Positions 1 through 64,000 of a stretch of 64,000 nt of DNA are shown here, one piece after another. The position numbers and the translations under genes are program-made. This DNA is from Octopus vulgaris. Lineage: Eukaryota. The notes under the pieces are model-generated. The model made no database searches. It saw nothing but the letters and a program-made list of their open reading frames with translations, and was not told the origin of the DNA. How positions within the stretch are numbered: the stretch's first letter is position 1; the number at the start of each line of letters is the position of its first letter. The DNA lies in assembly GCA_951406725.2 (NCBI GenBank), contig OX597822.1, forward strand, positions 26,102,001 through 26,166,000, in the 5' to 3' direction.

Positions 1-430
1 TATGGGCTTCTCATCACTCCAAACGTTAATAAAACAACAGTGCCCCAGTATATCCACAACCAACTTGGTTGACCAGATTAAAGGAGAATAATAACACTTC
101 ACAACAATTTCAACTATGAAAGGAAGTTTTTGCTCTAATTTCTAGCAGCTTGTGAGAGCGAAAAGTGGCATAGGGAACCTCTATGCGCTTCCTCAACGAG
201 AGATGTAGCAGTAAAATCTGCCACAAATCGATCTACAGTCTTAAGAAATACAGATACCAAAGACCACACATTAGACAATGCAGTCGTAGATATAAATAAG
301 AAAAGATGGGATGGTCATTACTGGAAAGCCTAGGCCTAGTTGATCGCGGCTGATCTGGCTTTAAACAAAAGCAACTCCCAACAAACTGAACTAAATATAA
401 CACAACTAAGATGGCACAGAGATAAGTACG

Positions 431-504
<74 letters not shown>

Positions 505-517
505 GCTGCTGCTGTTG
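431..517. repeat. compound (CTA)n(CTG)n trinucleotide microsatellite
   Basis: Directly visible; intronic, about 20 bp from the exon 4 donor. Confidence 0.95.
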
Positions 518-538
518 CTATAGGAAACCAGTACTTAC

Positions 539-613
539 AATGGGTCAAAAGAATGTACTTCACATCCATAGTATGCATCCATCTCAACATCAAAACTTGA
601 GTCAAGACCAATT
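539..613 (-). CDS. METTL24: copy A exon 4 ([24 protein letters not shown])
   Basis: CAACAG acceptor, GTAAGT donor, 75 nt. Confidence 0.9.
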
Positions 614-1496
614 CTGTTGAAAGACAATATGTATATGATATTTATGTATGTTTGCGTATTGTGTGTGTGTGTGTGTGCATGTGTCACTTTTTCTTGACTT
701 GGCATGATAGGTGTAAACAAGTATCACTGTCATACAAGCGGTGTCTTTTATTTTCATTCTTCTGTGTAAAAATGCCTGGGAATAAGGAAATAATACCTTA
801 CCTGGAAATGGTTAAGGGCTAAGAACATCTAATGTACAAAATTTGCATACATACATATAGGCACAGGAGTGGCTGTGTGGTAAGTAGCTTCCTTACCAAC
901 CACATGGTTCCGGGTTCAGTCCCATTGCGTGGCACCTTGGGCTGAAAGAAGCCCGTCGTATATATGCGTATATATGAGTGTGTGTTTGTGTGTCTGTGCT
1001 TGACAACCGATGTTGGTGTGTTTACGTCGCCGTAACTTAGCGGTTCGGCAAAAGAGACCGATAGAATAAGTACTAGGCTTACAAAGAATAAGTCCTGGGG
1101 GCCGATTTCCTCGACCAAAGGCGGTGCTCCAGCATGGCCGCAGTCAAATGACTGAAACAAGTAAAAGAGTAAAAGAGTAAAAGTGTACATACGTATACAC
1201 ACATACATTTCGTTTTTGGATTTAGTTTGCAAGATTCTTTATGTGAGTTCGTGTATTGAAGCATATTTTGTTGTGTCTGGGAAAACTGATTCTCTATTTA
1301 GTTTCCACTCGTTTATTTCTTTATTTTTACTAAAAATTTTCGTGGCGGCTTGCAACTTTTTCAATTGTCGTTGACTCTGTTATCCGAGATGCGTTCTTTT
1401 TGTTTGTTTGTGCGCGCATGTGTGTGGGTCAGTGTGCGTGTGCATACACATATGTATTTATGTAAGTAAGCATGTGTGTATGTATGCATATATATA

Positions 1497-1529
<33 letters not shown>

Positions 1530-1546
1530 ATATGTATGTATATATA

Positions 1547-1642
<96 letters not shown>

Positions 1643-2341
1643 AATTGGAAGGTTTGGAGATGATGTACGGGTATTATATATTAGAAGAAATGAGGTACTC
1701 AGAAAATCGGACGATTTATATTTACAGATATTTATTTGTATATTACATTTTTTTAAATATATCATACTAGCAGTATCACCCGGCGTTGCTCGGGTTTGTA
1801 AGGGAAATAACTATATAAGCATTTTTAGAGAGTTACTTCCCTTATAGATGCCAATTCGGGCTTTCTTAGCCATTTCTGTTTTGGTGTCTTCAAGCCATGA
1901 AGTCGTTGTTCTAAAAGAATGCTGGTCTCCTTGACAACGCTTTACGCCGTTGATTTCCTTACACTCCCTTCCCCACAGCTTCACGAGGGAGGGAAGAAGG
2001 GGAGAAGCAAACAGGTGCAGGTGTGACCATGGACGCCAACTCCGCCGCCATCGACACACGAAAAATTATGCATTAAAATGGAATAAAAATGATGTTAAAT
2101 TATTTTTAAAATCGTAGACTCATCGTTGACGCGCGCTAATACTCAGACGGGCTCGATATGAATCACGACTATAAGATACCCGAATTTGGTTAAACTGCAT
2201 CGCAAAATGTGGGAGTAGTTAGGAATCTAAATCGAAGGGGACAGACACTCACACAACTACAGTTTTATATATATAGATAACTTAGATCATGTATTAGCGC
2301 TTTCTCCCATTCTAGTGGGGTTTTCAAATCAAACTAAGTTG

Positions 2342-2406
<65 letters not shown>

Positions 2407-2462
2407 ACGTATGTATGTATGTAAGCATGTGTGTATGTATGCATGTGTGTGTATGCATATAT

Positions 2463-2530
<68 letters not shown>

Positions 2531-4237
2531 GTATGTGTGTGTGTACGTTTGTATGCATGTATTCTGCATGTTCATGTGTTTGTGTGTTTGCATGTCTGAG
2601 TGTGTCTGAGTATGGGGTTTTGTGACTATGTACGTGCGTCTGTTATGTTTGGATGTGTGTCTCCATATGTGCCCTTGTGTGAAGTAGCACACTCAGACAT
2701 ACACACACAAGGAGACAGAGGTACACACACACACACACACACACATACACACACATACACACACACACATAAAATCACATACACACGAACACACAAACAC
2801 ATGAATATGCCGAATACATACATACAAACGTACACACATACATACATATATGCATGTATACACATACACACATACATACATACATTCATACATACATGTA
2901 TACTTATGTGTATGCGCACGCACACTGACCCACGCACATGCGCACAAACAAACAAAAAGAATGCAACTCAGAGAACGGTCAGAATCAACGACTATTGAAA
3001 GGGTTGCAGGACGCAGCGAAAATTTTGAAAAAAATAAATTAGTAAATTAAGTGGAAACAGAACCGGTGAGTGTGTTAAATAATAAGGTACAAAATAGAAT
3101 GACTCTCCCCAGACACAACAAGGTCTAGAATCAAAAGGCTTTAGTATGCTTCGCTGGATGTGCAATGTCAGTGTGCATGTACGACAGAGTGTAAGTAATC
3201 TTGAGAGAAAAATTGAGCATAAGAGGTATCACAGTGTGGCGAGCAAGAGAGATGACTGCGCTGGTATGGTCATGTAATACGTGTGGACGAGGACAGTTGT
3301 GTGAAGTGTCAATATTGGAGGGAACTTGTGAAAGAGGTACACCCAGGAAGACATGGGACGAGGTAATGAAGCATGATTTTCGAACATTGAGGCCTCATGG
3401 AGACAATGACAAGTGACCGAGATCTTTGGCGATATACTGTGCTTGAGAAGACTTGTCGAGCCAAGTGAAATCGCAGTTGTGGCTGACGCCAGAGTCGTGT
3501 AACTGGTACTCGTGAAAGGCGGCAAGCTGGCAGAAACGTTAGGGCGCCGGCGAAATGCGTAGCGTATTTCGTCGGCCGTTACGTTCTGAGTTCAAATTCC
3601 GCCGAGGTCGAATTTGCTTTTCTTCCTTTCGGGGTCGATTAGATAAGTACCAGTTACGCACTGGGGTCGATAATATAATCGACAATCCGTTTGTCTGTCC
3701 TTGTTTGTCCTCTCTGTGTTTATCCCCTTGTGGGTAATAAAGAAATAGGTGCTCGTGTCAATGGCATGTAAAAAGTACCTGCAGACGCTAGGTGATATAC
3801 TGTGCTTGAGAAGACCCGTCGGGCGAAATGTATTCGTAATCGCGTTCTGATGTCAGTATCGCATATGTGGCAGCCGCGCCGTTAGCACGTAAAAAGCACC
3901 CTTCTAACTTTGGGTTCCACGGAGGGAGTGACAAGTGGCTGAGACTTTTGGCAATATACCGTGATTGAGAAGACCTCTCAAGTCAAATGAGATCGTAGTC
4001 GTAGTCGATGCCGATGTTTCATGGCTGGCATCCGTGCCGGTGGCACGTAAGCATCCACTGCACTCTTGTAATGGTTGACATTAGGAAAGGCATCCAGGAG
4101 TAGAAACCATGCCAAGTCAGATTTAAATTTGGTGCAGTCCCCCAGGTTACCAGGTTTCTCTTAAACCGTCCAACCCATGCCAGCATGGAAAACAGACGTT
4201 AAATGATTATGATGATGATGATGATGATGATGATGAT

Positions 4238-4280
<43 letters not shown>

Positions 4281-4334
4281 CATACATATATATATATGTA
4301 TGTATGTATGTATGTATGCATGCATGTATGTATG

Positions 4335-4404
<70 letters not shown>

Positions 4405-6190
4405 ACACACAAATATACAGTACATATATGTATACACACACATGTATATATATATAAATATATATGCATATGCATACATATACACACACATACTTATAAT
4501 CATTCAGAGATATACAAAGTTTAAAATATAAAAATATCTCAATCATTGATAAAGGCAGTAGAAATTCATTTACCCAAATGCATACACCAAGCAAGGCTTC
4601 GTAGGATGATATCCATTATCCATACAAACATTCCATCCTCCGTCTCCATGAGAACCAACGCGGGCTATTTTGTTACACTTCACCTGAATTTGGCTCATGA
4701 ATCTAAAGTAATATTCAACAAATAAATTATTGATTTTTCTTTTACATGGACACAAGGACATGATTATAAAAGGCTGACAAGAGACATGAAGTGAAACAAC
4801 TACAACTGGGAATGAAAAGCTGCATTATTTGCTTCACTCTGTGAAAGGTTGTTGCTTCTACTCTACAACATTAAACAGACTGACAGAGAATCGCAGTGGA
4901 AACTGTGTAATAGTTCCTCATAGACCATGGAATTTGTTCTGGCTATTGTGTTTTTACATCAAGTCATACCAAAATCAATTTTGCTTTCCATTTTTTAAAG
5001 GTTGATAAATTACAGCACCATTCCTGTATAACAGACTGGAAGAATTTCAAAGTGTTAGATGAGATGCTTAGTGGGATTTATGAGGGACCTTTGCATTTTG
5101 AGTTCTTAGGTGAATTGGTTTAACAATACCACCATCTATTCTTGAGGTGCTTTAAATTGAATTTTCTCTGTTACAAGCATTTTTTCCAGGTTCTCAATTT
5201 GAGATAATTTACCCTCTTCCTTTCTAGCTTAGGTTGGGTAGTTTGACAAGTTCCAATGGATTCAAGGACTGTATCGTGCTCCGATGGCTGCCTTGGCATG
5301 GTTTGTACAGCTGCATGCCCATCCTAATGCCAAATAGCACAAAAAGAAAAAAGAAAGGTAAAAACAAAACAGAGTTCGCTTCGTAAAGCTGAGGCGTAGA
5401 GATTGTTTTATGTTCAGGTTTCAAGAATATTTAACGAAGCAGACGAAATGAAAAGGCGGCGAGCTGGCAGAAACGTTAGCACGCCGGGCGAAATGCTTAG
5501 CGGTATTTCGTTTGCCGTTATATTCTCAGTTCAAATTCCGCCGAGGTTGACTTTGCCGTTCATCCTTTCAGGGTGGGTCGATTAAATAAGTACCAGTTAC
5601 GCACTGGGGTCGATATGATCGACTCAATCCGCTTGTCTGTCCTTGTTTGTCCTCTCTGTGTTTAGCCCCTTGTGGGTAGTAAAGAAATAGGTATTTCGTC
5701 TGCCGTTACGTTCTGAGTTCAAATTCCGCCGAGGTCGACTTTGCTGTTCATCCTTTTGGGGTCGATTAAATAAGTACCAGTTACGCACTGGGGTTGATAT
5801 AATCGACCTAATCCGTTTGTCTGTCCTTGTTTGTCCTCTCTGTGTTTAGTGAGTAGTAAAGAAATAGAAATGAAACAGCTCCAATTAGGATTGTAATCAG
5901 TGTGTCTTGAACTTAATTTCTTCTTCGAAAAATTCAGCATAATTCCAGTTGATAAAAAATATTGATTTATCTGTTACTAATTCATATGAATATTGGGTAG
6001 TTCTTAGGCTGAGTTAGAAACCCAGTTTAACACCACAACCTTCTCCTTGGTTGCCCTTACTCTGTTTAAACATTCAGTCCAGATGTACCAGTTTCTCCTT
6101 GTGCCAGGTTAATCCTGAATGAACAGAGCAATGCTCAAAGGCATTCAAGCCGTGAATAATTTGTCTTTATTTATATGCACTTAATATTAC

Positions 6191-6244
<54 letters not shown>

Positions 6245-8210
6245 GAAAACTCACAGCTGCCAACATGGCTGAAAAAGATCGGTGTAAGTGTGAAGGTAGA
6301 ACACCTACAAAATCACCATTGCTTGGAACTGCAAGAATTCTGTAGGCGCAAGAGTGGCTGTGTGGTAAGTAGCTTGCTTACCAACCACATGGTTTCGGGT
6401 TCAGTCCCACTAGGCAAAAGTCTTCTACTATAGCCACGGGCCGACCAAAGCCTTGTGAGTGGATTTGGTAGATGGAAACTGAAAGACGCCCATCGTGTAT
6501 ATATGTGTGTGTGTATGTGTGTGTGTGTGTGTTTGTGTGTCTCTGTTTGTCCCCTCCACCATCGCTTGACAACCGATGCTGGTGTGTTAACGTCGCCGTA
6601 ACTTTGGCAAAAGACGATAGAATAAGTACTATGCTTGCAAAGAATAAGTCCTGGGGTTGATTTGTTGGACTAAAGCCGGTGCTCCAGCATAGCCGCAGTC
6701 AAATGACTGAAACAAGTAAAAGAATAAAAGAATAAGCTTATATTGCTGGGTATGATGGAAAGTGCCAGGTGTCCACAGCAAGCAGATTAAGGTGACACTT
6801 GTTTCCTGGTCATGCTTCAAGAACCCTGCGAAGAATTCTTGCAGTTCCAAGCGCTAGTGATTTTGTAGGTGTTCTACCTTCACACTTGCACCAATCTTTT
6901 TCATCTATGTTGTTAGTTGAGTGCCGATACTTCCAAGTGCACCAATTACTATTGGTATCACGTCTACTCTCTTAATTAACCACAACCTTCATATTTCCCA
7001 ATTTAAATCGTCGTAGTTGTTTATTTTTTTCTTCTTCTTTCACATTAATCTTGTTGTCGATAATCATACATGTTCTTTCTTTTTTATTCACCACAGCAAT
7101 GTCCGGTTTCCTATGTCTGGTCAGGTGATTGCACTAGATCGTTACATCCCACAGGATTTTGCAGTTTTTATTGTCGGTGACTCCCTCTGGGGTTTGTTCA
7201 TACCACGTCTCTGCTTTTTGTAGGCCGTGATTTCCACAGAAATTATTATCATATCTATAAAAGGGAGGATGTGTGTGCGTGTGTGTGTGTACGTGATTGT
7301 AATTTATGCACATCCACAAATTAGCATGCATGTGCTCAAATTTTAGGAGGACATTTATCAACAACCTATCTGGGTTTTGTCAACTTATTTTTTTCCCGGG
7401 GCACCCGCGGATAGGGTAAAAATCTATTTTCGACTATTTTCAGCCATAGCTTTTAACCATAACAAATATCAGCCATTACTTTTTGATGGCGTCTAACAAA
7501 AAAAAATAAGATAAAGAAAAGTGGAAGAAGGAGGCAGAGTTTCACGGGAAACACAAAGTGAGAGATGGAGAGAGAGAGTAAGTGACTATGTTCATAAAAA
7601 AAAATGTAAAATGTTTTTGTTTTTTGTTTTTGAAAGGCACACTATATTTTATAATCACACAACAATTACAATATATTTATTTTAAATCATTTATTTATTT
7701 TAAATCATTCATCTTTCTTCCCCCTCTATCTCTCTCACACATTACATTGGGTGTGAAAGAGTTTTGTTTTTATTTTACGCCGAGTAAAAAAGTGTTTTGT
7801 TGACAATCCATTTATTTAACAACAAAGAAACAATGAGGTGAATAACAATTTGTCAGTGAATTACACAATATAAATGGGTACAATTTGCGAAGCTTCCGCC
7901 ACACCCCACTCCGTTTCACGGACCACAAAAAGAGTTTTGATGCCAGAGTAGTTGACTCCATGCAAAAAAAACGTTTTTTTTTTCTTAATGAAAATTGTGC
8001 AAGTGTTAATCTACAAATTTAACATTTTTTCCATTCATTTCTGTTTATGAACATGTATGCGTGCACAAAACATGCAATAGGTGTACGTACGTACGTGTGT
8101 GTATGTGTGTTCGTGTCTGTTGCCCATATATATCTATATTATATTATATATATATAATATATACTATATATATCTATATTATATTATATATATATAATAT
8201 ATACTATATA

Positions 8211-8293
<83 letters not shown>

Positions 8294-8434
8294 TGTATGT
8301 ATGTATGTATAATATAACTAATTTCAACGGGTTTTGCCCAAATTTGACGTCTATATTAGTTTGGTTTGAAATAAAGAACTTGATTAGCTTAATAATCGTA
8401 ACTTAATCCCGGGCAAGGCCGGGTTATACTGCTA

Positions 8435-8509
<75 letters not shown>

Positions 8510-11500
8510 GAGTAAGAGAGCATTTCATGCCATCAAAGTGACACAGAGATACAAATATACAAAGCCAAATATACCCATCATGGCTACCCGTCTGAAAAGG
8601 GTACACCAGGCACATGCATTACAAGCATATGTGCACGACATAGTGATCTCATGTCAAGATAAATAGCGCACAACGTTGCATGTGGAACCCAGTTAGAATT
8701 TTCTTCAGGTTGAGTAGCCCATCCTACTCAAAAGATCCCTGAATAAGGTTTGTTTAAGGATGATGGTCAAAAATCCCATGTTTCCAGGGGTGAATTATTC
8801 AAACCCCAAAGAATTCCTCTCAACACATGACTATGATGCTCCCCCACTACGTCTGCTCGCGATCAGAGATGCACATATCGTCAGCCACTAAGGGACATGC
8901 TCAACTGGTTAAGGTCAAGCAATTGACAAGCAAATTTATAGTATTGAGCAGAATAATTGCTGTAGCACTTCTTTTATATCGGGACAAAATAGGATATGGG
9001 AACTACAGTGAAGGCAAAAGTGTTGCATTCGCAATTTAAAGATTGTGGCTTCGATACCCACACCAGGTGGTACATTATGTTCTTTAGTAAAACGTTTTAT
9101 TTGACATTGTTTCAGTTCACTCAGCTGTAAATGATTTCCAACAATATCTGGAAAGTTAACTCTATGGCAGACTGACAACCCATTCAGAGACAATGTTGTA
9201 TTTTCAGAAATATTAAATTTCTAAATATCTCATAGAGATATGTACGGTGGTGGAGCGATAGAATGGTTGTATACTGTCAATTTAACGTGACAGTAGGGGA
9301 TTACACCACCGCTGTTTAGCCCTAGGAAGCATCGACGCCTCCTGATGGTTTCGACACATTTTTTCCTGTGTCCTTATATATTTACGAAGGGGAGACAAAT
9401 ACCCCCAGCAGCCAGGCCTGCATCTACAGACACGCATGTTTCAGGATCTTTCTCCATCATCGGTCTAGAGTAGCAGAAGCCCGCCAGCCGCAGATGAATC
9501 TTTATTATAGGCACAATGGCCCGAATGAAGAGGGGACATAATAATACAGGACATGGGGTACATATAACAAAAATACAAAAAGGATGGTATGACAATGAAA
9601 TATTTATAATGAATTAAATGGAATGGCTTACAAGCCCCGCAAAGCTCGCAGTTTCATTTACAATTACAATTGTGCTATCCGGGGCGTTCATCCGTAATGT
9701 AATCCTCCTGTTCTATAACACCTGGCAAACTGTCATATCGAATGTATTGCATTACGCCTACAGCTATATTTGAATACACATTTATTAATTTCATTACTGT
9801 CTCTCTTTCTACAATTGCCGCCTTTATTTGGTCATCGAATATCTTCGGGTTCAGTTTTACTCTAGTTAGATTTTTCATATTCGCTAATTTCTTCTCAATT
9901 TCTTTGTCCTTTTTGTACAACATTATAGCTTTGAGATTTCTTCGTTTTGGCCTTCATCCTTCCTTACATATTTTCAGTTGTTCTTCCATTTTTCTTTCCC
10001 ATTCTTTCTCTTCCTCCCACATTGAAACTTCACTCACTTTCGTTTCTGTATCTCTCTCTTCGTGCGTTCGATCCTCTATCTCGTCGGTAGACTTCTTTTT
10101 AGCTTTTTTCTTTTTTTGTGCTTTGGGTGGTGATTCCACCCGCGTTCTCTTTCTATCCTCTTTTTCTTCTGTTCTTTCCTTTTCTTTCTCCTTCACCAAC
10201 TCGTCACCACTTTCCACATTATCTGTAGTCACGATTTCCTCTTCCGCTTGCAATTCCACATTCGCCTTTTGTAACTCCTCTGTCAAAGCCTCCAGTATTA
10301 TCGTTTTCTCTTGTTCTTCTCTTAGCGGATACATATCCTTCATATGGCCTCTACTTTTACATTTGTAACACACTGGGGGGTCTCCCCTCCACCACGACTC
10401 TGAGACGTGTCTCGTCGGGGAACACCAACTCCTCTGGGATGTTATACAGGTCTGGCATGGTTATTTGAACCAAAGCCTGCACCGCATAACCCCACCAATT
10501 TATTTCTTTCGACTTTTCTACCTTCAGTATGTCGACGCTCTCTTTGCAGTTGAATATTATTGCCGCTACAATTCTTTCCGTGTCCAGTTCCGGTAAAATT
10601 TTACTAATCCGTATTCTCACTGCTCTTTTTCCACAATAGCTAGGTAGTAACACCCATTTTTCGGATTTCAATACTGTCGTGGCGTTTCTTTTCGCTTCGT
10701 CTTCGTTTTCAAAACGAACGTCTACTGTCGCGTATTTTCTACCTCTATTGTAGAAGGTAGTTTTTCCTTTAATTTTCCTTCTCGATTTCTTCCACCTCTG
10801 CTACTTCTATTCTCTTCGAAACCACACTCCACGTTCTGTACGTTATAATTCTCTTCCCAGCTTCTTTCACCTCGTCTTCAGGTGGTGTGACCCTCAGACA
10901 ATCACCTTCCTTCTTGAAGCTGTCGTAGTACTTCCTCAAACTCTCCTTCTCGATAACTATTTCTTCCAACTGTAGTACGGATGAACGCCCCGGATAGCAC
11001 AATTGTAATTGTAAATGAAACTGCGAGCTTTGGGGGGCTCGTAAGCCATTCCATTTAATTCATTATAAATATTTCATTGTCATACCATCCTTTTTGTCCC
11101 CTCTTCATTCGGGCCATTGTGCCTATAATAAAGATTCATCAGCGGCTGGCGGGCAGTGTTTGTGTCGGTTATTTTGTATTACGGTTATTGTGCATTGCGG
11201 TTGGAAGTTGGATTTTGTTGTTGGAAGTTGTTATGGCCCGGTGAATTGTTGGAGTTTTTGTTGGGTATGCAAGCCCAAACTTATGCGGGAGCAGCAGGCA
11301 AAGGCCTGGCTGCGAGCGAACTACAGGCCTCTATGGAGAGATTTAAACCCGGTTTCATTAAAAGACGTAACCTGACTTTATGGCAGAAGGAGTGCCGACA
11401 GGCACTCTGGCTGATCCACAAGGTGGGCAAGGCCGGCAGCGGGAATACCATCTCGATGTTCTATAGAGGGCTGGTAGAGGCAAAAAATGACAACGTCCTA

Positions 11501-14146
11501 GGAGGGGCTCTGGGGTTCGATGAGAACCAACTCTCCAACCTGTTTAAGAAGACTTTCAGGTCGGGGTATTTGGACAATTACCAAAAATCCCTGTCCTGGC
11601 AGTGCTATAGGAATGCATTACCTGTTCGCGATAAGTTATCCAGGCACGGAATGTCAGTGCCACCGACGTGTCCAAGACCTGGGTTGGACGATGAAACCAT
11701 TCAACACACTTTTGTACAATGTCGGGAGCTGTCAAGGTTGATAAGTTACGTTGAACACGTGTTGTCGCATCTGGGACGAGTACAGCTGTCGGCTGAATCT
11801 ATGATAAAGATGATACCGCCAACTGGACTCTCAAAGAAAGGTAAGGCTTGTTTTTACTGTACGGTGGCAGTACTGAAAGAGTGTGTGTGGAGAACCAGAA
11901 TGGAAGGTCTAGTGACAGAGTCCTTTGTCTCTGGCCCCGGTTTGTTAAAATACTTCAGATATCATCTGAAGAGCAAGATGAGGTTGGAGAAGAGGATCCT
12001 GCCACAGAAAGAGTATATGAAACGTTGGAAGGATGTGATGAGAAAGGTGGGTGTTAGTAACCCAGCTTAATCATCGAAGAAAGGAAAAATTAGTTGCTGG
12101 GCTTTATAGGCTGCCGGGTTCAAAATTCGAAACCGGCACTTCCCATTCCTTTTCATTTTACATATGTTATAATGTCTAATGATTTTTTTTTGCTTAAAAA
12201 AAAAAAAATAAATAAATAACACGCACTAAAGTTCTCGTTATAAAGGCAAAAGTAAGCCAAGTTTTCGTTCATGTTACATTATAATTAAATTTTTATAATT
12301 TTCAAGTATCATTCGAACTCTCATAACATTCTCTGTAATTGTTTGTCTTGTAATGTCCAATTTTATGTAAAATCGCATGATTGTAATAAAGATTTCATCT
12401 GCGGCTGGCGGGCTTCTGCTACTCTAGACCGATGATGGAGAAAGATCCTGAAACATGCGTGTCTGTAGATGCAGGCCTGGCTGCTGGGGGTATTTGTCTC
12501 CCCTTCGTAAATATATAAGGACACAGGAAAAAATGTGTCGAAGCCATCAGGAGGCGTCGATGCTTCCTACTGTCACGTTAAATTGACAGTATACCACCGT
12601 TGTATTTTCACTTATTTGCAAACCTTTGAAACCAGTTTAAGCTCTCTGCCTTTATGAGTCCCAGAATTCATGACTAACCTAAGTAATAGTAAATATCGGA
12701 CAAGATTATCCAGTGCATCTTTTGCCTTTGAAGGCAGTGAGGTGTTTTGGGGGTACAATTTGGTGCTATTTCTTGCAAGTTGAACGGTCACATAGAGGAG
12801 CCAGTCTTGGATCATAAAAATACTTGTTGATGCTGTTGTTAAGTCCTGGGCAACTAATGGGTAAAAAATCACAGATCCTAACAATCAAAACTCGCTTGGT
12901 TCAATATAGTGGCGAAACACACGTACTTATCTACCATGTTCCATTTCCTTTGACAAAAGAGCTTCAGAATAATAACTTGACTTGCTCAATGAAGCAGACA
13001 AATTCTTCTACACACAATTTCCTAAACTTCCTTCGAGTGGAGAAATCCCAAACTTCAAATCTTAAATTTAAAGACAGCATGCCCCCAAAATATAATGGAA
13101 TGCCATGGATACAATGATAATGTATTAATGAGTAATAGTAGTGATAGAGAAGGTACATGCAAAGAGACGAAAATTTACAAGAGCAGTAAATGCATGTGTT
13201 AAAAGTAGGAAAATTTACGAAGCCCTTAAAATTAAGAAAAATAAAGAAATATAGAATATATGAAAACTTCTAAATCAGAAAAATTTATGCAAGTTTAAAT
13301 TTTGGAAATCATAGAGTCTTCAAAAGCAGAAGAACCAAAGGTAGTCTTAGAAATCAGAACAACCAACAATGATTTAAAGCACTGCAGGAATAGCAAATAG
13401 ATAAGAGAAGAGTCTTAAGATGTTCGTGTTGTTCTCAATATCATTAGTTTTAAAACACATGAAAACCAGCTGATTACCATTGAAAGGTTTCTTGTAATAT
13501 ATTTAACGAAGAACGTGTAAAAGATAAAGGAATGAAAGAATATTACCTGTGGTATATCTCTTCAAGATCTGATGCAGATTTTGCATCTAAATTTTCTTCG
13601 GACGGTAAAATCTAAATAAGAAAACAAAATATTGAAGATAGAGATAAATAACAGAATGTTTCGCGTATTTTCAGGGTTCAGGATTTGAGATCTAAGAAGA
13701 TAGTTAAAAAACTTGAATTTATGACGACTTCAAAGATCAAGGGCAGATCTATCACCTCATTGGTTCCCTGTTACCCACAAATGAACAACCACAGTTCCTC
13801 CAAATTTAATTTATGAGTGATGTAGGACAACAAACCCGAAGGAGGTGTCAATATTTCAGATGATAGGTCGTGTTAGACACAGTGCCGACTGCTGCAAAAG
13901 AGAATATATCCACTGGCATCTTCTCGGTGCGTTCAAAAATCTCATAATCCCCACAGATTAGGGCCTGAAATACTCCAAACACACGCATAGGATGTGGCTT
14001 AGACGAATTAGCCCATCATTTACTGCACAAATGTTTTGTTGTCAATGCTGCACATTCCCATATCACCTGTTTCAGTATAACTGTAATATATTATATACAA
14101 ACTATAACATTTTAATCCCGAGCAACATCGGGTGTCTCTGCTAGTA

Positions 14147-14230
<84 letters not shown>

Positions 14231-16113
14231 TGCCCCTCGTTATCGAGTATGGCCATTGCACGAAGCTTAACTGTTACTGGTGCTGTGATCGAATGTGACT
14301 TTTTAGCCCAGCCAAAGATCTACAATGTCTTGTACAAAATTGGCAACTAAAACCTTTACTGGTAATAGCCGACTGTAGTTGTAACTGGACTTCATGTACC
14401 TTTGCATGTCGTTTAATTCCTCCTGCCGAATTACTCTCTCTTCCACATGCCTGGCAGATATGATTAGTATGGTGTGTTACACCACCACCAGTGGCCAGGT
14501 TGTCACTCATCTGTCTCGTTTTATGACTACGAAGATGACTCTTGAGTCCAGCTTTACTGAGGCAGGGTCTTGCACAGACATTGCATGTCAGCATGAAAGG
14601 AAGACACTTCCCTTCTGGAAGTGTAACAGCGATGCCCTTCCTGACATCCCTCCTTACTTTCTCATGTGCAACTCGAGCTTTCTCAAAGTGGTTGTCCCCT
14701 CATGCACAATCCTTCTCCACCTGCTACGATCAATAGCTATGCCTTCCCATGTGTCAGGAGAGATGCAAGCATCTCTTAAGGAAGCCTTCAGCAAGTCCTT
14801 ATACCTCTTTTTTGGTTTATGTGGAGTTCGTTCTCCTTTAGCTAACTCTCCATAAAAGAATTATTTTGGCATCCTTGAATCCTTCATCCTGACCAGATGA
14901 CCACTCCATCTGAGCGTTTGCTTTAACACAAGAGCTTCTATACTTTCACACCGAGAGCCTTCCAATATTCAAGCTCACTGATGCGGTCCTTCCACTTAAT
15001 GCCATAGATCCATCTGAGGCACATCTGATGGAAACGTTCCAGTTGTTTAAGGTGGTATCGATATGTGACCCACGTCTCGCAAGCATAGAGAAGAGAAGGG
15101 AGCACACATGCCTTGTACACCTTTATCTTTGTCTTTCTGCATATGTCTCGCCGACTTCAGAGGCGCTTTTCTAGCCTTCCGAAAGCAACACTTGCTTTCC
15201 TAATTCTATATGGAATTTCATCATCCAAATTGCCATATCTATTAATAGTGCTTCCCAGGTAGACAAACTGATCAACTACATCAAGTCGTTTACCATACAC
15301 ATAGATATTTGGTACACTATACTGCTTACCAGGGTCAGGTTGATGCATGACAACAGTTTTCTTGAGATTGACTGTCAATCCTAAGACAGTGCAAGCATCA
15401 GAGAATGCATTCAAAATGTGTTGCATATCAATCTCTGTGTGTGCTACTAGCTCACAATCATCTGCATACAAAAGGTCTCTTATGATAGAGGTAAATACCT
15501 TTGTTTTTGCAGCAAGGCGCCTGATATTAAATATGCTGCCAGAAGTTCGATAATGAACGTAAATACCGTATCTGCAGTTTCTGAATGCAATACAGAACAC
15601 CTTCGCGAAATATATGGAAAATAGGGTCGGTGCCAGAATATCCCTCTGTTTCACTCCATTTTGTATTGAAATGGGCTCCGACATTTTCCCCCTAACATGC
15701 CTTCATGAAAAGACCGAACCAAAGCAAGGAACTTTTCAGGACACCCAAGTTTCTGGAGGACTTTCCACAATGCTTTTCTATTGATGGTATCAAAGGCTTT
15801 TGTCAGATCGACAAAAACCTGATACAAATCCAGACCCTGTTTCACACACTTTTCCTGAAGCTGTCTAGCTGAAAAGATTATATCAGCAGTGCCACGTCCC
15901 ACACGAAAGCCAGATTGACTTTCTGGAAGAACACAATCTGCAATGTATTTCAGCAGATGATCCAGAAGTATCCTGCATAAAACCTTTCCTACAGCAGACA
16001 GCAATGATACTCCCCTATAATTACCACAATCATTCCTGTTGCCCTTTCCCTTATACAGGACCACCATTACTGCATCTCTCCAGTCCTCAGGTACAGATTC
16101 ACTAGCCCATATA

Positions 16114-16166
<53 letters not shown>

Positions 16167-16995
16167 GAGTGTATTTTTACCTTGTTAACAATTAACACGG
16201 AAAAAATAAATATTTGCAATCTTCTTCTCAGGAGAAGATTGCATTGTTTATACCATTTATTCTTTTGAATAGTATCAGTGGAATTTTCGAAACATGTGTC
16301 GAAAGTAAAAATATTTGATTACACCTGCGTTAAACTCCATTTATTTATTCATATATATATATATATATATCATTGTGTCTGGGGAGAGCCATTCTGTTTT
16401 AATGCCTTATTAATTAACACACTCACCAGTTCGATTTCCACTCATTTACTTATTTATTTTTCCTATAATGTTCGTTGCTTCTTGCAACCTTTTCAATAGT
16501 CGTTGACTCTGTCCGTTATCGAAGCTGCGTTATTTTTGTATGTTTGTTTGTGCTCACATTTGTGCTATATATTCGCTCTTCTCTTCAGAGTTATTTTATT
16601 ATTGCTTTTATATTATGTCAATTGTTTGGGAACATTTCATTTTAGTGTTTAGAATCCAACGCTCTGACCACTAAGCCATATACCTTTACATCTTACTTGT
16701 TACTCTTCTGTTATTTAGCTCACACTCTATTTTTACATATATATTTCTTTACTACCCACAAGGAGCTAAACACAGAGGGGACAAACAATGACAGACAAAG
16801 GGATTAAGTCGATTACATCGACCCCAGTGCGTAACTGGTACTTAATTAGTCGACCCCGAAAGGATGAAAGGCAAAGTCGACCTCGGCGGAATTTGAACTC
16901 GGAACGTATCGACAGACGAAATACGGCTAGGCATTTCGCCCGGCGTGCTAACGTTTCTGCCAGCTCGCCGCCTTATTTTTACATATATGTCTTGA

Positions 16996-17074
<79 letters not shown>

Positions 17075-17577
17075 GTGTGTGTGTGTGTATGTAAGAGGGT
17101 ATTGTAGTACGCTGGAAGCATTGTGTATTGTCTGTGAAATGTAACATATCTAGAATGCCACAACAATGCTGAGTGTACTATGATAACTGTTATAAATAGT
17201 TTAATTATTCATAATCTAATATAATATTTCGGAATATAAAAGTTCCTTCTTCAGATATTGCTAGGAAGTAATGGAATTACTGTTATAGCCGGTTTTCTAA
17301 GTCTGTCGGAAGCGTTCCTGTAGTGGTCTCACGAAGTTCTTTCCGAAATTCCTCATGAGAAGTGCGTGAGGGTAGTCATATCTTGAGCTTATTTGTGTTG
17401 ACATATCCGTAGCGCTGCTCCCAAGCTATGTATCATACGCGCATTTTTTTATATAATGTTTTGTTACTTGAGCATGTTACCATCGTGCGTGCAGAGGGTC
17501 GATGTTGTTAAATCACTGCTTAGGGTGATTACCGCACCCTAAGCAGGTAATGCATAAATTAGTTTTTCCGAGGTACA

Positions 17578-17622
<45 letters not shown>

Positions 17623-17931
17623 GCCATGTTGATTCGTTAGCTACTGCACGCATTTTTTTCTCTCCTTCTTTCTGTGTTTTTCTCTCTCTGTGTATCTTTC
17701 TGTTGAAGAGCGTAGGCTCGAAACGTTAAAGACTTGTTTTATTTATATTTCCTGAGCGCCATACTAATACAATTGTTCGTTTGTTTTCCACCTGCCTTCG
17801 TCTTTTGTTTATTTTCATAAAGCTTCCCGTTATATATATATATATACGCAGTGAAGCTATACAATAGCGTCGTATTTATTACGATCGCTATTTTCCAGTA
17901 AATATCGGTACTTCGTTGTACCATTTATTTA

Positions 17932-17980
<49 letters not shown>

Positions 17981-18790
17981 TACTTTGATACTTTGATAGG
18001 TTTCGGCCAGTATTGGCCCAGGCCAAGTCTAACTTAATAACACCACCTGGTGAAGTCATTTAAATCAGGAATCAGACATGGCCCACTCTAGTTGAGAGTT
18101 ATTGCTTACGGAGACATATCCGGGTGTAGGAGGATTTCTTGAAGGAACTTGTCCAATGACTTCTTGAAATTTACGGGGTCTGTTTCTGCGTTGATGTGTT
18201 TTGGTGTATTGTTAAAGAGAACAGAGCCAGTAGAGGTGAAGTAATGGTGCCGTATTGTTGCTATGAGATGCCAGAGTGATGTATGTGGTGGGCGGATAGC
18301 ACGGGCCTAAGTCTTCGGTGTATCTTAAAGATGATGCCAACATCATTTGGGCAATGCTAATGGAATATTTTCCACATCATGCAGATGATGTAGCGCTCAC
18401 GGTAGCGTTGGAGAGAATAAAACTTGAGCTTTTCCAGTCGACACCAATAGTCAAGGCCTGTCATGCCAGCTATATGTTTTGTAATTATCTTTGAGGTGTT
18501 TCAACTTTCATGATACATTGTTTCGTGTGGGGAGACGACTGTGGGCAACAGTATTCAAGGTGGGATCGGGTAAAAGTGAAGAAAAAAAGGATAATTTTGT
18601 GGATATCTCTCGACTGGAAAGTTCTGAGAAACCAGGAACACATTTTGTGGGACATGTCAATGTTGTTGTGTATATGAGCAGCACAGTTTATGTTATTGTC
18701 CAGAATTACTCCCAAGTCTGATGTTGCTGGATATCATGAGAGTTTCACCTGAAGGAAGGTTATGGGAGTTTCAGAGTATCCACTTCTCCG

Positions 18791-18840
<50 letters not shown>

Positions 18841-18987
18841 CATATATATATATGAATATATGTATATATGTATATATATATATATATGGTATATATGTAT
18901 ATATATGGTGTGTATATATATATATATATATACCATACATACATACATACATACATACATACATACATACATACATACATACATACA

Positions 18988-19019
<32 letters not shown>

Positions 19020-21615
19020 AGAGGACATAATAGATGTCCACTAAGTGGACATCTATTATGCTAGATGTAAACCCCATATATTCTGACCACTAAGAAAAAA
19101 TTGTTCTCAAGAAAATTCAGCAATTTTTCTGAATCTTCAGATTTTTCAATATGCTAGGTCACTGGTTTTAGATTGATATTAATCAACTTAATATTCAGTT
19201 TATCACCCTTATTATTTAATTTTAAATTTAAATAACCATGTTCTCTAACCGGCAAAATTCACTGCAGAGAATTATCTTCTGCAGAATTATTTCCAGTATT
19301 TTGACGCACCAAAACGAAGACTTTTGAAATATAATCCTAAATGTAATCGGTAGAACTATATGCATGTTCAATCTTATGCGGACGTCTCGTGTACAGTTCT
19401 GTAAATTATATTTTGTTATGACGATCACACTGATGAATTGCGGACATTTACGTAAGTATTACGTAAGTAGTAACAATGAAACAATGAAGATATACTACTA
19501 GCCATAGATGAGGTGGACGCAAACTCAACTACTGGGTCTGATGGTTTCCCAGCAATCCTCCTCAAATCAGGTAAGTGTGCCCTGGTAGAACCCCTCCAGA
19601 TTCTCTTCCAAGGCTTTTATGCAAATGGCAGATTGCCAAGCAAGCTGAAGGAGGGAATAATATGCCCAATCCATAAAGAGGGAAGCAGAGCAGATGCCAA
19701 AACCTATAGGCCTATCTCTCTGACTTCACACATCAGCAAAGTCATGGAACGGATAGTCAGAGGGAAACTAATCGCATTCCTTGAAGAAAATAACTTCGAC
19801 CAGGTAGGAGCTGCCTGACCCAGCTCTTACAACATTATGACTAGGTACTGAGGCAGTTACTCAACGACTCAAATGTGAACGTAATATACGTTGATTTTGC
19901 AAAAGCTTTTGACAAAGTGGATCATGGTATGATATGCCACCAACTGCGTGACCTTGGCATAGCTGGAAAACTTGGAGAGTGGATACATGACTTCCTAAAA
20001 AATAGAAGTCAGGCAGTAGTGGGCAATGGAGCCACTTCAATGAAAACACAAATAGTGAGCGGTGTTCAACAGGGCACTGTCTTGGGACCACTGCTTTTCA
20101 TAGTGGCCCTCTCAGATATGCCCTCAACTACCCGGATAGCCACCCTTGCTAGCTACGCAGACGATACGAAAGTCTCGCAGAAAATGCAGAACCCCAGCGA
20201 TATTGCACATCTGCAAGAGTTGGACTCAATTTACAGATGGGCTGAGGATAATGATATGCAGTATAAAGCTGAAAAATTCCAAGCCCTGCGCTACCAGCAT
20301 CCAAAACTGAATAGTAAAATTACAGAGTACACTGGTCCACATGAGTTTACAATCCCAGTGCCTAAATCAGTGAGGGATCTGGGCATCAACATGAATGATG
20401 ATACCTCTTTCCAAGTGCACATTACCAGGATGGCGACAAAATGCAGACGACTGGCTGGATGGATCCTAAGAACATTCAGAACCAAAGATAAGAAAACCAT
20501 GATGGTCCTCTGGCGGACATTCGTCCTCAGCCGCCTGGATTACTGCTCACAGCTATGATCACCCACCAGTGTGAGATTAACAGCTGACCTTGAAGCAATC
20601 AAGAGAAGATTCACAAAGAAGATCGTCTCTTTCCAACAGCTCAGATACTGGGAAAGGTTGAAACAGCTAAGACTCTACTCCCTGGAGCGAAGACGGAAGA
20701 GGTGTGCAGTAATATACATCTGGAAGATCCTGGAAGGAATTGCGCCAAATTTTGGCATTGAAAGCTACACCAATGCCAGAATTGGTCGATACTGCATAGT
20801 GCCAAAGATCTCAGCAATGTCATCGCGCCTCAGGACCAGTTACTGCACAGAAACCCTACAGCTTTTTTATATTCTCCCAAAGAGCCTGGGGACCCTGCAC
20901 AAGGTAGATGTAGGCGTTTTTAAATCAAGGCTGGACCTCTTCATGTCGAGACTCCCAGATGAACCGACCTCACGGCAAGAGGTGCAAATGAGGGTAGCTA
21001 CATCAAACTCTATTCTTCACCAAGTGCCACATATTGGAGGAGGCTCTCAGTAATAAGAGTGTAGCAGTGTGCATCAGAATGTCCAGAGCTCTGAGCTGAA
21101 ACTACAAAACATATATATATGTTGTTGGCATCCTTTTGTCTCGGGAAACAATGGAGTTACGCATAAACTAATCCAGTCTGGTTTTTACATTTCATGTCCT
21201 CTCCAGTCTTGCGCAGGCCTGGACTAGATGTAAGAAAATCCTGGGTAGCCCAATCGTCAAGATTCCTCTCTCGACCTTGCTGACGTAGTCCAAAGGAGTG
21301 CAGAGCATTACGTTTGGCACCAGCTTGGTTGCAGGAGCTGCCGGAAGAGTTTCAAGCCGAACACTAAACCACCTACGGGGCTCCACTCCGGATTTCTTTG
21401 AAGGTCGTCTCCTTTCCATAACCCTGGATAGGGTCCTATACCGGGTACTGTCAGCCGGAGCCAGCTGAGCCCGGGACTTGTGTCAGGCAGGGTCGTTACT
21501 CCCTGAAGTAGTGAAGAAAATCGCTACCCACTACCTATATATATGTGGTGGTATATATATATATATATGGTATTTACATATATATATATAATATGGTATT
21601 TATATATATATATAT

Positions 21616-21689
<74 letters not shown>

Positions 21690-24600
21690 CAAATCTACTG
21701 AAAACAAAAGACAAAGACAGGTGCAGGAACAACAAACAAGAATGTGTATTAATTTAACGCTCGTGAAGAATGGAAAAGACTTTTACGTTTCGAGCCTACG
21801 CTCTTTGACAGAAAGGATTATGAGGTGAGAGAGAGAGAGAGAGAGAGGGGGGGGGAGAATGAGAAAACAAACGGAGAGAGAAAAAATGAATAGAGATTAA
21901 CGGTTTAATATTATGAAATGTCCGGAAGAAAGTGACAGAAAGGATTAAATGGGAGAATGAAAAAAAAGGATAAAGAAAAGAAATGTGTGCGTGTGTATAT
22001 GTGTGTGTGTGAATATATATATATACACACACATATACACACGTATGTATGTATGTATGTATGTATGTATGTATGTATGTATGTATGTATGTATGTATGT
22101 ATGAGTATATCAGGTCACTTTCGAGTGCTACTGGTGACATGTAACCCAGTACAACCAGTTGCATGGTCGGGTCGTTGGTGACTAAACCGGCAACACCACC
22201 AAGCTTGCTTGGTGAGGAGAGTGTTTATTGGACACCCTGCGGGATGAAAAACAAAACCCGTCAAAGGGCGGAGGAACTCTTGAGAGTCAACGGCCATCCA
22301 ATAAATGCCTTAAGGCTGTATCATGCGCGAGGACATAGAATTAATCGAACTGAATACCCGATCGCGCGGTTAAACCATTGGGACTGAAGGACTCCTAGCC
22401 TTTGTTAGGGCATCCTTCTAGGAGAAGGTAACTCAGGAAACTGGGATAACTCCGACATAAAACCTGCGGCTCAGTGGTTACCGATGATGTTGACTTGTTC
22501 TTCTTTTCGGATTATTGCTGCTGTTGCTTAGTGAGTGGGATTGACTCAGTGCACAGCCTTTCCTCACTTTAAAAAAAATCTTCTTGCACAGGCATTGCAT
22601 GATAACAACATTGATTAAGCTTCGTGCAATGGCCATACTCGATAACGAGGGGGCAGCCACCATGTATGTATGTATGTATGTATGTATGTATGTATGTATG
22701 TATGTATGTAGGTATGTATGTATGTACAAAGTCATGAATGAACGAACGAGCGAATGTTTCTGTTAAATAAATTCACTCATAAAGCTTCACTTGGTTCGAG
22801 GCTTTGTCAAAGTACCACACAGGGGAACTGAGCTTGAAAGCAGTTGATCCCTCCTAGAATACAAGTGCACGTGTGCGCATGTGTTGTTCTGTAATAAACA
22901 TAAATATCTATGCGCGTGGATAAAGTTGCTGACGTGTACTTTTGACAACGCCATCTGGGGCAGAGTAAATCACATAAAAACATGTTACATTCAACGAGTT
23001 TTAATTTTTTTTTTTTTTTACTACAACAGTGATCACAAAGGTTGAATAACAGAATAATTTAATCTGTTGTAAAGGCGGCGAGCTGGCAGAAACGTTAACA
23101 CGCCGGGCGAAATGCCTAGCCGTATTTCGTCTGTCGTTACGTTCTGAGTTCAAATTCCGCCGAGGTCGACTTTACCGTTCATCCTTTCGGGGTCGATAAA
23201 TAAAGTACCAGCTTCCCGCTGGGGTCGATGTAATCGACTTAATCCCTTTGTCTGTCCATGTTTGTCCCCTCTATATTTAGCCCCTTGTGGGCAGTAAAGA
23301 AATATAATTTAATCTGTTGTATGAAACAGCATACCTTAGAACATGAAGAGTGTAAATAGTACTTTCAGAGCCAATAGTATTTTCAGATCAACGATTTACT
23401 AAAGCTAATTAAAATTACTTTAATTACTGTTTTGTAGTATATTTTATAAAGACTAGCCTTCGTGGTTTTCTTGCTACATAAATGCTGGTAGTTTCACTCG
23501 TCATACCGAGCTAAACCTAATCATTAAGCGGGTCCTGGCTCGGGTTAATATCTCCTCAGTTCTGGAGCTGGCAGAAACGTTAGCATGCTTTGTGGTATTT
23601 CGTTCGCCGCTACGTTCTGAGTTCAAATTCCGCCGAGGTCGACTTTGCCTTTCATCCTTTCGGGGTCGATAAATAAAGTACCAGTTACGCACTGGGGTCG
23701 ATATAATCGACTTAATCCGTTTCTCTGTCCTCTCTGTGTTTAGCCCCTTGTGGGTAGTAAAGAGATAGGTATTATCCAGAAGTGATTAGAAGAGACCAGA
23801 TGGTCTACCCTTTTGTCCCTGGTTAAGAAATAGGTGCTTCATCTAGGACAACACAGTCTGTGAATCCTTTGCCCCCTTTACATCCTGGATGCTGTTATAA
23901 ATGGGAACGTCACAACTTTCGTAGCTGAACCGAATAAAATCCTTACGTATCGGGACTTGTCAGTGAACCATTTCTTCTGGTCTGTGGTGCTTGAGGCGTT
24001 TGGAGGGGCTGGACCGCTAACAGTAAAGTTCTTGTCAGCGTTGGCAGCTCGCCTTACCAAGGTGTCGAGTGATGCCTATGAGGGTGTTTGGTTGTTACAT
24101 CTGAATCGCCCCAATAATGCCGCGAGCATGTTGGCTTGCATCAGTAGGGTTCCATTGAATATTGTAGTGAGGTACCAATTGTAGCTCTTAGTGTTGAAGT
24201 GATCCCTTCTTCTTTCTTTTTATTCTTTTCTTTCTCTTTTTTTTTCTGTCTTCACTTATGTTTGAGTTTTCTTTGGTTTTGGATTTGGATTTTAATGTGT
24301 TTTTGCATAATATATGTATCATATGCATACGTGTTATATATGATAATTAACTTATCTAAATTTTCATTAAGAGCAAAGAAATGTTATATATATATATATA
24401 TATATATTAGCCAACATAACGTGGCAGTCCTGAATAGGACAATGTTACTTCGTTTATCGACACGTGATTTATGTCCGAGATATATTGCAAATAAGGGGGC
24501 CTACTACTGCCTTCTAGCAGTTGGTGGTACCAGTAGATCAATGGTTTCTGGGTAATTTCCCTTCTTGTTCTGGACAACCGCCTGGCTAGAGACAGTACCC

Positions 24601-24891
24601 AGCCAACCTTATTCACAATATATATACTTATCGAAGCTACTGTCAACGCTGATCTCGTAAGGCGAAAAAAAATGAGTTTTAAATCTCTTATAAACCAGCT
24701 AGAAAAGACGTTTCCCTTGCGTTAAAAAGTAATAACAAAGCTCTATTAAGGACTGCCACGTTATATTAGCTAATACTTTACTATTCAGTATTGTTACTAC
24801 ATAGGTTTCAGTCAGAGACTTAAAACTAGTTTTATATATAAATATATGTGTGTGTGTGTGTGTGTGTACGTATGCATATATATACGTATGG

Positions 24892-24957
<66 letters not shown>

Positions 24958-25024
24958 TTTATGTTTTTATTTTATTTTATCTAGTTTCAGCTCACGAGCG
25001 GTGGCCATGCCGGGGCACCGCCAT

Positions 25025-25091
<67 letters not shown>

Positions 25092-25106
25092 ATATATATG
25101 TATATG

Positions 25107-25151
<45 letters not shown>

Positions 25152-25641
25152 ACATATATATGTATACATATATGTATACATATATATATATACATATATA
25201 TATGTATACATATATATACATATATATAAGTATATATATATATGTATACATATATATATACATATATATAAGTATACATATATATGTATACATATATATA
25301 TAATTAATTAATAAGGGTGAGAGAATTAGATACTAATTTAATAGTATATTTATTCCACACCAAGTGGCCTAGTGCTTCGAGAAACCTGGATTATTATAAT
25401 ATTTTATAACATATTATAATATTTTTACAAAATAAATATAAGAGAGTGGTCACTATATTGCTCACCCTAGCACTAGTTAATCCAAAAGGTTTCAACCACG
25501 AAAATACATGCTTACCATGAAAGTCGTACTGACTTTCATGGTAAGCATGTATTTTCGTGGTTGAAACCTTTTGGATTAACTAGTGCTAGGGTGAGCAATA
25601 TAGTGACCACTCTCTTATATTTATTTTATACATATATATAT

Positions 25642-25690
<49 letters not shown>

Positions 25691-25755
25691 TATACTATAC
25701 ATATATATATATACATATACATACATATATATACATATATATATGCATATATATA

Positions 25756-25802
<47 letters not shown>

Positions 25803-25840
25803 ATATATATACACACACACATATATATTTCATTCATATA

Positions 25841-25907
<67 letters not shown>

Positions 25908-26252
25908 AGAAGAAAACACACTCCAAAAACCTTCGGAATTACAGTATGTCGTTTCTATATTGTATGTGTCCTCCGTTTTCTATGGGTGATTGGTTGTGTA
26001 ACGTATATCGACAACATTACCATATGTTTGTATGTATGTGTGTGGTGTGTACATACGTAACATATGTGATAAAGAGTTAATAGTATGTCACGGTAAGTCT
26101 AGTAAAAGAAAAAAAATCGCAAATAGCGACAGAACAATGGTTATTTATATAAATTTACGTACCGAAGATTTGAAATACGCCCAGTAAATTATAAGATATG
26201 CCAAAAAGCCTCCTGTTATCAGGATGTAAAGTTTTTTTTTACTTTCAGTCAT
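539..26252 (-). CDS. METTL24: METTL24-like methyltransferase, copy A, 3'-partial: join(26163..26252,13547..13611,4574..4702,539..613); remaining exons presumably left of the window
   Basis: Exons 2-4 have the same lengths (65, 129, 75) and phases as copy B. No stop codons; GT-AG introns. Confidence 0.82.
858..1182 (+). mobile_element. tRNA-headed SINE family 1, internally deleted copy. Other copies (approx.): 6345-6735+, 27070-27490+, 31522-31886+, 36395-36775+, 38615-39020+, 42395-42800+, 45300-45480-, 56570-56760+, 56795-57285-, 60139-60497+, 62870-63030-
   Basis: Head GGAGTGGCTGTGTGGTAAG...GGTTCAGTCCC (A/B-box-like), shared body, (GAGTAAAA)n tail. More than 10 copies in the window. Confidence 0.88.
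1767..2277 (-). mobile_element. non-autonomous Helitron, about 0.5 kb
   Basis: 5' TC, 3' hairpin CCCGAGCAACGCCGGG then CTAG, inserted between A and T. Near-identical to 30360-30851. Confidence 0.85.
3135..3500 (+). mobile_element. RTE-type LINE 3' fragment
   Basis: [10 protein letters not shown]..., WYGHV and [10 protein letters not shown] motifs; frameshifted. Confidence 0.75.
3516..3750 (+). mobile_element. SINE family 2. Other copies (approx.): 5452-5868+ (internal tandem duplication), 16744-16975-, 23072-23303+, 23563-23770+, 28116-28460+, 29620-30140- (tandem), 45520-45740-, 46030-46250-, 54225-54455+, 54540-54935-
   Basis: Shared AAGGCGGCGAGCTGGCAGAAACGTTAGC...GTTCAAATTCCGCCGAGGTCGAC...AAAGAAATA. 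Confidence 0.88.
3760..4236 (+). mobile_element. RTE-tail-related repeat family 3, ending in (GAT)n. Other copies (approx.): 32885-33150-, 34295-34525+, 39595-39730-, 40515-40780-, 44400-44670+, 44945-45275-, 46690-46920+, 47930-48085+, 48510-48965+
   Basis: GTGGCACGTAAAAAGCACC units, then GGAAGGGCATCCAGCTGTAGAAAC...CCAACCCATGC.AGCATGGAAAAC.GACGTTAAA and a (GAT)n tail. Confidence 0.8.
4574..4702 (-). CDS. METTL24: copy A exon 3 ([43 protein letters not shown])
   Basis: AG acceptor, GTAAAT donor, 129 nt. Family motifs present. Confidence 0.92.
6740..7240 (-). mobile_element. R4/Dong-like non-LTR retrotransposon, restriction-like endonuclease end; short inverted copy at 6245-6340 (+)
   Basis: NKNCKILWD...RKPDI...IIGALG...[10 protein letters not shown] motifs; (TTA)n tracts nearby. 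Confidence 0.7.
7248..8434 (+). mobile_element. probable non-autonomous Helitron
   Basis: 3' hairpin CCCGGGCAAGGCCGGG...CTAGT at about 8408-8435. The 5' end (TC..TCTATAAAAG, about 7248) is tentative. Confidence 0.45.
9675..10975 (-). pseudogene. Tx1/L1-clade LINE ORF1 (gag-like, zinc knuckle), 5'-truncated and disrupted
   Basis: [11 protein letters not shown] followed by degenerate [18 protein letters not shown]; acidic/basic tail; several frameshifts and stops. Confidence 0.75.
11155..12392 (+). mobile_element. internally deleted Tx1/L1-clade LINE (5' leader fused to ORF2 C-terminus with zf-RVT, plus 3' UTR)
   Basis: [31 protein letters not shown] zf-RVT motif; AATAAA at 12385; 20-bp flanking duplication at 11135-11154 and 12394-12413. 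Confidence 0.8.
12423..12469 (+). ncRNA. hammerhead-ribozyme-like motif (variant core); inverted copy at 9423-9469 (-)
   Basis: TCTAGA-CCGATGA-TGGA gaaaga TCCT-GAAAC atgcgt GTC-TGTAGA. Type I layout with CCGAUGA instead of CUGAUGA. Confidence 0.45.
13547..13611 (-). CDS. METTL24: copy A exon 2 ([21 protein letters not shown])
   Basis: TTTAG acceptor, GTAATA donor, 65 nt. Confidence 0.85.
13685..14143 (+). mobile_element. Helitron remnant with RepHel coding fragment and 3' terminus
   Basis: 13729-13820 translates [27 protein letters not shown], matching the Helitron-like N-terminal motif FK.QGQ.YH.IGSLLP. Hairpin plus CTAGT at 14116-14144. Confidence 0.7.
14228..16108 (-). mobile_element. 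RTE/BovB-like LINE, 5'-truncated, RT domain plus C-terminal C2H2 fingers, frameshifted
   Basis: [55 protein letters not shown] motifs. Confidence 0.92.
17620..17835 (+). mobile_element. Penelope-like terminal remnant with minimal hammerhead-like motif; related copy at 21690-21820 (-)
   Basis: TCTTT-CTGTTGA-A-GAGCgtagGCTC-GAAACGTT-AAAGA at 17695-17732, embedded in (TA)n. Confidence 0.5.
17985..18785 (-). mobile_element. CR1/jockey-group LINE 3' fragment
   Basis: DLGVILD...WFLRTF...[18 protein letters not shown] motifs. Confidence 0.8.
19480..21110 (+). mobile_element. CR1/jockey-group LINE, RT domain to 3' end, degenerate
   Basis: [50 protein letters not shown] motifs. Confidence 0.92.
21120..21530 (-). 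mobile_element. short RTE-related non-autonomous element
   Basis: AAATCCGGAGTGGAGCCCC leader motif and CCATTG..CGAGAC..GGATGCCAAC tail, both recalled as RTE-like; sits in (TA)n. Confidence 0.5.
22108..22661 (+). mobile_element. non-autonomous element sharing the 3' tail of the RTE LINE at 14228-16108
   Basis: TTAAGCTTCGTGCAATGGCCATACTCGATAACGAGGGG(G)CAGCC is present in both; sits in (TATG)n. Confidence 0.75.
23072..23303 (+). mobile_element. SINE family 2, full-length with TSD
   Basis: Flanked by direct repeat ATAATTTAATCTGTTGTA (23054-23071, 23304-23321). No such SINE in the homologous intron segment of copy B (about 50740). Confidence 0.9.
23775..24190 (+). mobile_element. CRE-like non-LTR retrotransposon, endonuclease/C-terminal fragment
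   Basis: VPW...C..(W)D.T....FAP, LEAFG..G..T..FL..LA.RL, NAASML pattern. Confidence 0.6.
24405..24775. mobile_element. MITE with about 30-bp terminal inverted repeats, TA-flanked
   Basis: TATTAGCCAACATAACGTGGCAGTCCTGAATAG versus its near reverse complement at 24743-24775. Confidence 0.8.
25429..25627. repeat. perfect 97-bp inverted repeat with 5-nt loop
   Basis: 25429-25525 is the reverse complement of 25531-25627; loop GTACT. Confidence 0.95.
26163..26252 (-). CDS. METTL24: copy A exon 1 ([30 protein letters not shown]), signal anchor
   Basis: ATG at 26252, 30 codons, donor GTACGT. Homologous to 51588-51692. Confidence 0.72.
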
Positions 26253-27283
26253 TTCGAGTGCAAGTCACTACTAATAATATTCAAATGCTGGTTTACGATA
26301 AATTATCGAACAGCATGGGCTGCTTATCTTTGCCGATAAATTAGAGAGGTGGGAATAATTTATTAACTTACTGCTAACAAGTTTGAGTTATTTATATCTC
26401 CATTATTCCACTTCACATTTTTTTCTTTTTTTAATGAGATTTAAAATTATTTTACGGTTGCTTTCGTAAATATTTTGGTTTCCGGCTCTACTAAAGTGTG
26501 TTAATAGGTGATGACTACGTTGAAAAGTAAGATATTAAAATAAAGACGTGTATTGATTGATTCCAAGTTTTATTTATCTATTTTTCTCCATCGAATGATA
26601 TCTAAAAGGTTAAGTATATTAGAAAATTATAACTTCAAATGATTTGTTTAATTTTCTTCGTATATTTGTCCTTATTTTCTTCATGTATTTTTCTATAACT
26701 ATTCCATTTCTATTTAAGTTGCTTATAAGAAAAAATGCTGTAATATTTAAAAGAGGCATAATTTGGGATATGGAAACAGCCCACTAAATGATCTCATTTC
26801 TATACAGGTATTATTTCATTTCACTTGGAAAGACGGTCAAGTCGACCCCGAGAACATATGAATTTTCTAGTGGGTGTAAAGGGACATAACTTTAAGTTAC
26901 AAAATAACTATAATTCTACCTTATCGGAGTTGTCGTTCATGCTTGTGTACTAACTGCTTGGAATAACCACAGTTGATCGAAGCTTATCAACTCATTGTAT
27001 CAACTGACCCTACAAGCTATTACTTATTGTATTCATTTCTAATATGTGATGCCAGCCATTAAAAGTAGGTAGCTGTGTAATAAAAAGTTTCCTTCCCAAA
27101 TACATAGTTTCGTATTCAGTCCCACCGTGTGGCATCTTGGGCATGTGTCTTCTACCATAATCTCGGGTCGACCAAAGCCTTATACATGGATTTGATTGAC
27201 GGAAACTGAAAGAAGCCCGTCGTATATATGCATACGTATATATCTATTTGTGTGCACGCCTTTGTGTCTGTGTTGTTCAAACA

Positions 27284-27320
<37 letters not shown>

Positions 27321-28642
27321 CGCTTAATAACTGATGTTGGTATGTTTACGTTCCTGAAACTTAGCAATTCGGCAAAAGAGATCGATAGAATAAAATAAGT
27401 CCTGGGGCCGATTTGTTCGGCCAAAACCCTTCAAAGCGGTACCACAGCATGGCTGCCATCAAATGACTGAAAAAAGTAAAAGATGAAAGATATTATTTTA
27501 GCTTTCTCTCTCTCCCTCACTTTCTTTCTCCTTAATGACCACCAGCAAGATTTCCATAAAACCAGATTCTCTGGTGATCAATTCCTCTGTCACCCACCAT
27601 TGGATTCTTGCTTTTGGAAGATGTTGGTGATATTGTCACCCGCATCTGAAATTTGAATCACAAATCAAAACTTCTATGGCCTCCTCCCGTCTTTCATCTC
27701 TTGAACCAGTGGCTTCCCATTAGATCGCGTTATTTTTATTTAAAGCAATATCCGTGACGCGTTACGTCCTCCGAGGCTGGTAAAAAGAAGAGGAAAAGAT
27801 TATACCAACCAATTTTCTCTGAAAACTTGTTCAGATATGAGGAAATATCACTTAGCTTGGTAACAGATGACAAGAAGGGTATTCGAGTGTAGAAAAACCA
27901 GCCTTAACAAATTCTGTCTGATCTATGAAAAAAATGGAAAAATGGACGTTAAAAAGATTAAAATGCTTGTATCCGCCAACCGAATTAGCCTTTATTTTGG
28001 GCCGAAAGGTTATGAGCTTTTCATGATAATTTGGGATTTGTGGATGGTAAAGAAATAAGTACAATGTGACTTGCAAGAAAGGCAATATTTAAATGAAATG
28101 AAATAAAATAAAATAGGGCGGCGAGCTGGCAGAGTCGTTAGCACGCCGGGCGAAATGCTTAGCGGTATTTCGTCGGCCGTTACGTTCTGAGTTCAAATTC
28201 CGCCGAGGTCAACTTTGCCTTTCATCCTTTCGGGGTCGATTAAATAAGTACCAGTTAAGCACTGGGGTTGATATATTCGACTTAATCCGTTTGTCTGTCC
28301 TTGTTTGTCCTCTCTGTGTTTAGCCCCTTGTGGGTAGTAAAGAAATAGAAATAGGTATTTCGTCTGTCTTTATGTTCTGAGTTGCCTTTCATCCTTTTGG
28401 GGTCGACAGATTAACTACCAGTTACGTAGTAGGGTCGAGCTAATCGATTGGCTCCTCCCCAAATATATATATATTGTCCACAGGCTGCTAAACATAAAGG
28501 AAACAAAGGGATTAAATCGATTACGTCGACCCCAGTGCGTAACTGGTACTTATTTAATCGACTTCGCGCTAACGATTCTGCCATATGGCAAATGAAAGAC
28601 GGAGAACGCTGGAATGATATACATACCAAATCAAATACAAAA

Positions 28643-28680
<38 letters not shown>

Positions 28681-28885
28681 GTTTGTATTTGATTTGGTTT
28701 GCAAGATTCTATATGTGAATTCATGTGTTGAAGCATATTTTATTGTCTGGGGAGAGTCATTCTGTTTCAAAAGCTTATTAATTAAAACACTCACCGGTTC
28801 GGTTCCCACTAATTTACTTTTTTTTTTTTTTGTACTTGTTTCAGTCATTTGACTGCGGCCATGCTGGAGCACCGCCTTTTAGAGT

Positions 28886-29048
28886 GGTGAAAGAGTACAG
28901 CAGGGATCACCACGTCCTGCCGGAGCCTCGTGGAGCTTTTAGGTGTTTTTCGCTCAATAAACACACACAACGCCCGGTCTGGGAATCGAAACCGCGATCC
29001 TCCGACCGCAAGTCCGCTGCCCTAACCACTAGGCCATTGCGCCTCCAC
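28886..29048 (-). mobile_element. tRNA-derived SINE head (family 4)
   Basis: GGCGCAATGGCCTAGTGGTTAGGGCAGCGGACT...GGTTTCGATTCCC followed by SINE body. Confidence 0.75.
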
Positions 29049-30136
29049 TTATTTATTTTTTCTAAATTTTTCGTTGCTTCTTGCAACCTCTTCAATAGTC
29101 GTTGACTATATATATATAGTTTCACTTAGGGTGTTAGTTGGTGTCGCCTCTTCTTGTTCTAATCACGTCGGCTTCTGATTAAAGCGTTCTAAACATGATA
29201 ATCCCATTCTATTTTAGAGAAATAATTATTTATGGCATTATCCACCACCACTTTCCAATTTCAAGATTTCATAATGTGGTTTAAGGTGAAATTAGGAATG
29301 ATGATGATAAGTTCTTCCAAATGAGTTCTTTTGTGGAGAATGCGGTATAAGCGTTGAAGTAGCACGCAAAATTGGCCGAGTATTGAGCAGACACGTGTAC
29401 CGTAACATATGCTGAACTTTTGAATTACAAGGACAGTCCATTTGACGGGTTTCTATTTAGCTTTTCTCTGCTCGATTTCCCTCACAAGGTTTAGGTCAAC
29501 GCAAAGATCTTAAGATGTTATGCAGTGAGACCGTAACCAGGACTTTATGGTTGGTAAGCGAATTTCTTGACCACTCAATCAAATATAAACCAAAAAGAAA
29601 AGAATTAATTTAAATATTATTTGTTTATTTCGCACAGGGGGGGGGGGCTAAAGATAGAGGGGACAAACAAAGAGATTAAGTCGATTACATCGACCCTAGT
29701 GCATAATTGGTATTCATTTAATTGACCCCCGAAAGGATGAAAGGCAAAGTCGACCTCGGCAGAATTTGAACTCACAACGTAACGGCAGACGAAATACCTA
29801 TTTCTTTACTACTCACAAGGGGCTAATACAAAGAAGACAAACGGATTAAGTCGATTACATCGACCCCAGTGCGTAACTGGTACTTAATTTTTATCGATCC
29901 CGAAAGGATGAAAGGCAAAGTCGACCTCGGCGGAATTTGAACTCACAACGTAACACCAGACGAAATACCTATTTCTTTACTACTCACAAGGGGCTAAACA
30001 CAGAGTGGACAAACAAACAGATTAAGTCGATTATATATATTATTATATATTTATATTATTACTTATTTAATCGACCCCGAAAGGATGAAAGGCAAAATCG
30101 ACCTCGGCGGAATTTGAATTCAGAACGTAGCGGCAG

Positions 30137-30193
<57 letters not shown>

Positions 30194-30359
30194 ATTATTA
30201 TTATTATTATTGTTTTATATATATATATATATATATGAACTGCTCGCTTAGCCAGCGGGGTGGCGTCATTCGAAGGCTAAAAAAAACAATGCGAACGCAT
30301 TGTGACCAGCGATGTGTAACAACATCTGATGGTCTGGTCGGTCACGTGATCACGTGATA

Positions 30360-30851
30360 TCTATATATATAAAACTCTAGTTGTGTGAGTGTCTGTCCCC
30401 TTCGATTTAGATTCCTAACTCCTCCCACATTTTGCGGTGCAGTTTAACCAAATTCGGGTATCTTATAGTCGTGATTCATATCGAGCCCGTCTGACTATTA
30501 GCGCGCGTCAACGATGAGTCTACGATTTTAAAAATAATTTAACATCATTTTTTATTCCATTTTAATGCATAAAATGCATCGTATGTCGATGGCGGCGGAG
30601 TTGGCGTCCACGCTCACAGCTGCACCTATTTGCTTCTCCCCCTTCCCTCCCTCGTGAAGCTGTGGGGAAGGGAGTGTAAAGAAATCAACGTCGTAATGCG
30701 TTGTGAAGGAGACCAGCGTTCTTTTTGAAGACACCAAAACAGAAATGGCTAAGAAAGCCCGAATTGGCATCTATAAGGGAAGTAACTCTCTAAAAATGCT
30801 TATATAGTTATTTCCCTTACAAACCCGAGCAACGCCGGGCGATACTGCTAG
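30360..30851 (+). mobile_element. non-autonomous Helitron, same family as 1767-2277
   Basis: A|TCTATATATATAAAAC...CCCGAGCAACGCCGGGCGATACTGCTAG|T. Confidence 0.87.
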
Positions 30852-31068
30852 TATATATATATATATATAGGTTATAAAATGAGATAGGGGTTGAAAATTC
30901 AACCCACCATGGGATAATATATATCCAATATACTGCTAGATAGGTACCCAACAAGACTAATACATAGATGTTAAAAATTGCCAAACAATCAGTTCATCTA
31001 TTGTGGGTATCATCTGATAGTTGATGTTTTATTGATTTAAGTATGTTTCTCCATTTTCTAATTTTGTA

Positions 31069-31155
<87 letters not shown>

Positions 31156-31927
31156 CACATATATATATGTATGGGAGACAACTTCCTGTTACCAAAATAC
31201 AGTTACTTAGCTTGATCGTATAATTCGCTTATTATTTGCCATATTAACGATTTCCTTTTTTTTTTCTTTTTCATATGCATTTGTATTTAAACAATATATT
31301 TTAAATTTAGTTCCCAATAGCACTTAAAGAATATCATGAACTTAATAGGAGCATAAGTATTACTACTAGGCTGTTCGGAAAATTATGGCCGATTTTAAAA
31401 ATAAGCTTATTTTATTTCGTCTTCTCCCATCACCATCACCATCATTCATACCATCAATGTCTACGTCCAGCCCGCAAAGCTACATCTATGTACTGCCTTC
31501 ATGGCAAATTTAATGAATAAAAGTAGCTTGCTAACCAACCACATGGTTCCGGGTTCAGTCCCACTGCGTGGCATCTTGGGCAAGTGTCTTCTGCTATAGC
31601 CCCAGGCCAACCAATGCCTTCTGAGTGGATTTGGTAGACGGAAACTGAAAGAAGCCTGTCGTATATATGTATGTGTGTGTTTGTGTTTGTCCCCCTAGCA
31701 TTGCTTGACAACCGATGCTGGTGTGTTTATGTCCATGTCACTTAGCGGTTCAGCAAAAAAGACGGATAGAATAAGTACTGGGCTTACAAAGAATAAGTCC
31801 CGGGGTTGATTTGCTCGACTAAAGGCGGTGCTCCAGCATGGCCACAGTCAAATGACTGAAACAAGTAAAAGAGAGTAAAAAGAGAGTATGTATGTATGTG
31901 TACATGTTTATTAGTACTTATGTGTAT

Positions 31928-32885
31928 ATGAGGGTGGGTTGAAAAGTTCACAACTTAACTATGAAGGAGTGATGCTAGAGCTGTGAAATCTCACATGTTT
32001 TATTTTGAAATTTTCTTATTAATAACTACATTGTTTCTTTCCGGGTAAACTAACATCTCACTGTTCAAAGAAGACTCCAAATGTAACCAGTAATGACTTC
32101 TCTTGAAAACAAACAAAATCTAGCATTGTGTTGTTATCATTTACCTGCAGAAAAAGGGTCTAGTCCCCAAATACATTGATGCTGACAGTGAAAAATTGGG
32201 CAGCTGAATTTAAGAAGAGAAGGGAAAGTTTTGAAGATCACCCAAAGCCTGAACATCCCCTAGCTGCCACTACTAAGGAAAATATTGATCATGATCACCA
32301 CATGGTGGTGGATGACAGGTGACTATAAATCAAATAGCCAATGATATTAGCATATCCCATGGGAGAGTTGTGCACAATGAACTTGGAATGACAAAGATTT
32401 CTACTTGGTGGGTACTATGTCTTCTGACACCTGATCAAGCTGATCCCATTCCCAGAAAAATCTGATGTTGTTTGAGGTAGATCCAGTTGGTTTCATTGAA
32501 TGTTTTCTACCCCAGGATGAGTATTGCGTTCATCACATTGAACCAGAAATAAAGAGATAACCCATGCAATGGAATCATCCTTCACCTACTGCAAAGAAAA
32601 CTAAGGTCATTTCATCTGTAAAGAACTTGATGGCATCAGTTTTCTGGGATGCAAAAAGCAGTTTTAATTCACAATCTTCAAAAGGAGAGTACTACACCAA
32701 CTTGCTGAGGCAGTTATGAAAGACTATCAAGATCAAATACCCAGAAAAACTAACAAAAGGTGTCTTGTTTCTTCAGGACAATGCTCCAGCATACAAGCCC
32801 TTGGTTTCAATGGCTACTGTGATTGACTGTGGCTTTGAACTGGTTGATCACCCTTCCTATTCTCCTGATTAGGCCTCATCTAACT
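31928..32885 (+). mobile_element. degenerate mariner transposon
   Basis: TA + TGAGGGTGGGTTGAAAAGTTC end; WV..LLT, QDNAP, HPSYSPD motifs; many stops. Confidence 0.85.
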
Positions 32886-33289
32886 ACCATCATCATTATT
32901 TAATGTCTATTTTCCATGCTGGCATGGGTTGGATGGTTTGACTGAGGACTAGCAAGCCAGCAGGCTGCACCAAGCCCCAATCTGATCTGGCAAGGTTTCT
33001 ACAGCTGGATGCCCTTCCTAATGCCAACCATTCCAAGAGTGTAATGGGAGCTTTTTACATGCCACTGACACAGGAGCCAGTCAGGTGGCACTGGCATCGA
33101 CCACATTCGGATGGTGCTTTTTACATGCCACTGGCACGGGGATCGATTCATGCTTGAATGGAAGTTGCATATGAGAAAAGTGTACAAGAAAACAAAAGCA
33201 AACCAGAAACTTTGACAAAATTATATTATGGTTGCTGGTACATGGACTTCCCTCTCAACTCCCAACTGTCAAAGTGGTGACCATCATAG

Positions 33290-34975
33290 TAAAGGGAGCT
33301 ATAATAAAAAAGTAAACTTGAGAAGACATTATTGTAACACCTTCAAGTGGTATGTGTGTGGTTGCACCCCACCACTGAGCTAAGCACAGTGTATATGCTG
33401 ATAACATTGGAAATGGACTTAACAGTCAGAGACGATTATGAGTCTGTGACTAACATGGTATAGCATAAAGCAGTATGAATGTCTTTTTTTGTTTTTTTTA
33501 ACATAACCAGATCAAGTAAAACAGAAGATAAAGATCCAGGAAAGGAAAAGAACATTTGGCCATTACTGTATTCCTGTCACCAGACTTTTACCAGAGAGAA
33601 ACAAGTTACATCAAACAATATTTGTTAGAGGAATTACCAACAAAAGCAGATCAGAAAAATTAAAGATTGCAACAAAGTTACTAAGAGAATTTATCCATCT
33701 CAGTGGTAAAAAGTTATAAGACTTAGTTAAGGATGCTGGTATCAAAAGGTGTGAAGTTAATGAAGATTTTACAACTTTCTAATTCATGTGAAATTTGCAT
33801 CCAACACAAGAAGACTGGATCCAAATCTGTTGTTGGATTTTCACTGGGAATATATTTAATAAAACCAATGCCATGGATATCATAGAAATCAAAGGCAATA
33901 AGGTGCTACACCTCATAGACCATAGAACTAGATATAATATAGGTGTCAAGTTTCATAGCATGGAAAGTTCTCATTCTTCGTGCAAATTTCAAACACAAGA
34001 TATTTTAGAATAGCAAGATCTGTTGTGACTGATAATGGCAGAGTTCGATAACCAGTCATGGCACAAAACTTAGATACTGTCGTATGTGCCACCACTGCTC
34101 AAACTCCAAGAAGCAATGGTTTGAATTAATGACGTGATGTACTGGAAGAAATAATGAAGAAAACAACTGAAGATACAGATTGCTGTTTTGGTGTGGCTCA
34201 AGCATGTGCTGTAAGTGCCAAAACTTCTCTTTACTTGTGTTCAACGGTGTAGTCAAAATAACTTGATTAAGAAATAAATTCCAATCTGCATTTACCGTGC
34301 CAGTGGCATGTAAAAAGCACCAACCGATCGTGGCCATTGCCAGCCTCGCCTGGCACCTGTGCCGGTGGCATATAAAAAGCACCCACTACACTCACGGAGT
34401 GGTTGGTGTTAGGAAGGGCATCCAGCTGTAGAAACACTGCCAGATCAGACTGGGCCTGGTGCAGCCTCCTGGCTTCCTAGTAGAACCGTCCAACCCATGG
34501 AAAACAGACTTTAAACGATGATGATTCTTTTCTAAATGATAAACTTCCTGCACACAAAGTTATTTCTACAGGTGAAGTTATAGCAAGTTATAGCAAAGAA
34601 TGGTCAGAATATTAAACTTGGACAAGATGAATATGTAAAGAAATTAAAATATATCACAATAAAAAATAATAGAAATGGTTGACATGGCAGAAGCATGTAT
34701 ATTTTATAGAAGATTTTTATTAGAATTGCTTCAGTTAGAAAATAATAATGAAAACATAAAATTGCTTAGCAAGACACACAATTCTTGCCTGTTTGATACA
34801 GTACACTAAATTTTAGACAAAAAACTTCACACAGAGATGGCCATCCTGGGAAGAATGACAGGCAAAAAGGAAATTGTAAAGATCTCATGGAGTCCAAAAA
34901 TATACAAATTGTTGACACCTTCACAAAGAAAGTGGTAGCATCTTTTAAAATTCTTGGGTTTATAATAGAATCTAA
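33290..34975 (+). mobile_element. highly degenerate Ty1/copia (GalEa-like) LTR retrotransposon relic
   Basis: Integrase-like FNKTNAMD...LHLIDHRTRY and TDNGREF-like remnant; interrupted by a family 3 repeat. Confidence 0.5.
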
Positions 34976-34990
34976 AGAATCTTCAGTTTA

Positions 34991-35742
34991 CAGGCATACC
35001 TTGGCTTAATTCTTCTCAATTATACATCAGTTTTCAAAAATAAAGTATGGAAAAATAAAAATCAAGTCAAGTCATTTTACGTTTGTCCACCACAAATAGT
35101 GGAATCATAAAATTACTAGAAAACCATTAAAAACACATAAAATCATGTTACTGTACAATAAATAAGAATAAATACGTATTAAAATATGTACAGTAAATGT
35201 TACGATACACACCATAAAGTAGTGTAGCTTAGTGAATGCATCAAAGAACAGCCAGAGTCAAACGTAAATGTTAACGATCTACAGCTATCTACATCCACGA
35301 TGTAAACCACCAAACTGTATGTACATATTGGTAAATTTTAAATAATTTAGTTTTTTTTACTATTGCAAAATAATAATTACTGAATTTGTTTTTTAAGCTT
35401 AAAAAAAGACTTTTATGTTACCATAATTTATTGCAAACCGCATTCATAAAGTGTCTGTGATTTATGGTAAACACTGCCAAATTGTATTCGTAAATTTAGA
35501 TTTCTTTTTTGTTTTACTGTACTGTATTAAAAATTTTTTTAATTATTTGTTTTAAACTTAAAATAGGTCTTTTTTAACCATGTATTATTGAAAATGCATT
35601 AATAAATGAAGTACAGAATTGGGAATGTTTATTATCGATTTAGCCAAGAGACAAGTAAATTCGGCCTAGCCTAGAGACAAGTTAATTCGACTTAAGTCAT
35701 GTCTCCAGGAACTAATTAACGACATAGGGTGAGGTATGCCTG
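34991..35742. mobile_element. pogo/Tigger-like MITE
   Basis: TA|CAGGCATACCT ... AGGTATGCCTG|TA. Confidence 0.7.
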
Positions 35743-36774
35743 TAATTGTTAAAGTTACAATCATTTTCCCTTTTCCAGCTGAAAGCCTGGTACTAGCATT
35801 TAACCTGAACTGCCTGTCACCCATAAAAACCCATGAAAAAAAGGGAGAAATAGTACCAAAATTATATGGAAGATAATCCCTCCCGAATTACGAGGGGACT
35901 GTAAAAGGAAAGTGAAGGATGCACAAGGTGTAAAAAAAAGAGGTTTCTTGATTTGGTTGTCTCACTAGTAATAAAATGTTAACTCTTCTGCATTTAAAAA
36001 TGTTTATTATTTTAATAATGTGTGTGTGTGTGTGTGTGTGTGTGTTAGTCCCCACCATACAACACTTGACAAGTGTTGGTTTGTTTATGATGCCATAACT
36101 TAGTGGTACAGCAATAGAGACCCTCCAAAGGAGTACCTGCAACATCATCATCACAGTCTAATGACTGAAACAAATAAAGGATTAAGGCTTCAAGATCAAA
36201 AGTAGTGTTTTTTAAATTAAGTCCCTTATAAATTTGTTCAGCATCTTATACATCAAATACTGCCTTAACATTTTCACCACCAGGTGAAAATGATTGTCCT
36301 ATCTGTAACCTTTAACCAACTATACAGCTAATCACAATTTGTGATGTCAATTTTCCAAAAAAGAAAATTTTTCATATATATATATATAGCTATAAGTGTG
36401 GCTGTGTGGTAAGAAGCTTGCTTCCCAACCACATGGTTCCGGGTTCAGTTCCACTGCGTGACACCTTGGGCAAGTGTCTTCTACTATAGCCTCAGGCCGA
36501 CCACAGCCTTGTGAGTGGATTTGGTAGATGGAAACTGAAAGAAGTCTGTCGTGTGTGTGTGTGTGTGTATATGTATGTATATGTTTGTTTGCTCCCCCCC
36601 CCCCACCATCACCTGACAACTGATGTTGGAGTGTGTTTATGTCCCCAAAACTTAGCAGTTCAGCAAAAGAGACTGATAGAATAAGTATTGGGCTTACAAA
36701 GAGTAAGTCCTGGGGTCAATTTGTTTGACTAGAGGCGGTGCTTCAGCATAGCCACAGTCAAATGACAAACAAGT

Positions 36775-36806
<32 letters not shown>

Positions 36807-36826
36807 TATATAACTGACAATATATT

Positions 36827-37123
36827 TTAACTAACTTTAATCATGTGGACGTTGTAACATTTGGTCAACAGAATGTTTTTATGACTGACGTAATTGCAGT
36901 CTTCGTTCTTCGTTATTGAGAATGTTCGGAAGTTAAGATCCATTAATTTCTTAATAATAATAAAAGCATTATGGAAAACATTCCACTTAGACTCTGCAGT
37001 GTAATATAGCACATGAAACTCAACTAACAACTGTTTTACATGATCCAGTTCACCATCAGAGATTGCCTTTGTCAGGGAGCGCCATTCTGCCATCTCAATG
37101 TCCATTTTCAAAATAAATACGTT
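36827..37123 (-). CDS. METTL24: copy B exon 6, terminal ([14 protein letters not shown]...VKQLLVEFH...KVS*)
   Basis: Poly-T plus CAG acceptor. In frame with ORF 36827..37111. FkbM-like LKMDIE motif. TAA stop. Confidence 0.92.
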   Translation of the reverse strand, partial: NVFILKMDIEMAEWRSLTKAISDGELDHVKQLLVEFHVLYYTAESKWNVFHNAFIIIKKLMDLNFRTFSITKNEDCNYVSHKNILLTKCYNVHMIKVS

Positions 37124-38412
37124 CTGAAAAAAAAAAAAAAAAAAAATAAGAGAAAGAAAAGAAACTGAAGAAGCTATGAAATAAACACGCTTTTAACAAA
37201 GCTTTTCAAATAAGAAATGGATGATGCACAAATAGATGAATAGAGAGAGGGGGGGAGAAAGCGAAGAAGAGCAGGGAAAGAAGGAGTAAAGAGGAAAAAG
37301 TGAAAGAGATAGGGAGAAGGAGGTAAACAGAAAGAAAGAATGTTTTAATGAAAGATTTGTTTCCTTTTCTAGTCCTTTATGTTTTGAACAACAGCCTTGT
37401 TAAATCCATTAGTCTTTTGTCTGTTCAAAACATTCTTGTTATCCTCATCATCAGGATGAAATCATGGTATTCTCTCTGATTTTCAGTTATCAAGACTTAT
37501 CAATCAATAATTGATAAGTTCTGGCATTGATGATTTTATCAGTTACAGCAGTATCTCCATGATCTTTTGCAGCCTGCTGCTAAGTGTGTGAACATGTTAT
37601 CATCACCATTATTTCATTCTGATAATGAGACCAAAAAGATCTTGAAATCTTAATGGACTAATAAGTCAATATGACTGTTCCTAAATAAATATAAAGAACT
37701 ACTAAGCAAACAAGAAAATTCTTGAAAAGGATGAACCTCAAACACACTTTTATATAGCATGTTTCAAAAGAAAAGCTGTTCCTTCCTTTCTTTCGTACAT
37801 ACATACACGCATGCATGTATGTATGCAGGTGCGCACACACACACACACACACACACATGCACAAATAGATAAACAGATTCCTCTCATACCTACAGATGTT
37901 ACATTTTAATTTAAGATGCTTCAGTTTCCAATCAAACTAAGTTTTGGTATTTTAATTAACAAATCTAAGGGTCAATCCTTCAAGGTAGTTGGATTTGATC
38001 TCTCTACTACATGCTTCTCCCATGGCCAATTCTAAAGTTGCTTGCTCGTGACTTGGAAGCAGCAACAATTTATTCATTTCGACACCAATAAACAATTACA
38101 CAATAAATATTTTTTACCCTGAGGTGCTTCAACAGTGACAGATTTTCAGTTCAAAATTCTATTATCATTACAATTTGGATAATTTTTAATAAAATATAGA
38201 GATTTTGAAATAATTATGAGAATATATCTTTATATTTATTACTTATCTGAATAAGAACAGCAGTAACCTGGGCAATGCCGGGTCATTCAGCTAGTAAAAG
38301 ATAAATTTAATAAACTTAGTATTTTTGTTCCTAAAAGGAGTTGAGCTTGTGAACCCTTTTTGTTAGGTCTACCAGTGAGGTACATGAGAAATAAATGGGA
38401 GAGAAAAGAAAG

Positions 38413-38454
<42 letters not shown>

Positions 38455-41400
38455 TATATTCCTTTTCAATCCCATTAATTTCTCATGTACTTTACTGGTA
38501 GGCCTAACAAAAAGGGTCACAAGTTCAACTCCTTTTAGAGACAAAAATAAAAAAAATCTATCATCGTCTTCTATAAAATAGTTCATTGGGTTTTCCTTTA
38601 AGAAACTTCATAAGGTGCAGGTGTGTCTGTGTAGTAAGGAGCTTGCTTCCCAAACACATGGTTCTGGGTTCAGCCCTACTGCATGGCACCTAAGACAAGT
38701 GCTTTCTACTATACCCTCAGACCAACCAAAGCCTTGTAACTGGATTCGGTAGACAGAAACTGAAAGAAGCATCGCGCGCGAGTGCATGTGTGTGTGTGTG
38801 TGTGTGTATGTATGCACATGTGCCTTTGTATCTGTGTTAGCCCCCATCACCACTTGACAACCAGTGTTGGTGTGTTTACATCCCTTTAACTAAGCGATTT
38901 TACCAGTAGAATAAGTACTAGGCTTTAAAAAAAGTTCTAGGGTTGATTTTATCAACTACAAACCTGCAAGGTAGTGCCTCAGTATGGCCACAGTCAAATG
39001 ACTGACACAGTTGAAAGAAGTAAACATATACACTCACACAGCACTGAGATTCTCTGCTTTGGCATGGTTTCTACACCTGGATGCCTTTCCCAACGCAACC
39101 AATTTAAAGTGTGTCCTAAGTACCACCAGCACTATTGAGGTCATCAAATAGCTATCAAATCTACAAACCCAACAAGAGGTTGGGTACCATATCTTTATGG
39201 GATGGGAATTAAGGTATGAGTGAAGAAGTTTGGATAGAGCAGATTGTTATAGTAGCGGAGCTACAGAGTAGCTCATGTTTACGAGAGAGAGCAAGAATGT
39301 ACTGGGGGGTACCTTCAAAGAGATAGACAATGGTGATGAGAAGTACAGGTGGCACTTCAGATAGTTGGAGTTAAAGGATCAGCTTTTGCATTGAATAAGA
39401 TTTAGGAGTATCTTCAAAGAGATAGACAATGGTGATGAGAGGTCCAGGTGGCACTTCAGATAGGAGTTGGAGTGGATCAGCTTTTGTCTTGAGCAAGATT
39501 TGTATATTTTGATGACTGTGTGTATGTCTCACTTTGAGAGCTTTATATATAGAATACATCTTAATGAAATGCATGCTTGTTGATTATCGACATCATCATC
39601 ATTTAAAGTCTGTTTTCTATGCTGGCAAGCTGAAGAGCTGTACCAGGTTCTAGTCTGATTTGGCTTGGTTTTGATGGTTGGGTGCCCTTCCTAATGCCAA
39701 CCACTTTACAGAGTGTGCTGCATGCTTTTTACATAGAAAACACGTGTGCTTTCTACATGGACCAGCACGAGTAGTTTCTATGCAGACAAGTATGGGTGCT
39801 CTTTGAGTGGATTGGCATGGGTGCTTTTAGACTGGCATGAGTGCTTTCAACATGGACCAGCACAAGGGTTCTCACAAGGCACTGTTCAGCTGAGAGGGGA
39901 GCATTAACAATTCTGCTATGGTGGGCAATCTTTTTGAGTACAGGAAGGTGATCTAAAAATACCACTTTTGATTAGAACATAGCCTAGCAATATATCACGT
40001 GTTCTTATAAATTTATGTGAAATACACAGAATGTGTGTTAGAGCAATTTGTTTATGAAATACTAATGTCAGCTTTTTCTTCTGAAATCCCATCATTTTTG
40101 TGGAACTGCTATACAAGTGTGTGCATGTGTGTAGTATGTGTATAGACACACATACACACACACTCAAACACTTACCTCTGTGTGATTTAAATATTTGCGA
40201 ATGTCTGAGAGTGTCATAAACACTCTGTCACTAACAACATCCGTTCTATCCATTATTCCAATAGAATGGAAATTCATCAAAGAAAGATTTGGAATCCCTG
40301 TTTTATTTACACTGTAAAAGAAAAAAGAACAAAAAAAAAAGGGAAAATATAATTTTGTTAACACATGTAAACACAAAAACATGCATTAAAAGGAGTCATA
40401 ACATGCAGAAGAGAAGATTGTACTGGTTCAAATGTATGATACAAAGGAAGCACGATACATTTTTTTTACCTCATAATTTAGTTAGTGAGGAAAAGACAGC
40501 TCCTTTTATATACATACATCATCATCATCATCATCAATGTTTAACGTCCGCTTTCCATGCTAGCATGGGTTGGACGATTTTGACTGAGGGCTGGCAAACC
40601 AGATGGCTGCACCAAGCTCCAATCTTGATCTGGCAAAGTTTCTACAGCTGGATGCCCTTCCTAATGCCAACCACTCCAAGACTGTAGTGGGTGCTTTTTA
40701 CGTACCACAGGCACAGGGGCCAGTCAGGCGGTACTGGCAACGACCCCGCTCGAATCTTTTTACACATGCCACCAGCACAGGTGAGCTTTTGCTGACATGA
40801 AGAAAGCTTTCGACAAGGTCCTCCGCACCCTTATCTGCTGGTCATTGCAGAAACTAAGGATAGAGGAGTTGCCGCTGAAAGCCATATAAGCCATGTGCAG
40901 GGATGCTAGCAATGAATTCAGAATACAAGAATCAATCCTCAGCCGCCTCTTGTTCATCATAATCCTCCAAACAATAACGGAGGTATTTAAGTTGGGCTGT
41001 CCCTTCTTTATGCTGATGACCTTGTTCTTATAGCTGAATCATTAACAGAACTGAAGAAAAAATTTCAGGAGTGAAAGTAAGGTCTGGATTCAAAGGGCCT
41101 CAGAGTTGATTGAGCAAAATCTCTTAGTGGGAAAGATGTCAAATCACAAATCCCTTCAGGTAGAAGATATGTAGAAAAGGCATAGGTAGAAACTCCATGA
41201 GGTGTACTCAGTGTAAGCTGTGGACACATGAGAGGTTCAGCAATATCAGAGGAAGGTTAGCAGGGGAAATAGTCTTTGTGTGTGGCATATGCAAGGCACA
41301 GTAAACACTAGAAATATACAGAAAATATAGATTCCATCAAATGCCTGTTTGGATGCTGACAATTTGGCATGGGTAACTTGACACTCAGCCAGCTTTGCCA

Positions 41401-44400
41401 ACAGTACTTTTTAGTACTAGATACACACATACAAGACAGAAAGAATGAGTGAGAGAGCAGTATTACAATTTATTAATTGAATACAATTGACATAAATATT
41501 GTTCCCCTCTTTATACACATAAAAGGAAATATAGCCACACACATAAACCAACAGAGAGGAGATGGAGAAAGTGAAAGAAATATTAAAACGTCTGATATCA
41601 AATAAGACAGCATTGGATCAGTGTTACCAAATAGGCAGTACCAAAACAGTTGTGACAAAATGTCTCATCTCTAACATTTAGTGTCAGCCCATCACTAGGT
41701 GAGACAAGCTGACACTGAATCAGCTTCGCTGACTGACAGATGACGGTCGTTTAGAGAATGTGCGGGCTAAGACTACGAACCTTCACTAGTCAGTTAAGGT
41801 GAGACAGTGTCACGTGACAACTTGTGAGGGCTGCCTGCTGGAGCCAAGCAGCAGGTATTTAAAGGGATCCTATAAAGGAGCTGTTGTGGTAGCAGACCAT
41901 GAAACACGGTTGTAATTCCTCTATACCAATACGAGAAGTAGTGAGGACCAATCTCACGACACAGGTTTTTATAAAAGACCTTAACTAGTGGAAAAAACAC
42001 TGTGTTAAAACATGTCCATCCTACCCGTATTAGGATAGAAAATACAAAATTTTCAGTGCTACTTTGGCGTGATCTACAAGGGAGATTACTTTAGGCTACT
42101 TTTTAAATTATTTTGTACATACTTAGAATTGTAAATGTATTTTTTTCAAAATTCTTTCTATTTTGATAATAAGAATACCATACAATAATTACAAAAAAGG
42201 CCCTTAAATCATACAAAATAAATTTGCTCACGTAGAGCACACGGAAAGTAGCACTAACATAAAGTAAACTAAAAAGTAACCTAAAGTAATCGCCCTTTAA
42301 ATTCTAACTCTCACACTAAAGTGATACCTTTCTTTTTGTTAAATGATGTTTCTCTATCGTCTTTAGAAACTAACATGCATTACATAATGTAGTAAGGAGT
42401 GGCTGTGTGGTAAGTAGCTTGCTAACCAACCACATGGTTCCGGGTTCAGTCCCACTGCGTGGCACCTTGGGCAAGTGTCTTCTACTATAGCCTTGGGCCG
42501 ACCAAAGCCTTGTAAGTGGATTTGGTAAACGTAAACTGAAAGAAGCCTGTCGTATATATGTATATATATGTATGTATGTGTGTGTGTGTTTGTGTGTCTG
42601 TGTTTGTCTCCCTAGCATTGCTTGACAACCGATGCTGGTGTGTTTACGTCCCCATCACTTAGCGGTTCGGCAAAAGAGACCGATGGAATAAGTACTGGGC
42701 TTACAAAGAATAAGTCCTGGGGTCAATTTGCTCAACTAAAGGCGGTGCTCCAGCATGGCCGCAGTCAAATGGCTGAAACAAGTAAAAGAGTAAAAGAGTA
42801 TAGAAAGTGAAATGGTCATTGTTGGAAAGACTTTGATCAGGTCTGACCTGGATTTAAAACAAATAAACTAATAAACTAAACTACATGTAACATAAACTAA
42901 ACTACATTAACATGTAGCATAAACATAAACGAAACTACACATAACATAATTCACCTGCTTCATAGATACAAGTTAAATAATAGGTGCTAGCACCATTGCC
43001 ACCACAAACAAAAGAAGGTACTTACAATGGATCAAAGGAATGCACTTCACAGCTAAAGATTTTCTGCATTTCAACATCAAAACTTGACTCAAGACCAATT
43101 CTGTTGAAAGAAAGACAATATGTATATGATGTGTGTCTGTGTGCATGCATGCATGCGCATTAGTGACTCTTTGTCTTAACTTTGTATGATAGCTGTAAAC
43201 AAATGTCACTGTCATACAAGTGGTGTCTTTTATTTTCATTCTTCTGTGTAAAAATGCCAGGGCATGGAGAAATAATACCTTACTTGAAAACATCTAAGGG
43301 CATCAGGCTGTAAAAAATCTGCCTCAACAAATAATGACTGACCCATGCATGCATAACACAAATCAGTATTTCTGGGATGAAGAATTTTTATATTATGAAT
43401 TAGCCAGAGTAGTGATCTTATCTTAGTTGTTGCTTTTCACTATGTTTCAGCTGTGTATGCTCCACCTTTTTCAGGTAGATTGTAACTGACCTTAGTAAAC
43501 TTGCCTAGGATTGAACTCCGAACTTCTAGGCAACTTCACTGCATTAGCTAGCACCTTTATCCACTATGCTAAATCCATAGGCAGTAACAGTCATTTTTAA
43601 GGTTTATAAAGCTTCATTGATTGTCTTATGTTGTCTCCTTACTGATTGGATGACACAATTCTATATTGGTGAGATTAGGAATTTTCATATTATGTATAGT
43701 GAAGGTACATGGCTCAGTGGTTAGTGCGTTGGGCTCAAAATCATAAGGTAGTGAGTTCAATTCCTCGACCAGGTTGTGTGTTGTGTTCTTAAGCAAGACA
43801 CTTTATTTCCCTCAGCTGTAGGAATGAATTGCGATGTCACTGGTGCCAAGCTGTATCAGCCTTTGCCTTTCCCTTGGATAACACCAGAGGTGGCTGAGTT
43901 CCTTTCAAGCGTTGGACCTCATAGAAGCAAGGTGGCCAAGCTACTGAGCTTCATAGAGGTAAAGTGGCTGAGTTATTTTTGAGTGTTGGGCCACATGGGG
44001 GCAAGGTGGCTGAGTTCCTTTTGAGTGTTGGGCCTCATGGAAGCAAAATGGCCAAGTTACTGGGCTTCATGGAGGCAAATAGGCTGAGTTCGTTTTGAGT
44101 GTTGGGCCTTATGAAGGCAAGGTGGCTGAGTTCCTTTCATGCATTGGGCCTCATGGAAGCAAAATGGCCAAGTTACTGGGCTTCATGGAGGCAAAGTGAC
44201 TGAGTTCCTTTTGAGTCTTGGGCCTTATGAAGGCAAGGTGGCTGAGTTCTTTTTGTGCATTGGGCCTCATGGAAGCAAAATGGCCAAGTTACTGGGCTTC
44301 ATGGAGGCAAAGTGGCTGAGTTCCTTTTGAGTGTTGGGCCTTATGAAGGCAAAGTGGCCAAGCTCCTTTCAAGTGTTGGGCTTCACAGAGGCAATGACAA

Positions 44401-46636
44401 AGACCGTTGGAATTATGTTATGGTGAGAAGACCCATCAAGCCAAGCAAAATCACAGTCATAGCAGATACCAGTGTCATGCAAATGGTACCTGTGCTGGTG
44501 CCATGTAGAAATACCCATTACACTCTCAGAGCGGTTGGCACTAGGAAGGGCATCCAGCTGTAGAAAACTATGCCAAATCAGACTGGATCCTAGCAGAGCC
44601 TTCCAGCATATCAGTCCAGTCAAACTGTACAACCCATGCCAGTATGGACAACGGATGTTAGATGATGATGTGTGGAGAGGAGAGGCTGGTAATCACAGGG
44701 AGCTGCTGGTCTTCCATAAACAACATTGCCCAGACTTGTGCCTTGGAAGGTAGCTTTTTAGGTGCAATACCATGGTCATTTATGACCAAAGGAGGTCTTC
44801 ATATCATGCATAAGTCAGACTAGTGTCTTCATCTTGGTTGTTGCTTTCACTATGTTTCAGCTGTTGTACACTCCAGCCATCCTCAGGTGTCTTGTGATTA
44901 ACCTGAGTACCTTCTCTGGAATTGCCTGGAAAAGTGGATGTTAAAAATCATCATCTTCATCATCGTTTAACATCCATTTTCCATGCTAGCATGGACTGGA
45001 CGGTTCGACTGGGGTCTGGGAAGTCAGGAGGCTGCACCAGGCTCCAGTCTGATCTGGCAGTGTTTCTACAGCTGAATGCCCTTCCTAATGCCAACTACTC
45101 TGTGAGTGTAGCAGGTGCTTTTTACATGCCCCCAGCACAGGTACCAGGGGACGCTGGCAACGGTCACGATTGGTTGGTGCTTTTTACATGCCACCGGCAC
45201 GGGTATCACAACTACAATTTCCATTTGATTTTTATTTTGATGTTGATGTACTTGACTCAATAGGTCTCCTCAAGCACAAAATAGTAATGATAATTATACA
45301 CAAACACATATAATATATAACAGGCTTCTTTCAGTTTCCATCTACCAATCCATTCATATGGCTTTGGTCAGCCTGGGGCTATAGTAGAAGACTCTTGCCC
45401 AAGGTGCAACGCAGTAGAACTGAACCTGAAGTCATGTGGTTGGGAAGCAAACTTCTTAACCACACAGCTATACCTGCACATATATATCAATACATTTTAT
45501 ATACAATGAAATATTGATTTCAAAATCTGGCACAAGGCCAACAATTTCGGGGGTGGGGTTAAGTTGATTACATCAATTTCAGTACTCAACTGGTACTTAG
45601 TTTCCTGACCCTGAAAAGATGAAAGGCAAAAAAATCAAAAACTGAGTACAGTGGAATCTGAACTCAGAGTGTAAAGACGGATGAAACGTCACAAAGCATT
45701 ATGCCAAGTGTGCTAATGATTTTGCCAATTTGTTGCCTTTATACTATGAAATATTGGAAATCAATATATTCAATTACATTAAATTACCTTTTCTTGTAAC
45801 AGCTGTCATACACTACATTATATATGGTGCATTTATGAGTCTCCAAACAATTGCAATCCAAATATCAAAATATATATTATACATAGTAGCATATTTATAC
45901 ACTTCTTATGTTAACTCTCTCTGTATCTCTCTTTTACTCCATTTCCCCCTCTCTCTTTGAGATGCAAAGAGTGATCAGAGAAATCAAACCAACAATTTAT
46001 ATATGCGTGTGTGCATAAATATACAATTCTTATTTCTTTATTGCCTACAAGAGGCTAAACATAGAGGGGACAAACAAGGACATTAAGTTCATTACATCGA
46101 CCCCAGTGCGTAACTGGTACTTAATTTATCGACTCTGAAAGGATGAAAGGCAAAGTCGACTTTGGCATAATTTGAACTCAGAACGTAACAGCAGACGAAA
46201 TACCGCTAAGCATTTCGCCCAGCATACCAACGTTTCTGCCAGCTCGCCGCATAAATATACAATTCTGTTATAAGAATTCATGCATGTGTGCATATGTGTA
46301 TGTATATAAACATATTATTTTGTTATGAGAATTCCAAACTAATGTGGATTGTCTGGGCCAACGTTTAAAATCTTACCTATAATTTTACCTGATGATGGTG
46401 CATTATATATTATGATGTATTTTCTATGACTGCATAAAATAAATAAAACTGTACTGAAAATTTGAACATTTCATAAATTTGAAATGCCAATTGTTTACTT
46501 TTTATATATAGAAATTTAACTATATAATGATTATAAAAAATGATCTATAATTGTATATGAATTTAAACTCAGCAACATAAAGCTGGTGTGCAGTGCAGAA
46601 AAAAATGTGATCTAAAAGCTATTATCCTCCATCCTA

Positions 46637-46691
<55 letters not shown>

Positions 46692-46916
46692 GCCTGGCCC
46701 CCGTGCCAGTGACACGTAAAAAGCACCATCCGTCCGTGGCCGTCTGGCACCTGTGCGGGTGGCACGTAAAAAGCACCCACTACACTCACAGAGTGGTTGG
46801 CGTTAGGAAGGGCATCCAGCCGTAGAAACACTGCCAGATCAGACTGGGCCTGATGCAGCCTTCTGGCTTCACAGACCCCAGTAGCATGGAAAGCAGACGC
46901 TAAATGATGATGATGA

Positions 46917-46955
<39 letters not shown>

Positions 46956-49900
46956 AGAGAGAGATAGGACACATATTTATAATCATTTAAAGATACACAA
47001 AATTTTAAAAAGGCAGAAGGAATTTACTTACCCAAATGAGTATACCAAGCAAGGCACCATGGGAAAATATCCTTTATCCAAACAAACATTCCATCCTCCG
47101 TCTCCATGAGAACCAACGCGGGCTATTTTGTTACACTGCACCTGAATTTGGCTCATGAATCTAAAGTAATATTCAACAAATAAATTATTGATTTTTCTTT
47201 TACATGGACACAAGGACATGATTATAAAAGGCTGACAAGAGACATGAAGTGAAACAACTACAACTGGGAATGAAAGGGTACATTATTTGTTTCACTCTAT
47301 GAGAGGTTGTTGCTTCTACTCTACAACATCAAACAGACTGACAGAGAACCACAGAGGAAAGTATCTGTAACATTTCCTCATAGACCATGGAACTGGTTTT
47401 GGCCACTGTTTTTACATCGCCACACCAAATCAAATTAAATGTAGTTTTAGAAATCAGAACAGGTAACAATGATTTAAATCACCGCAAGAAACACATAAGA
47501 ATACAGTCTTATGATGCTCATGTTGCTTTCAATATCATTAGTTTTAAAATACATGGAAGTCAGCAAAATACCATTGAAAGATTTCTTATACTATAGTTAA
47601 CAAACAACAATATGTAAAAGAGGAATCAAAGAATATTACCCATGAAATAAATCTTCAAGTTCTGATGCTGATTTTGCATCCAACTCTTCTGTGGACGGTA
47701 AAATCTAAACAAGAAAACAAAATATGGAAGATGAGTTAATAATATATTTCAGGTGCTTTCAATGTGCAGGATTTGGGAAATTTTCAGATCTTCACTAGTT
47801 TTCTTACTTTTATCTAATTCGCCAATTATGAGAAAACTGACAGTCTATTCTCATGTTTGCCCTTAGCTGGACCACTTGCAGCAGTCACAAACAGATTAGC
47901 TAAGAGCAAAACTCAGAGTGAATTGTCGCCTGGCCCCCATGCTGGTGGCACGTAAAAAGCACCATCCATCCATGGTCGTTTGCCAGCTCCGTCTGGCACC
48001 TGTGCGGGTGGCACGTAAAAAGCACCCACTACACTCACAGAGTGGTAGGCGTTAGGAAGGGCATCCAGCCGTAGAAACACTGCCAGTTTATTTATATATA
48101 TATATATAGAACAATCTTACTTAGAAAGGGATGTGTGCGTTCCGTCATATAATATATTAATAAATAAAACATATGCATATATATATACATATATGTACGT
48201 ACCTACCTCTACATGTATATATACACGCATATATGAGTACAGGACACCAAAAAAACGTCGAACACAATGAGAAACGAAAACATAGACACAAACCCAAGGA
48301 ACTGGACATTTTTCTTAAACAACAAAAAAATAGTGTACAGGACAAATAACACTCATGTACTCATATATGCGTGTATATATACATGTAGAGGTAGGTATGT
48401 ACATATATGTATATATATATGCATATGTTTTATTTATTAATATATATATATATATATATATATATAGCCCACTTATGCATACCTTTCCTTCTTGTGACAC
48501 AAACCCTACTTGTGAAGACCTGTTGAGGCAAGTGAAAATCAAAATCAAAATCGATCAACATCAATGGAAATTGTAGTTGTGATACCAGTGCCGGTGGCAC
48601 ATAAGAGAACCATCCGAACATGGCCGTTGCCAGCGCCCCTCCGACTGGCCTCCGTGCTGGTGGCACGTAAAAAGCACCATCTGATTGTGGCCGTTGCCAG
48701 CCACGCCTGGCCCCCGTGCCGGTGGCACGTAAAAAGCACCATCCGATCGTGGCCGTTTACCAGCCTCGTCTGGCACCTGTGCAGGTGGCATGTAAAAAGC
48801 ACCCACTACACTCACGGAGTGGTTGGTGTTAGGAAGGGCATCCAGCTGTAGAAACACTGCCAGATCAGACTGGGCCTGGCGCAGCCTACTGGCTTCCCAG
48901 ACCCCAGTTGAACCGTCCAACCCATGCTAGCATGGAAAACGGACGTTAAACGATGATGATGATGATACAAGGTCTAACCAATAAGTATCCGGACTGTTGC
49001 TATAGTAATGAAGCTAAAGTATGCAGAGTGAAGCTGCTTGGTACAGATTGACCTCAAACTCTGCTGTGTAAGAACACTAAGTTTTACCATTCTAGCTCAC
49101 TTCCACTGTTTACAGCAGTGCTTGGAAGGAAGGTGTGTAGCATGTGATAGGCACATTGATCATAACAGAGAAAGTTGTCATGGCGATACCTACTCAGAGG
49201 CCTACACAAAGGTGCAGAAAGTGTATAGCAGGGAGTGTATGAGCTGCACACAAGTGTATGAGTGGTTCAGATGTTACCAAGATGGCCAAAAAAATGCTGA
49301 TAGTGACAAACGTTCTGGGACACCTGCAACTAGCAGAACCAAGAAAAACATCGCAGACGTGCATGCAGCTGTGAGGAGTGGATACTATTGATAAGATGAT
49401 AAGGACATACACCTGCAAAGGAATGACTCGAAGATGAGAAGAAATGACCTATGGTTATATTCTACATCATGATTGATATAAGTGCAGTGAATGCTTTCAT
49501 TGTTGCTAAACAGCTTCACTTGCAAAGTTTCAAGGATAAAAGAAGACAGTGCCTTATTCAGTTAGGAAAGGAACTTGGAGTTAATGCTAAACAAGAACAT
49601 GACAAATAATCTTCTAGTTACGCTAACATTTCTGAACCAAACAAGAAAAGAAGACGATCTTCAACCCCATTTGTGATTCCTCAACCAAAGAAAGAAGGAA
49701 GATGTACTGTGTGTGGCCTAAAAAGAGACAGGAAAACTCATACATGTCAGAGTTGTAATATCCATGTTTGCCAAGAACATTCCAATGTTCTCTGCATTTA
49801 CTGCCATGAAGAGTTGTAATTCTGTATTTTTGTAATTTTTAAAATTTATAATATAATTTGTAAGCTGTATTTTTTTTATTAAACTTGTGAGACACCGTAA

Positions 49901-51692
49901 TTCTTCATTCACCTGATAGCATATATAATGTAGCTGAGAAATAGTGGTAGTTTGAATAAAATTTAATTAAAAGAAAATTATTGGGTCCATTGGACCCAGT
50001 TGGTAATTAGTGACATACATTTTCTCTGGTAGACCAAGGGTTAATGGGAGAAAAATATTGAAAAACATCAATACATGTGAGAGTAAAAACGGAAGGTGAT
50101 TTGGGTTGTGCTAGAAACAACAGCCAAACGTCTCTTGAATTGTTCATTTTTTCCCCCTGAAAATATTTACAATTTTGTCCTTTTTTTTCACTGAAATGGC
50201 TCCTCCCATGGTTTTTAATGAAAAGAAAATAGCTTAAAACAGTCCAGATAGTTATTACTGTAAGGCTTATAGCGTTAAAAAAAAAAAAACAACAAAATCA
50301 CTGGTATATTAAAAAAACAGCCAAAACTCCCTTGGTTCCCCTTTCCCTGTGAAAATAGTTCCAAATTTTTTTTTTTTTTTTTTTGGTTTGGTAAATTTAA
50401 CACAAAAATCACTTAAAAATTATACCGGTATAATTATTATTCGTTGAGAAATACAATGGAATGTAATTACAAACTTGTATGCTTACAAGCACACGAAGAA
50501 AGACAGAGGAATGTAGCAGGGAAAAAAAGTTAATAAACATCGATAAACGTAGTAAGAGATAAGTAGCAACACATGAATACGTGTGGAAATAAGTATCGTT
50601 TTACAATAAGTATGTGTATTGCTCTAGAATGTGTGTGTGTTAACTACTCCCTTTGCACAAGAGACCACATAAAAACGACATTATATTCAACCAATTTTAA
50701 AATATCTTTTTACAACAGTGATTACTAAGATTAAATAACAGAGTTCATTTCCGTTCTGTGACACATTTTATAGACATAAAAACAGCACACCTTAGAATTT
50801 TTGTCGACATTCGTCGATTCCCCACTTGTGTAAATAACACTTTACCAGCAAACCAATTAAACTAACTTCACCGTTTTATAGTACATTTTATAAACAATAA
50901 AACAGCACGCCTTAGAACTGCTTACAGATATTCGGTGATTCTACACGTGTAGTATAAATAACATTTTAAGAACCAGCGAGGAAGCCTGTGATTACTAAGG
51001 CCTGTTAGAATGACTTTAATTGCTGTTTTATAGTTCATTTTATAAACAATAAAATATGCTTTGGACCATTGTAAACATCCGGAATCCAAGCATGTCGTTT
51101 CTATACGGTAGAATAGGTTCTCTACAGGTGCTGGTTATTTACGTGTATTCGACAACTTTGCCATATATATATGCACATATATATATATATTAATTGGTAA
51201 AAACGGTAAGATAACAAAAGAAAGAAAGAGACCTCAATATTATGTAAATAGAGGAAATATTATGTAAATAGAGATGTTGTGGATTTCCACCTCGGTATCC
51301 GAAACTCAGAGTTTTATCTTGGCTACCGAATAATTGTCACAAATTATTTTACATATACATATATATATATATATATGGTCAGGGGATCAGATATCCCAAA
51401 AAGAAGCCCACTCAAAACGTTAGAGCAGTAATGTAATTTATAAGAAGTTAATTATCATGACTGGCGATGTATGTATGGAAGTAAGTGCCCGCACGCAATA
51501 ATATGTCCCTGTTCAGTAAAATCATGTTTAGTAAAAAAAAAAATTACAAATAACAACAGAATAATGGTTATTTATATATTTCCTTACCGGAGAAGGTTCA
51601 GTATGAATGCTCGAAATTATAAGATATACAAAAAGGCCAATTATAGTCAGGATATAAGCTTTTAAACAGAGTCGCTTCTTACTTACGATCAT
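36827..51692 (-). CDS. METTL24: METTL24-like methyltransferase, copy B, complete 6-exon CDS: join(51588..51692,47640..47704,47032..47160,43026..43100,40176..40311,36827..37123), 807 nt, 268 aa
   Basis: All introns are GT-AG and phases are consistent (0,2,2,2,0). Family motifs: [47 protein letters not shown]-terminus is basic then hydrophobic (signal anchor). An extra small exon in intron 1 cannot be excluded. Confidence 0.85.
38265..38295 (+). mobile_element. Helitron 3' terminus
   Basis: ACCTGGGCAATGCCGGGT...CTAGT; 5' end not located. Confidence 0.5.
38319..38550. repeat. imperfect inverted repeat, about 100-bp arms, centred on (TA)n
   Basis: AAAAGGAGTTGAGCTTGTGAACCCTTTTTGTTAGG versus CCTAACAAAAAGGGTCACAAGTTCAACTCCTTTT. 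Confidence 0.85.
39305..39490. repeat. local direct duplication, about 100 bp
   Basis: CTTCAAAGAGATAGACAATGGTGATGAGA..CAGGTGGCACTTCAGATAG occurs twice. Confidence 0.85.
40176..40311 (-). CDS. METTL24: copy B exon 5 ([45 protein letters not shown])
   Basis: Polypyrimidine tract plus TACAG acceptor, GTAAGT donor, 136 nt. FH.IG and TL..I...L.H family pattern. Confidence 0.9.
40785..41345 (+). mobile_element. RTE LINE RT fragment
   Basis: [30 protein letters not shown] motifs. Confidence 0.8.
42395..42800 (+). mobile_element. SINE family 1, near full-length copy
   Basis: Head through AGTAAAAGAGTAAAAGAG tail. Confidence 0.88.
43026..43100 (-). CDS. METTL24: copy B exon 4 ([24 protein letters not shown])
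   Basis: CAACAG acceptor, GTAAGT donor, 75 nt. CEVHSFDP motif. Confidence 0.92.
43888..44395 (+). repeat. minisatellite with about 116-bp higher-order unit (about 42+42+32 bp subunits)
   Basis: AAGCAAAATGGCCAAGTTACTGGGC recurs at 44041, 44157 and 44273. Confidence 0.85.
47032..47160 (-). CDS. METTL24: copy B exon 3 ([43 protein letters not shown])
   Basis: AG acceptor, GTAAGT donor, 129 nt. GDGGW.VC and CLVYSFG motifs. Confidence 0.92.
47640..47704 (-). CDS. METTL24: copy B exon 2 ([21 protein letters not shown])
   Basis: TTTAG acceptor, GTAATA donor, 65 nt. Paralog of 13547-13611. Confidence 0.85.
48153..48443. repeat. inverted repeat, about 85-bp arms, around a Penelope-like remnant
   Basis: TACCTACCTCTACATGTATATATACACGCATATATGAGTAC versus its reverse complement starting at 48357. 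Confidence 0.8.
48966..49390 (+). mobile_element. mariner 5' fragment
   Basis: TA-CAAGGTCT..CAATAAGTATCCGGACTG end; helix-turn-helix-like QVYEWFR...RSG.P. Confidence 0.7.
49400..50040 (+). mobile_element. piggyBac 3' fragment
   Basis: [17 protein letters not shown], Cys-rich C..C...C..C..C.EH...C..C tail, terminus AGGG|TTAA at 50040. Confidence 0.8.
51588..51692 (-). CDS. METTL24: copy B exon 1 ([35 protein letters not shown]), signal anchor
   Basis: ATG at 51692, 35 codons, donor GTAAGG. Homologous to copy A exon 1, including flanks. Confidence 0.75.
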
Positions 51693-52177
51693 TTCAAGAC
51701 CAAGTCAGTACTAACAAGTTTATAAAGTTGGTTTACGATAAATTGCCGAAAAACATAGTCTGCTGGCCTTTGCCGGCAAATTCTTGTGTTGAGAATAGTT
51801 TATAAAATTAGACCAAAATACGTTTTTCAAGTTTCTATTATTCCACTTTATATTTGTTGCCTTTCCTTTTTTTTTTATGCGATTTAAAATTTACAGTTGT
51901 TCGTGTCAATATTTTGGTTTCCGGCTCAACTGAAATACGTTAATAGGTGATAACTACCTGTTCAAAGGTAAAATGATATGAATTTATTGATTCTGACTTT
52001 CAATGATTTCATTTTCTCCGTCCAATAATATTTAAAATATGCTTTCTATAAAATTATTCTTATAAGATTTGAAAACTGTTCGTGATTTTTTCTTCCTACT
52101 TTTTTTTTCAAACTTCGTTATATTATTTGGTTTTTCTATAGTTATTTTATAGTTATTCCTTTCCTATTTGGGTTACT

Positions 52178-52589
52178 GGATCTTTTCGGTTTGACCGGCA
52201 GTTTTTTAAAATAATTTCCACGTAACTAAACACGTTTAAATTTCGTATACTGGTAGAATGTGTTTATAAAACATCTTTTTCTCTTGCCTTTATTGAGAAA
52301 ATTCTATAGTTTGTAAGATATTTGTTGTTTTTTTTCTTCAATTTCTGCAATTTCAACCAATCAATGACGTCTATTGAGGTGAAAACATTCTGTGCCGTAT
52401 GAATATGTCCCTCGTTTAAGAAACAGATTGGGTTTATTTACATTTCTGAAGAAAAAAAGATACGCTTCCCCCCACACCTAACCCTAAAACAGATTGAAAC
52501 GCAATAGATCGATACTAGTGTCATAATTATGGGTGACAATTTCATATGACACCGCTAGAAAAAAACTGCCGTTCAAACCGAAAAGATCC
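52178..52589. mobile_element. GG-terminated MITE (Merlin-like); same family as 57941-58374 and 63032-63466, opposite orientation
   Basis: Terminal inverted repeat GGATCTTTTCGGTTTGA.CGGCAGTTTTT; absent from the copy A upstream region. Confidence 0.85.
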
Positions 52590-52668
52590 CCTTTCCTATT
52601 TGGGTTGCTTTATTAGAACAAATATGGTAATTTTTAACAGAGTCATACTCTGGGATATGGAAACAGTC

Positions 52669-53283
52669 GGATCTTTTCCTTTTGAACGGCACATGTCAAC
52701 ACAATTTCTAGTTAACTAAACACTTTAAAACTTCGTATACTGGTAGAATGTGTCAAAATAAAACATTTTTTCTCTTGGCTTTCTTGAGAAAATTGTAATT
52801 CGTTTGTTTAACGTAGTTTAGTTTTTCGAATTTTAACCAATGAATCGCCTCTAATTGAGCTAAAATCATTTGCTGCGTCTAAAACTGAGACAACATCTTG
52901 TCACTAACCTAACCTAACCCTTTTTTAGCCTTTTTTTTTTTTCTTAATTGTTAATTTAATTTAATTGTTACGTGTGTGTCTAAATTAAATTAACAATTAA
53001 GAAAAAAAAAACGAAAGGCTAAAATTTAGGGTTAGGGTTAATGTTAGTGACAAGATGTTGTCTCAGTTTTAGACGCAGCAAATGATTTTAGCTCAATTAG
53101 AGGCAATTGATTGGTTAAAATTCGAAAAATTAAACTACGTTAAACAAACGAATTACAATTTTCTCAAGAAAGCCAAGAGAAAAAAATGTTTTATTTTGAC
53201 ACATTCTACCAGTATACGAAGTTTTAAAGTGTTTAGTTAACTAGAAATTGTGTTGACATGTGCCGTTCAAAAGGAAAAGATCC
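52669..53283. mobile_element. fold-back MITE, 615 bp, almost entirely palindromic, 8-bp TSD
   Basis: AAACAGTC|GGATCTTTTCC...GGAAAAGATCC|AAACAGTC; empty site in copy A at about 26775. Confidence 0.92.
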
Positions 53284-53614
53284 AAACAGTCAACTAAATT
53301 GTCTTATTTCTTTACAGGTATTATTTCATCTCACCTGAGAAAAAGCTTAGTCGACCCCGAGGGCACTTGAATGCAGTGGGACGTAAATTAAATGTTACAA
53401 AATAATTTCCAATTCTGTCTTATCGGAGTTGTCGTTCATGCTTGTAATTTTTGGTTAAATTTTAGAGTTCTTGTCTCCTCACTGCTTGGAATAACCACAG
53501 TTGATCGAAGCTTATCAATTTATTGTAAAGTAATCCTACAATCTATTTATTGTATTCATCTCTAATATGAAGTAATAACCATTAAAATGAGGTTCTCTCT
53601 TTCTCTCTGTCTCC

Positions 53615-53972
53615 TTAATGACCACCAGCAAGGTTTCCATAAAGCCAGATCCTCTGGGGATCAACTGTTTTCTGTCACCTACTATTGGGCTCCTCAATGA
53701 GTACATCCTGCCAGTGATAATTTACAGCAGTGAAACGTGGACTCTCAACACTACCATCACGGACGCTCTCATTGTAGTCAAACGCAAAACGGAACGAATC
53801 ATGCTCAGAATCACAATGCGGGACGAGAAAACAAATACCTGGATACGGCAGCACACGAGCGCCAACGACATCATAAGAGCCATCAAGGAAAATAAATATA
53901 AATGGGCTGGCTACATCGCATGGCTGAAGAACAACAGATGGACAATCAGGGTGACGTTATGGATACCAAGAC
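53615..53972 (+). mobile_element. RTE LINE 3' fragment (start shared with copy A flank at about 27530)
   Basis: ILPVIIYSSETWTL, MLRIT, KWAGYI, NNRWT motifs. Confidence 0.75.
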
Positions 53973-55185
53973 AATGTTTACACCCTACTGAGATAGTATT
54001 TGCCATTCATTTTTACGGAGGCAATAATATCAATAACAGAGTTCAGAAGCCGATATTAATTGGCTATACTCATCTCCAAATTCATAATTTTAAACCAATG
54101 TTTGACATCAGTATCAATCTCTATAGGAATGACCGTCGGAAGACAGCAAACGACAGCGCCTTCCACTAAAAGTACGTAATGGCATTTAATAACTCTATGC
54201 GAAGTTTATATCTGGAAGACGTTAAGGCGGCGAGCTGGCAGAAACGTTAGCACGCCGGGCGAAATGCGTAGCCGTATTTATCTGCCGTTACGTTCTTAGT
54301 TCAAATTCCGCCGAGGTCGACTTTGCCTTCCATCCTTTCGGGGTCGATAAATTAAGTACCAGTTAGGCACTGGGGTCGATGTAATCGACTTAATCCGTTT
54401 GCCTGTCCTTGTTTGTCCTCACTGTGTTTAGCCCCTTGTGGGTAGTAAAGAAAAATATATCTGGAAGACGTCGGTAAGATAGGTTTTTCAATGATTTCGT
54501 TCGACTATACTTCTCTCGTGCACATTCTTGACATATTGATTTTGAATTTTGGCACAAGGCTAGCAATTTCGGGGAGGGGGTAAGTCGATTACATCGACCC
54601 CAGTACTCAGTCTCGAAAGGATAAAAGGCAAAGTCGAGCGCGGTGAAATTTGAACTCAAAACGAGAAGACGGAGGAATTGCAACCGTGTTTCGTGGTCTG
54701 CTACCACAGCAGCTCCTTTATAAGATCCAGTTTGCTCAAGACATCATCAGGAGGAACCACGTCCGGTTTCGGCCCCTACTCCTCTACCGTTTTGACGTGG
54801 CGGGCCCCACCCTTTCGGAGGTGTCTTCAGCTCTGGTGTTGGGTGCATGTCTTCTTTCTTCTGTTCCCTGGCCTCTTCGATGTATCGTCAGCTTTTCAAC
54901 CGGCGTACTAACGTTTCTGCCTGCTCGCCGCCTTACACATTCTTGGTATAATGCCAATGTTGATATTGGCGAGTCGCAGTAGTAAAGCTCAAAATTCAAA
55001 GACGTGTGAAGATTATATACTGTGGTTTCGGTTGAAATACATTCTGAAAATAGTCTTGCGTTTTTACCATTTTTTCTTCATTTTCGATCTTCTGAATTAC
55101 TTTATTCAGTTATTGATATTATATTTGTATACATTCATATTTTGATAAAATAATATTTTGTAGTTGTTGTGTGCGTGTGTATATG

Positions 55186-55975
55186 TACACTGCGTCCCAC
55201 ATTATTTGAAAATCAACCCTGTCTCAATAAATAAATGTATATTCGTTCAAAACTGGTTGTTTTCCCACTGACTGTTGGCAACACCTATCTGTGCACATTC
55301 TGTTAAAATATATCGGATCTGCACAGACGAAAAGAAACGGCGGCCATTATCGTGTAGCAGCAAAATTTCTGCTGTGCCAAATTATTAGGCAGGTGCCCAG
55401 TTTAAGTGTCATTATGGGGTCAGAAATGTGATCTTACCTCGAATGAGAAGTTTACCATCGTGCCAGGGCTTGGAAAAGGAAAAACAACCGTAGAAATATC
55501 AAAAATACTGGAGATAGATCACCGAACAGTGAAGAAATGTGTGTAGTCTCCTATTTCTGTCCGGTCCAGGGAGATAAGGGTAAGTCGAGGGTTGCTTCGA
55601 ATCGTACTTTGTCGTATGTGAAAACGGAACTTATGCGGAACCCATGTCTGACAAGTAGAGAAGTCTTCAAACGTTGTGGCAGGGAAGACGTATCGAAAAC
55701 TATCAGGTGTCACCTCTTGAAGCAGGTAGCCAGGAATGTTGGACCTATTATAAGGCCCCTTCTGAAGGATGTTCATAAGTAGAAGAGACTAAATGGGCAG
55801 GAGAATACGTACAGATAGATATATCAACAGTTCTGTTCACTGACGAATGCCGTGCTACCCTTGACGGACCAGATGGCTTGAGTAAAGGTTGGGTATCAAT
55901 CAGATGGAACCGTCCTCAGTTTGAGACGCCAAAAGGGGAGACGTGGGGTTATGTTTTGGGCTGGCAAAATATTCA
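55186..55975 (+). mobile_element. degenerate Tc1-like transposon
   Basis: TA-CACTG end; EISKILEIDHRTVKK, VLFTDECRATLDGPDG, VMFWAG motifs. Confidence 0.85.
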
Positions 55976-55989
55976 AGAATCGGAAGGAA

Positions 55990-56270
55990 TTAAAGGTGAA
56001 TGCAAATATGAATAGCAAAACAAAATATCTCATCCACTGCATCGCATGCCCACGATGCTGTATGAATGACATCAGAGAACAAGATAAAAATTAACCAACT
56101 GTGTGAGGGTGCACAAGCAGCAAAGTAAAGATTCATCTTTTAGTAAATGTTCCATGTTATGAACATCTAAACGCAAATGGAAAATGAAAATATTTTCTTT
56201 TTTCAAAGTAAAAGAAGACAATAATCAGCTTCGAAAGGCAAAAGAAGAATACTCTACAAGAATTCTAAAT
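55990..56270 (+). mobile_element. Penelope-like GIY-YIG endonuclease remnant
   Basis: LIHCIACP.C ... EHL ... KIF.FFKV.E.N..LRKAKE pattern. Confidence 0.5.
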
Positions 56271-56794
56271 TCAGAAATAGTCAATCCCATTACCAAAAGC
56301 AGCTTCCTCTTCACAGATCTGCCCATAACACGTGTGTTTGAAAAGTTGCTCAACAAAAGCGCTTACGTATGATACGAAAACATTTTCCCAAAAGGTTTGT
56401 GTGTGGGTGTGTGTGTATTATGTATGTATGTATGTATGTATGTATGTATGTATGTATGTATGTATGTATGTATGTATGTATGTATGTATGTATGTATGTA
56501 TACACACACACACGCGCGCGCGCATATACATACATGTATGTATATATAAAGATATACATACATATATATGTTTGTGATGTTTGTGTTTGTCCCCTCAACA
56601 TCGCTTGACAACCGATGCTGGTGTGTTTAGGTTCCCGTAACTTAGCGGTTCGGCAAAAGAGACCGATAGAATAAGTCCTGGGGTCGATTTGCTCGACTAA
56701 AGACGGTGCTCCAGCATGGCCACAGTCAAATGACTGAAACAAGTAACAGAGTAAAAGAATATATATATATACCCTTTTATATATATCTATACCC

Positions 56795-57011
56795 TTTTAC
56801 TCTTTTATTTGTTTCAGTCATTTGACTGCGGCCATGCTGGAACACCGCCTTTAGTCGAGCAAATCGACCCCAGGACTTATTCTTCGTAAGCCTAGTACTT
56901 ATTCTATCTGACTCTTTTGCCGAACCACTCAGTTACGAGAACGTAAACACACTACCAAGCGATGTTGGGGGGCACAAACACAGACATAGAAATATATACA
57001 CACACAAATAC

Positions 57012-57083
<72 letters not shown>

Positions 57084-57285
57084 ACGATGATGATGATGAT
57101 GATGATATATATACATATATACGACGGGTTTCTTTCAGCTTCCGTCTACCAAATCCACTCACAAGGTTTTGGTCGGTCCAAGGTTATAGTAGAAGACACT
57201 CGCCCAAGGTGCCATGCAGTGGGACTGAATCCAGAACCATGTGGTTGGTAAGCAAGCTACTTACCAAACAGCCACTCCTACGCCT
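56795..57285 (-). mobile_element. SINE family 1, full-length minus copy, tail-to-tail with the + copy at 56570-56760
   Basis: Reverse complement of the family 1 sequence. Confidence 0.85.
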
Positions 57286-57352
57286 ACATACATACATACA
57301 TACATACATACATACATACATACATACATACATACATACATACATACATACA

Positions 57353-57383
<31 letters not shown>

Positions 57384-57940
57384 GATTAATGCGAGAGACG
57401 GAAAATGGAAGATACGAAATGTTTATTGATCGTTACAATTGTTTCGATTCATTTAGCATCGATTCACCTTGCAATGTAAGATACTGAACAACTGGTTTAT
57501 GAGTATCTGTCGGTGTATTTGTGTCTCCTCGGGTGAATAGATGTATATCGTTATAATAACGTCTGTTCCGCAAAATTTCTTCTCGGTGTTTGTATATAAA
57601 AACATCAAATTAAGAGATGTAGCTTCAATATTATAAAGGATCAATAATAAATATCAGATGCAAAAGGAAACAAATATACAATACAGCGAAAAATATATTA
57701 GATATAACTGTTAGTAGATATGAATGTATAAACACTTTCACTTAGGTTGTATGGCGTACGTACACTCGCTCGTAGAAACTTAAAGGAATATATAAGCATA
57801 GTCACACGTGTGGTTTGGCGCACATACGTTCACACAACGAATTGAATTGATACTTTGTGTTTGTAAGAATGGGGAGGTTGCGGTTAACTCATAAATGCAT
57901 TAAGGTAAAATATGGTTATTGATTTGGTTAAGGATTAATC

Positions 57941-58374
57941 GGATCTTTTCGGTTTGAACGGCAGTTTTTTCTAGCGGTGTCATATGAAATTGTCACCCAT
58001 AATTATGACCCTAGTATCGATCTATTGCATTTCAATCTGTTTTAGGGTTAGGGTTAGTTAGGGTTCGTGTTAGGGGTGGGGGAGAAGGGTATCTTTTTTT
58101 CTTCACAAATGTACAGAAACCCAATCTGTTTCTTAAACGAGGGACATATTCATACGGCATAGAATGTTTTTTTACCTCAATGGACGTCATTGATTGATTG
58201 AAATTGCAGAAATTGAAGAAAAAAACAACAAATATCTTACAAACTATAGAATTTTCTCAATAAAGCCAAAAGAAAAAGATGTTTTATAAACACATTCTAC
58301 CAGTATACGAAGTTTTAAATTTTTTAGTTACCTAGAAATTATGTTAAAAACTTCCGTTCAAACCGAAAAGATCC
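57941..58374. mobile_element. Merlin-like MITE with 8-bp TSD GATTAATC
   Basis: GATTAATC|GGATCTTTTCGG...CCGAAAAGATCC|GATTAATC. Confidence 0.9.
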
Positions 58375-59499
58375 GATTAATCAAATTCATTCCCACTGCA
58401 TTGCGCGACGGTGCATTTATAAGCATGCAAGCACCTCGACAATCTTTCAGAAATCCTATTAATGATATTCTCATTGGTCCACAAAAAAGACAGGGGTTCC
58501 TCGGAGCGGAGTCTGCATCTTCTGGAAAATATACTATACGGTTGCGCGTATCTTGTTATTGACCAAGTTAGATCATATTTAATTTTATCTTCCTTAAGGA
58601 TGTGACAACTGCAGAGAGAGAGAGAGAGAGAGATGCCTGCAACAGCAGTGTGGGCTAGATTGACGCGGAAAAATGTATTTTGCTCAAGGACACAAAAAAA
58701 CAGCTGGTCAAAGAATTGAAACTGCAACATTATGATCGTGACCCGAACATTTAATCTTATTTTCTTTCCACTTTAAAGCAGGGTCGTCGTAGCCATAACG
58801 TTAATTTTATGTTCAGCTTCTCCTCAATTAGATTGTCGAGTCAGGCCTTAATACGATTGAAAATAAAGGAAATGCTTAACTTCATGTACACTCAAGTAAA
58901 CTTTAACCTCATATTAAGATTATTTAAGCGCTTATGGATACTAAATTATATTTTACATTATTGATTAAGAAGAAGTAGATAAGAAAAAATAACTTGCATT
59001 AATAAATCAAATGACACTGTTATCAAGGTAAGTAACTCTAATTTGACATTATAAAGTTGTTTCCCTTGCAAAAAAATTGGTTTCACTTAATGGTGTTAGT
59101 TGATGTTGCCTATTTCAGTTCTAATCAAAGCATTCTAAAACAAATTATTTATGATTATATTATCCACCGTGTGTCTCGTTTTTGAAATTGTATGGTATAG
59201 TTTTGAGAAGAATTTGGTTGATAACTTTTTTGTACATCGTGTGATTATGACAAGGTTCCCCAACTAAATGTTATAATGGCTAAGAATATTCATCTAGTAA
59301 GCAAGAGATGTGAAAGTTAGACTTTATCAGCACTTCTCATTGTTAATATTCACTCTTGAATTCTCATTTAGCATGAATATCGTTAAACATTTAAAAAAAA
59401 TAAAATTTGTAGTTGTTCTATAACCGACGTACTAAAGATTCTGCCAGCTGCCACCTACTTCGCCTCTCCGTTCTAATATATTTATAAAATCGTTATCAG

Positions 59500-60138
59500 T
59501 TATCAGGCGCAGCCGTCTCGCCGACATGTCCGCGATGTGAGCAGGATAGGGAAACCATCTTTCACGCATTCGTGGAGTGCCCGGAGTTATCGGGACTGAT
59601 TGCTTTTGCCGAACAACTGTTGTCAGTGAATGGAAGAGTACAGCTATCAGCGGAGTCTATCATTGAGATTGTGTCACCTCCCTTCCTCAGCAGGGAAAGG
59701 AAGGCTTGTTTTTCCTGCGTAGTATCCATACTGAAAGAAACAGTATGGAAGACGCGTACGAAAGGTATAGTGACAGGTACCTTTGTATCCGGCCAGGGGT
59801 TGGTTAGCTTTTTAGTTACCACCTCGGTAGTAAGATCAGGCTGGAGAAGAGGTGTCTGTCACGAGATATGTTTGCGAAAAGATGGAAGTCTGTAGCTTGC
59901 AAGCTGGGTATATTTTGCACCAGGTAAGTGTGGCCGGATCAAGAAGTAAAGGTTCTACCCAGATGGCTGGGTTCCTTGCCCTACTGTGTAATATTAAATT
60001 TGTAAACTTTATATTGTAAATATTGTACACATTATATTGTAAATACTAAAACGTTTTAAGCTACTACACCCTATATGTTTGTCTGTATTTGTATGTCCCC
60101 TCTATGTAACGCCTTAATGGCGAATTTTCATGAAGTAA
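59500..60138 (+). mobile_element. Tx1/L1-clade LINE 3' fragment (zf-RVT plus 3' UTR), related to 11155-12392
   Basis: PTCPRCEQDRETIFHAFVECPELS...RVQLSAESI...KACF..V.ILKE.VW.TR. Confidence 0.85.
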
Positions 60139-60537
60139 AGTAGCTTGCTTATCAACCACATGGTTCCTGGTTCAGTCCCACTGCGTGGCACCTTGGGCAA
60201 GTGTCTTCTATGATAGCCTCGGGCCGACCAAAGCCTTGTGAGTGGATCTGGTAGACGGAAACTGAAAGAAGCCCATCGTATATATGTATATATGTGTGTG
60301 TGTGTGCGTTTGTGTGTCTGTATTTTGCTCAAAGACACAATGGAACAGCTGGTGTGTTTACATCCCCGTAACTTAGCGGTTCAGCAAAAGAGACCGATAG
60401 AATAAGTACTGGGCTTACAAAGAATAAGTCCTGGGGTCGATTTGCTCGACTAAAAGGCGGTGCTCCAGCATGGCCGCAGTCAAATGACTGAAACAAAATC
60501 TCTCTCTCGCTCCCTCCCGCCTTATCTTCAGTATATC

Positions 60538-60599
<62 letters not shown>

Positions 60600-60928
60600 G
60601 TACAGGACGTCACCAACTGTGCAAACAGCATGAAATACGTAAATAACAAGAGAAAGATGGAAAACGGGACAAGTAAATACAGAGAAAGGACCCTTCATCA
60701 GTTGTCGGCTGTCTATCTACTCCTCATTTCGAGCATTCAACGACAATATGAGTCTTCAAAGACAGTTGTTCCCATAAATTCTAAAATAAAATTTAGGATT
60801 TATGAAGGGTCAAAGCTGGGAACAAAAACAGGACAATGGAGACACACAAGGAAAACGACCGGAAACAAACATGGAGGAGCGTTAGACCAGAACGAGAGGA
60901 AAATAGTGAACGCTCGGAGTTTTAGTAT

Positions 60929-60963
<35 letters not shown>

Positions 60964-61160
60964 ATATGAATTAGAAATAAAACCACTATTAGGCAACTCA
61001 AACAGTGATAGACATAAACCAATGCATAAATAAAAAATAATATAAATGTAATTAATATAATATTATATACATATAATATATATATATAATATATATATAT
61101 AATATATATATATATATAATATATGTATATAATATATATATAATATATATATATTATATA

Positions 61161-61249
<89 letters not shown>

Positions 61250-61559
61250 TTTTTTTCCCCAAAAGTATACAAAGAATGATAAATATAATATAATAAGTAA
61301 TAAGTATGAGTTGTATACATACATACCCACATACACACACACACATATATATATACCCCACGCATATACATACATATTTGTGTGTGTGTGTGTGTGCGCG
61401 CGCGCGCGTTATTTCACAAGTAACATAATTCTAAGAAAGGCCACTCTGAAACTAATTAAAACCAATTTTCTTAGTGGCCGTTTATCAGCATTTGGCGTCT
61501 ACGTCATAGTCGAATGAAGTATGACAATAGTTCAGAAACTGACAGGTCCAGTTGCTTAA

Positions 61560-61582
61560 AACGTGTGTGTGTGTATGTGTGT

Positions 61583-61636
<54 letters not shown>

Positions 61637-61783
61637 GCGATGTGTTTGTGTATGCGTGTATGTCTGTCTACGTGTGTATGTATGTATATATATATGTATG
61701 TTTTACGTATGCATGTATGTCTACGTATGTATATATATATGTCTACATATGTATGTACGTACGTATGTATGTATGCATGTTTG

Positions 61784-61824
<41 letters not shown>

Positions 61825-61845
61825 ATATGTATGTATGTATGCATG

Positions 61846-61935
<90 letters not shown>
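61560..61935. repeat. (TG)n/(TATG)n/(TA)n microsatellite block, representative of dozens in the window (e.g. 1470-1640, 4240-4480, 18795-19020, 25025-25300, 61060-61245)
   Basis: Directly visible. Confidence 0.95.
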
Positions 61936-61936
<1 letters not shown>

Positions 61937-62147
61937 CCTTTCATTTACTTTCTTGTCATGCGTTGCCAAGCTGGCTGATCAACAAAAAATCCAAAGCAAA
62001 ATTTTTTTTAAATCATTCAAAAAGAAACATAAGTATATTTGGAAGGCCCAGTAAAAGTGGCACTAATAATACTTGAACGCCTTGTTAATTCTTGACGACA
62101 ATTTTAGTGCGGCTGAAGACAATCCTTTTACATCTTCTTAGTTCAGT

Positions 62148-62672
62148 ATGATTGAAGAAGATAGCTTTACCGAAAAGAACGATTCCATCATAGATGATGC
62201 AATCTTCGAAGACGATGGTGAAATCATCGAAAATAAAGATATTAAAGAAGAAAGTCTCACCGATCTCCTAGATGATATAAGAAAAGTTCAAGAAAATTTG
62301 CCCGAAACGTTGACATCTGTTCAACAAACCTCCGAAATTGAAAAACCGGAGCCGAAGAAATTCGATAAGCGGAAAAGTTGTCGGCGGTTGTCTAAAGTAC
62401 ACAAGAATCCCTATATTCTGAAAACCGCTAAAAGTAGCACCGCAGATGAAAACCCTATTATGGAGGAATTGATCGATGATATAATTTTCGATTTCTGCGA
62501 CTGGGTTGAAGAAACGGTATCAGCTTTGGAAGAACATGAACGGAAATATATTATGACAACGCTGACTAGCTTTTTTGAACTGAAAGCCATACTAAGTACA
62601 GAACCAGAAAAATGTCAGCAGGCAAAATTTCGATGCCAAGTTCGTGCATTAATGAGATTGAAACGTTTTTGA
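62148..62672 (+). CDS. uncharacterised acidic protein, 174 aa (single-exon gene or terminal exon)
   Basis: Intact, non-repetitive ORF with protein-like composition. Pyrimidine-rich acceptor-like TTCTTAG/TTCAG just upstream. No transposon motifs recognised. Confidence 0.55.
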   Translation: MIEEDSFTEKNDSIIDDAIFEDDGEIIENKDIKEESLTDLLDDIRKVQENLPETLTSVQQTSEIEKPEPKKFDKRKSCRRLSKVHKNPYILKTAKSSTADENPIMEELIDDIIFDFCDWVEETVSALEEHERKYIMTTLTSFFELKAILSTEPEKCQQAKFRCQVRALMRLKRF

Positions 62673-63031
62673 AGTATTTTTCTTCAAACTCGGAGTTTAC
62701 TGTGCGTCAAGGTTACAAAAAATGTCTAATACAGTATATAATATATATTTATATACAGTAAAGAATGTAAACAACATAGCTTTGCTTCTTATTTTGCCTG
62801 ATTTATGAAGAGTGGATTGGATAATTTTATTTATTTATTTATTAGTTCTACCGTTATCTTTTTTATTTTTTACTTGCTTCAGTCATTGGACTGCGGCCGC
62901 GTTGAAGTGTGTGATCGAACAAATTGACCTAATACTTAGTTTTTTTTCTTTTTTTTTTTAAGTCTGTTTCTTATCCTCTCGATCTCTTTAGCTGAACTGC
63001 TAGATTACGCAGGCGTGATGAAACCATTGTG

Positions 63032-63466
63032 GGATCTTTTCGGTTTGAACGGCAGTTTTTTCTAGCGGTATCATATGAAATTGTCACCCATAATTATGAC
63101 CCTAGTATCGATCTATCGCATTTCAATCTGTTTTAGGGTTAGGGTTAGTTTGGGTTAGGGGTAGGGGTGGGGGAAGGGTATCTTTTTTTCTTCACAAATG
63201 TAAATCAACCCAATCTGTTTCTTAGACGAGGGACATATTCATACAGCACAGAATATTTTTTACCTCAATAGACGTCATTGATTGGTTGAAATTACAGAAA
63301 TTGAAGAAAAAACAACAACAAATATCTTACAAACTATAGAATTTTCTCAATAAAGCCAAGAGAAAAAGATGTTTTATAAACACATTCTACCAGTATACGA
63401 GGTTTAAAAGTGTTTTAGTTACGTGGAAATTATTTTTAAAAACTGCCGTTCAAACCGAAAAGATCC
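63032..63466. mobile_element. Merlin-like MITE, no TSD
   Basis: Same terminal repeats and body as 57941-58374. Confidence 0.88.
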
Positions 63467-64000
63467 TAATTATTTGTTGATTTTTATTTCCGTATTTCCA
63501 ACTTTATCATCAAAAGTAAAGGGGATTTACACATTTATTTTACTATATTTTTTAGCATGTCTCCTCAAAAATCATTTTAAAAATATATTTATGTTTCTGA
63601 GCTCGACATCTGGGCGTAATTTGTAAAAAAAAAAAAAAATGGAGGTGACAGAAATGCCGAAAATTGACGTATAAGCTCGTCTGTGGCTGTTTTTCAAATT
63701 ATATGTTTTGGATGAGTTTACTCGTCGCTCTCTGAAAAAGACAAATTGAGTGAAGACGAGTTAACCGTGTCTGCTGGGTAATGGGTTAAACAGTTGAGCG
63801 CTAAATCAACCAGAACCCTCATGTCATTTGTAGAGTACGTAACCCAGCTCTCGCCAAGCAAATCAAGGACAAAGCGTCAACAAGATTCAGCAGTCTCGCA
63901 TCTTGAAGATAGCTAATGGTCGAGCAATCACAGTTAAGTCGATCCCTATGTCTTAGTGTCTCTACAAGTGAGGGTTTAATAATTTATGTATGTAGTCACG

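Follow-up and report, generated by a model that had tools for sequence, protein, structure and literature searches.

An endonuclease of the L1/Tx1 type probably targets a fixed 20-bp site in the Octopus vulgaris genome, shortly before the predicted hammerhead ribozyme of an abundant repeat. Within the window (the whole 64-kb stretch of DNA that was analyzed), the 3′ ends of three LINEs, which represent two families and are termed here A, A′ and B, stop at this site in positions that agree within one base (Table 1). The likely reason for this coincidence is that the enzyme cuts there and primes reverse transcription. Site-specific targeting beside a hammerhead repeat had been put forward in an earlier note on this DNA and continues to be the best reading, but the duplicated 20-mer flanks element A rather than the ORF2-bearing element.

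Table 1. Features of the LINE-bearing unit and its flanks, in window coordinates
Feature	Position	Strand	Details
12-bp direct repeat, left copy	9195..9206	+	Candidate target-site duplication (TSD) for the entire 3.4-kb unit
Left arm of repeat, outward-facing	9207..9498	-	58-nt extension at 9207-9264, not present in the right arm
Predicted type I hammerhead, left	9423..9469	-	Letters identical to right copy
20-mer (T variant) at A 3′ junction	9479..9498	-	Pattern search
Element A body	9499..10969	-	Frameshifted ORF1, then directly 3′ UTR ending AATAAAGA; no ORF2
6-bp word at both inversion breakpoints	10970..10975; 11321-11326	-; +	Sequence
A′, 5′-truncated second copy of A 3′ end	10976..11134	+	Starts the inverted segment
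Middle 20-mer (A variant)	11135..11154	+	Between A′ and A 5′ end; upstream duplication of un-inverted A
Inverted 5′ end of A	11155..11326	+	112-nt 5′ UTR and first 20 ORF1 codons, ATG at 11267
Element B, 5′-truncated LINE	11327..12393	+	ORF2 C-terminus with zf-RVT, stop at 12070, 3′ UTR ending AATAAAGAT
Right arm of repeat	12394..12598	+	Starts with 20-mer (T variant); 29-bp deletion relative to left arm
Predicted type I hammerhead, right	12423..12469	+	Stem I 12423-28/12464-69, CCGATGA at 12429, GAAA at 12450, GTC at 12461-63
12-bp direct repeat, right copy	12599..12610	+	

The 20-mer, TTCATC(A/T)GCGGCTGGCGGGC, lies at 9479-9498 (-), 11135-11154 (+) and 12394-12413 (+). Its threefold occurrence, reported in the earlier note, holds up: with up to 3 mismatches allowed these are the only matches in 64 kb, and 0 of 100 shuffles gave any. 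Base 7 is T at both outer arms and A in the middle copy, and AATAAAGA directly precedes the site in all three cases, with one additional T at 12393. The note was also right that two dissimilar 3′ UTRs stand ahead of the 20-mer; the best local score between those of A and B is 23, with a weak likeness over their final ~50 nt (equalled by 6 of 1000 random 50-mers). A further junction comes from one X1 contig (depth 84.6), which connects the A 3′ end with the hammerhead region through a joint of 11142 to 12402. We read this joint, placed after the variable base, as an A-variant junction absent from the window.

Not all of these sites count as independent samples of the target. Both arms of the repeat carry 12440G and 12465G, whereas C occupies these positions in 99.2-100% of contig depth in 4 of 4 runs; arms sharing variants found in <1% of depth derive from one copy, and the three 20-mer sites are therefore not independent. 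Kojima's working rule for target specificity is a single sequence type in >20% of flanks, accompanied by a TSD. Here, target use amounts to 3/3 ends in the unit at the 20-mer, 1 extra contig junction and one duplication of 13-20 bp, which, since both arms come from one target copy, is evidence from one locus and one contig rather than a survey. A third related LINE copy (59488-60130) ends without the 20-mer, and a hammerhead target for it was rejected, as 102 and 250 of 300 shuffles scored equally. Similarly, a SINE family has a tail resembling that of A (0 and 3 of 1000 random 50-mers score equally), and the 20-mer follows 0 of its 12 listed copies, indicating that A-like tails in this genome also insert elsewhere. 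Searches for further junction flanks found none in metagenome contigs (hammerhead pattern, ORF2 profile), viral contigs or prokaryote genomes, nor did a search for predicted peptides crossing the junction. An empty, LINE-free site was not seen in the contigs listed; repeat copies continuing upstream through TTCATCAG, if present, would constitute one.

Element A carries a frameshifted ORF1 with an RRM-like region, a putative CCHC-type knuckle (zf-CCHC E=0.0058, below the cut-off) and a charged tail; it has atlas matches at 0.91, one cluster among them with 18% RRM_1. An ORF1 combining an RRM with a gag-like CCHC knuckle is typical of Tx1. When ORF2 relatives were compared by tblastn, no match was found in 9499-10969. 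The two pieces of A are separated by an inversion of 351 bp: one contig in X1 and one in X2 join 11326(+) to 10969(-), a joint that brings the ATG in frame with the minus-strand ORF1, while contigs of relatives (10 in X1, 9 in X2) depart from the window at 11326 with different letters. Judged from its letters, un-inverted A is a complete 1,643-bp ORF1-only (HAL1-like) element with 5′ UTR, ORF1 and 3′ UTR. So restored, it has the 20-mer on either side, the two copies differing at one base, and the apparent target duplication therefore belongs to A. The second copy, A′, is 98% alike, differing by 2 mismatches and by the loss of 39 bp. The ORF1 stop and 3′ UTR of A reach an X1 contig depth of 5,998-7,050 versus 66.7 in unique flank, and no contig spans A.

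The ORF2-bearing element is B. The earlier note had taken it to occupy 11155-12392, flanked by the 20-mer as by a TSD; that description did not survive, for ORF2 similarity begins at 11354 (tblastn, and blastp to P0156) and none was found in 11155-11326, which is the 5′ end of A. The reading of B as internally deleted and flanked by a TSD was rejected because the A body breaks at the 6-mer that ends the 5′ piece and contigs join both. What is left of B includes a zf-RVT domain (PF13966, E=1.5e-8) and matches the APE-RT-zf protein P0156 at 48% over 238 aa; the two group at 99/98 in a tree of C-terminal regions that holds unnamed and fish proteins only. P0156 has all three domains (APE endonuclease, RT and C-terminal zinc knuckle), where truncated B is without EN and RT. 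Close relatives, the full-length ones taken from cluster look-ups, combine Exo_endo_phos, RVT_1 and zf-RVT, and their nearest solved structure is LINE-1 ORF2 (E 1e-50). This layout of APE, RT and C-terminal zinc knuckle is common to Tx1 and L1. A search for longer forms of ORF2 gave no match.

The hammerhead-like motif described in the earlier note is present after the 20-mer in both arms. Its predicted core, CCGAUGA, is one mismatch from CUGANGA, and GAAA, GUC and a 3-bp stem III are present; the family letters 12440C and 12465C restore stem I pairing and improve stem II, while the 40 of 457 rows listed do not include the family letter at core base 12430. Rfam gave no match at E<=5 in 8500-13500, nor at gathering scores in the window, and the free fold of the region differs from the hammerhead fold. 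Circular folds of the left arm lie about 2-3 SD below base shuffles, a weak effect. Tandem copies of the repeat were absent from the window, and no tRNA gene was found. The 12-bp direct repeat around the unit was noticed post hoc; a shared word of at least 12 nt occurs in 12 of 3000 random piece pairs. The target site begins with the antisense of CTGATGA, and the other half of an opposite-strand hammerhead would fall in upstream DNA that is missing; the window contains no DNA of the target's upstream half.

The repeat is abundant. Summed contig depth at 12440, which is not copy number, is 94,976/1,615/20,899/49,365 in the four runs versus 66.7/0/29.4/51.3 in unique flank. X1 depth across the hammerhead region (107,063-379,023) so far exceeds that at either LINE 3′ end (about 1,400) that most copies of the repeat must be without a LINE. 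X1 depth at 12394-12399 is at most 14,629 (about 2,400 under a simple assumption) versus 94,976 at 12440, and no loose end "before 12394-12401" occurs among the 24 of 1377 listed; on these grounds, the start of the high-copy repeat may lie near 12400, and TTCATC could be a LINE tail. The 20 nt from 12399 pair with 12471-12490, extending stem I (z -2.9, 2/200 shuffles), which argues that most of the 20-mer belongs to the repeat.

The locus might have arisen in several steps. The two arms, inverted relative to each other, would stem from a single template through a Penelope-type or retrozyme-type insertion. The LINE enzyme would then nick the bottom strand where the 20-mer starts and, 13-20 nt beyond this point, the top strand; staggered nicks of this kind would regenerate the site with each insertion, allowing copies to stack, as in the series A′, 20-mer, A. 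Priming in both arms, possibly as one coupled event, would yield two 5′-truncated cDNAs joined head to head, with deletion of both upstream target halves. The A′-20mer-A piece is probably a copy of read-through RNA from a stack at another locus, because base 7 of its 20-mer is A, in contrast to the T of both arms. A itself would be non-autonomous, a HAL1-like passenger that depends on a B-like ORF2, and the 351-bp inversion either a later event or an assembly artifact.

Three other histories deserve consideration. A single LINE/repeat junction could have been duplicated and rearranged at one locus, the second family arriving by recombination or gene conversion in AATAAAGA. The private variants common to both arms, the closeness of A′ to A, the inversion and deletions that already mark the locus, and the similar tails of the third LINE copy and 12 SINE copies sitting elsewhere all suit such a history. 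It nevertheless does not account for the 20-mer that adjoins full-length A at its 5′ end, the UTRs of A and B share too little for homologous exchange, and the X1 contig adds a further A-variant junction; we consider it unlikely. To a similar degree improbable is that the junctions are template-jump chimeras, formed when an RT copies hammerhead-repeat RNA to a fixed 5′ end near 12394-12401 and then switches to a LINE RNA at its 3′ end, with no DNA targeting. High contig depth that begins near 12400 with no upstream continuation among the listed loose ends, a window lacking the upstream half of the target, and the Penelope-like outer features of the unit would fit. Yet the 20-mer between A′ and the A 5′ end would require a jump onto a 20-nt piece, which a staggered cut explains directly.

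The least probable of the three holds that the ribozyme, together with the 20-mer or just the opening 6-7 bases of the latter, forms a shared 3′ tail of the LINEs' own, processing read-through transcripts. Identical sequence follows both families, and in the contigs the opening six bases do not reach high copy, but the excess depth of the hammerhead region places most copies away from any LINE, and the middle 20-mer has no ribozyme after it.

Targeting of the 20-mer by an L1/Tx1-type enzyme, the reading we prefer, has close precedents. That Tx1 elements aim at other mobile elements is already known: members of the Tx1 clade insert into other transposons, where their tandem copies are arranged around a TSD (PMC4494074). 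In Xenopus laevis, for example, Tx1L targets Tx1D, a non-autonomous piggyBac-type element, and in crocodilians Tx1-Mar/SINEU-3 target Mariner-N4_AMi (PMC4494074, PMC1950540). The octopus case resembles these systems in having an APE-type LINE at a set position of a different mobile element, a TSD sandwiched between tandem copies, and a non-autonomous partner with the same target. It differs in that the partner is an ORF1-only element and the target a hammerhead-bearing, retroelement-like repeat instead of a DNA transposon, LTR element, snRNA gene, 5S gene, satellite or microsatellite. A is comparable to HAL1 (half-L1), a non-autonomous, L1-group derivative described for mammalian L1 that encodes ORF1p only (PMC5753468), but belongs to an invertebrate Tx1-like lineage and appears site-specific.

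The repeat, for its part, measures a few hundred bases and carries a predicted type I hammerhead, thereby resembling PLE pseudo-LTRs and animal non-LTR retrozymes; with axolotl HHR_Amex2 the predicted ribozyme shares a U-U at the base of helix II (PMC8557442, PMC7229834, bioRxiv 10.64898/2026.07.22.740005). Inverted flanking repeats and a one-sided tail are common in PLE insertions (PMC8557442), and the unit likewise has inverted arms from one source, a 12-bp flanking direct repeat and a one-sided extension. Among the differences, the extension is 58 nt rather than the 30-40 of the PLE tail, no RT/GIY-YIG ORF is visible in the window, the tandem monomers of retrozymes (150-450 bp, each with a type I hammerhead) are not visible here, and this copy of the predicted ribozyme has C at core position 4.

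Our literature search found no publication on Tx1 targeting of a PLE or hammerhead repeat, although such a case may be recorded in Repbase Reports, subscription papers or the target tables of PMC4494074; the target of this LINE group is likely new. A bolder and rather doubtful extension is that a Tx1-type lineage has specialized on the ribozyme-bearing ends of Penelope-type retroelements as a parasite of one retroelement on another, the 3.4-kb palindrome, with its one-sided tail and 12-bp direct repeat, being a Penelope-made insertion that brought Tx1 stacks to a new site. By inserting just upstream of the Penelope 3′ end, the Tx1-type element would become cargo of the Penelope machinery. On this view the enzyme may recognize the conserved hammerhead core word itself, given the antisense word with which the site opens. 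If the targeting is true, the range of Tx1 targets would come to include a ribozyme-bearing retroelement, and an APE endonuclease with a defined target of 20 bp would be available as a new pair, assayable in the manner of Tx1L-EN. It would also provide an ORF1-only passenger that retains target specificity.

The 20-mer TTCATC(A/T)GCGGCTGGCGGGC does occur three times, as the earlier note had claimed: beyond the three sites tabulated, the window holds none at up to three mismatches, and shuffled sequence produced matches in 0 of 100 shuffles. AATAAAGA lies directly before all three, with one additional T at 12393, and the variable base is A in the middle copy and T in both arms, the outward-facing copies of a hammerhead-bearing repeat. 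Comparison also bears out that the two 3' UTRs ahead of the 20-mer are dissimilar. The feature is real, but its earlier parsing does not hold, and element boundaries have been redrawn. An ORF2 element had been thought to span 11155-12392; the long frame at 11132-12070 is instead a composite with ORF2 similarity limited to residues 75-311, and when contigs from four runs (X1, X2, X4, X8) were aligned over 10850-12700, ORF2 relatives diverged from the window at 11326 (10 contigs in X1, 9 in X2).

A single contig from each of X1 and X2 joins 11326(+) to 10969(-), with further joints at nearby points (10945/11326 in X1 and X2; 10976/11287 in X1). An identical 6-mer occupies 11321-11326(+) and 10975-10970(-). 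Reading from the ATG at 11267, 20 codons run in frame into the minus-strand ORF. Joints, shared 6-mer and in-frame codons together make 10976-11326 an inverted segment as assembled, for which a real inversion and an assembly error are both possible; the window's own inversion breakpoints are bridged by none of the contigs listed. With the inversion undone, the order reads A', 20-mer, complete A, 20-mer, repeat arm, where A is an ORF1-only LINE of 1,643 bp and A' a 5'-truncated second copy of its 3' end (159 bp, differing from A by two mismatches and a 39-bp deletion). B, a 5'-truncated LINE with an ORF2 C-terminus (11327-12393), abuts A' head to head and continues into the other arm.

Element A comprises a 112-nt 5' UTR, a frameshifted ORF1 and, directly after it, the 3' UTR, the layout (ORF1 without ORF2) described for HAL1 in extracts of PMC5753468; tblastn with ORF2 relatives found no ORF2 in A. 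Its ORF1 gives a weak zf-CCHC match and atlas hits at 0.91 that hint at an RRM. B contains a zf-RVT domain and matches P0156 at 48% identity across 238 aa. P0156 is 1,111 aa long, combines Exo_endo_phos, RVT_1 and zf-RVT domains, and has LINE-1 ORF2 as its closest relative of solved structure. HMMER returned 324 relatives at E<=0.001; among 20 clusters examined, the named ones, fish proteins in three cases, were 'hypothetical' only. B and P0156 group together at 99/98 in the C-terminal tree; as that tree includes no named Tx1, the label 'Tx1-like' is based on layout and behaviour, not phylogeny.

Other repeats share the window, whose SINEs appear octopus-like. An older B relative at 59488-60130 (+; 47% to P0156) has a 3' UTR with TGTCCCCTCT in common with A and ends near TTTCATG, directly before another SINE; reverse-transcriptase fragments at 19486-20351 (+) belong to a more distant LINE (25-34% to P0156 and P0166, another ORF2 relative). 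A SINE-like family of ~235 bp (3515-3750 and at least 11 other copies, for example at 5452, 16742, 23071, 28117, 46031 and 54224), with some copies head-to-tail and the 20-mer behind none, has a 3' tail of TGTCCCCTCT, a small hairpin and TAAAGA; because this resembles the 3' end of A, the family may rely on a Tx1-type partner. A 176-codon acidic open frame at 62142-62672 (+) adjoins a repeat end with copies at 52178, 57941 and 63031.

Positions of the 20-mer and of minimal hammerhead-like motifs in the window
Feature	Coordinates	Strand	Basis or family
20-mer	9479-9498	-	sequence match
20-mer	11135-11154	+	sequence match
20-mer	12394-12413	+	sequence match
Minimal hammerhead-like motif	17700-17724	+	other repeat family
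Minimal hammerhead-like motif	21669-21815	-	other repeat family
Minimal hammerhead-like motif	44854-44886	-	other repeat family
Minimal hammerhead-like motif	43444-43474	-	other repeat family

A type I hammerhead layout is predicted 3' of the junction (stem I 12423-28/12464-69, CCGATGA at 12429, GAAA at 12450, GTC at 12461-63), with one core mismatch in the window copy. C occupies 12440 and 12465 in 99.2-100% of contig depth, and these family letters restore stem I pairing and improve stem II; the U-U pair at the base of helix II is also known from axolotl HHR_Amex2 (PMC7229834, in part). An Rfam search gave no match to the predicted hammerhead, the unconstrained fold of the region is a long hairpin, and from 12399 onward the 20-mer pairs with 12471-12490 (z -2.9). 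Summed depth over the repeat, which is not a copy number, lies three orders above unique flank in X1, X4 and X8. The rare G stands at both positions in each arm, so the arms derive from one copy. A 12-bp direct repeat encloses the unit (9195-9206, 12599-12610; 12 of 3000 random pairs). Penelope-like insertions are typically flanked by inverted copies and bear a tail of 30-40 bp on one side (extracts of PMC8557442); here the arms face outward and the left has 58 bases more than the right. Animal retrozymes have been argued to descend from Penelope-like elements (bioRxiv 10.64898/2026.07.22.740005, in part), and we infer a Penelope assignment for the target repeat; purely as background, PMC13282606 (in part) counts 80 L1-Tx1 and 190 Penelope-like consensus families in O. 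vulgaris. The minimal motifs tabulated are probably Penelope-type ends. At 60598-60930 (-), (TA)n tracts enclose a ~330-bp repeat that carries a degenerate hammerhead layout and then a second CTGATGA half-core; its plus strand reads TTCATCAG, resembling the target's start.

It is fairly probable that reverse transcription is primed from a nick that an APE endonuclease makes where the 20-mer begins, with the second strand cut 13-20 nt further on, such that every insertion would regenerate the site and copies would stack. If an inverted insertion was already present and priming took place in its two arms, two truncated cDNAs would end up joined head to head and both upstream target halves would be lost, matching their observed absence. 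The variable base, A in the middle 20-mer against T in both arms, suggests that A'-20-mer-A is a copy of a stack at another site; consistent with this, an X1 contig joins the end of A to the hammerhead region, its joint being placed after the variable base (1 of 15 joints listed, of 42). That contig and the present locus form the whole junction evidence, and no empty, LINE-free target site was seen. Alternatively, the repeat may begin near 12400, since depth in X1 does not exceed 14,629 at 12394-12399 but reaches 94,976 at 12440, and the 24 of 1377 rows listed include no loose end where the target starts; TTCATC would then be LINE tail (duplication of 13-14 bp), or template jumping would be favoured. 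Excess depth at 12394-12399 is near zero in X2 and X8, given a simple assumption. The 20-mer is also absent behind the third related LINE copy (59488-60130) and from 12 of 12 listed copies of the SINE with the A-like tail.

Known Tx1-clade targets include piggyBac, Mariner, Harbinger and LTR elements, snRNA and 5S genes, satellites and microsatellites, and tandem copies around a TSD are on record (extracts of PMC4494074); in vitro, the Tx1L endonuclease cuts sequence-specifically (PMC1950540, in part). Extracts of PMC3747384 and PMC4758252 gave no further information about targets. The literature searched yielded no published Tx1 target with a hammerhead or Penelope, although supplements or Repbase entries may hold one. 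That Tx1 elements aim at other mobile elements is already known; a hammerhead-bearing repeat as the target would probably be new.

Follow-up and report, generated by a model that had tools for sequence, protein, structure and literature searches.

The insertion between positions 9195 and 12610 of the window (the whole 64-kb stretch of octopus DNA analysed here) appears to be a nested composite: LINE derivatives with a target preference would have entered a ribozyme-like repeat, and the unit would then have been pasted into its present site in trans by a Penelope-type (PLE) enzyme. We give this reading a probability of about 0.6. It builds on features that can be observed directly, namely the geometry of the locus, its duplications and coding content, the relative abundance of its parts and the rare letters shared by its arms. 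The original prediction had described a Penelope module moving LINE cargo. The PLE geometry of the outer frame and the presence of an ORF1 piece in both arms speak for this view, but it is uncertain that the ORF2 piece was ever cargo.

Outer frame and flanks

The insertion is bounded by a 12-bp target-site duplication, recognised by repeat comparison, whose left (9195-9206, +) and right (12599-12610, +) copies are identical at 12 of 12 letters; by a rough estimate the chance of such a duplication at these placements is about 8e-5. The ends are inverted, 9323-9507 and 12384-12569 being identical at 184 of 186 positions. The right arm has lost 29 nt and 19 nt in two deletions that both show microhomology, and because homology runs on past them up to the right end, the inverted arms exceed 200 bp, as had been predicted. 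The right end aligns to about 9244-9246 and the left end is 37-39 nt longer, in agreement with the predicted excess of about 37 nt. In the alignment of the arms this one-sided tail corresponds to 9207-9245 (-), and its predicted fold shows two small hairpins. The predicted fold of 9207-9330 has a z of -3.97, and none of 200 shuffles was equally stable. The outer start of reverse transcription would lie at 9207, and the inner start would coincide with the end of the right arm, inside an AC-rich stem. At 10975/10976 a minus-strand ORF1-like frame is interrupted and fused head to head to 9479-9696 in inverted orientation, with a 39-nt deletion in this second copy, so the predicted joining of ORF1 to its own inverted 3' end is borne out.

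Passages of PMC8557442 describe PLE insertions in which a 5'-truncated copy is inverted and one end bears a tail of 30-40 bp, and passages of PMC3846280 describe inverted pLTRs with 8-10-bp duplications. In vitro, an anole PLE uses two reverse-transcription starts in an AC-rich stem-loop, which set the tail, and its hammerhead is dispensable for insertion (PMC11167929). The octopus insertion likewise has an inverted 5'-truncated copy that makes the inverted ends (as in the passages of PMC8557442), a tail in the 30-40-nt range at one end only and a short target duplication without a poly(A) end; poly(A) was absent from both outer ends when the sequence was read at the 9207 and 12598 sides.

The left flank (9010-9194, +) is a SINE-like repeat that was hit by the insertion. 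In a search within the 64-kb window, 9020-9138 resembled a SINE-like copy at 43726-43831 (E 6e-6), and the flank was multi-copy up to the duplication in the contigs of all four runs compared. The prediction that the insertion splits an older SINE is only partly borne out: the left flank fits it, but the continuation of the same SINE was not found on the right by profile or window search: the best match of the right flank within the window had an E of 0.052, and the profiles of three SINE-like families from the window matched neither flank.

L1-type twin priming yields 5' inversions, and LINE machinery alone could have produced the locus through a read-through transcript, 3' transduction of the repeat and 5' inversion. 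The coding content is of LINE type and a 12-bp duplication is compatible with LINEs. Against this very unlikely history stand the outer ends without poly(A), the position of both ends in the repeat, 37-39 nt apart, which is the PLE tail signature, an arm overlap of more than 400 nt, and the SINE insertion site, which by eye does not resemble the LINE landing site described below.

The high-copy repeat and its hammerhead-like motif

The arms end in a repeat that occupies 9246-9478 (-) on the left and 12414-12598 (+) on the right. The left copy contains a hammerhead-like motif (core 9463), a TATA-like box (9380) and an AC-rich stem-loop; the right copy, with the 29-nt and 19-nt deletions, carries the motif at 12423-12469, with a predicted cut after 12463, and a TATA-like box at 12512. 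The motif leaves the canonical core twice, core position 4 being a C and GAAA being preceded by an additional U, and an Rfam search of 8400-13400 gave no hammerhead or other ribozyme at E up to 5. A hammerhead descriptor, composed after the motif was known, matched three times in the 64 kb, whereas 60 shuffles averaged 0.017 matches. The motif in both arms is therefore a putative type I-like variant, with two core departures and without an Rfam match.

Both arms have a C at 9427/12465 and at 9452/12440, where G makes up 99.9% and 99.6%, respectively, of the depth in run X1. Since these two rare letters are common to both arms, the arms are likely to come from one source copy. The family letter (G) at 12465 would complete helix I of the motif.

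Pfam revealed no coding remnant in three frames of the left copy of the repeat, and nothing useful in three frames at 17.3-17.6 kb. A scan of metagenomes with a 23-letter motif of the repeat gave a single match, L001, which we rejected as a relative: it is a bacterial response-regulator gene matched by chance.

Two LINE derivatives at one landing site

The first LINE derivative contains only ORF1. Its first copy (9499-10975, -) is a 5'-truncated and frameshifted ORF1-like frame with a CCHC knuckle, an RRM-like part and a stop at 9675-9677, followed by a 3' UTR of about 175 nt with AATAAA at 9506-9501. The zf-CCHC match in the frame (E 0.0028) falls under the curated cut-off, and in Atlas the frame scored 0.91 against an RRM_1 cluster (18% of members) and 0.85 against PRE_C2HC. 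As in HAL1-like elements, ORF1 is followed directly by the 3' UTR without ORF2 and the unit is multi-copy, with the identity of ORF1 taken from weak matches. The second copy (10976-11134, +), head-to-head with the first, is more truncated, holding the last codons and the 3' UTR with the 39-nt deletion. The two copies are 98% alike, and the unit adjoins the repeat in both arms. The occurrence of the ORF1-like piece in both arms makes it a likely component of the copied template.

The second derivative (11155-12393, +) consists of about 160 nt without ORF2 homology, an ORF2 C-terminus, a 3' UTR and AATAAA (12385). The ORF2 C-terminus is unbroken over about 11315-12070 (some 250 codons), includes zf-RVT (E 1.5e-8) and is 46% identical to P0001, a protein with RVT_1 and zf-RVT. 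Homology to ORF2 begins at about 11315: none of 164 HSPs starts earlier, and 31 of the matched proteins extend more than 25 residues further upstream. The C-terminal zinc motif and the likeness to an RT-bearing ORF2 are features of the Tx1/L1 group. We provisionally take the clade of the LINE units to be Tx1; neither unit holds an RT. When proteins were searched for relatives longer than the ORF2 piece, 0 of 3591 candidates were confirmed, which is weak evidence, and alignment scans with ORF2 confirmed none of 61 viral and none of 43 prokaryotic candidate stretches. The N-terminal part of the unit, perhaps the start of an ORF1, matched only unnamed clusters in Atlas, and the single candidate relative was not confirmed; residues from about 64 onwards, at one time also assigned to the ORF1 start, turned out to be ORF2.

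Comparison of the 3' UTRs gave a likeness between the ORF1 unit and the LINE at 59.9 kb that none of 200 shuffles equalled, while 4 and 3 of 200 shuffles were as good for the other two pairs; with AT-rich sequence and simple shuffles these figures are a hint only.

Both derivatives end at the same 20-nt site, just upstream of the hammerhead-like motif. Copies of this landing site lie at 9479-9498 (-), preceded by the AATAAA at 9506-9501, at 11135-11154 (+), probably the 5' member of the 20-nt duplication that flanks the ORF2 unit, and at 12394-12413 (+), found by repeat comparison; the latter two are identical at 19 of 20 positions. Each of the three copies directly follows an AATAAA-bearing LINE 3' end, and two different 3' UTRs are involved. 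As two distinct LINEs end at one site and a 20-nt duplication is present, the LINEs likely entered by their own target preference. The case for such a preference comes from a single locus, and the one further ORF2 relative within the window (59490-59926, 56% amino acid identity) is not followed by the landing site.

These results changed the view of the cargo. It had been described as one LINE, and we dropped the idea of a single twin-primed element: an ORF1-only derivative and one with the ORF2 C-terminus, both non-autonomous, follow each other at a shared site, separated by a 20-nt duplication. Nor does the repeat look like a purpose-built carrier, since stacked units with a duplication point to target-specific insertion of LINEs into it.

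Targeting alone would account for the stacked units even without hitchhiking, if an empty two-armed repeat had come first, LINEs had struck each arm independently and a deletion had removed the palindromic centre. In line with this, none of four sites checked showed a private letter common to the two ORF1-unit copies. However, such a course requires two strikes by one subfamily, given the 98% likeness, and a deletion that took away the 5' ends and 5' duplications of the two copies as well as the entire centre, whereas truncated copies joined head-to-head are the ordinary PLE pattern. We consider it unlikely.

Evidence from sequencing runs

Contigs of four runs (X1, X5, X7 and X12) were compared over 8700-10050. 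Summed contig depth in these comparisons measures relative abundance and not copy number. In X1 it was 116,030-883,727 in bins of the repeat and 600-7,761 in bins of the ORF1 unit, and one flank contig had 39.7; the pattern was the same in X5, X7 and X12. At the edge of the repeat the X1 depth dropped about 15-fold, from bin 9436-9481 to bin 9482-9527. Most copies of the repeat are therefore without an ORF1-unit neighbour. The depth also bears on the possibility, raised with the original prediction, that the module is simply part of a LINE 3' UTR. We dropped this explanation: two different LINE 3' UTRs end at the module, and its depth in the reads is far above that of either neighbour tested, so that it appears to be separate.

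A module and LINE piece forming a stable composite, spread to many loci by PLE machinery, would make the locus a member of a dedicated chimeric family. The ORF1-unit 3' UTR was indeed multi-copy in all four runs compared, and the unit adjoins the module in both arms. Yet the family is improbable in view of the roughly 15-fold drop past 9481 and of the two LINE units, which share an end site and are separated by a duplication in the manner of independent insertions. In addition, a contig of a diverged relative in X12 starts at 9499, the inferred boundary between LINE and repeat, although this is a single contig and weak. No RNA runs are on record among the listed holders of locus words, and that X12 is RNA is a guess.

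The left outer junction was found on contigs of three of the four runs, with 0 differences in 324 letters (X1), 6 in 350 (X5) and 1 in 317 (X7); these contigs extend only 23 nt beyond the duplication, short of the 31 letters that the comparison method demands. At least half of the words of 8600-13200 were found in 5 of the 24 runs listed. Long inverted repeats are prone to assembly or library fold-back artefacts, and the read contigs cover neither the central nor the right junction. Still, an artefact is extremely unlikely: three deletions (19, 29 and 39 nt) and four substitutions distinguish the arms, differences that read fold-back does not make, the 12-bp duplication is exact at both ends, and besides the runs holding the locus words, contigs from three studies carry the left junction.

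Proposed history

For the nested composite we infer the enzymes, the order of events, the read-through and the ribozyme activity as follows. First, a Tx1/L1-group element with ORF1 alone would have inserted at the landing site in a source copy of the repeat. Its transcript would have passed its own AATAAA into the repeat, and two stem changes in the source ribozyme may have eased this read-through. A PLE RT/endonuclease would then have cut the SINE with a 12-nt stagger, with cDNA beginning on both strands of the one cut from two starts in the AC-rich stem and the tail that are separated by 37-39 nt. The two cDNAs would have stopped after about 1.77 kb and 0.4 kb and been joined head to head at 10975/10976. 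Most likely (about 2 to 1) the ORF2 unit came later, by direct insertion at the landing site of the right arm, producing the 20-nt duplication; the other possibility is that it was carried along and skipped in the left arm.

If this reading holds, the locus is the footprint of one retrotransposon class exported by another, and both PLE start points are recorded on one insertion, as the in vitro work of PMC11167929 predicts. It also suggests a role for PLE hammerheads in limiting the upstream RNA that is carried along. A more general and rather unlikely extension is a parasite chain of three levels, in which LINEs insert just ahead of a retrozyme hammerhead, hammerhead self-cleavage normally separates them from the Penelope starts, and a damaged ribozyme, of which both arms of this locus give a hint, allows recurrent export of LINEs to sites that they could not target. 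Such a gate would give the PLE hammerhead a cargo-limiting role and site-specific LINEs a second route of spread.

Comparison with known systems

Each ingredient of the locus has been described before; both the movement of foreign DNA in trans by PLE ends and the nesting of Tx1 LINEs in transposons are published, and the novelty is their combination at one decayed locus. The closest parallel to the outer frame is the NRPS gene with Pen3a pLTRs of Adineta vaga. According to passages of PMC3846280 and PMC6431247, foreign DNA lies there inside PLE ends, one in inverted orientation; a short duplication and an optional tail accompany it, and the terminal repeats serve as cis-elements for an enzyme acting in trans. 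The octopus cargo differs from that case in being another retrotransposon class with a fixed entry site, its own duplication and presence in both arms. Of the two cases, only that of A. vaga has a demonstrated empty allele and partner ORF.

The repeat resembles the animal non-LTR retrozymes and non-autonomous PLE derivatives in passages of PMC7229834 and bioRxiv 10.64898/2026.07.22.740005 in being short, non-coding and high-copy. It shares a type I hammerhead-like motif with retrozymes (PMC7229834), for which PLE mobilisation has been proposed, and with minimal hammerheads (passages of PMC4209133). Unlike non-LTR retrozymes as described there, it has no tandem units at this locus and its core is non-canonical; LINE cargo is unmentioned in those passages of the three sources.

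The ORF1-only unit is comparable to HAL1, HeT-A, Ag-Sponge and the RTE/Vingi derivatives in passages of PMC5786205, in which ORF1 is followed by the 3' UTR or elements are internally deleted and keep the 3' part of the LINE. Those passages list no Tx1-clade examples, and the second octopus unit keeps about 250 C-terminal codons of ORF2.

Insertion into a mobile element is known, from passages of PMC4494074, for Tx1L in Tx1D, for Tx1-Mar and SINEU-3 in Mariner-N4_AMi and for Tx1-8_Crp in LTR elements. The Tx1-mobilised SINEU-3 forms tandem insertions that sandwich a duplication in its Mariner target, as the stacked octopus units do, and hitchhiking was posed as a question there. The octopus host differs in being a ribozyme-bearing PLE-type repeat, and whereas the test made by the author of that paper favoured independent insertion for SINEU-3, the octopus locus suggests one real hitchhike.

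Structure of the insertion and its junctions

As the original prediction held, the two-armed insertion at 9195-12610 is framed by a 12-bp duplication and has inverted ends. The copies of the duplication match exactly, and the ends are alike at 184 of 186 positions (9323-9507 versus 12384-12569). The homology between the arms extends to the right end past deletions of 29 nt and 19 nt, both with microhomology, and the extra stretch present only at the left end (the tail) measured 37-39 nt. The head-to-head junction at 10975/10976 was likewise as described: a cut-off ORF1-like frame on the minus strand is joined there to an inverted copy of 9479-9696, and this copy carries a 39-nt deletion. Three deletions and four substitutions distinguish the two arms, a pattern that speaks against read fold-back. 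An artefact is very improbable. Among the matches listed, the flank, the duplication and 23 nt of the tail were continuous on contigs of three of the four sequencing runs; this comparison covered 8700-10050, and the 23 nt fall short of the 31 letters set as the bridging criterion. The insertion had also been thought to split an older SINE. The left flank is indeed SINE-like, but the comparisons made did not find the SINE continuing in the right flank. Upstream of the SINE flank, 8700-8990 is a very high-copy repeat, of which the contigs contain numerous variants with internal deletions. Elsewhere in this repeat-rich animal DNA, a tandem repeat with a period of ~116 bp (43888-44394) immediately follows a tRNA-like SINE head (43705-43830).

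Two LINE units at one landing site

The cargo is of LINE type, as proposed, but it comprises two separate units and not a single LINE. The first (9499-10975, with a shorter copy at 10976-11134) contains an ORF1-like frame that appears to shift three times and is also broken by a stop, with a zf-CCHC match below the cut-off (E 0.0028) and Atlas matches to RRM and PRE_C2HC clusters. Since this frame stops at 9675 and runs straight into a 3' UTR with AATAAA, the first unit is an ORF1-only unit, an arrangement described for HAL1 and HeT-A in the accessible part of PMC5786205. The second unit (11155-12393) encodes the C-terminal part of ORF2 in one uninterrupted frame (zf-RVT, E 1.5e-8), with 46% identity to P0001, a protein bearing both RT and zf-RVT domains; one relative comes from Argonauta hians. 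All 152 fetched proteins match this unit, by construction of the set. None of the 164 HSPs begins before 11315, while 31 of the matched proteins extend >25 residues further upstream, which indicates from the alignments that the first 160 nt do not belong to ORF2 and that the unit is probably internally deleted. Searches for relatives of these 160 nt found none.

Both units end in AATAAA at one 20-nt landing site, present at 9479-9498, 11135-11154 and 12394-12413, the latter two copies bracketing the ORF2 unit and being 19/20 alike. The arrangement matches that of Tx1-mobilised elements in a Mariner target, for which the available text of PMC4494074 describes tandem target-specific insertions with the duplication sandwiched between them. 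That every LINE inserted in place and a central deletion followed is an unlikely explanation. A 5'-truncated ORF2 relative on the plus strand at 59490-60140 (56% amino acid identity to the ORF2 unit) is followed by a SINE and not by the landing site, which counts against general targeting of this site. The 3' UTR of this relative shows a hint of likeness to that of the ORF1-only unit (0/200 simple shuffles, the sequences being AT-rich). A ~435-bp repeat family (88-93% alike) occurs at 52178-52590, 57941-58374 and 63032-63466, with partial copies at 52667-52807 and 53081-53284; within the 3' UTR of the ORF2 unit, the A/T-rich segment 12196-12265 bears a weak resemblance to two of these repeats. 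Decayed LINE RT frames at 15157-16184 (minus) and 19845-21053 (plus) appear by eye RTE-like and CR1-like, respectively, and are unrelated to the locus.

The repeat module and its hammerhead-like motif

Both arms contain a non-coding repeat module with a hammerhead-like motif, at 12423-12469 and as a mirror copy in the other arm. As read from the sequence, the core CCGAUGA is followed by a helix II of 3 bp and, before GAAA, one additional U; then come a 2-bp helix III that a near-palindromic loop closes, the GUC, and a helix I of 6 bp containing one mismatch. Rfam gave no match to the motif. A relaxed descriptor, drafted after the motif had been seen, gave three hits across the window, compared with 0.017 on average over 60 shuffles. 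The motif fits the traits that the accessible text of PMC4209133 lists for the highly variable minimal hammerheads in Penelope-like elements (PLEs): one base that lies between positions 9 and 10.1, pairing of G10.1 with C11.1, and a loop 3 that is palindromic. The module's sole TATA-like box (12512) lies 3' of the motif. Also downstream of it is an AC-rich stem-loop (9207-9330) that is predicted to be stable (z -3.97, 0/200 shuffles), and the right arm terminates within the 3' strand of this stem-loop. The descriptor scan also revealed a second, unrelated hammerhead-like motif (CUGAAGA...GAAA) at 17190-17430 on the minus strand (core at 17254), 3' of a decayed reading frame; it may mark the 3' terminus of a further Penelope-type family, and Pfam searches of three frames beside it found nothing.

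Summed contig depth, which is not copy number and was used for relative abundance only, reached 116,030-883,727 over the module in X1, one of the four runs, compared with 5,059-7,761 across 9482-9665, 600-3,495 across 9666-10050 and 39.7 for the flank contig; the profile had an equal shape in the remaining three runs. The module is far commoner than the adjoining ORF1-only unit sequence. That module and LINE units form a dedicated composite family is improbable.

Letters were compared at eight sites, among the 40 of 275 rows listed. At 9427 and 9452 the arms share a letter with 0.1% and 0.4% of X1 depth, respectively, and at 9352 both carry a minority letter (family letter 79%). The arms are identical at the polymorphic sites 9578 and 9621, and at 9349, 9632 and 9639 the left arm only departs from the family. 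This sharing suggests that the module arms likely derive from one source copy; the ORF1-only unit copies had no private shared letter among the sites checked. At 12465 the family letter would restore the full helix I, so the putative ribozyme of the source copy was likely weakened. A wider reading, that LINEs which land upstream of a retrozyme hammerhead are normally separated from the Penelope start sites by self-cleavage and that ribozyme damage lets the Penelope enzyme export them, is unlikely.

Proposed origin

We propose, with a probability of about 0.62 for the whole account, that transcription ran through a repeat copy which already contained the ORF1-only unit, that a PLE enzyme, working from the two start points, copied the read-through RNA into each strand at a cut in a SINE, and that the truncated cDNAs then became linked head to head. 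A later insertion at the right arm's landing site would most simply account for the ORF2 unit. Alternatively, this unit was carried too and was skipped in the left arm via a jump between the two landing-site copies, which the mixed letters in the left landing site permit. In the anole PLE, according to the available part of PMC11167929, an AC-rich stem-loop holds two internal sites at which reverse transcription begins; what lies between these two sites makes up the tail, and each of the two DNA strands is cleaved and extended. The locus has three structural features of PLEs, namely an inverted 5'-truncated copy, a one-sided tail and a short duplication without poly(A). An origin by LINE machinery alone is quite unlikely.

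Comparison with known systems

The locus is real and can be explained by known parts; the combination is new and is represented by a single decayed locus. Its contribution is a likely re-export of a LINE-loaded repeat. The literature searched, which included few subscription papers and Repbase reports, yielded no account of Tx1-type LINEs entering or riding PLE hammerhead repeats. Octopus vulgaris has 30 recently active Penelope families and 13 L1-Tx1 families, according to the accessible text of PMC13282606. The tandem units of retrozymes, as the available portions of PMC7229834 and bioRxiv 10.64898/2026.07.22.740005 describe them, are absent at the locus; the PLE geometry in the accessible part of PMC8557442 is matched. 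The locus would work like the pLTR-mediated in-trans transfer of the Adineta NRPS gene, as far as the available text of PMC3846280 and PMC6431247 presents it.
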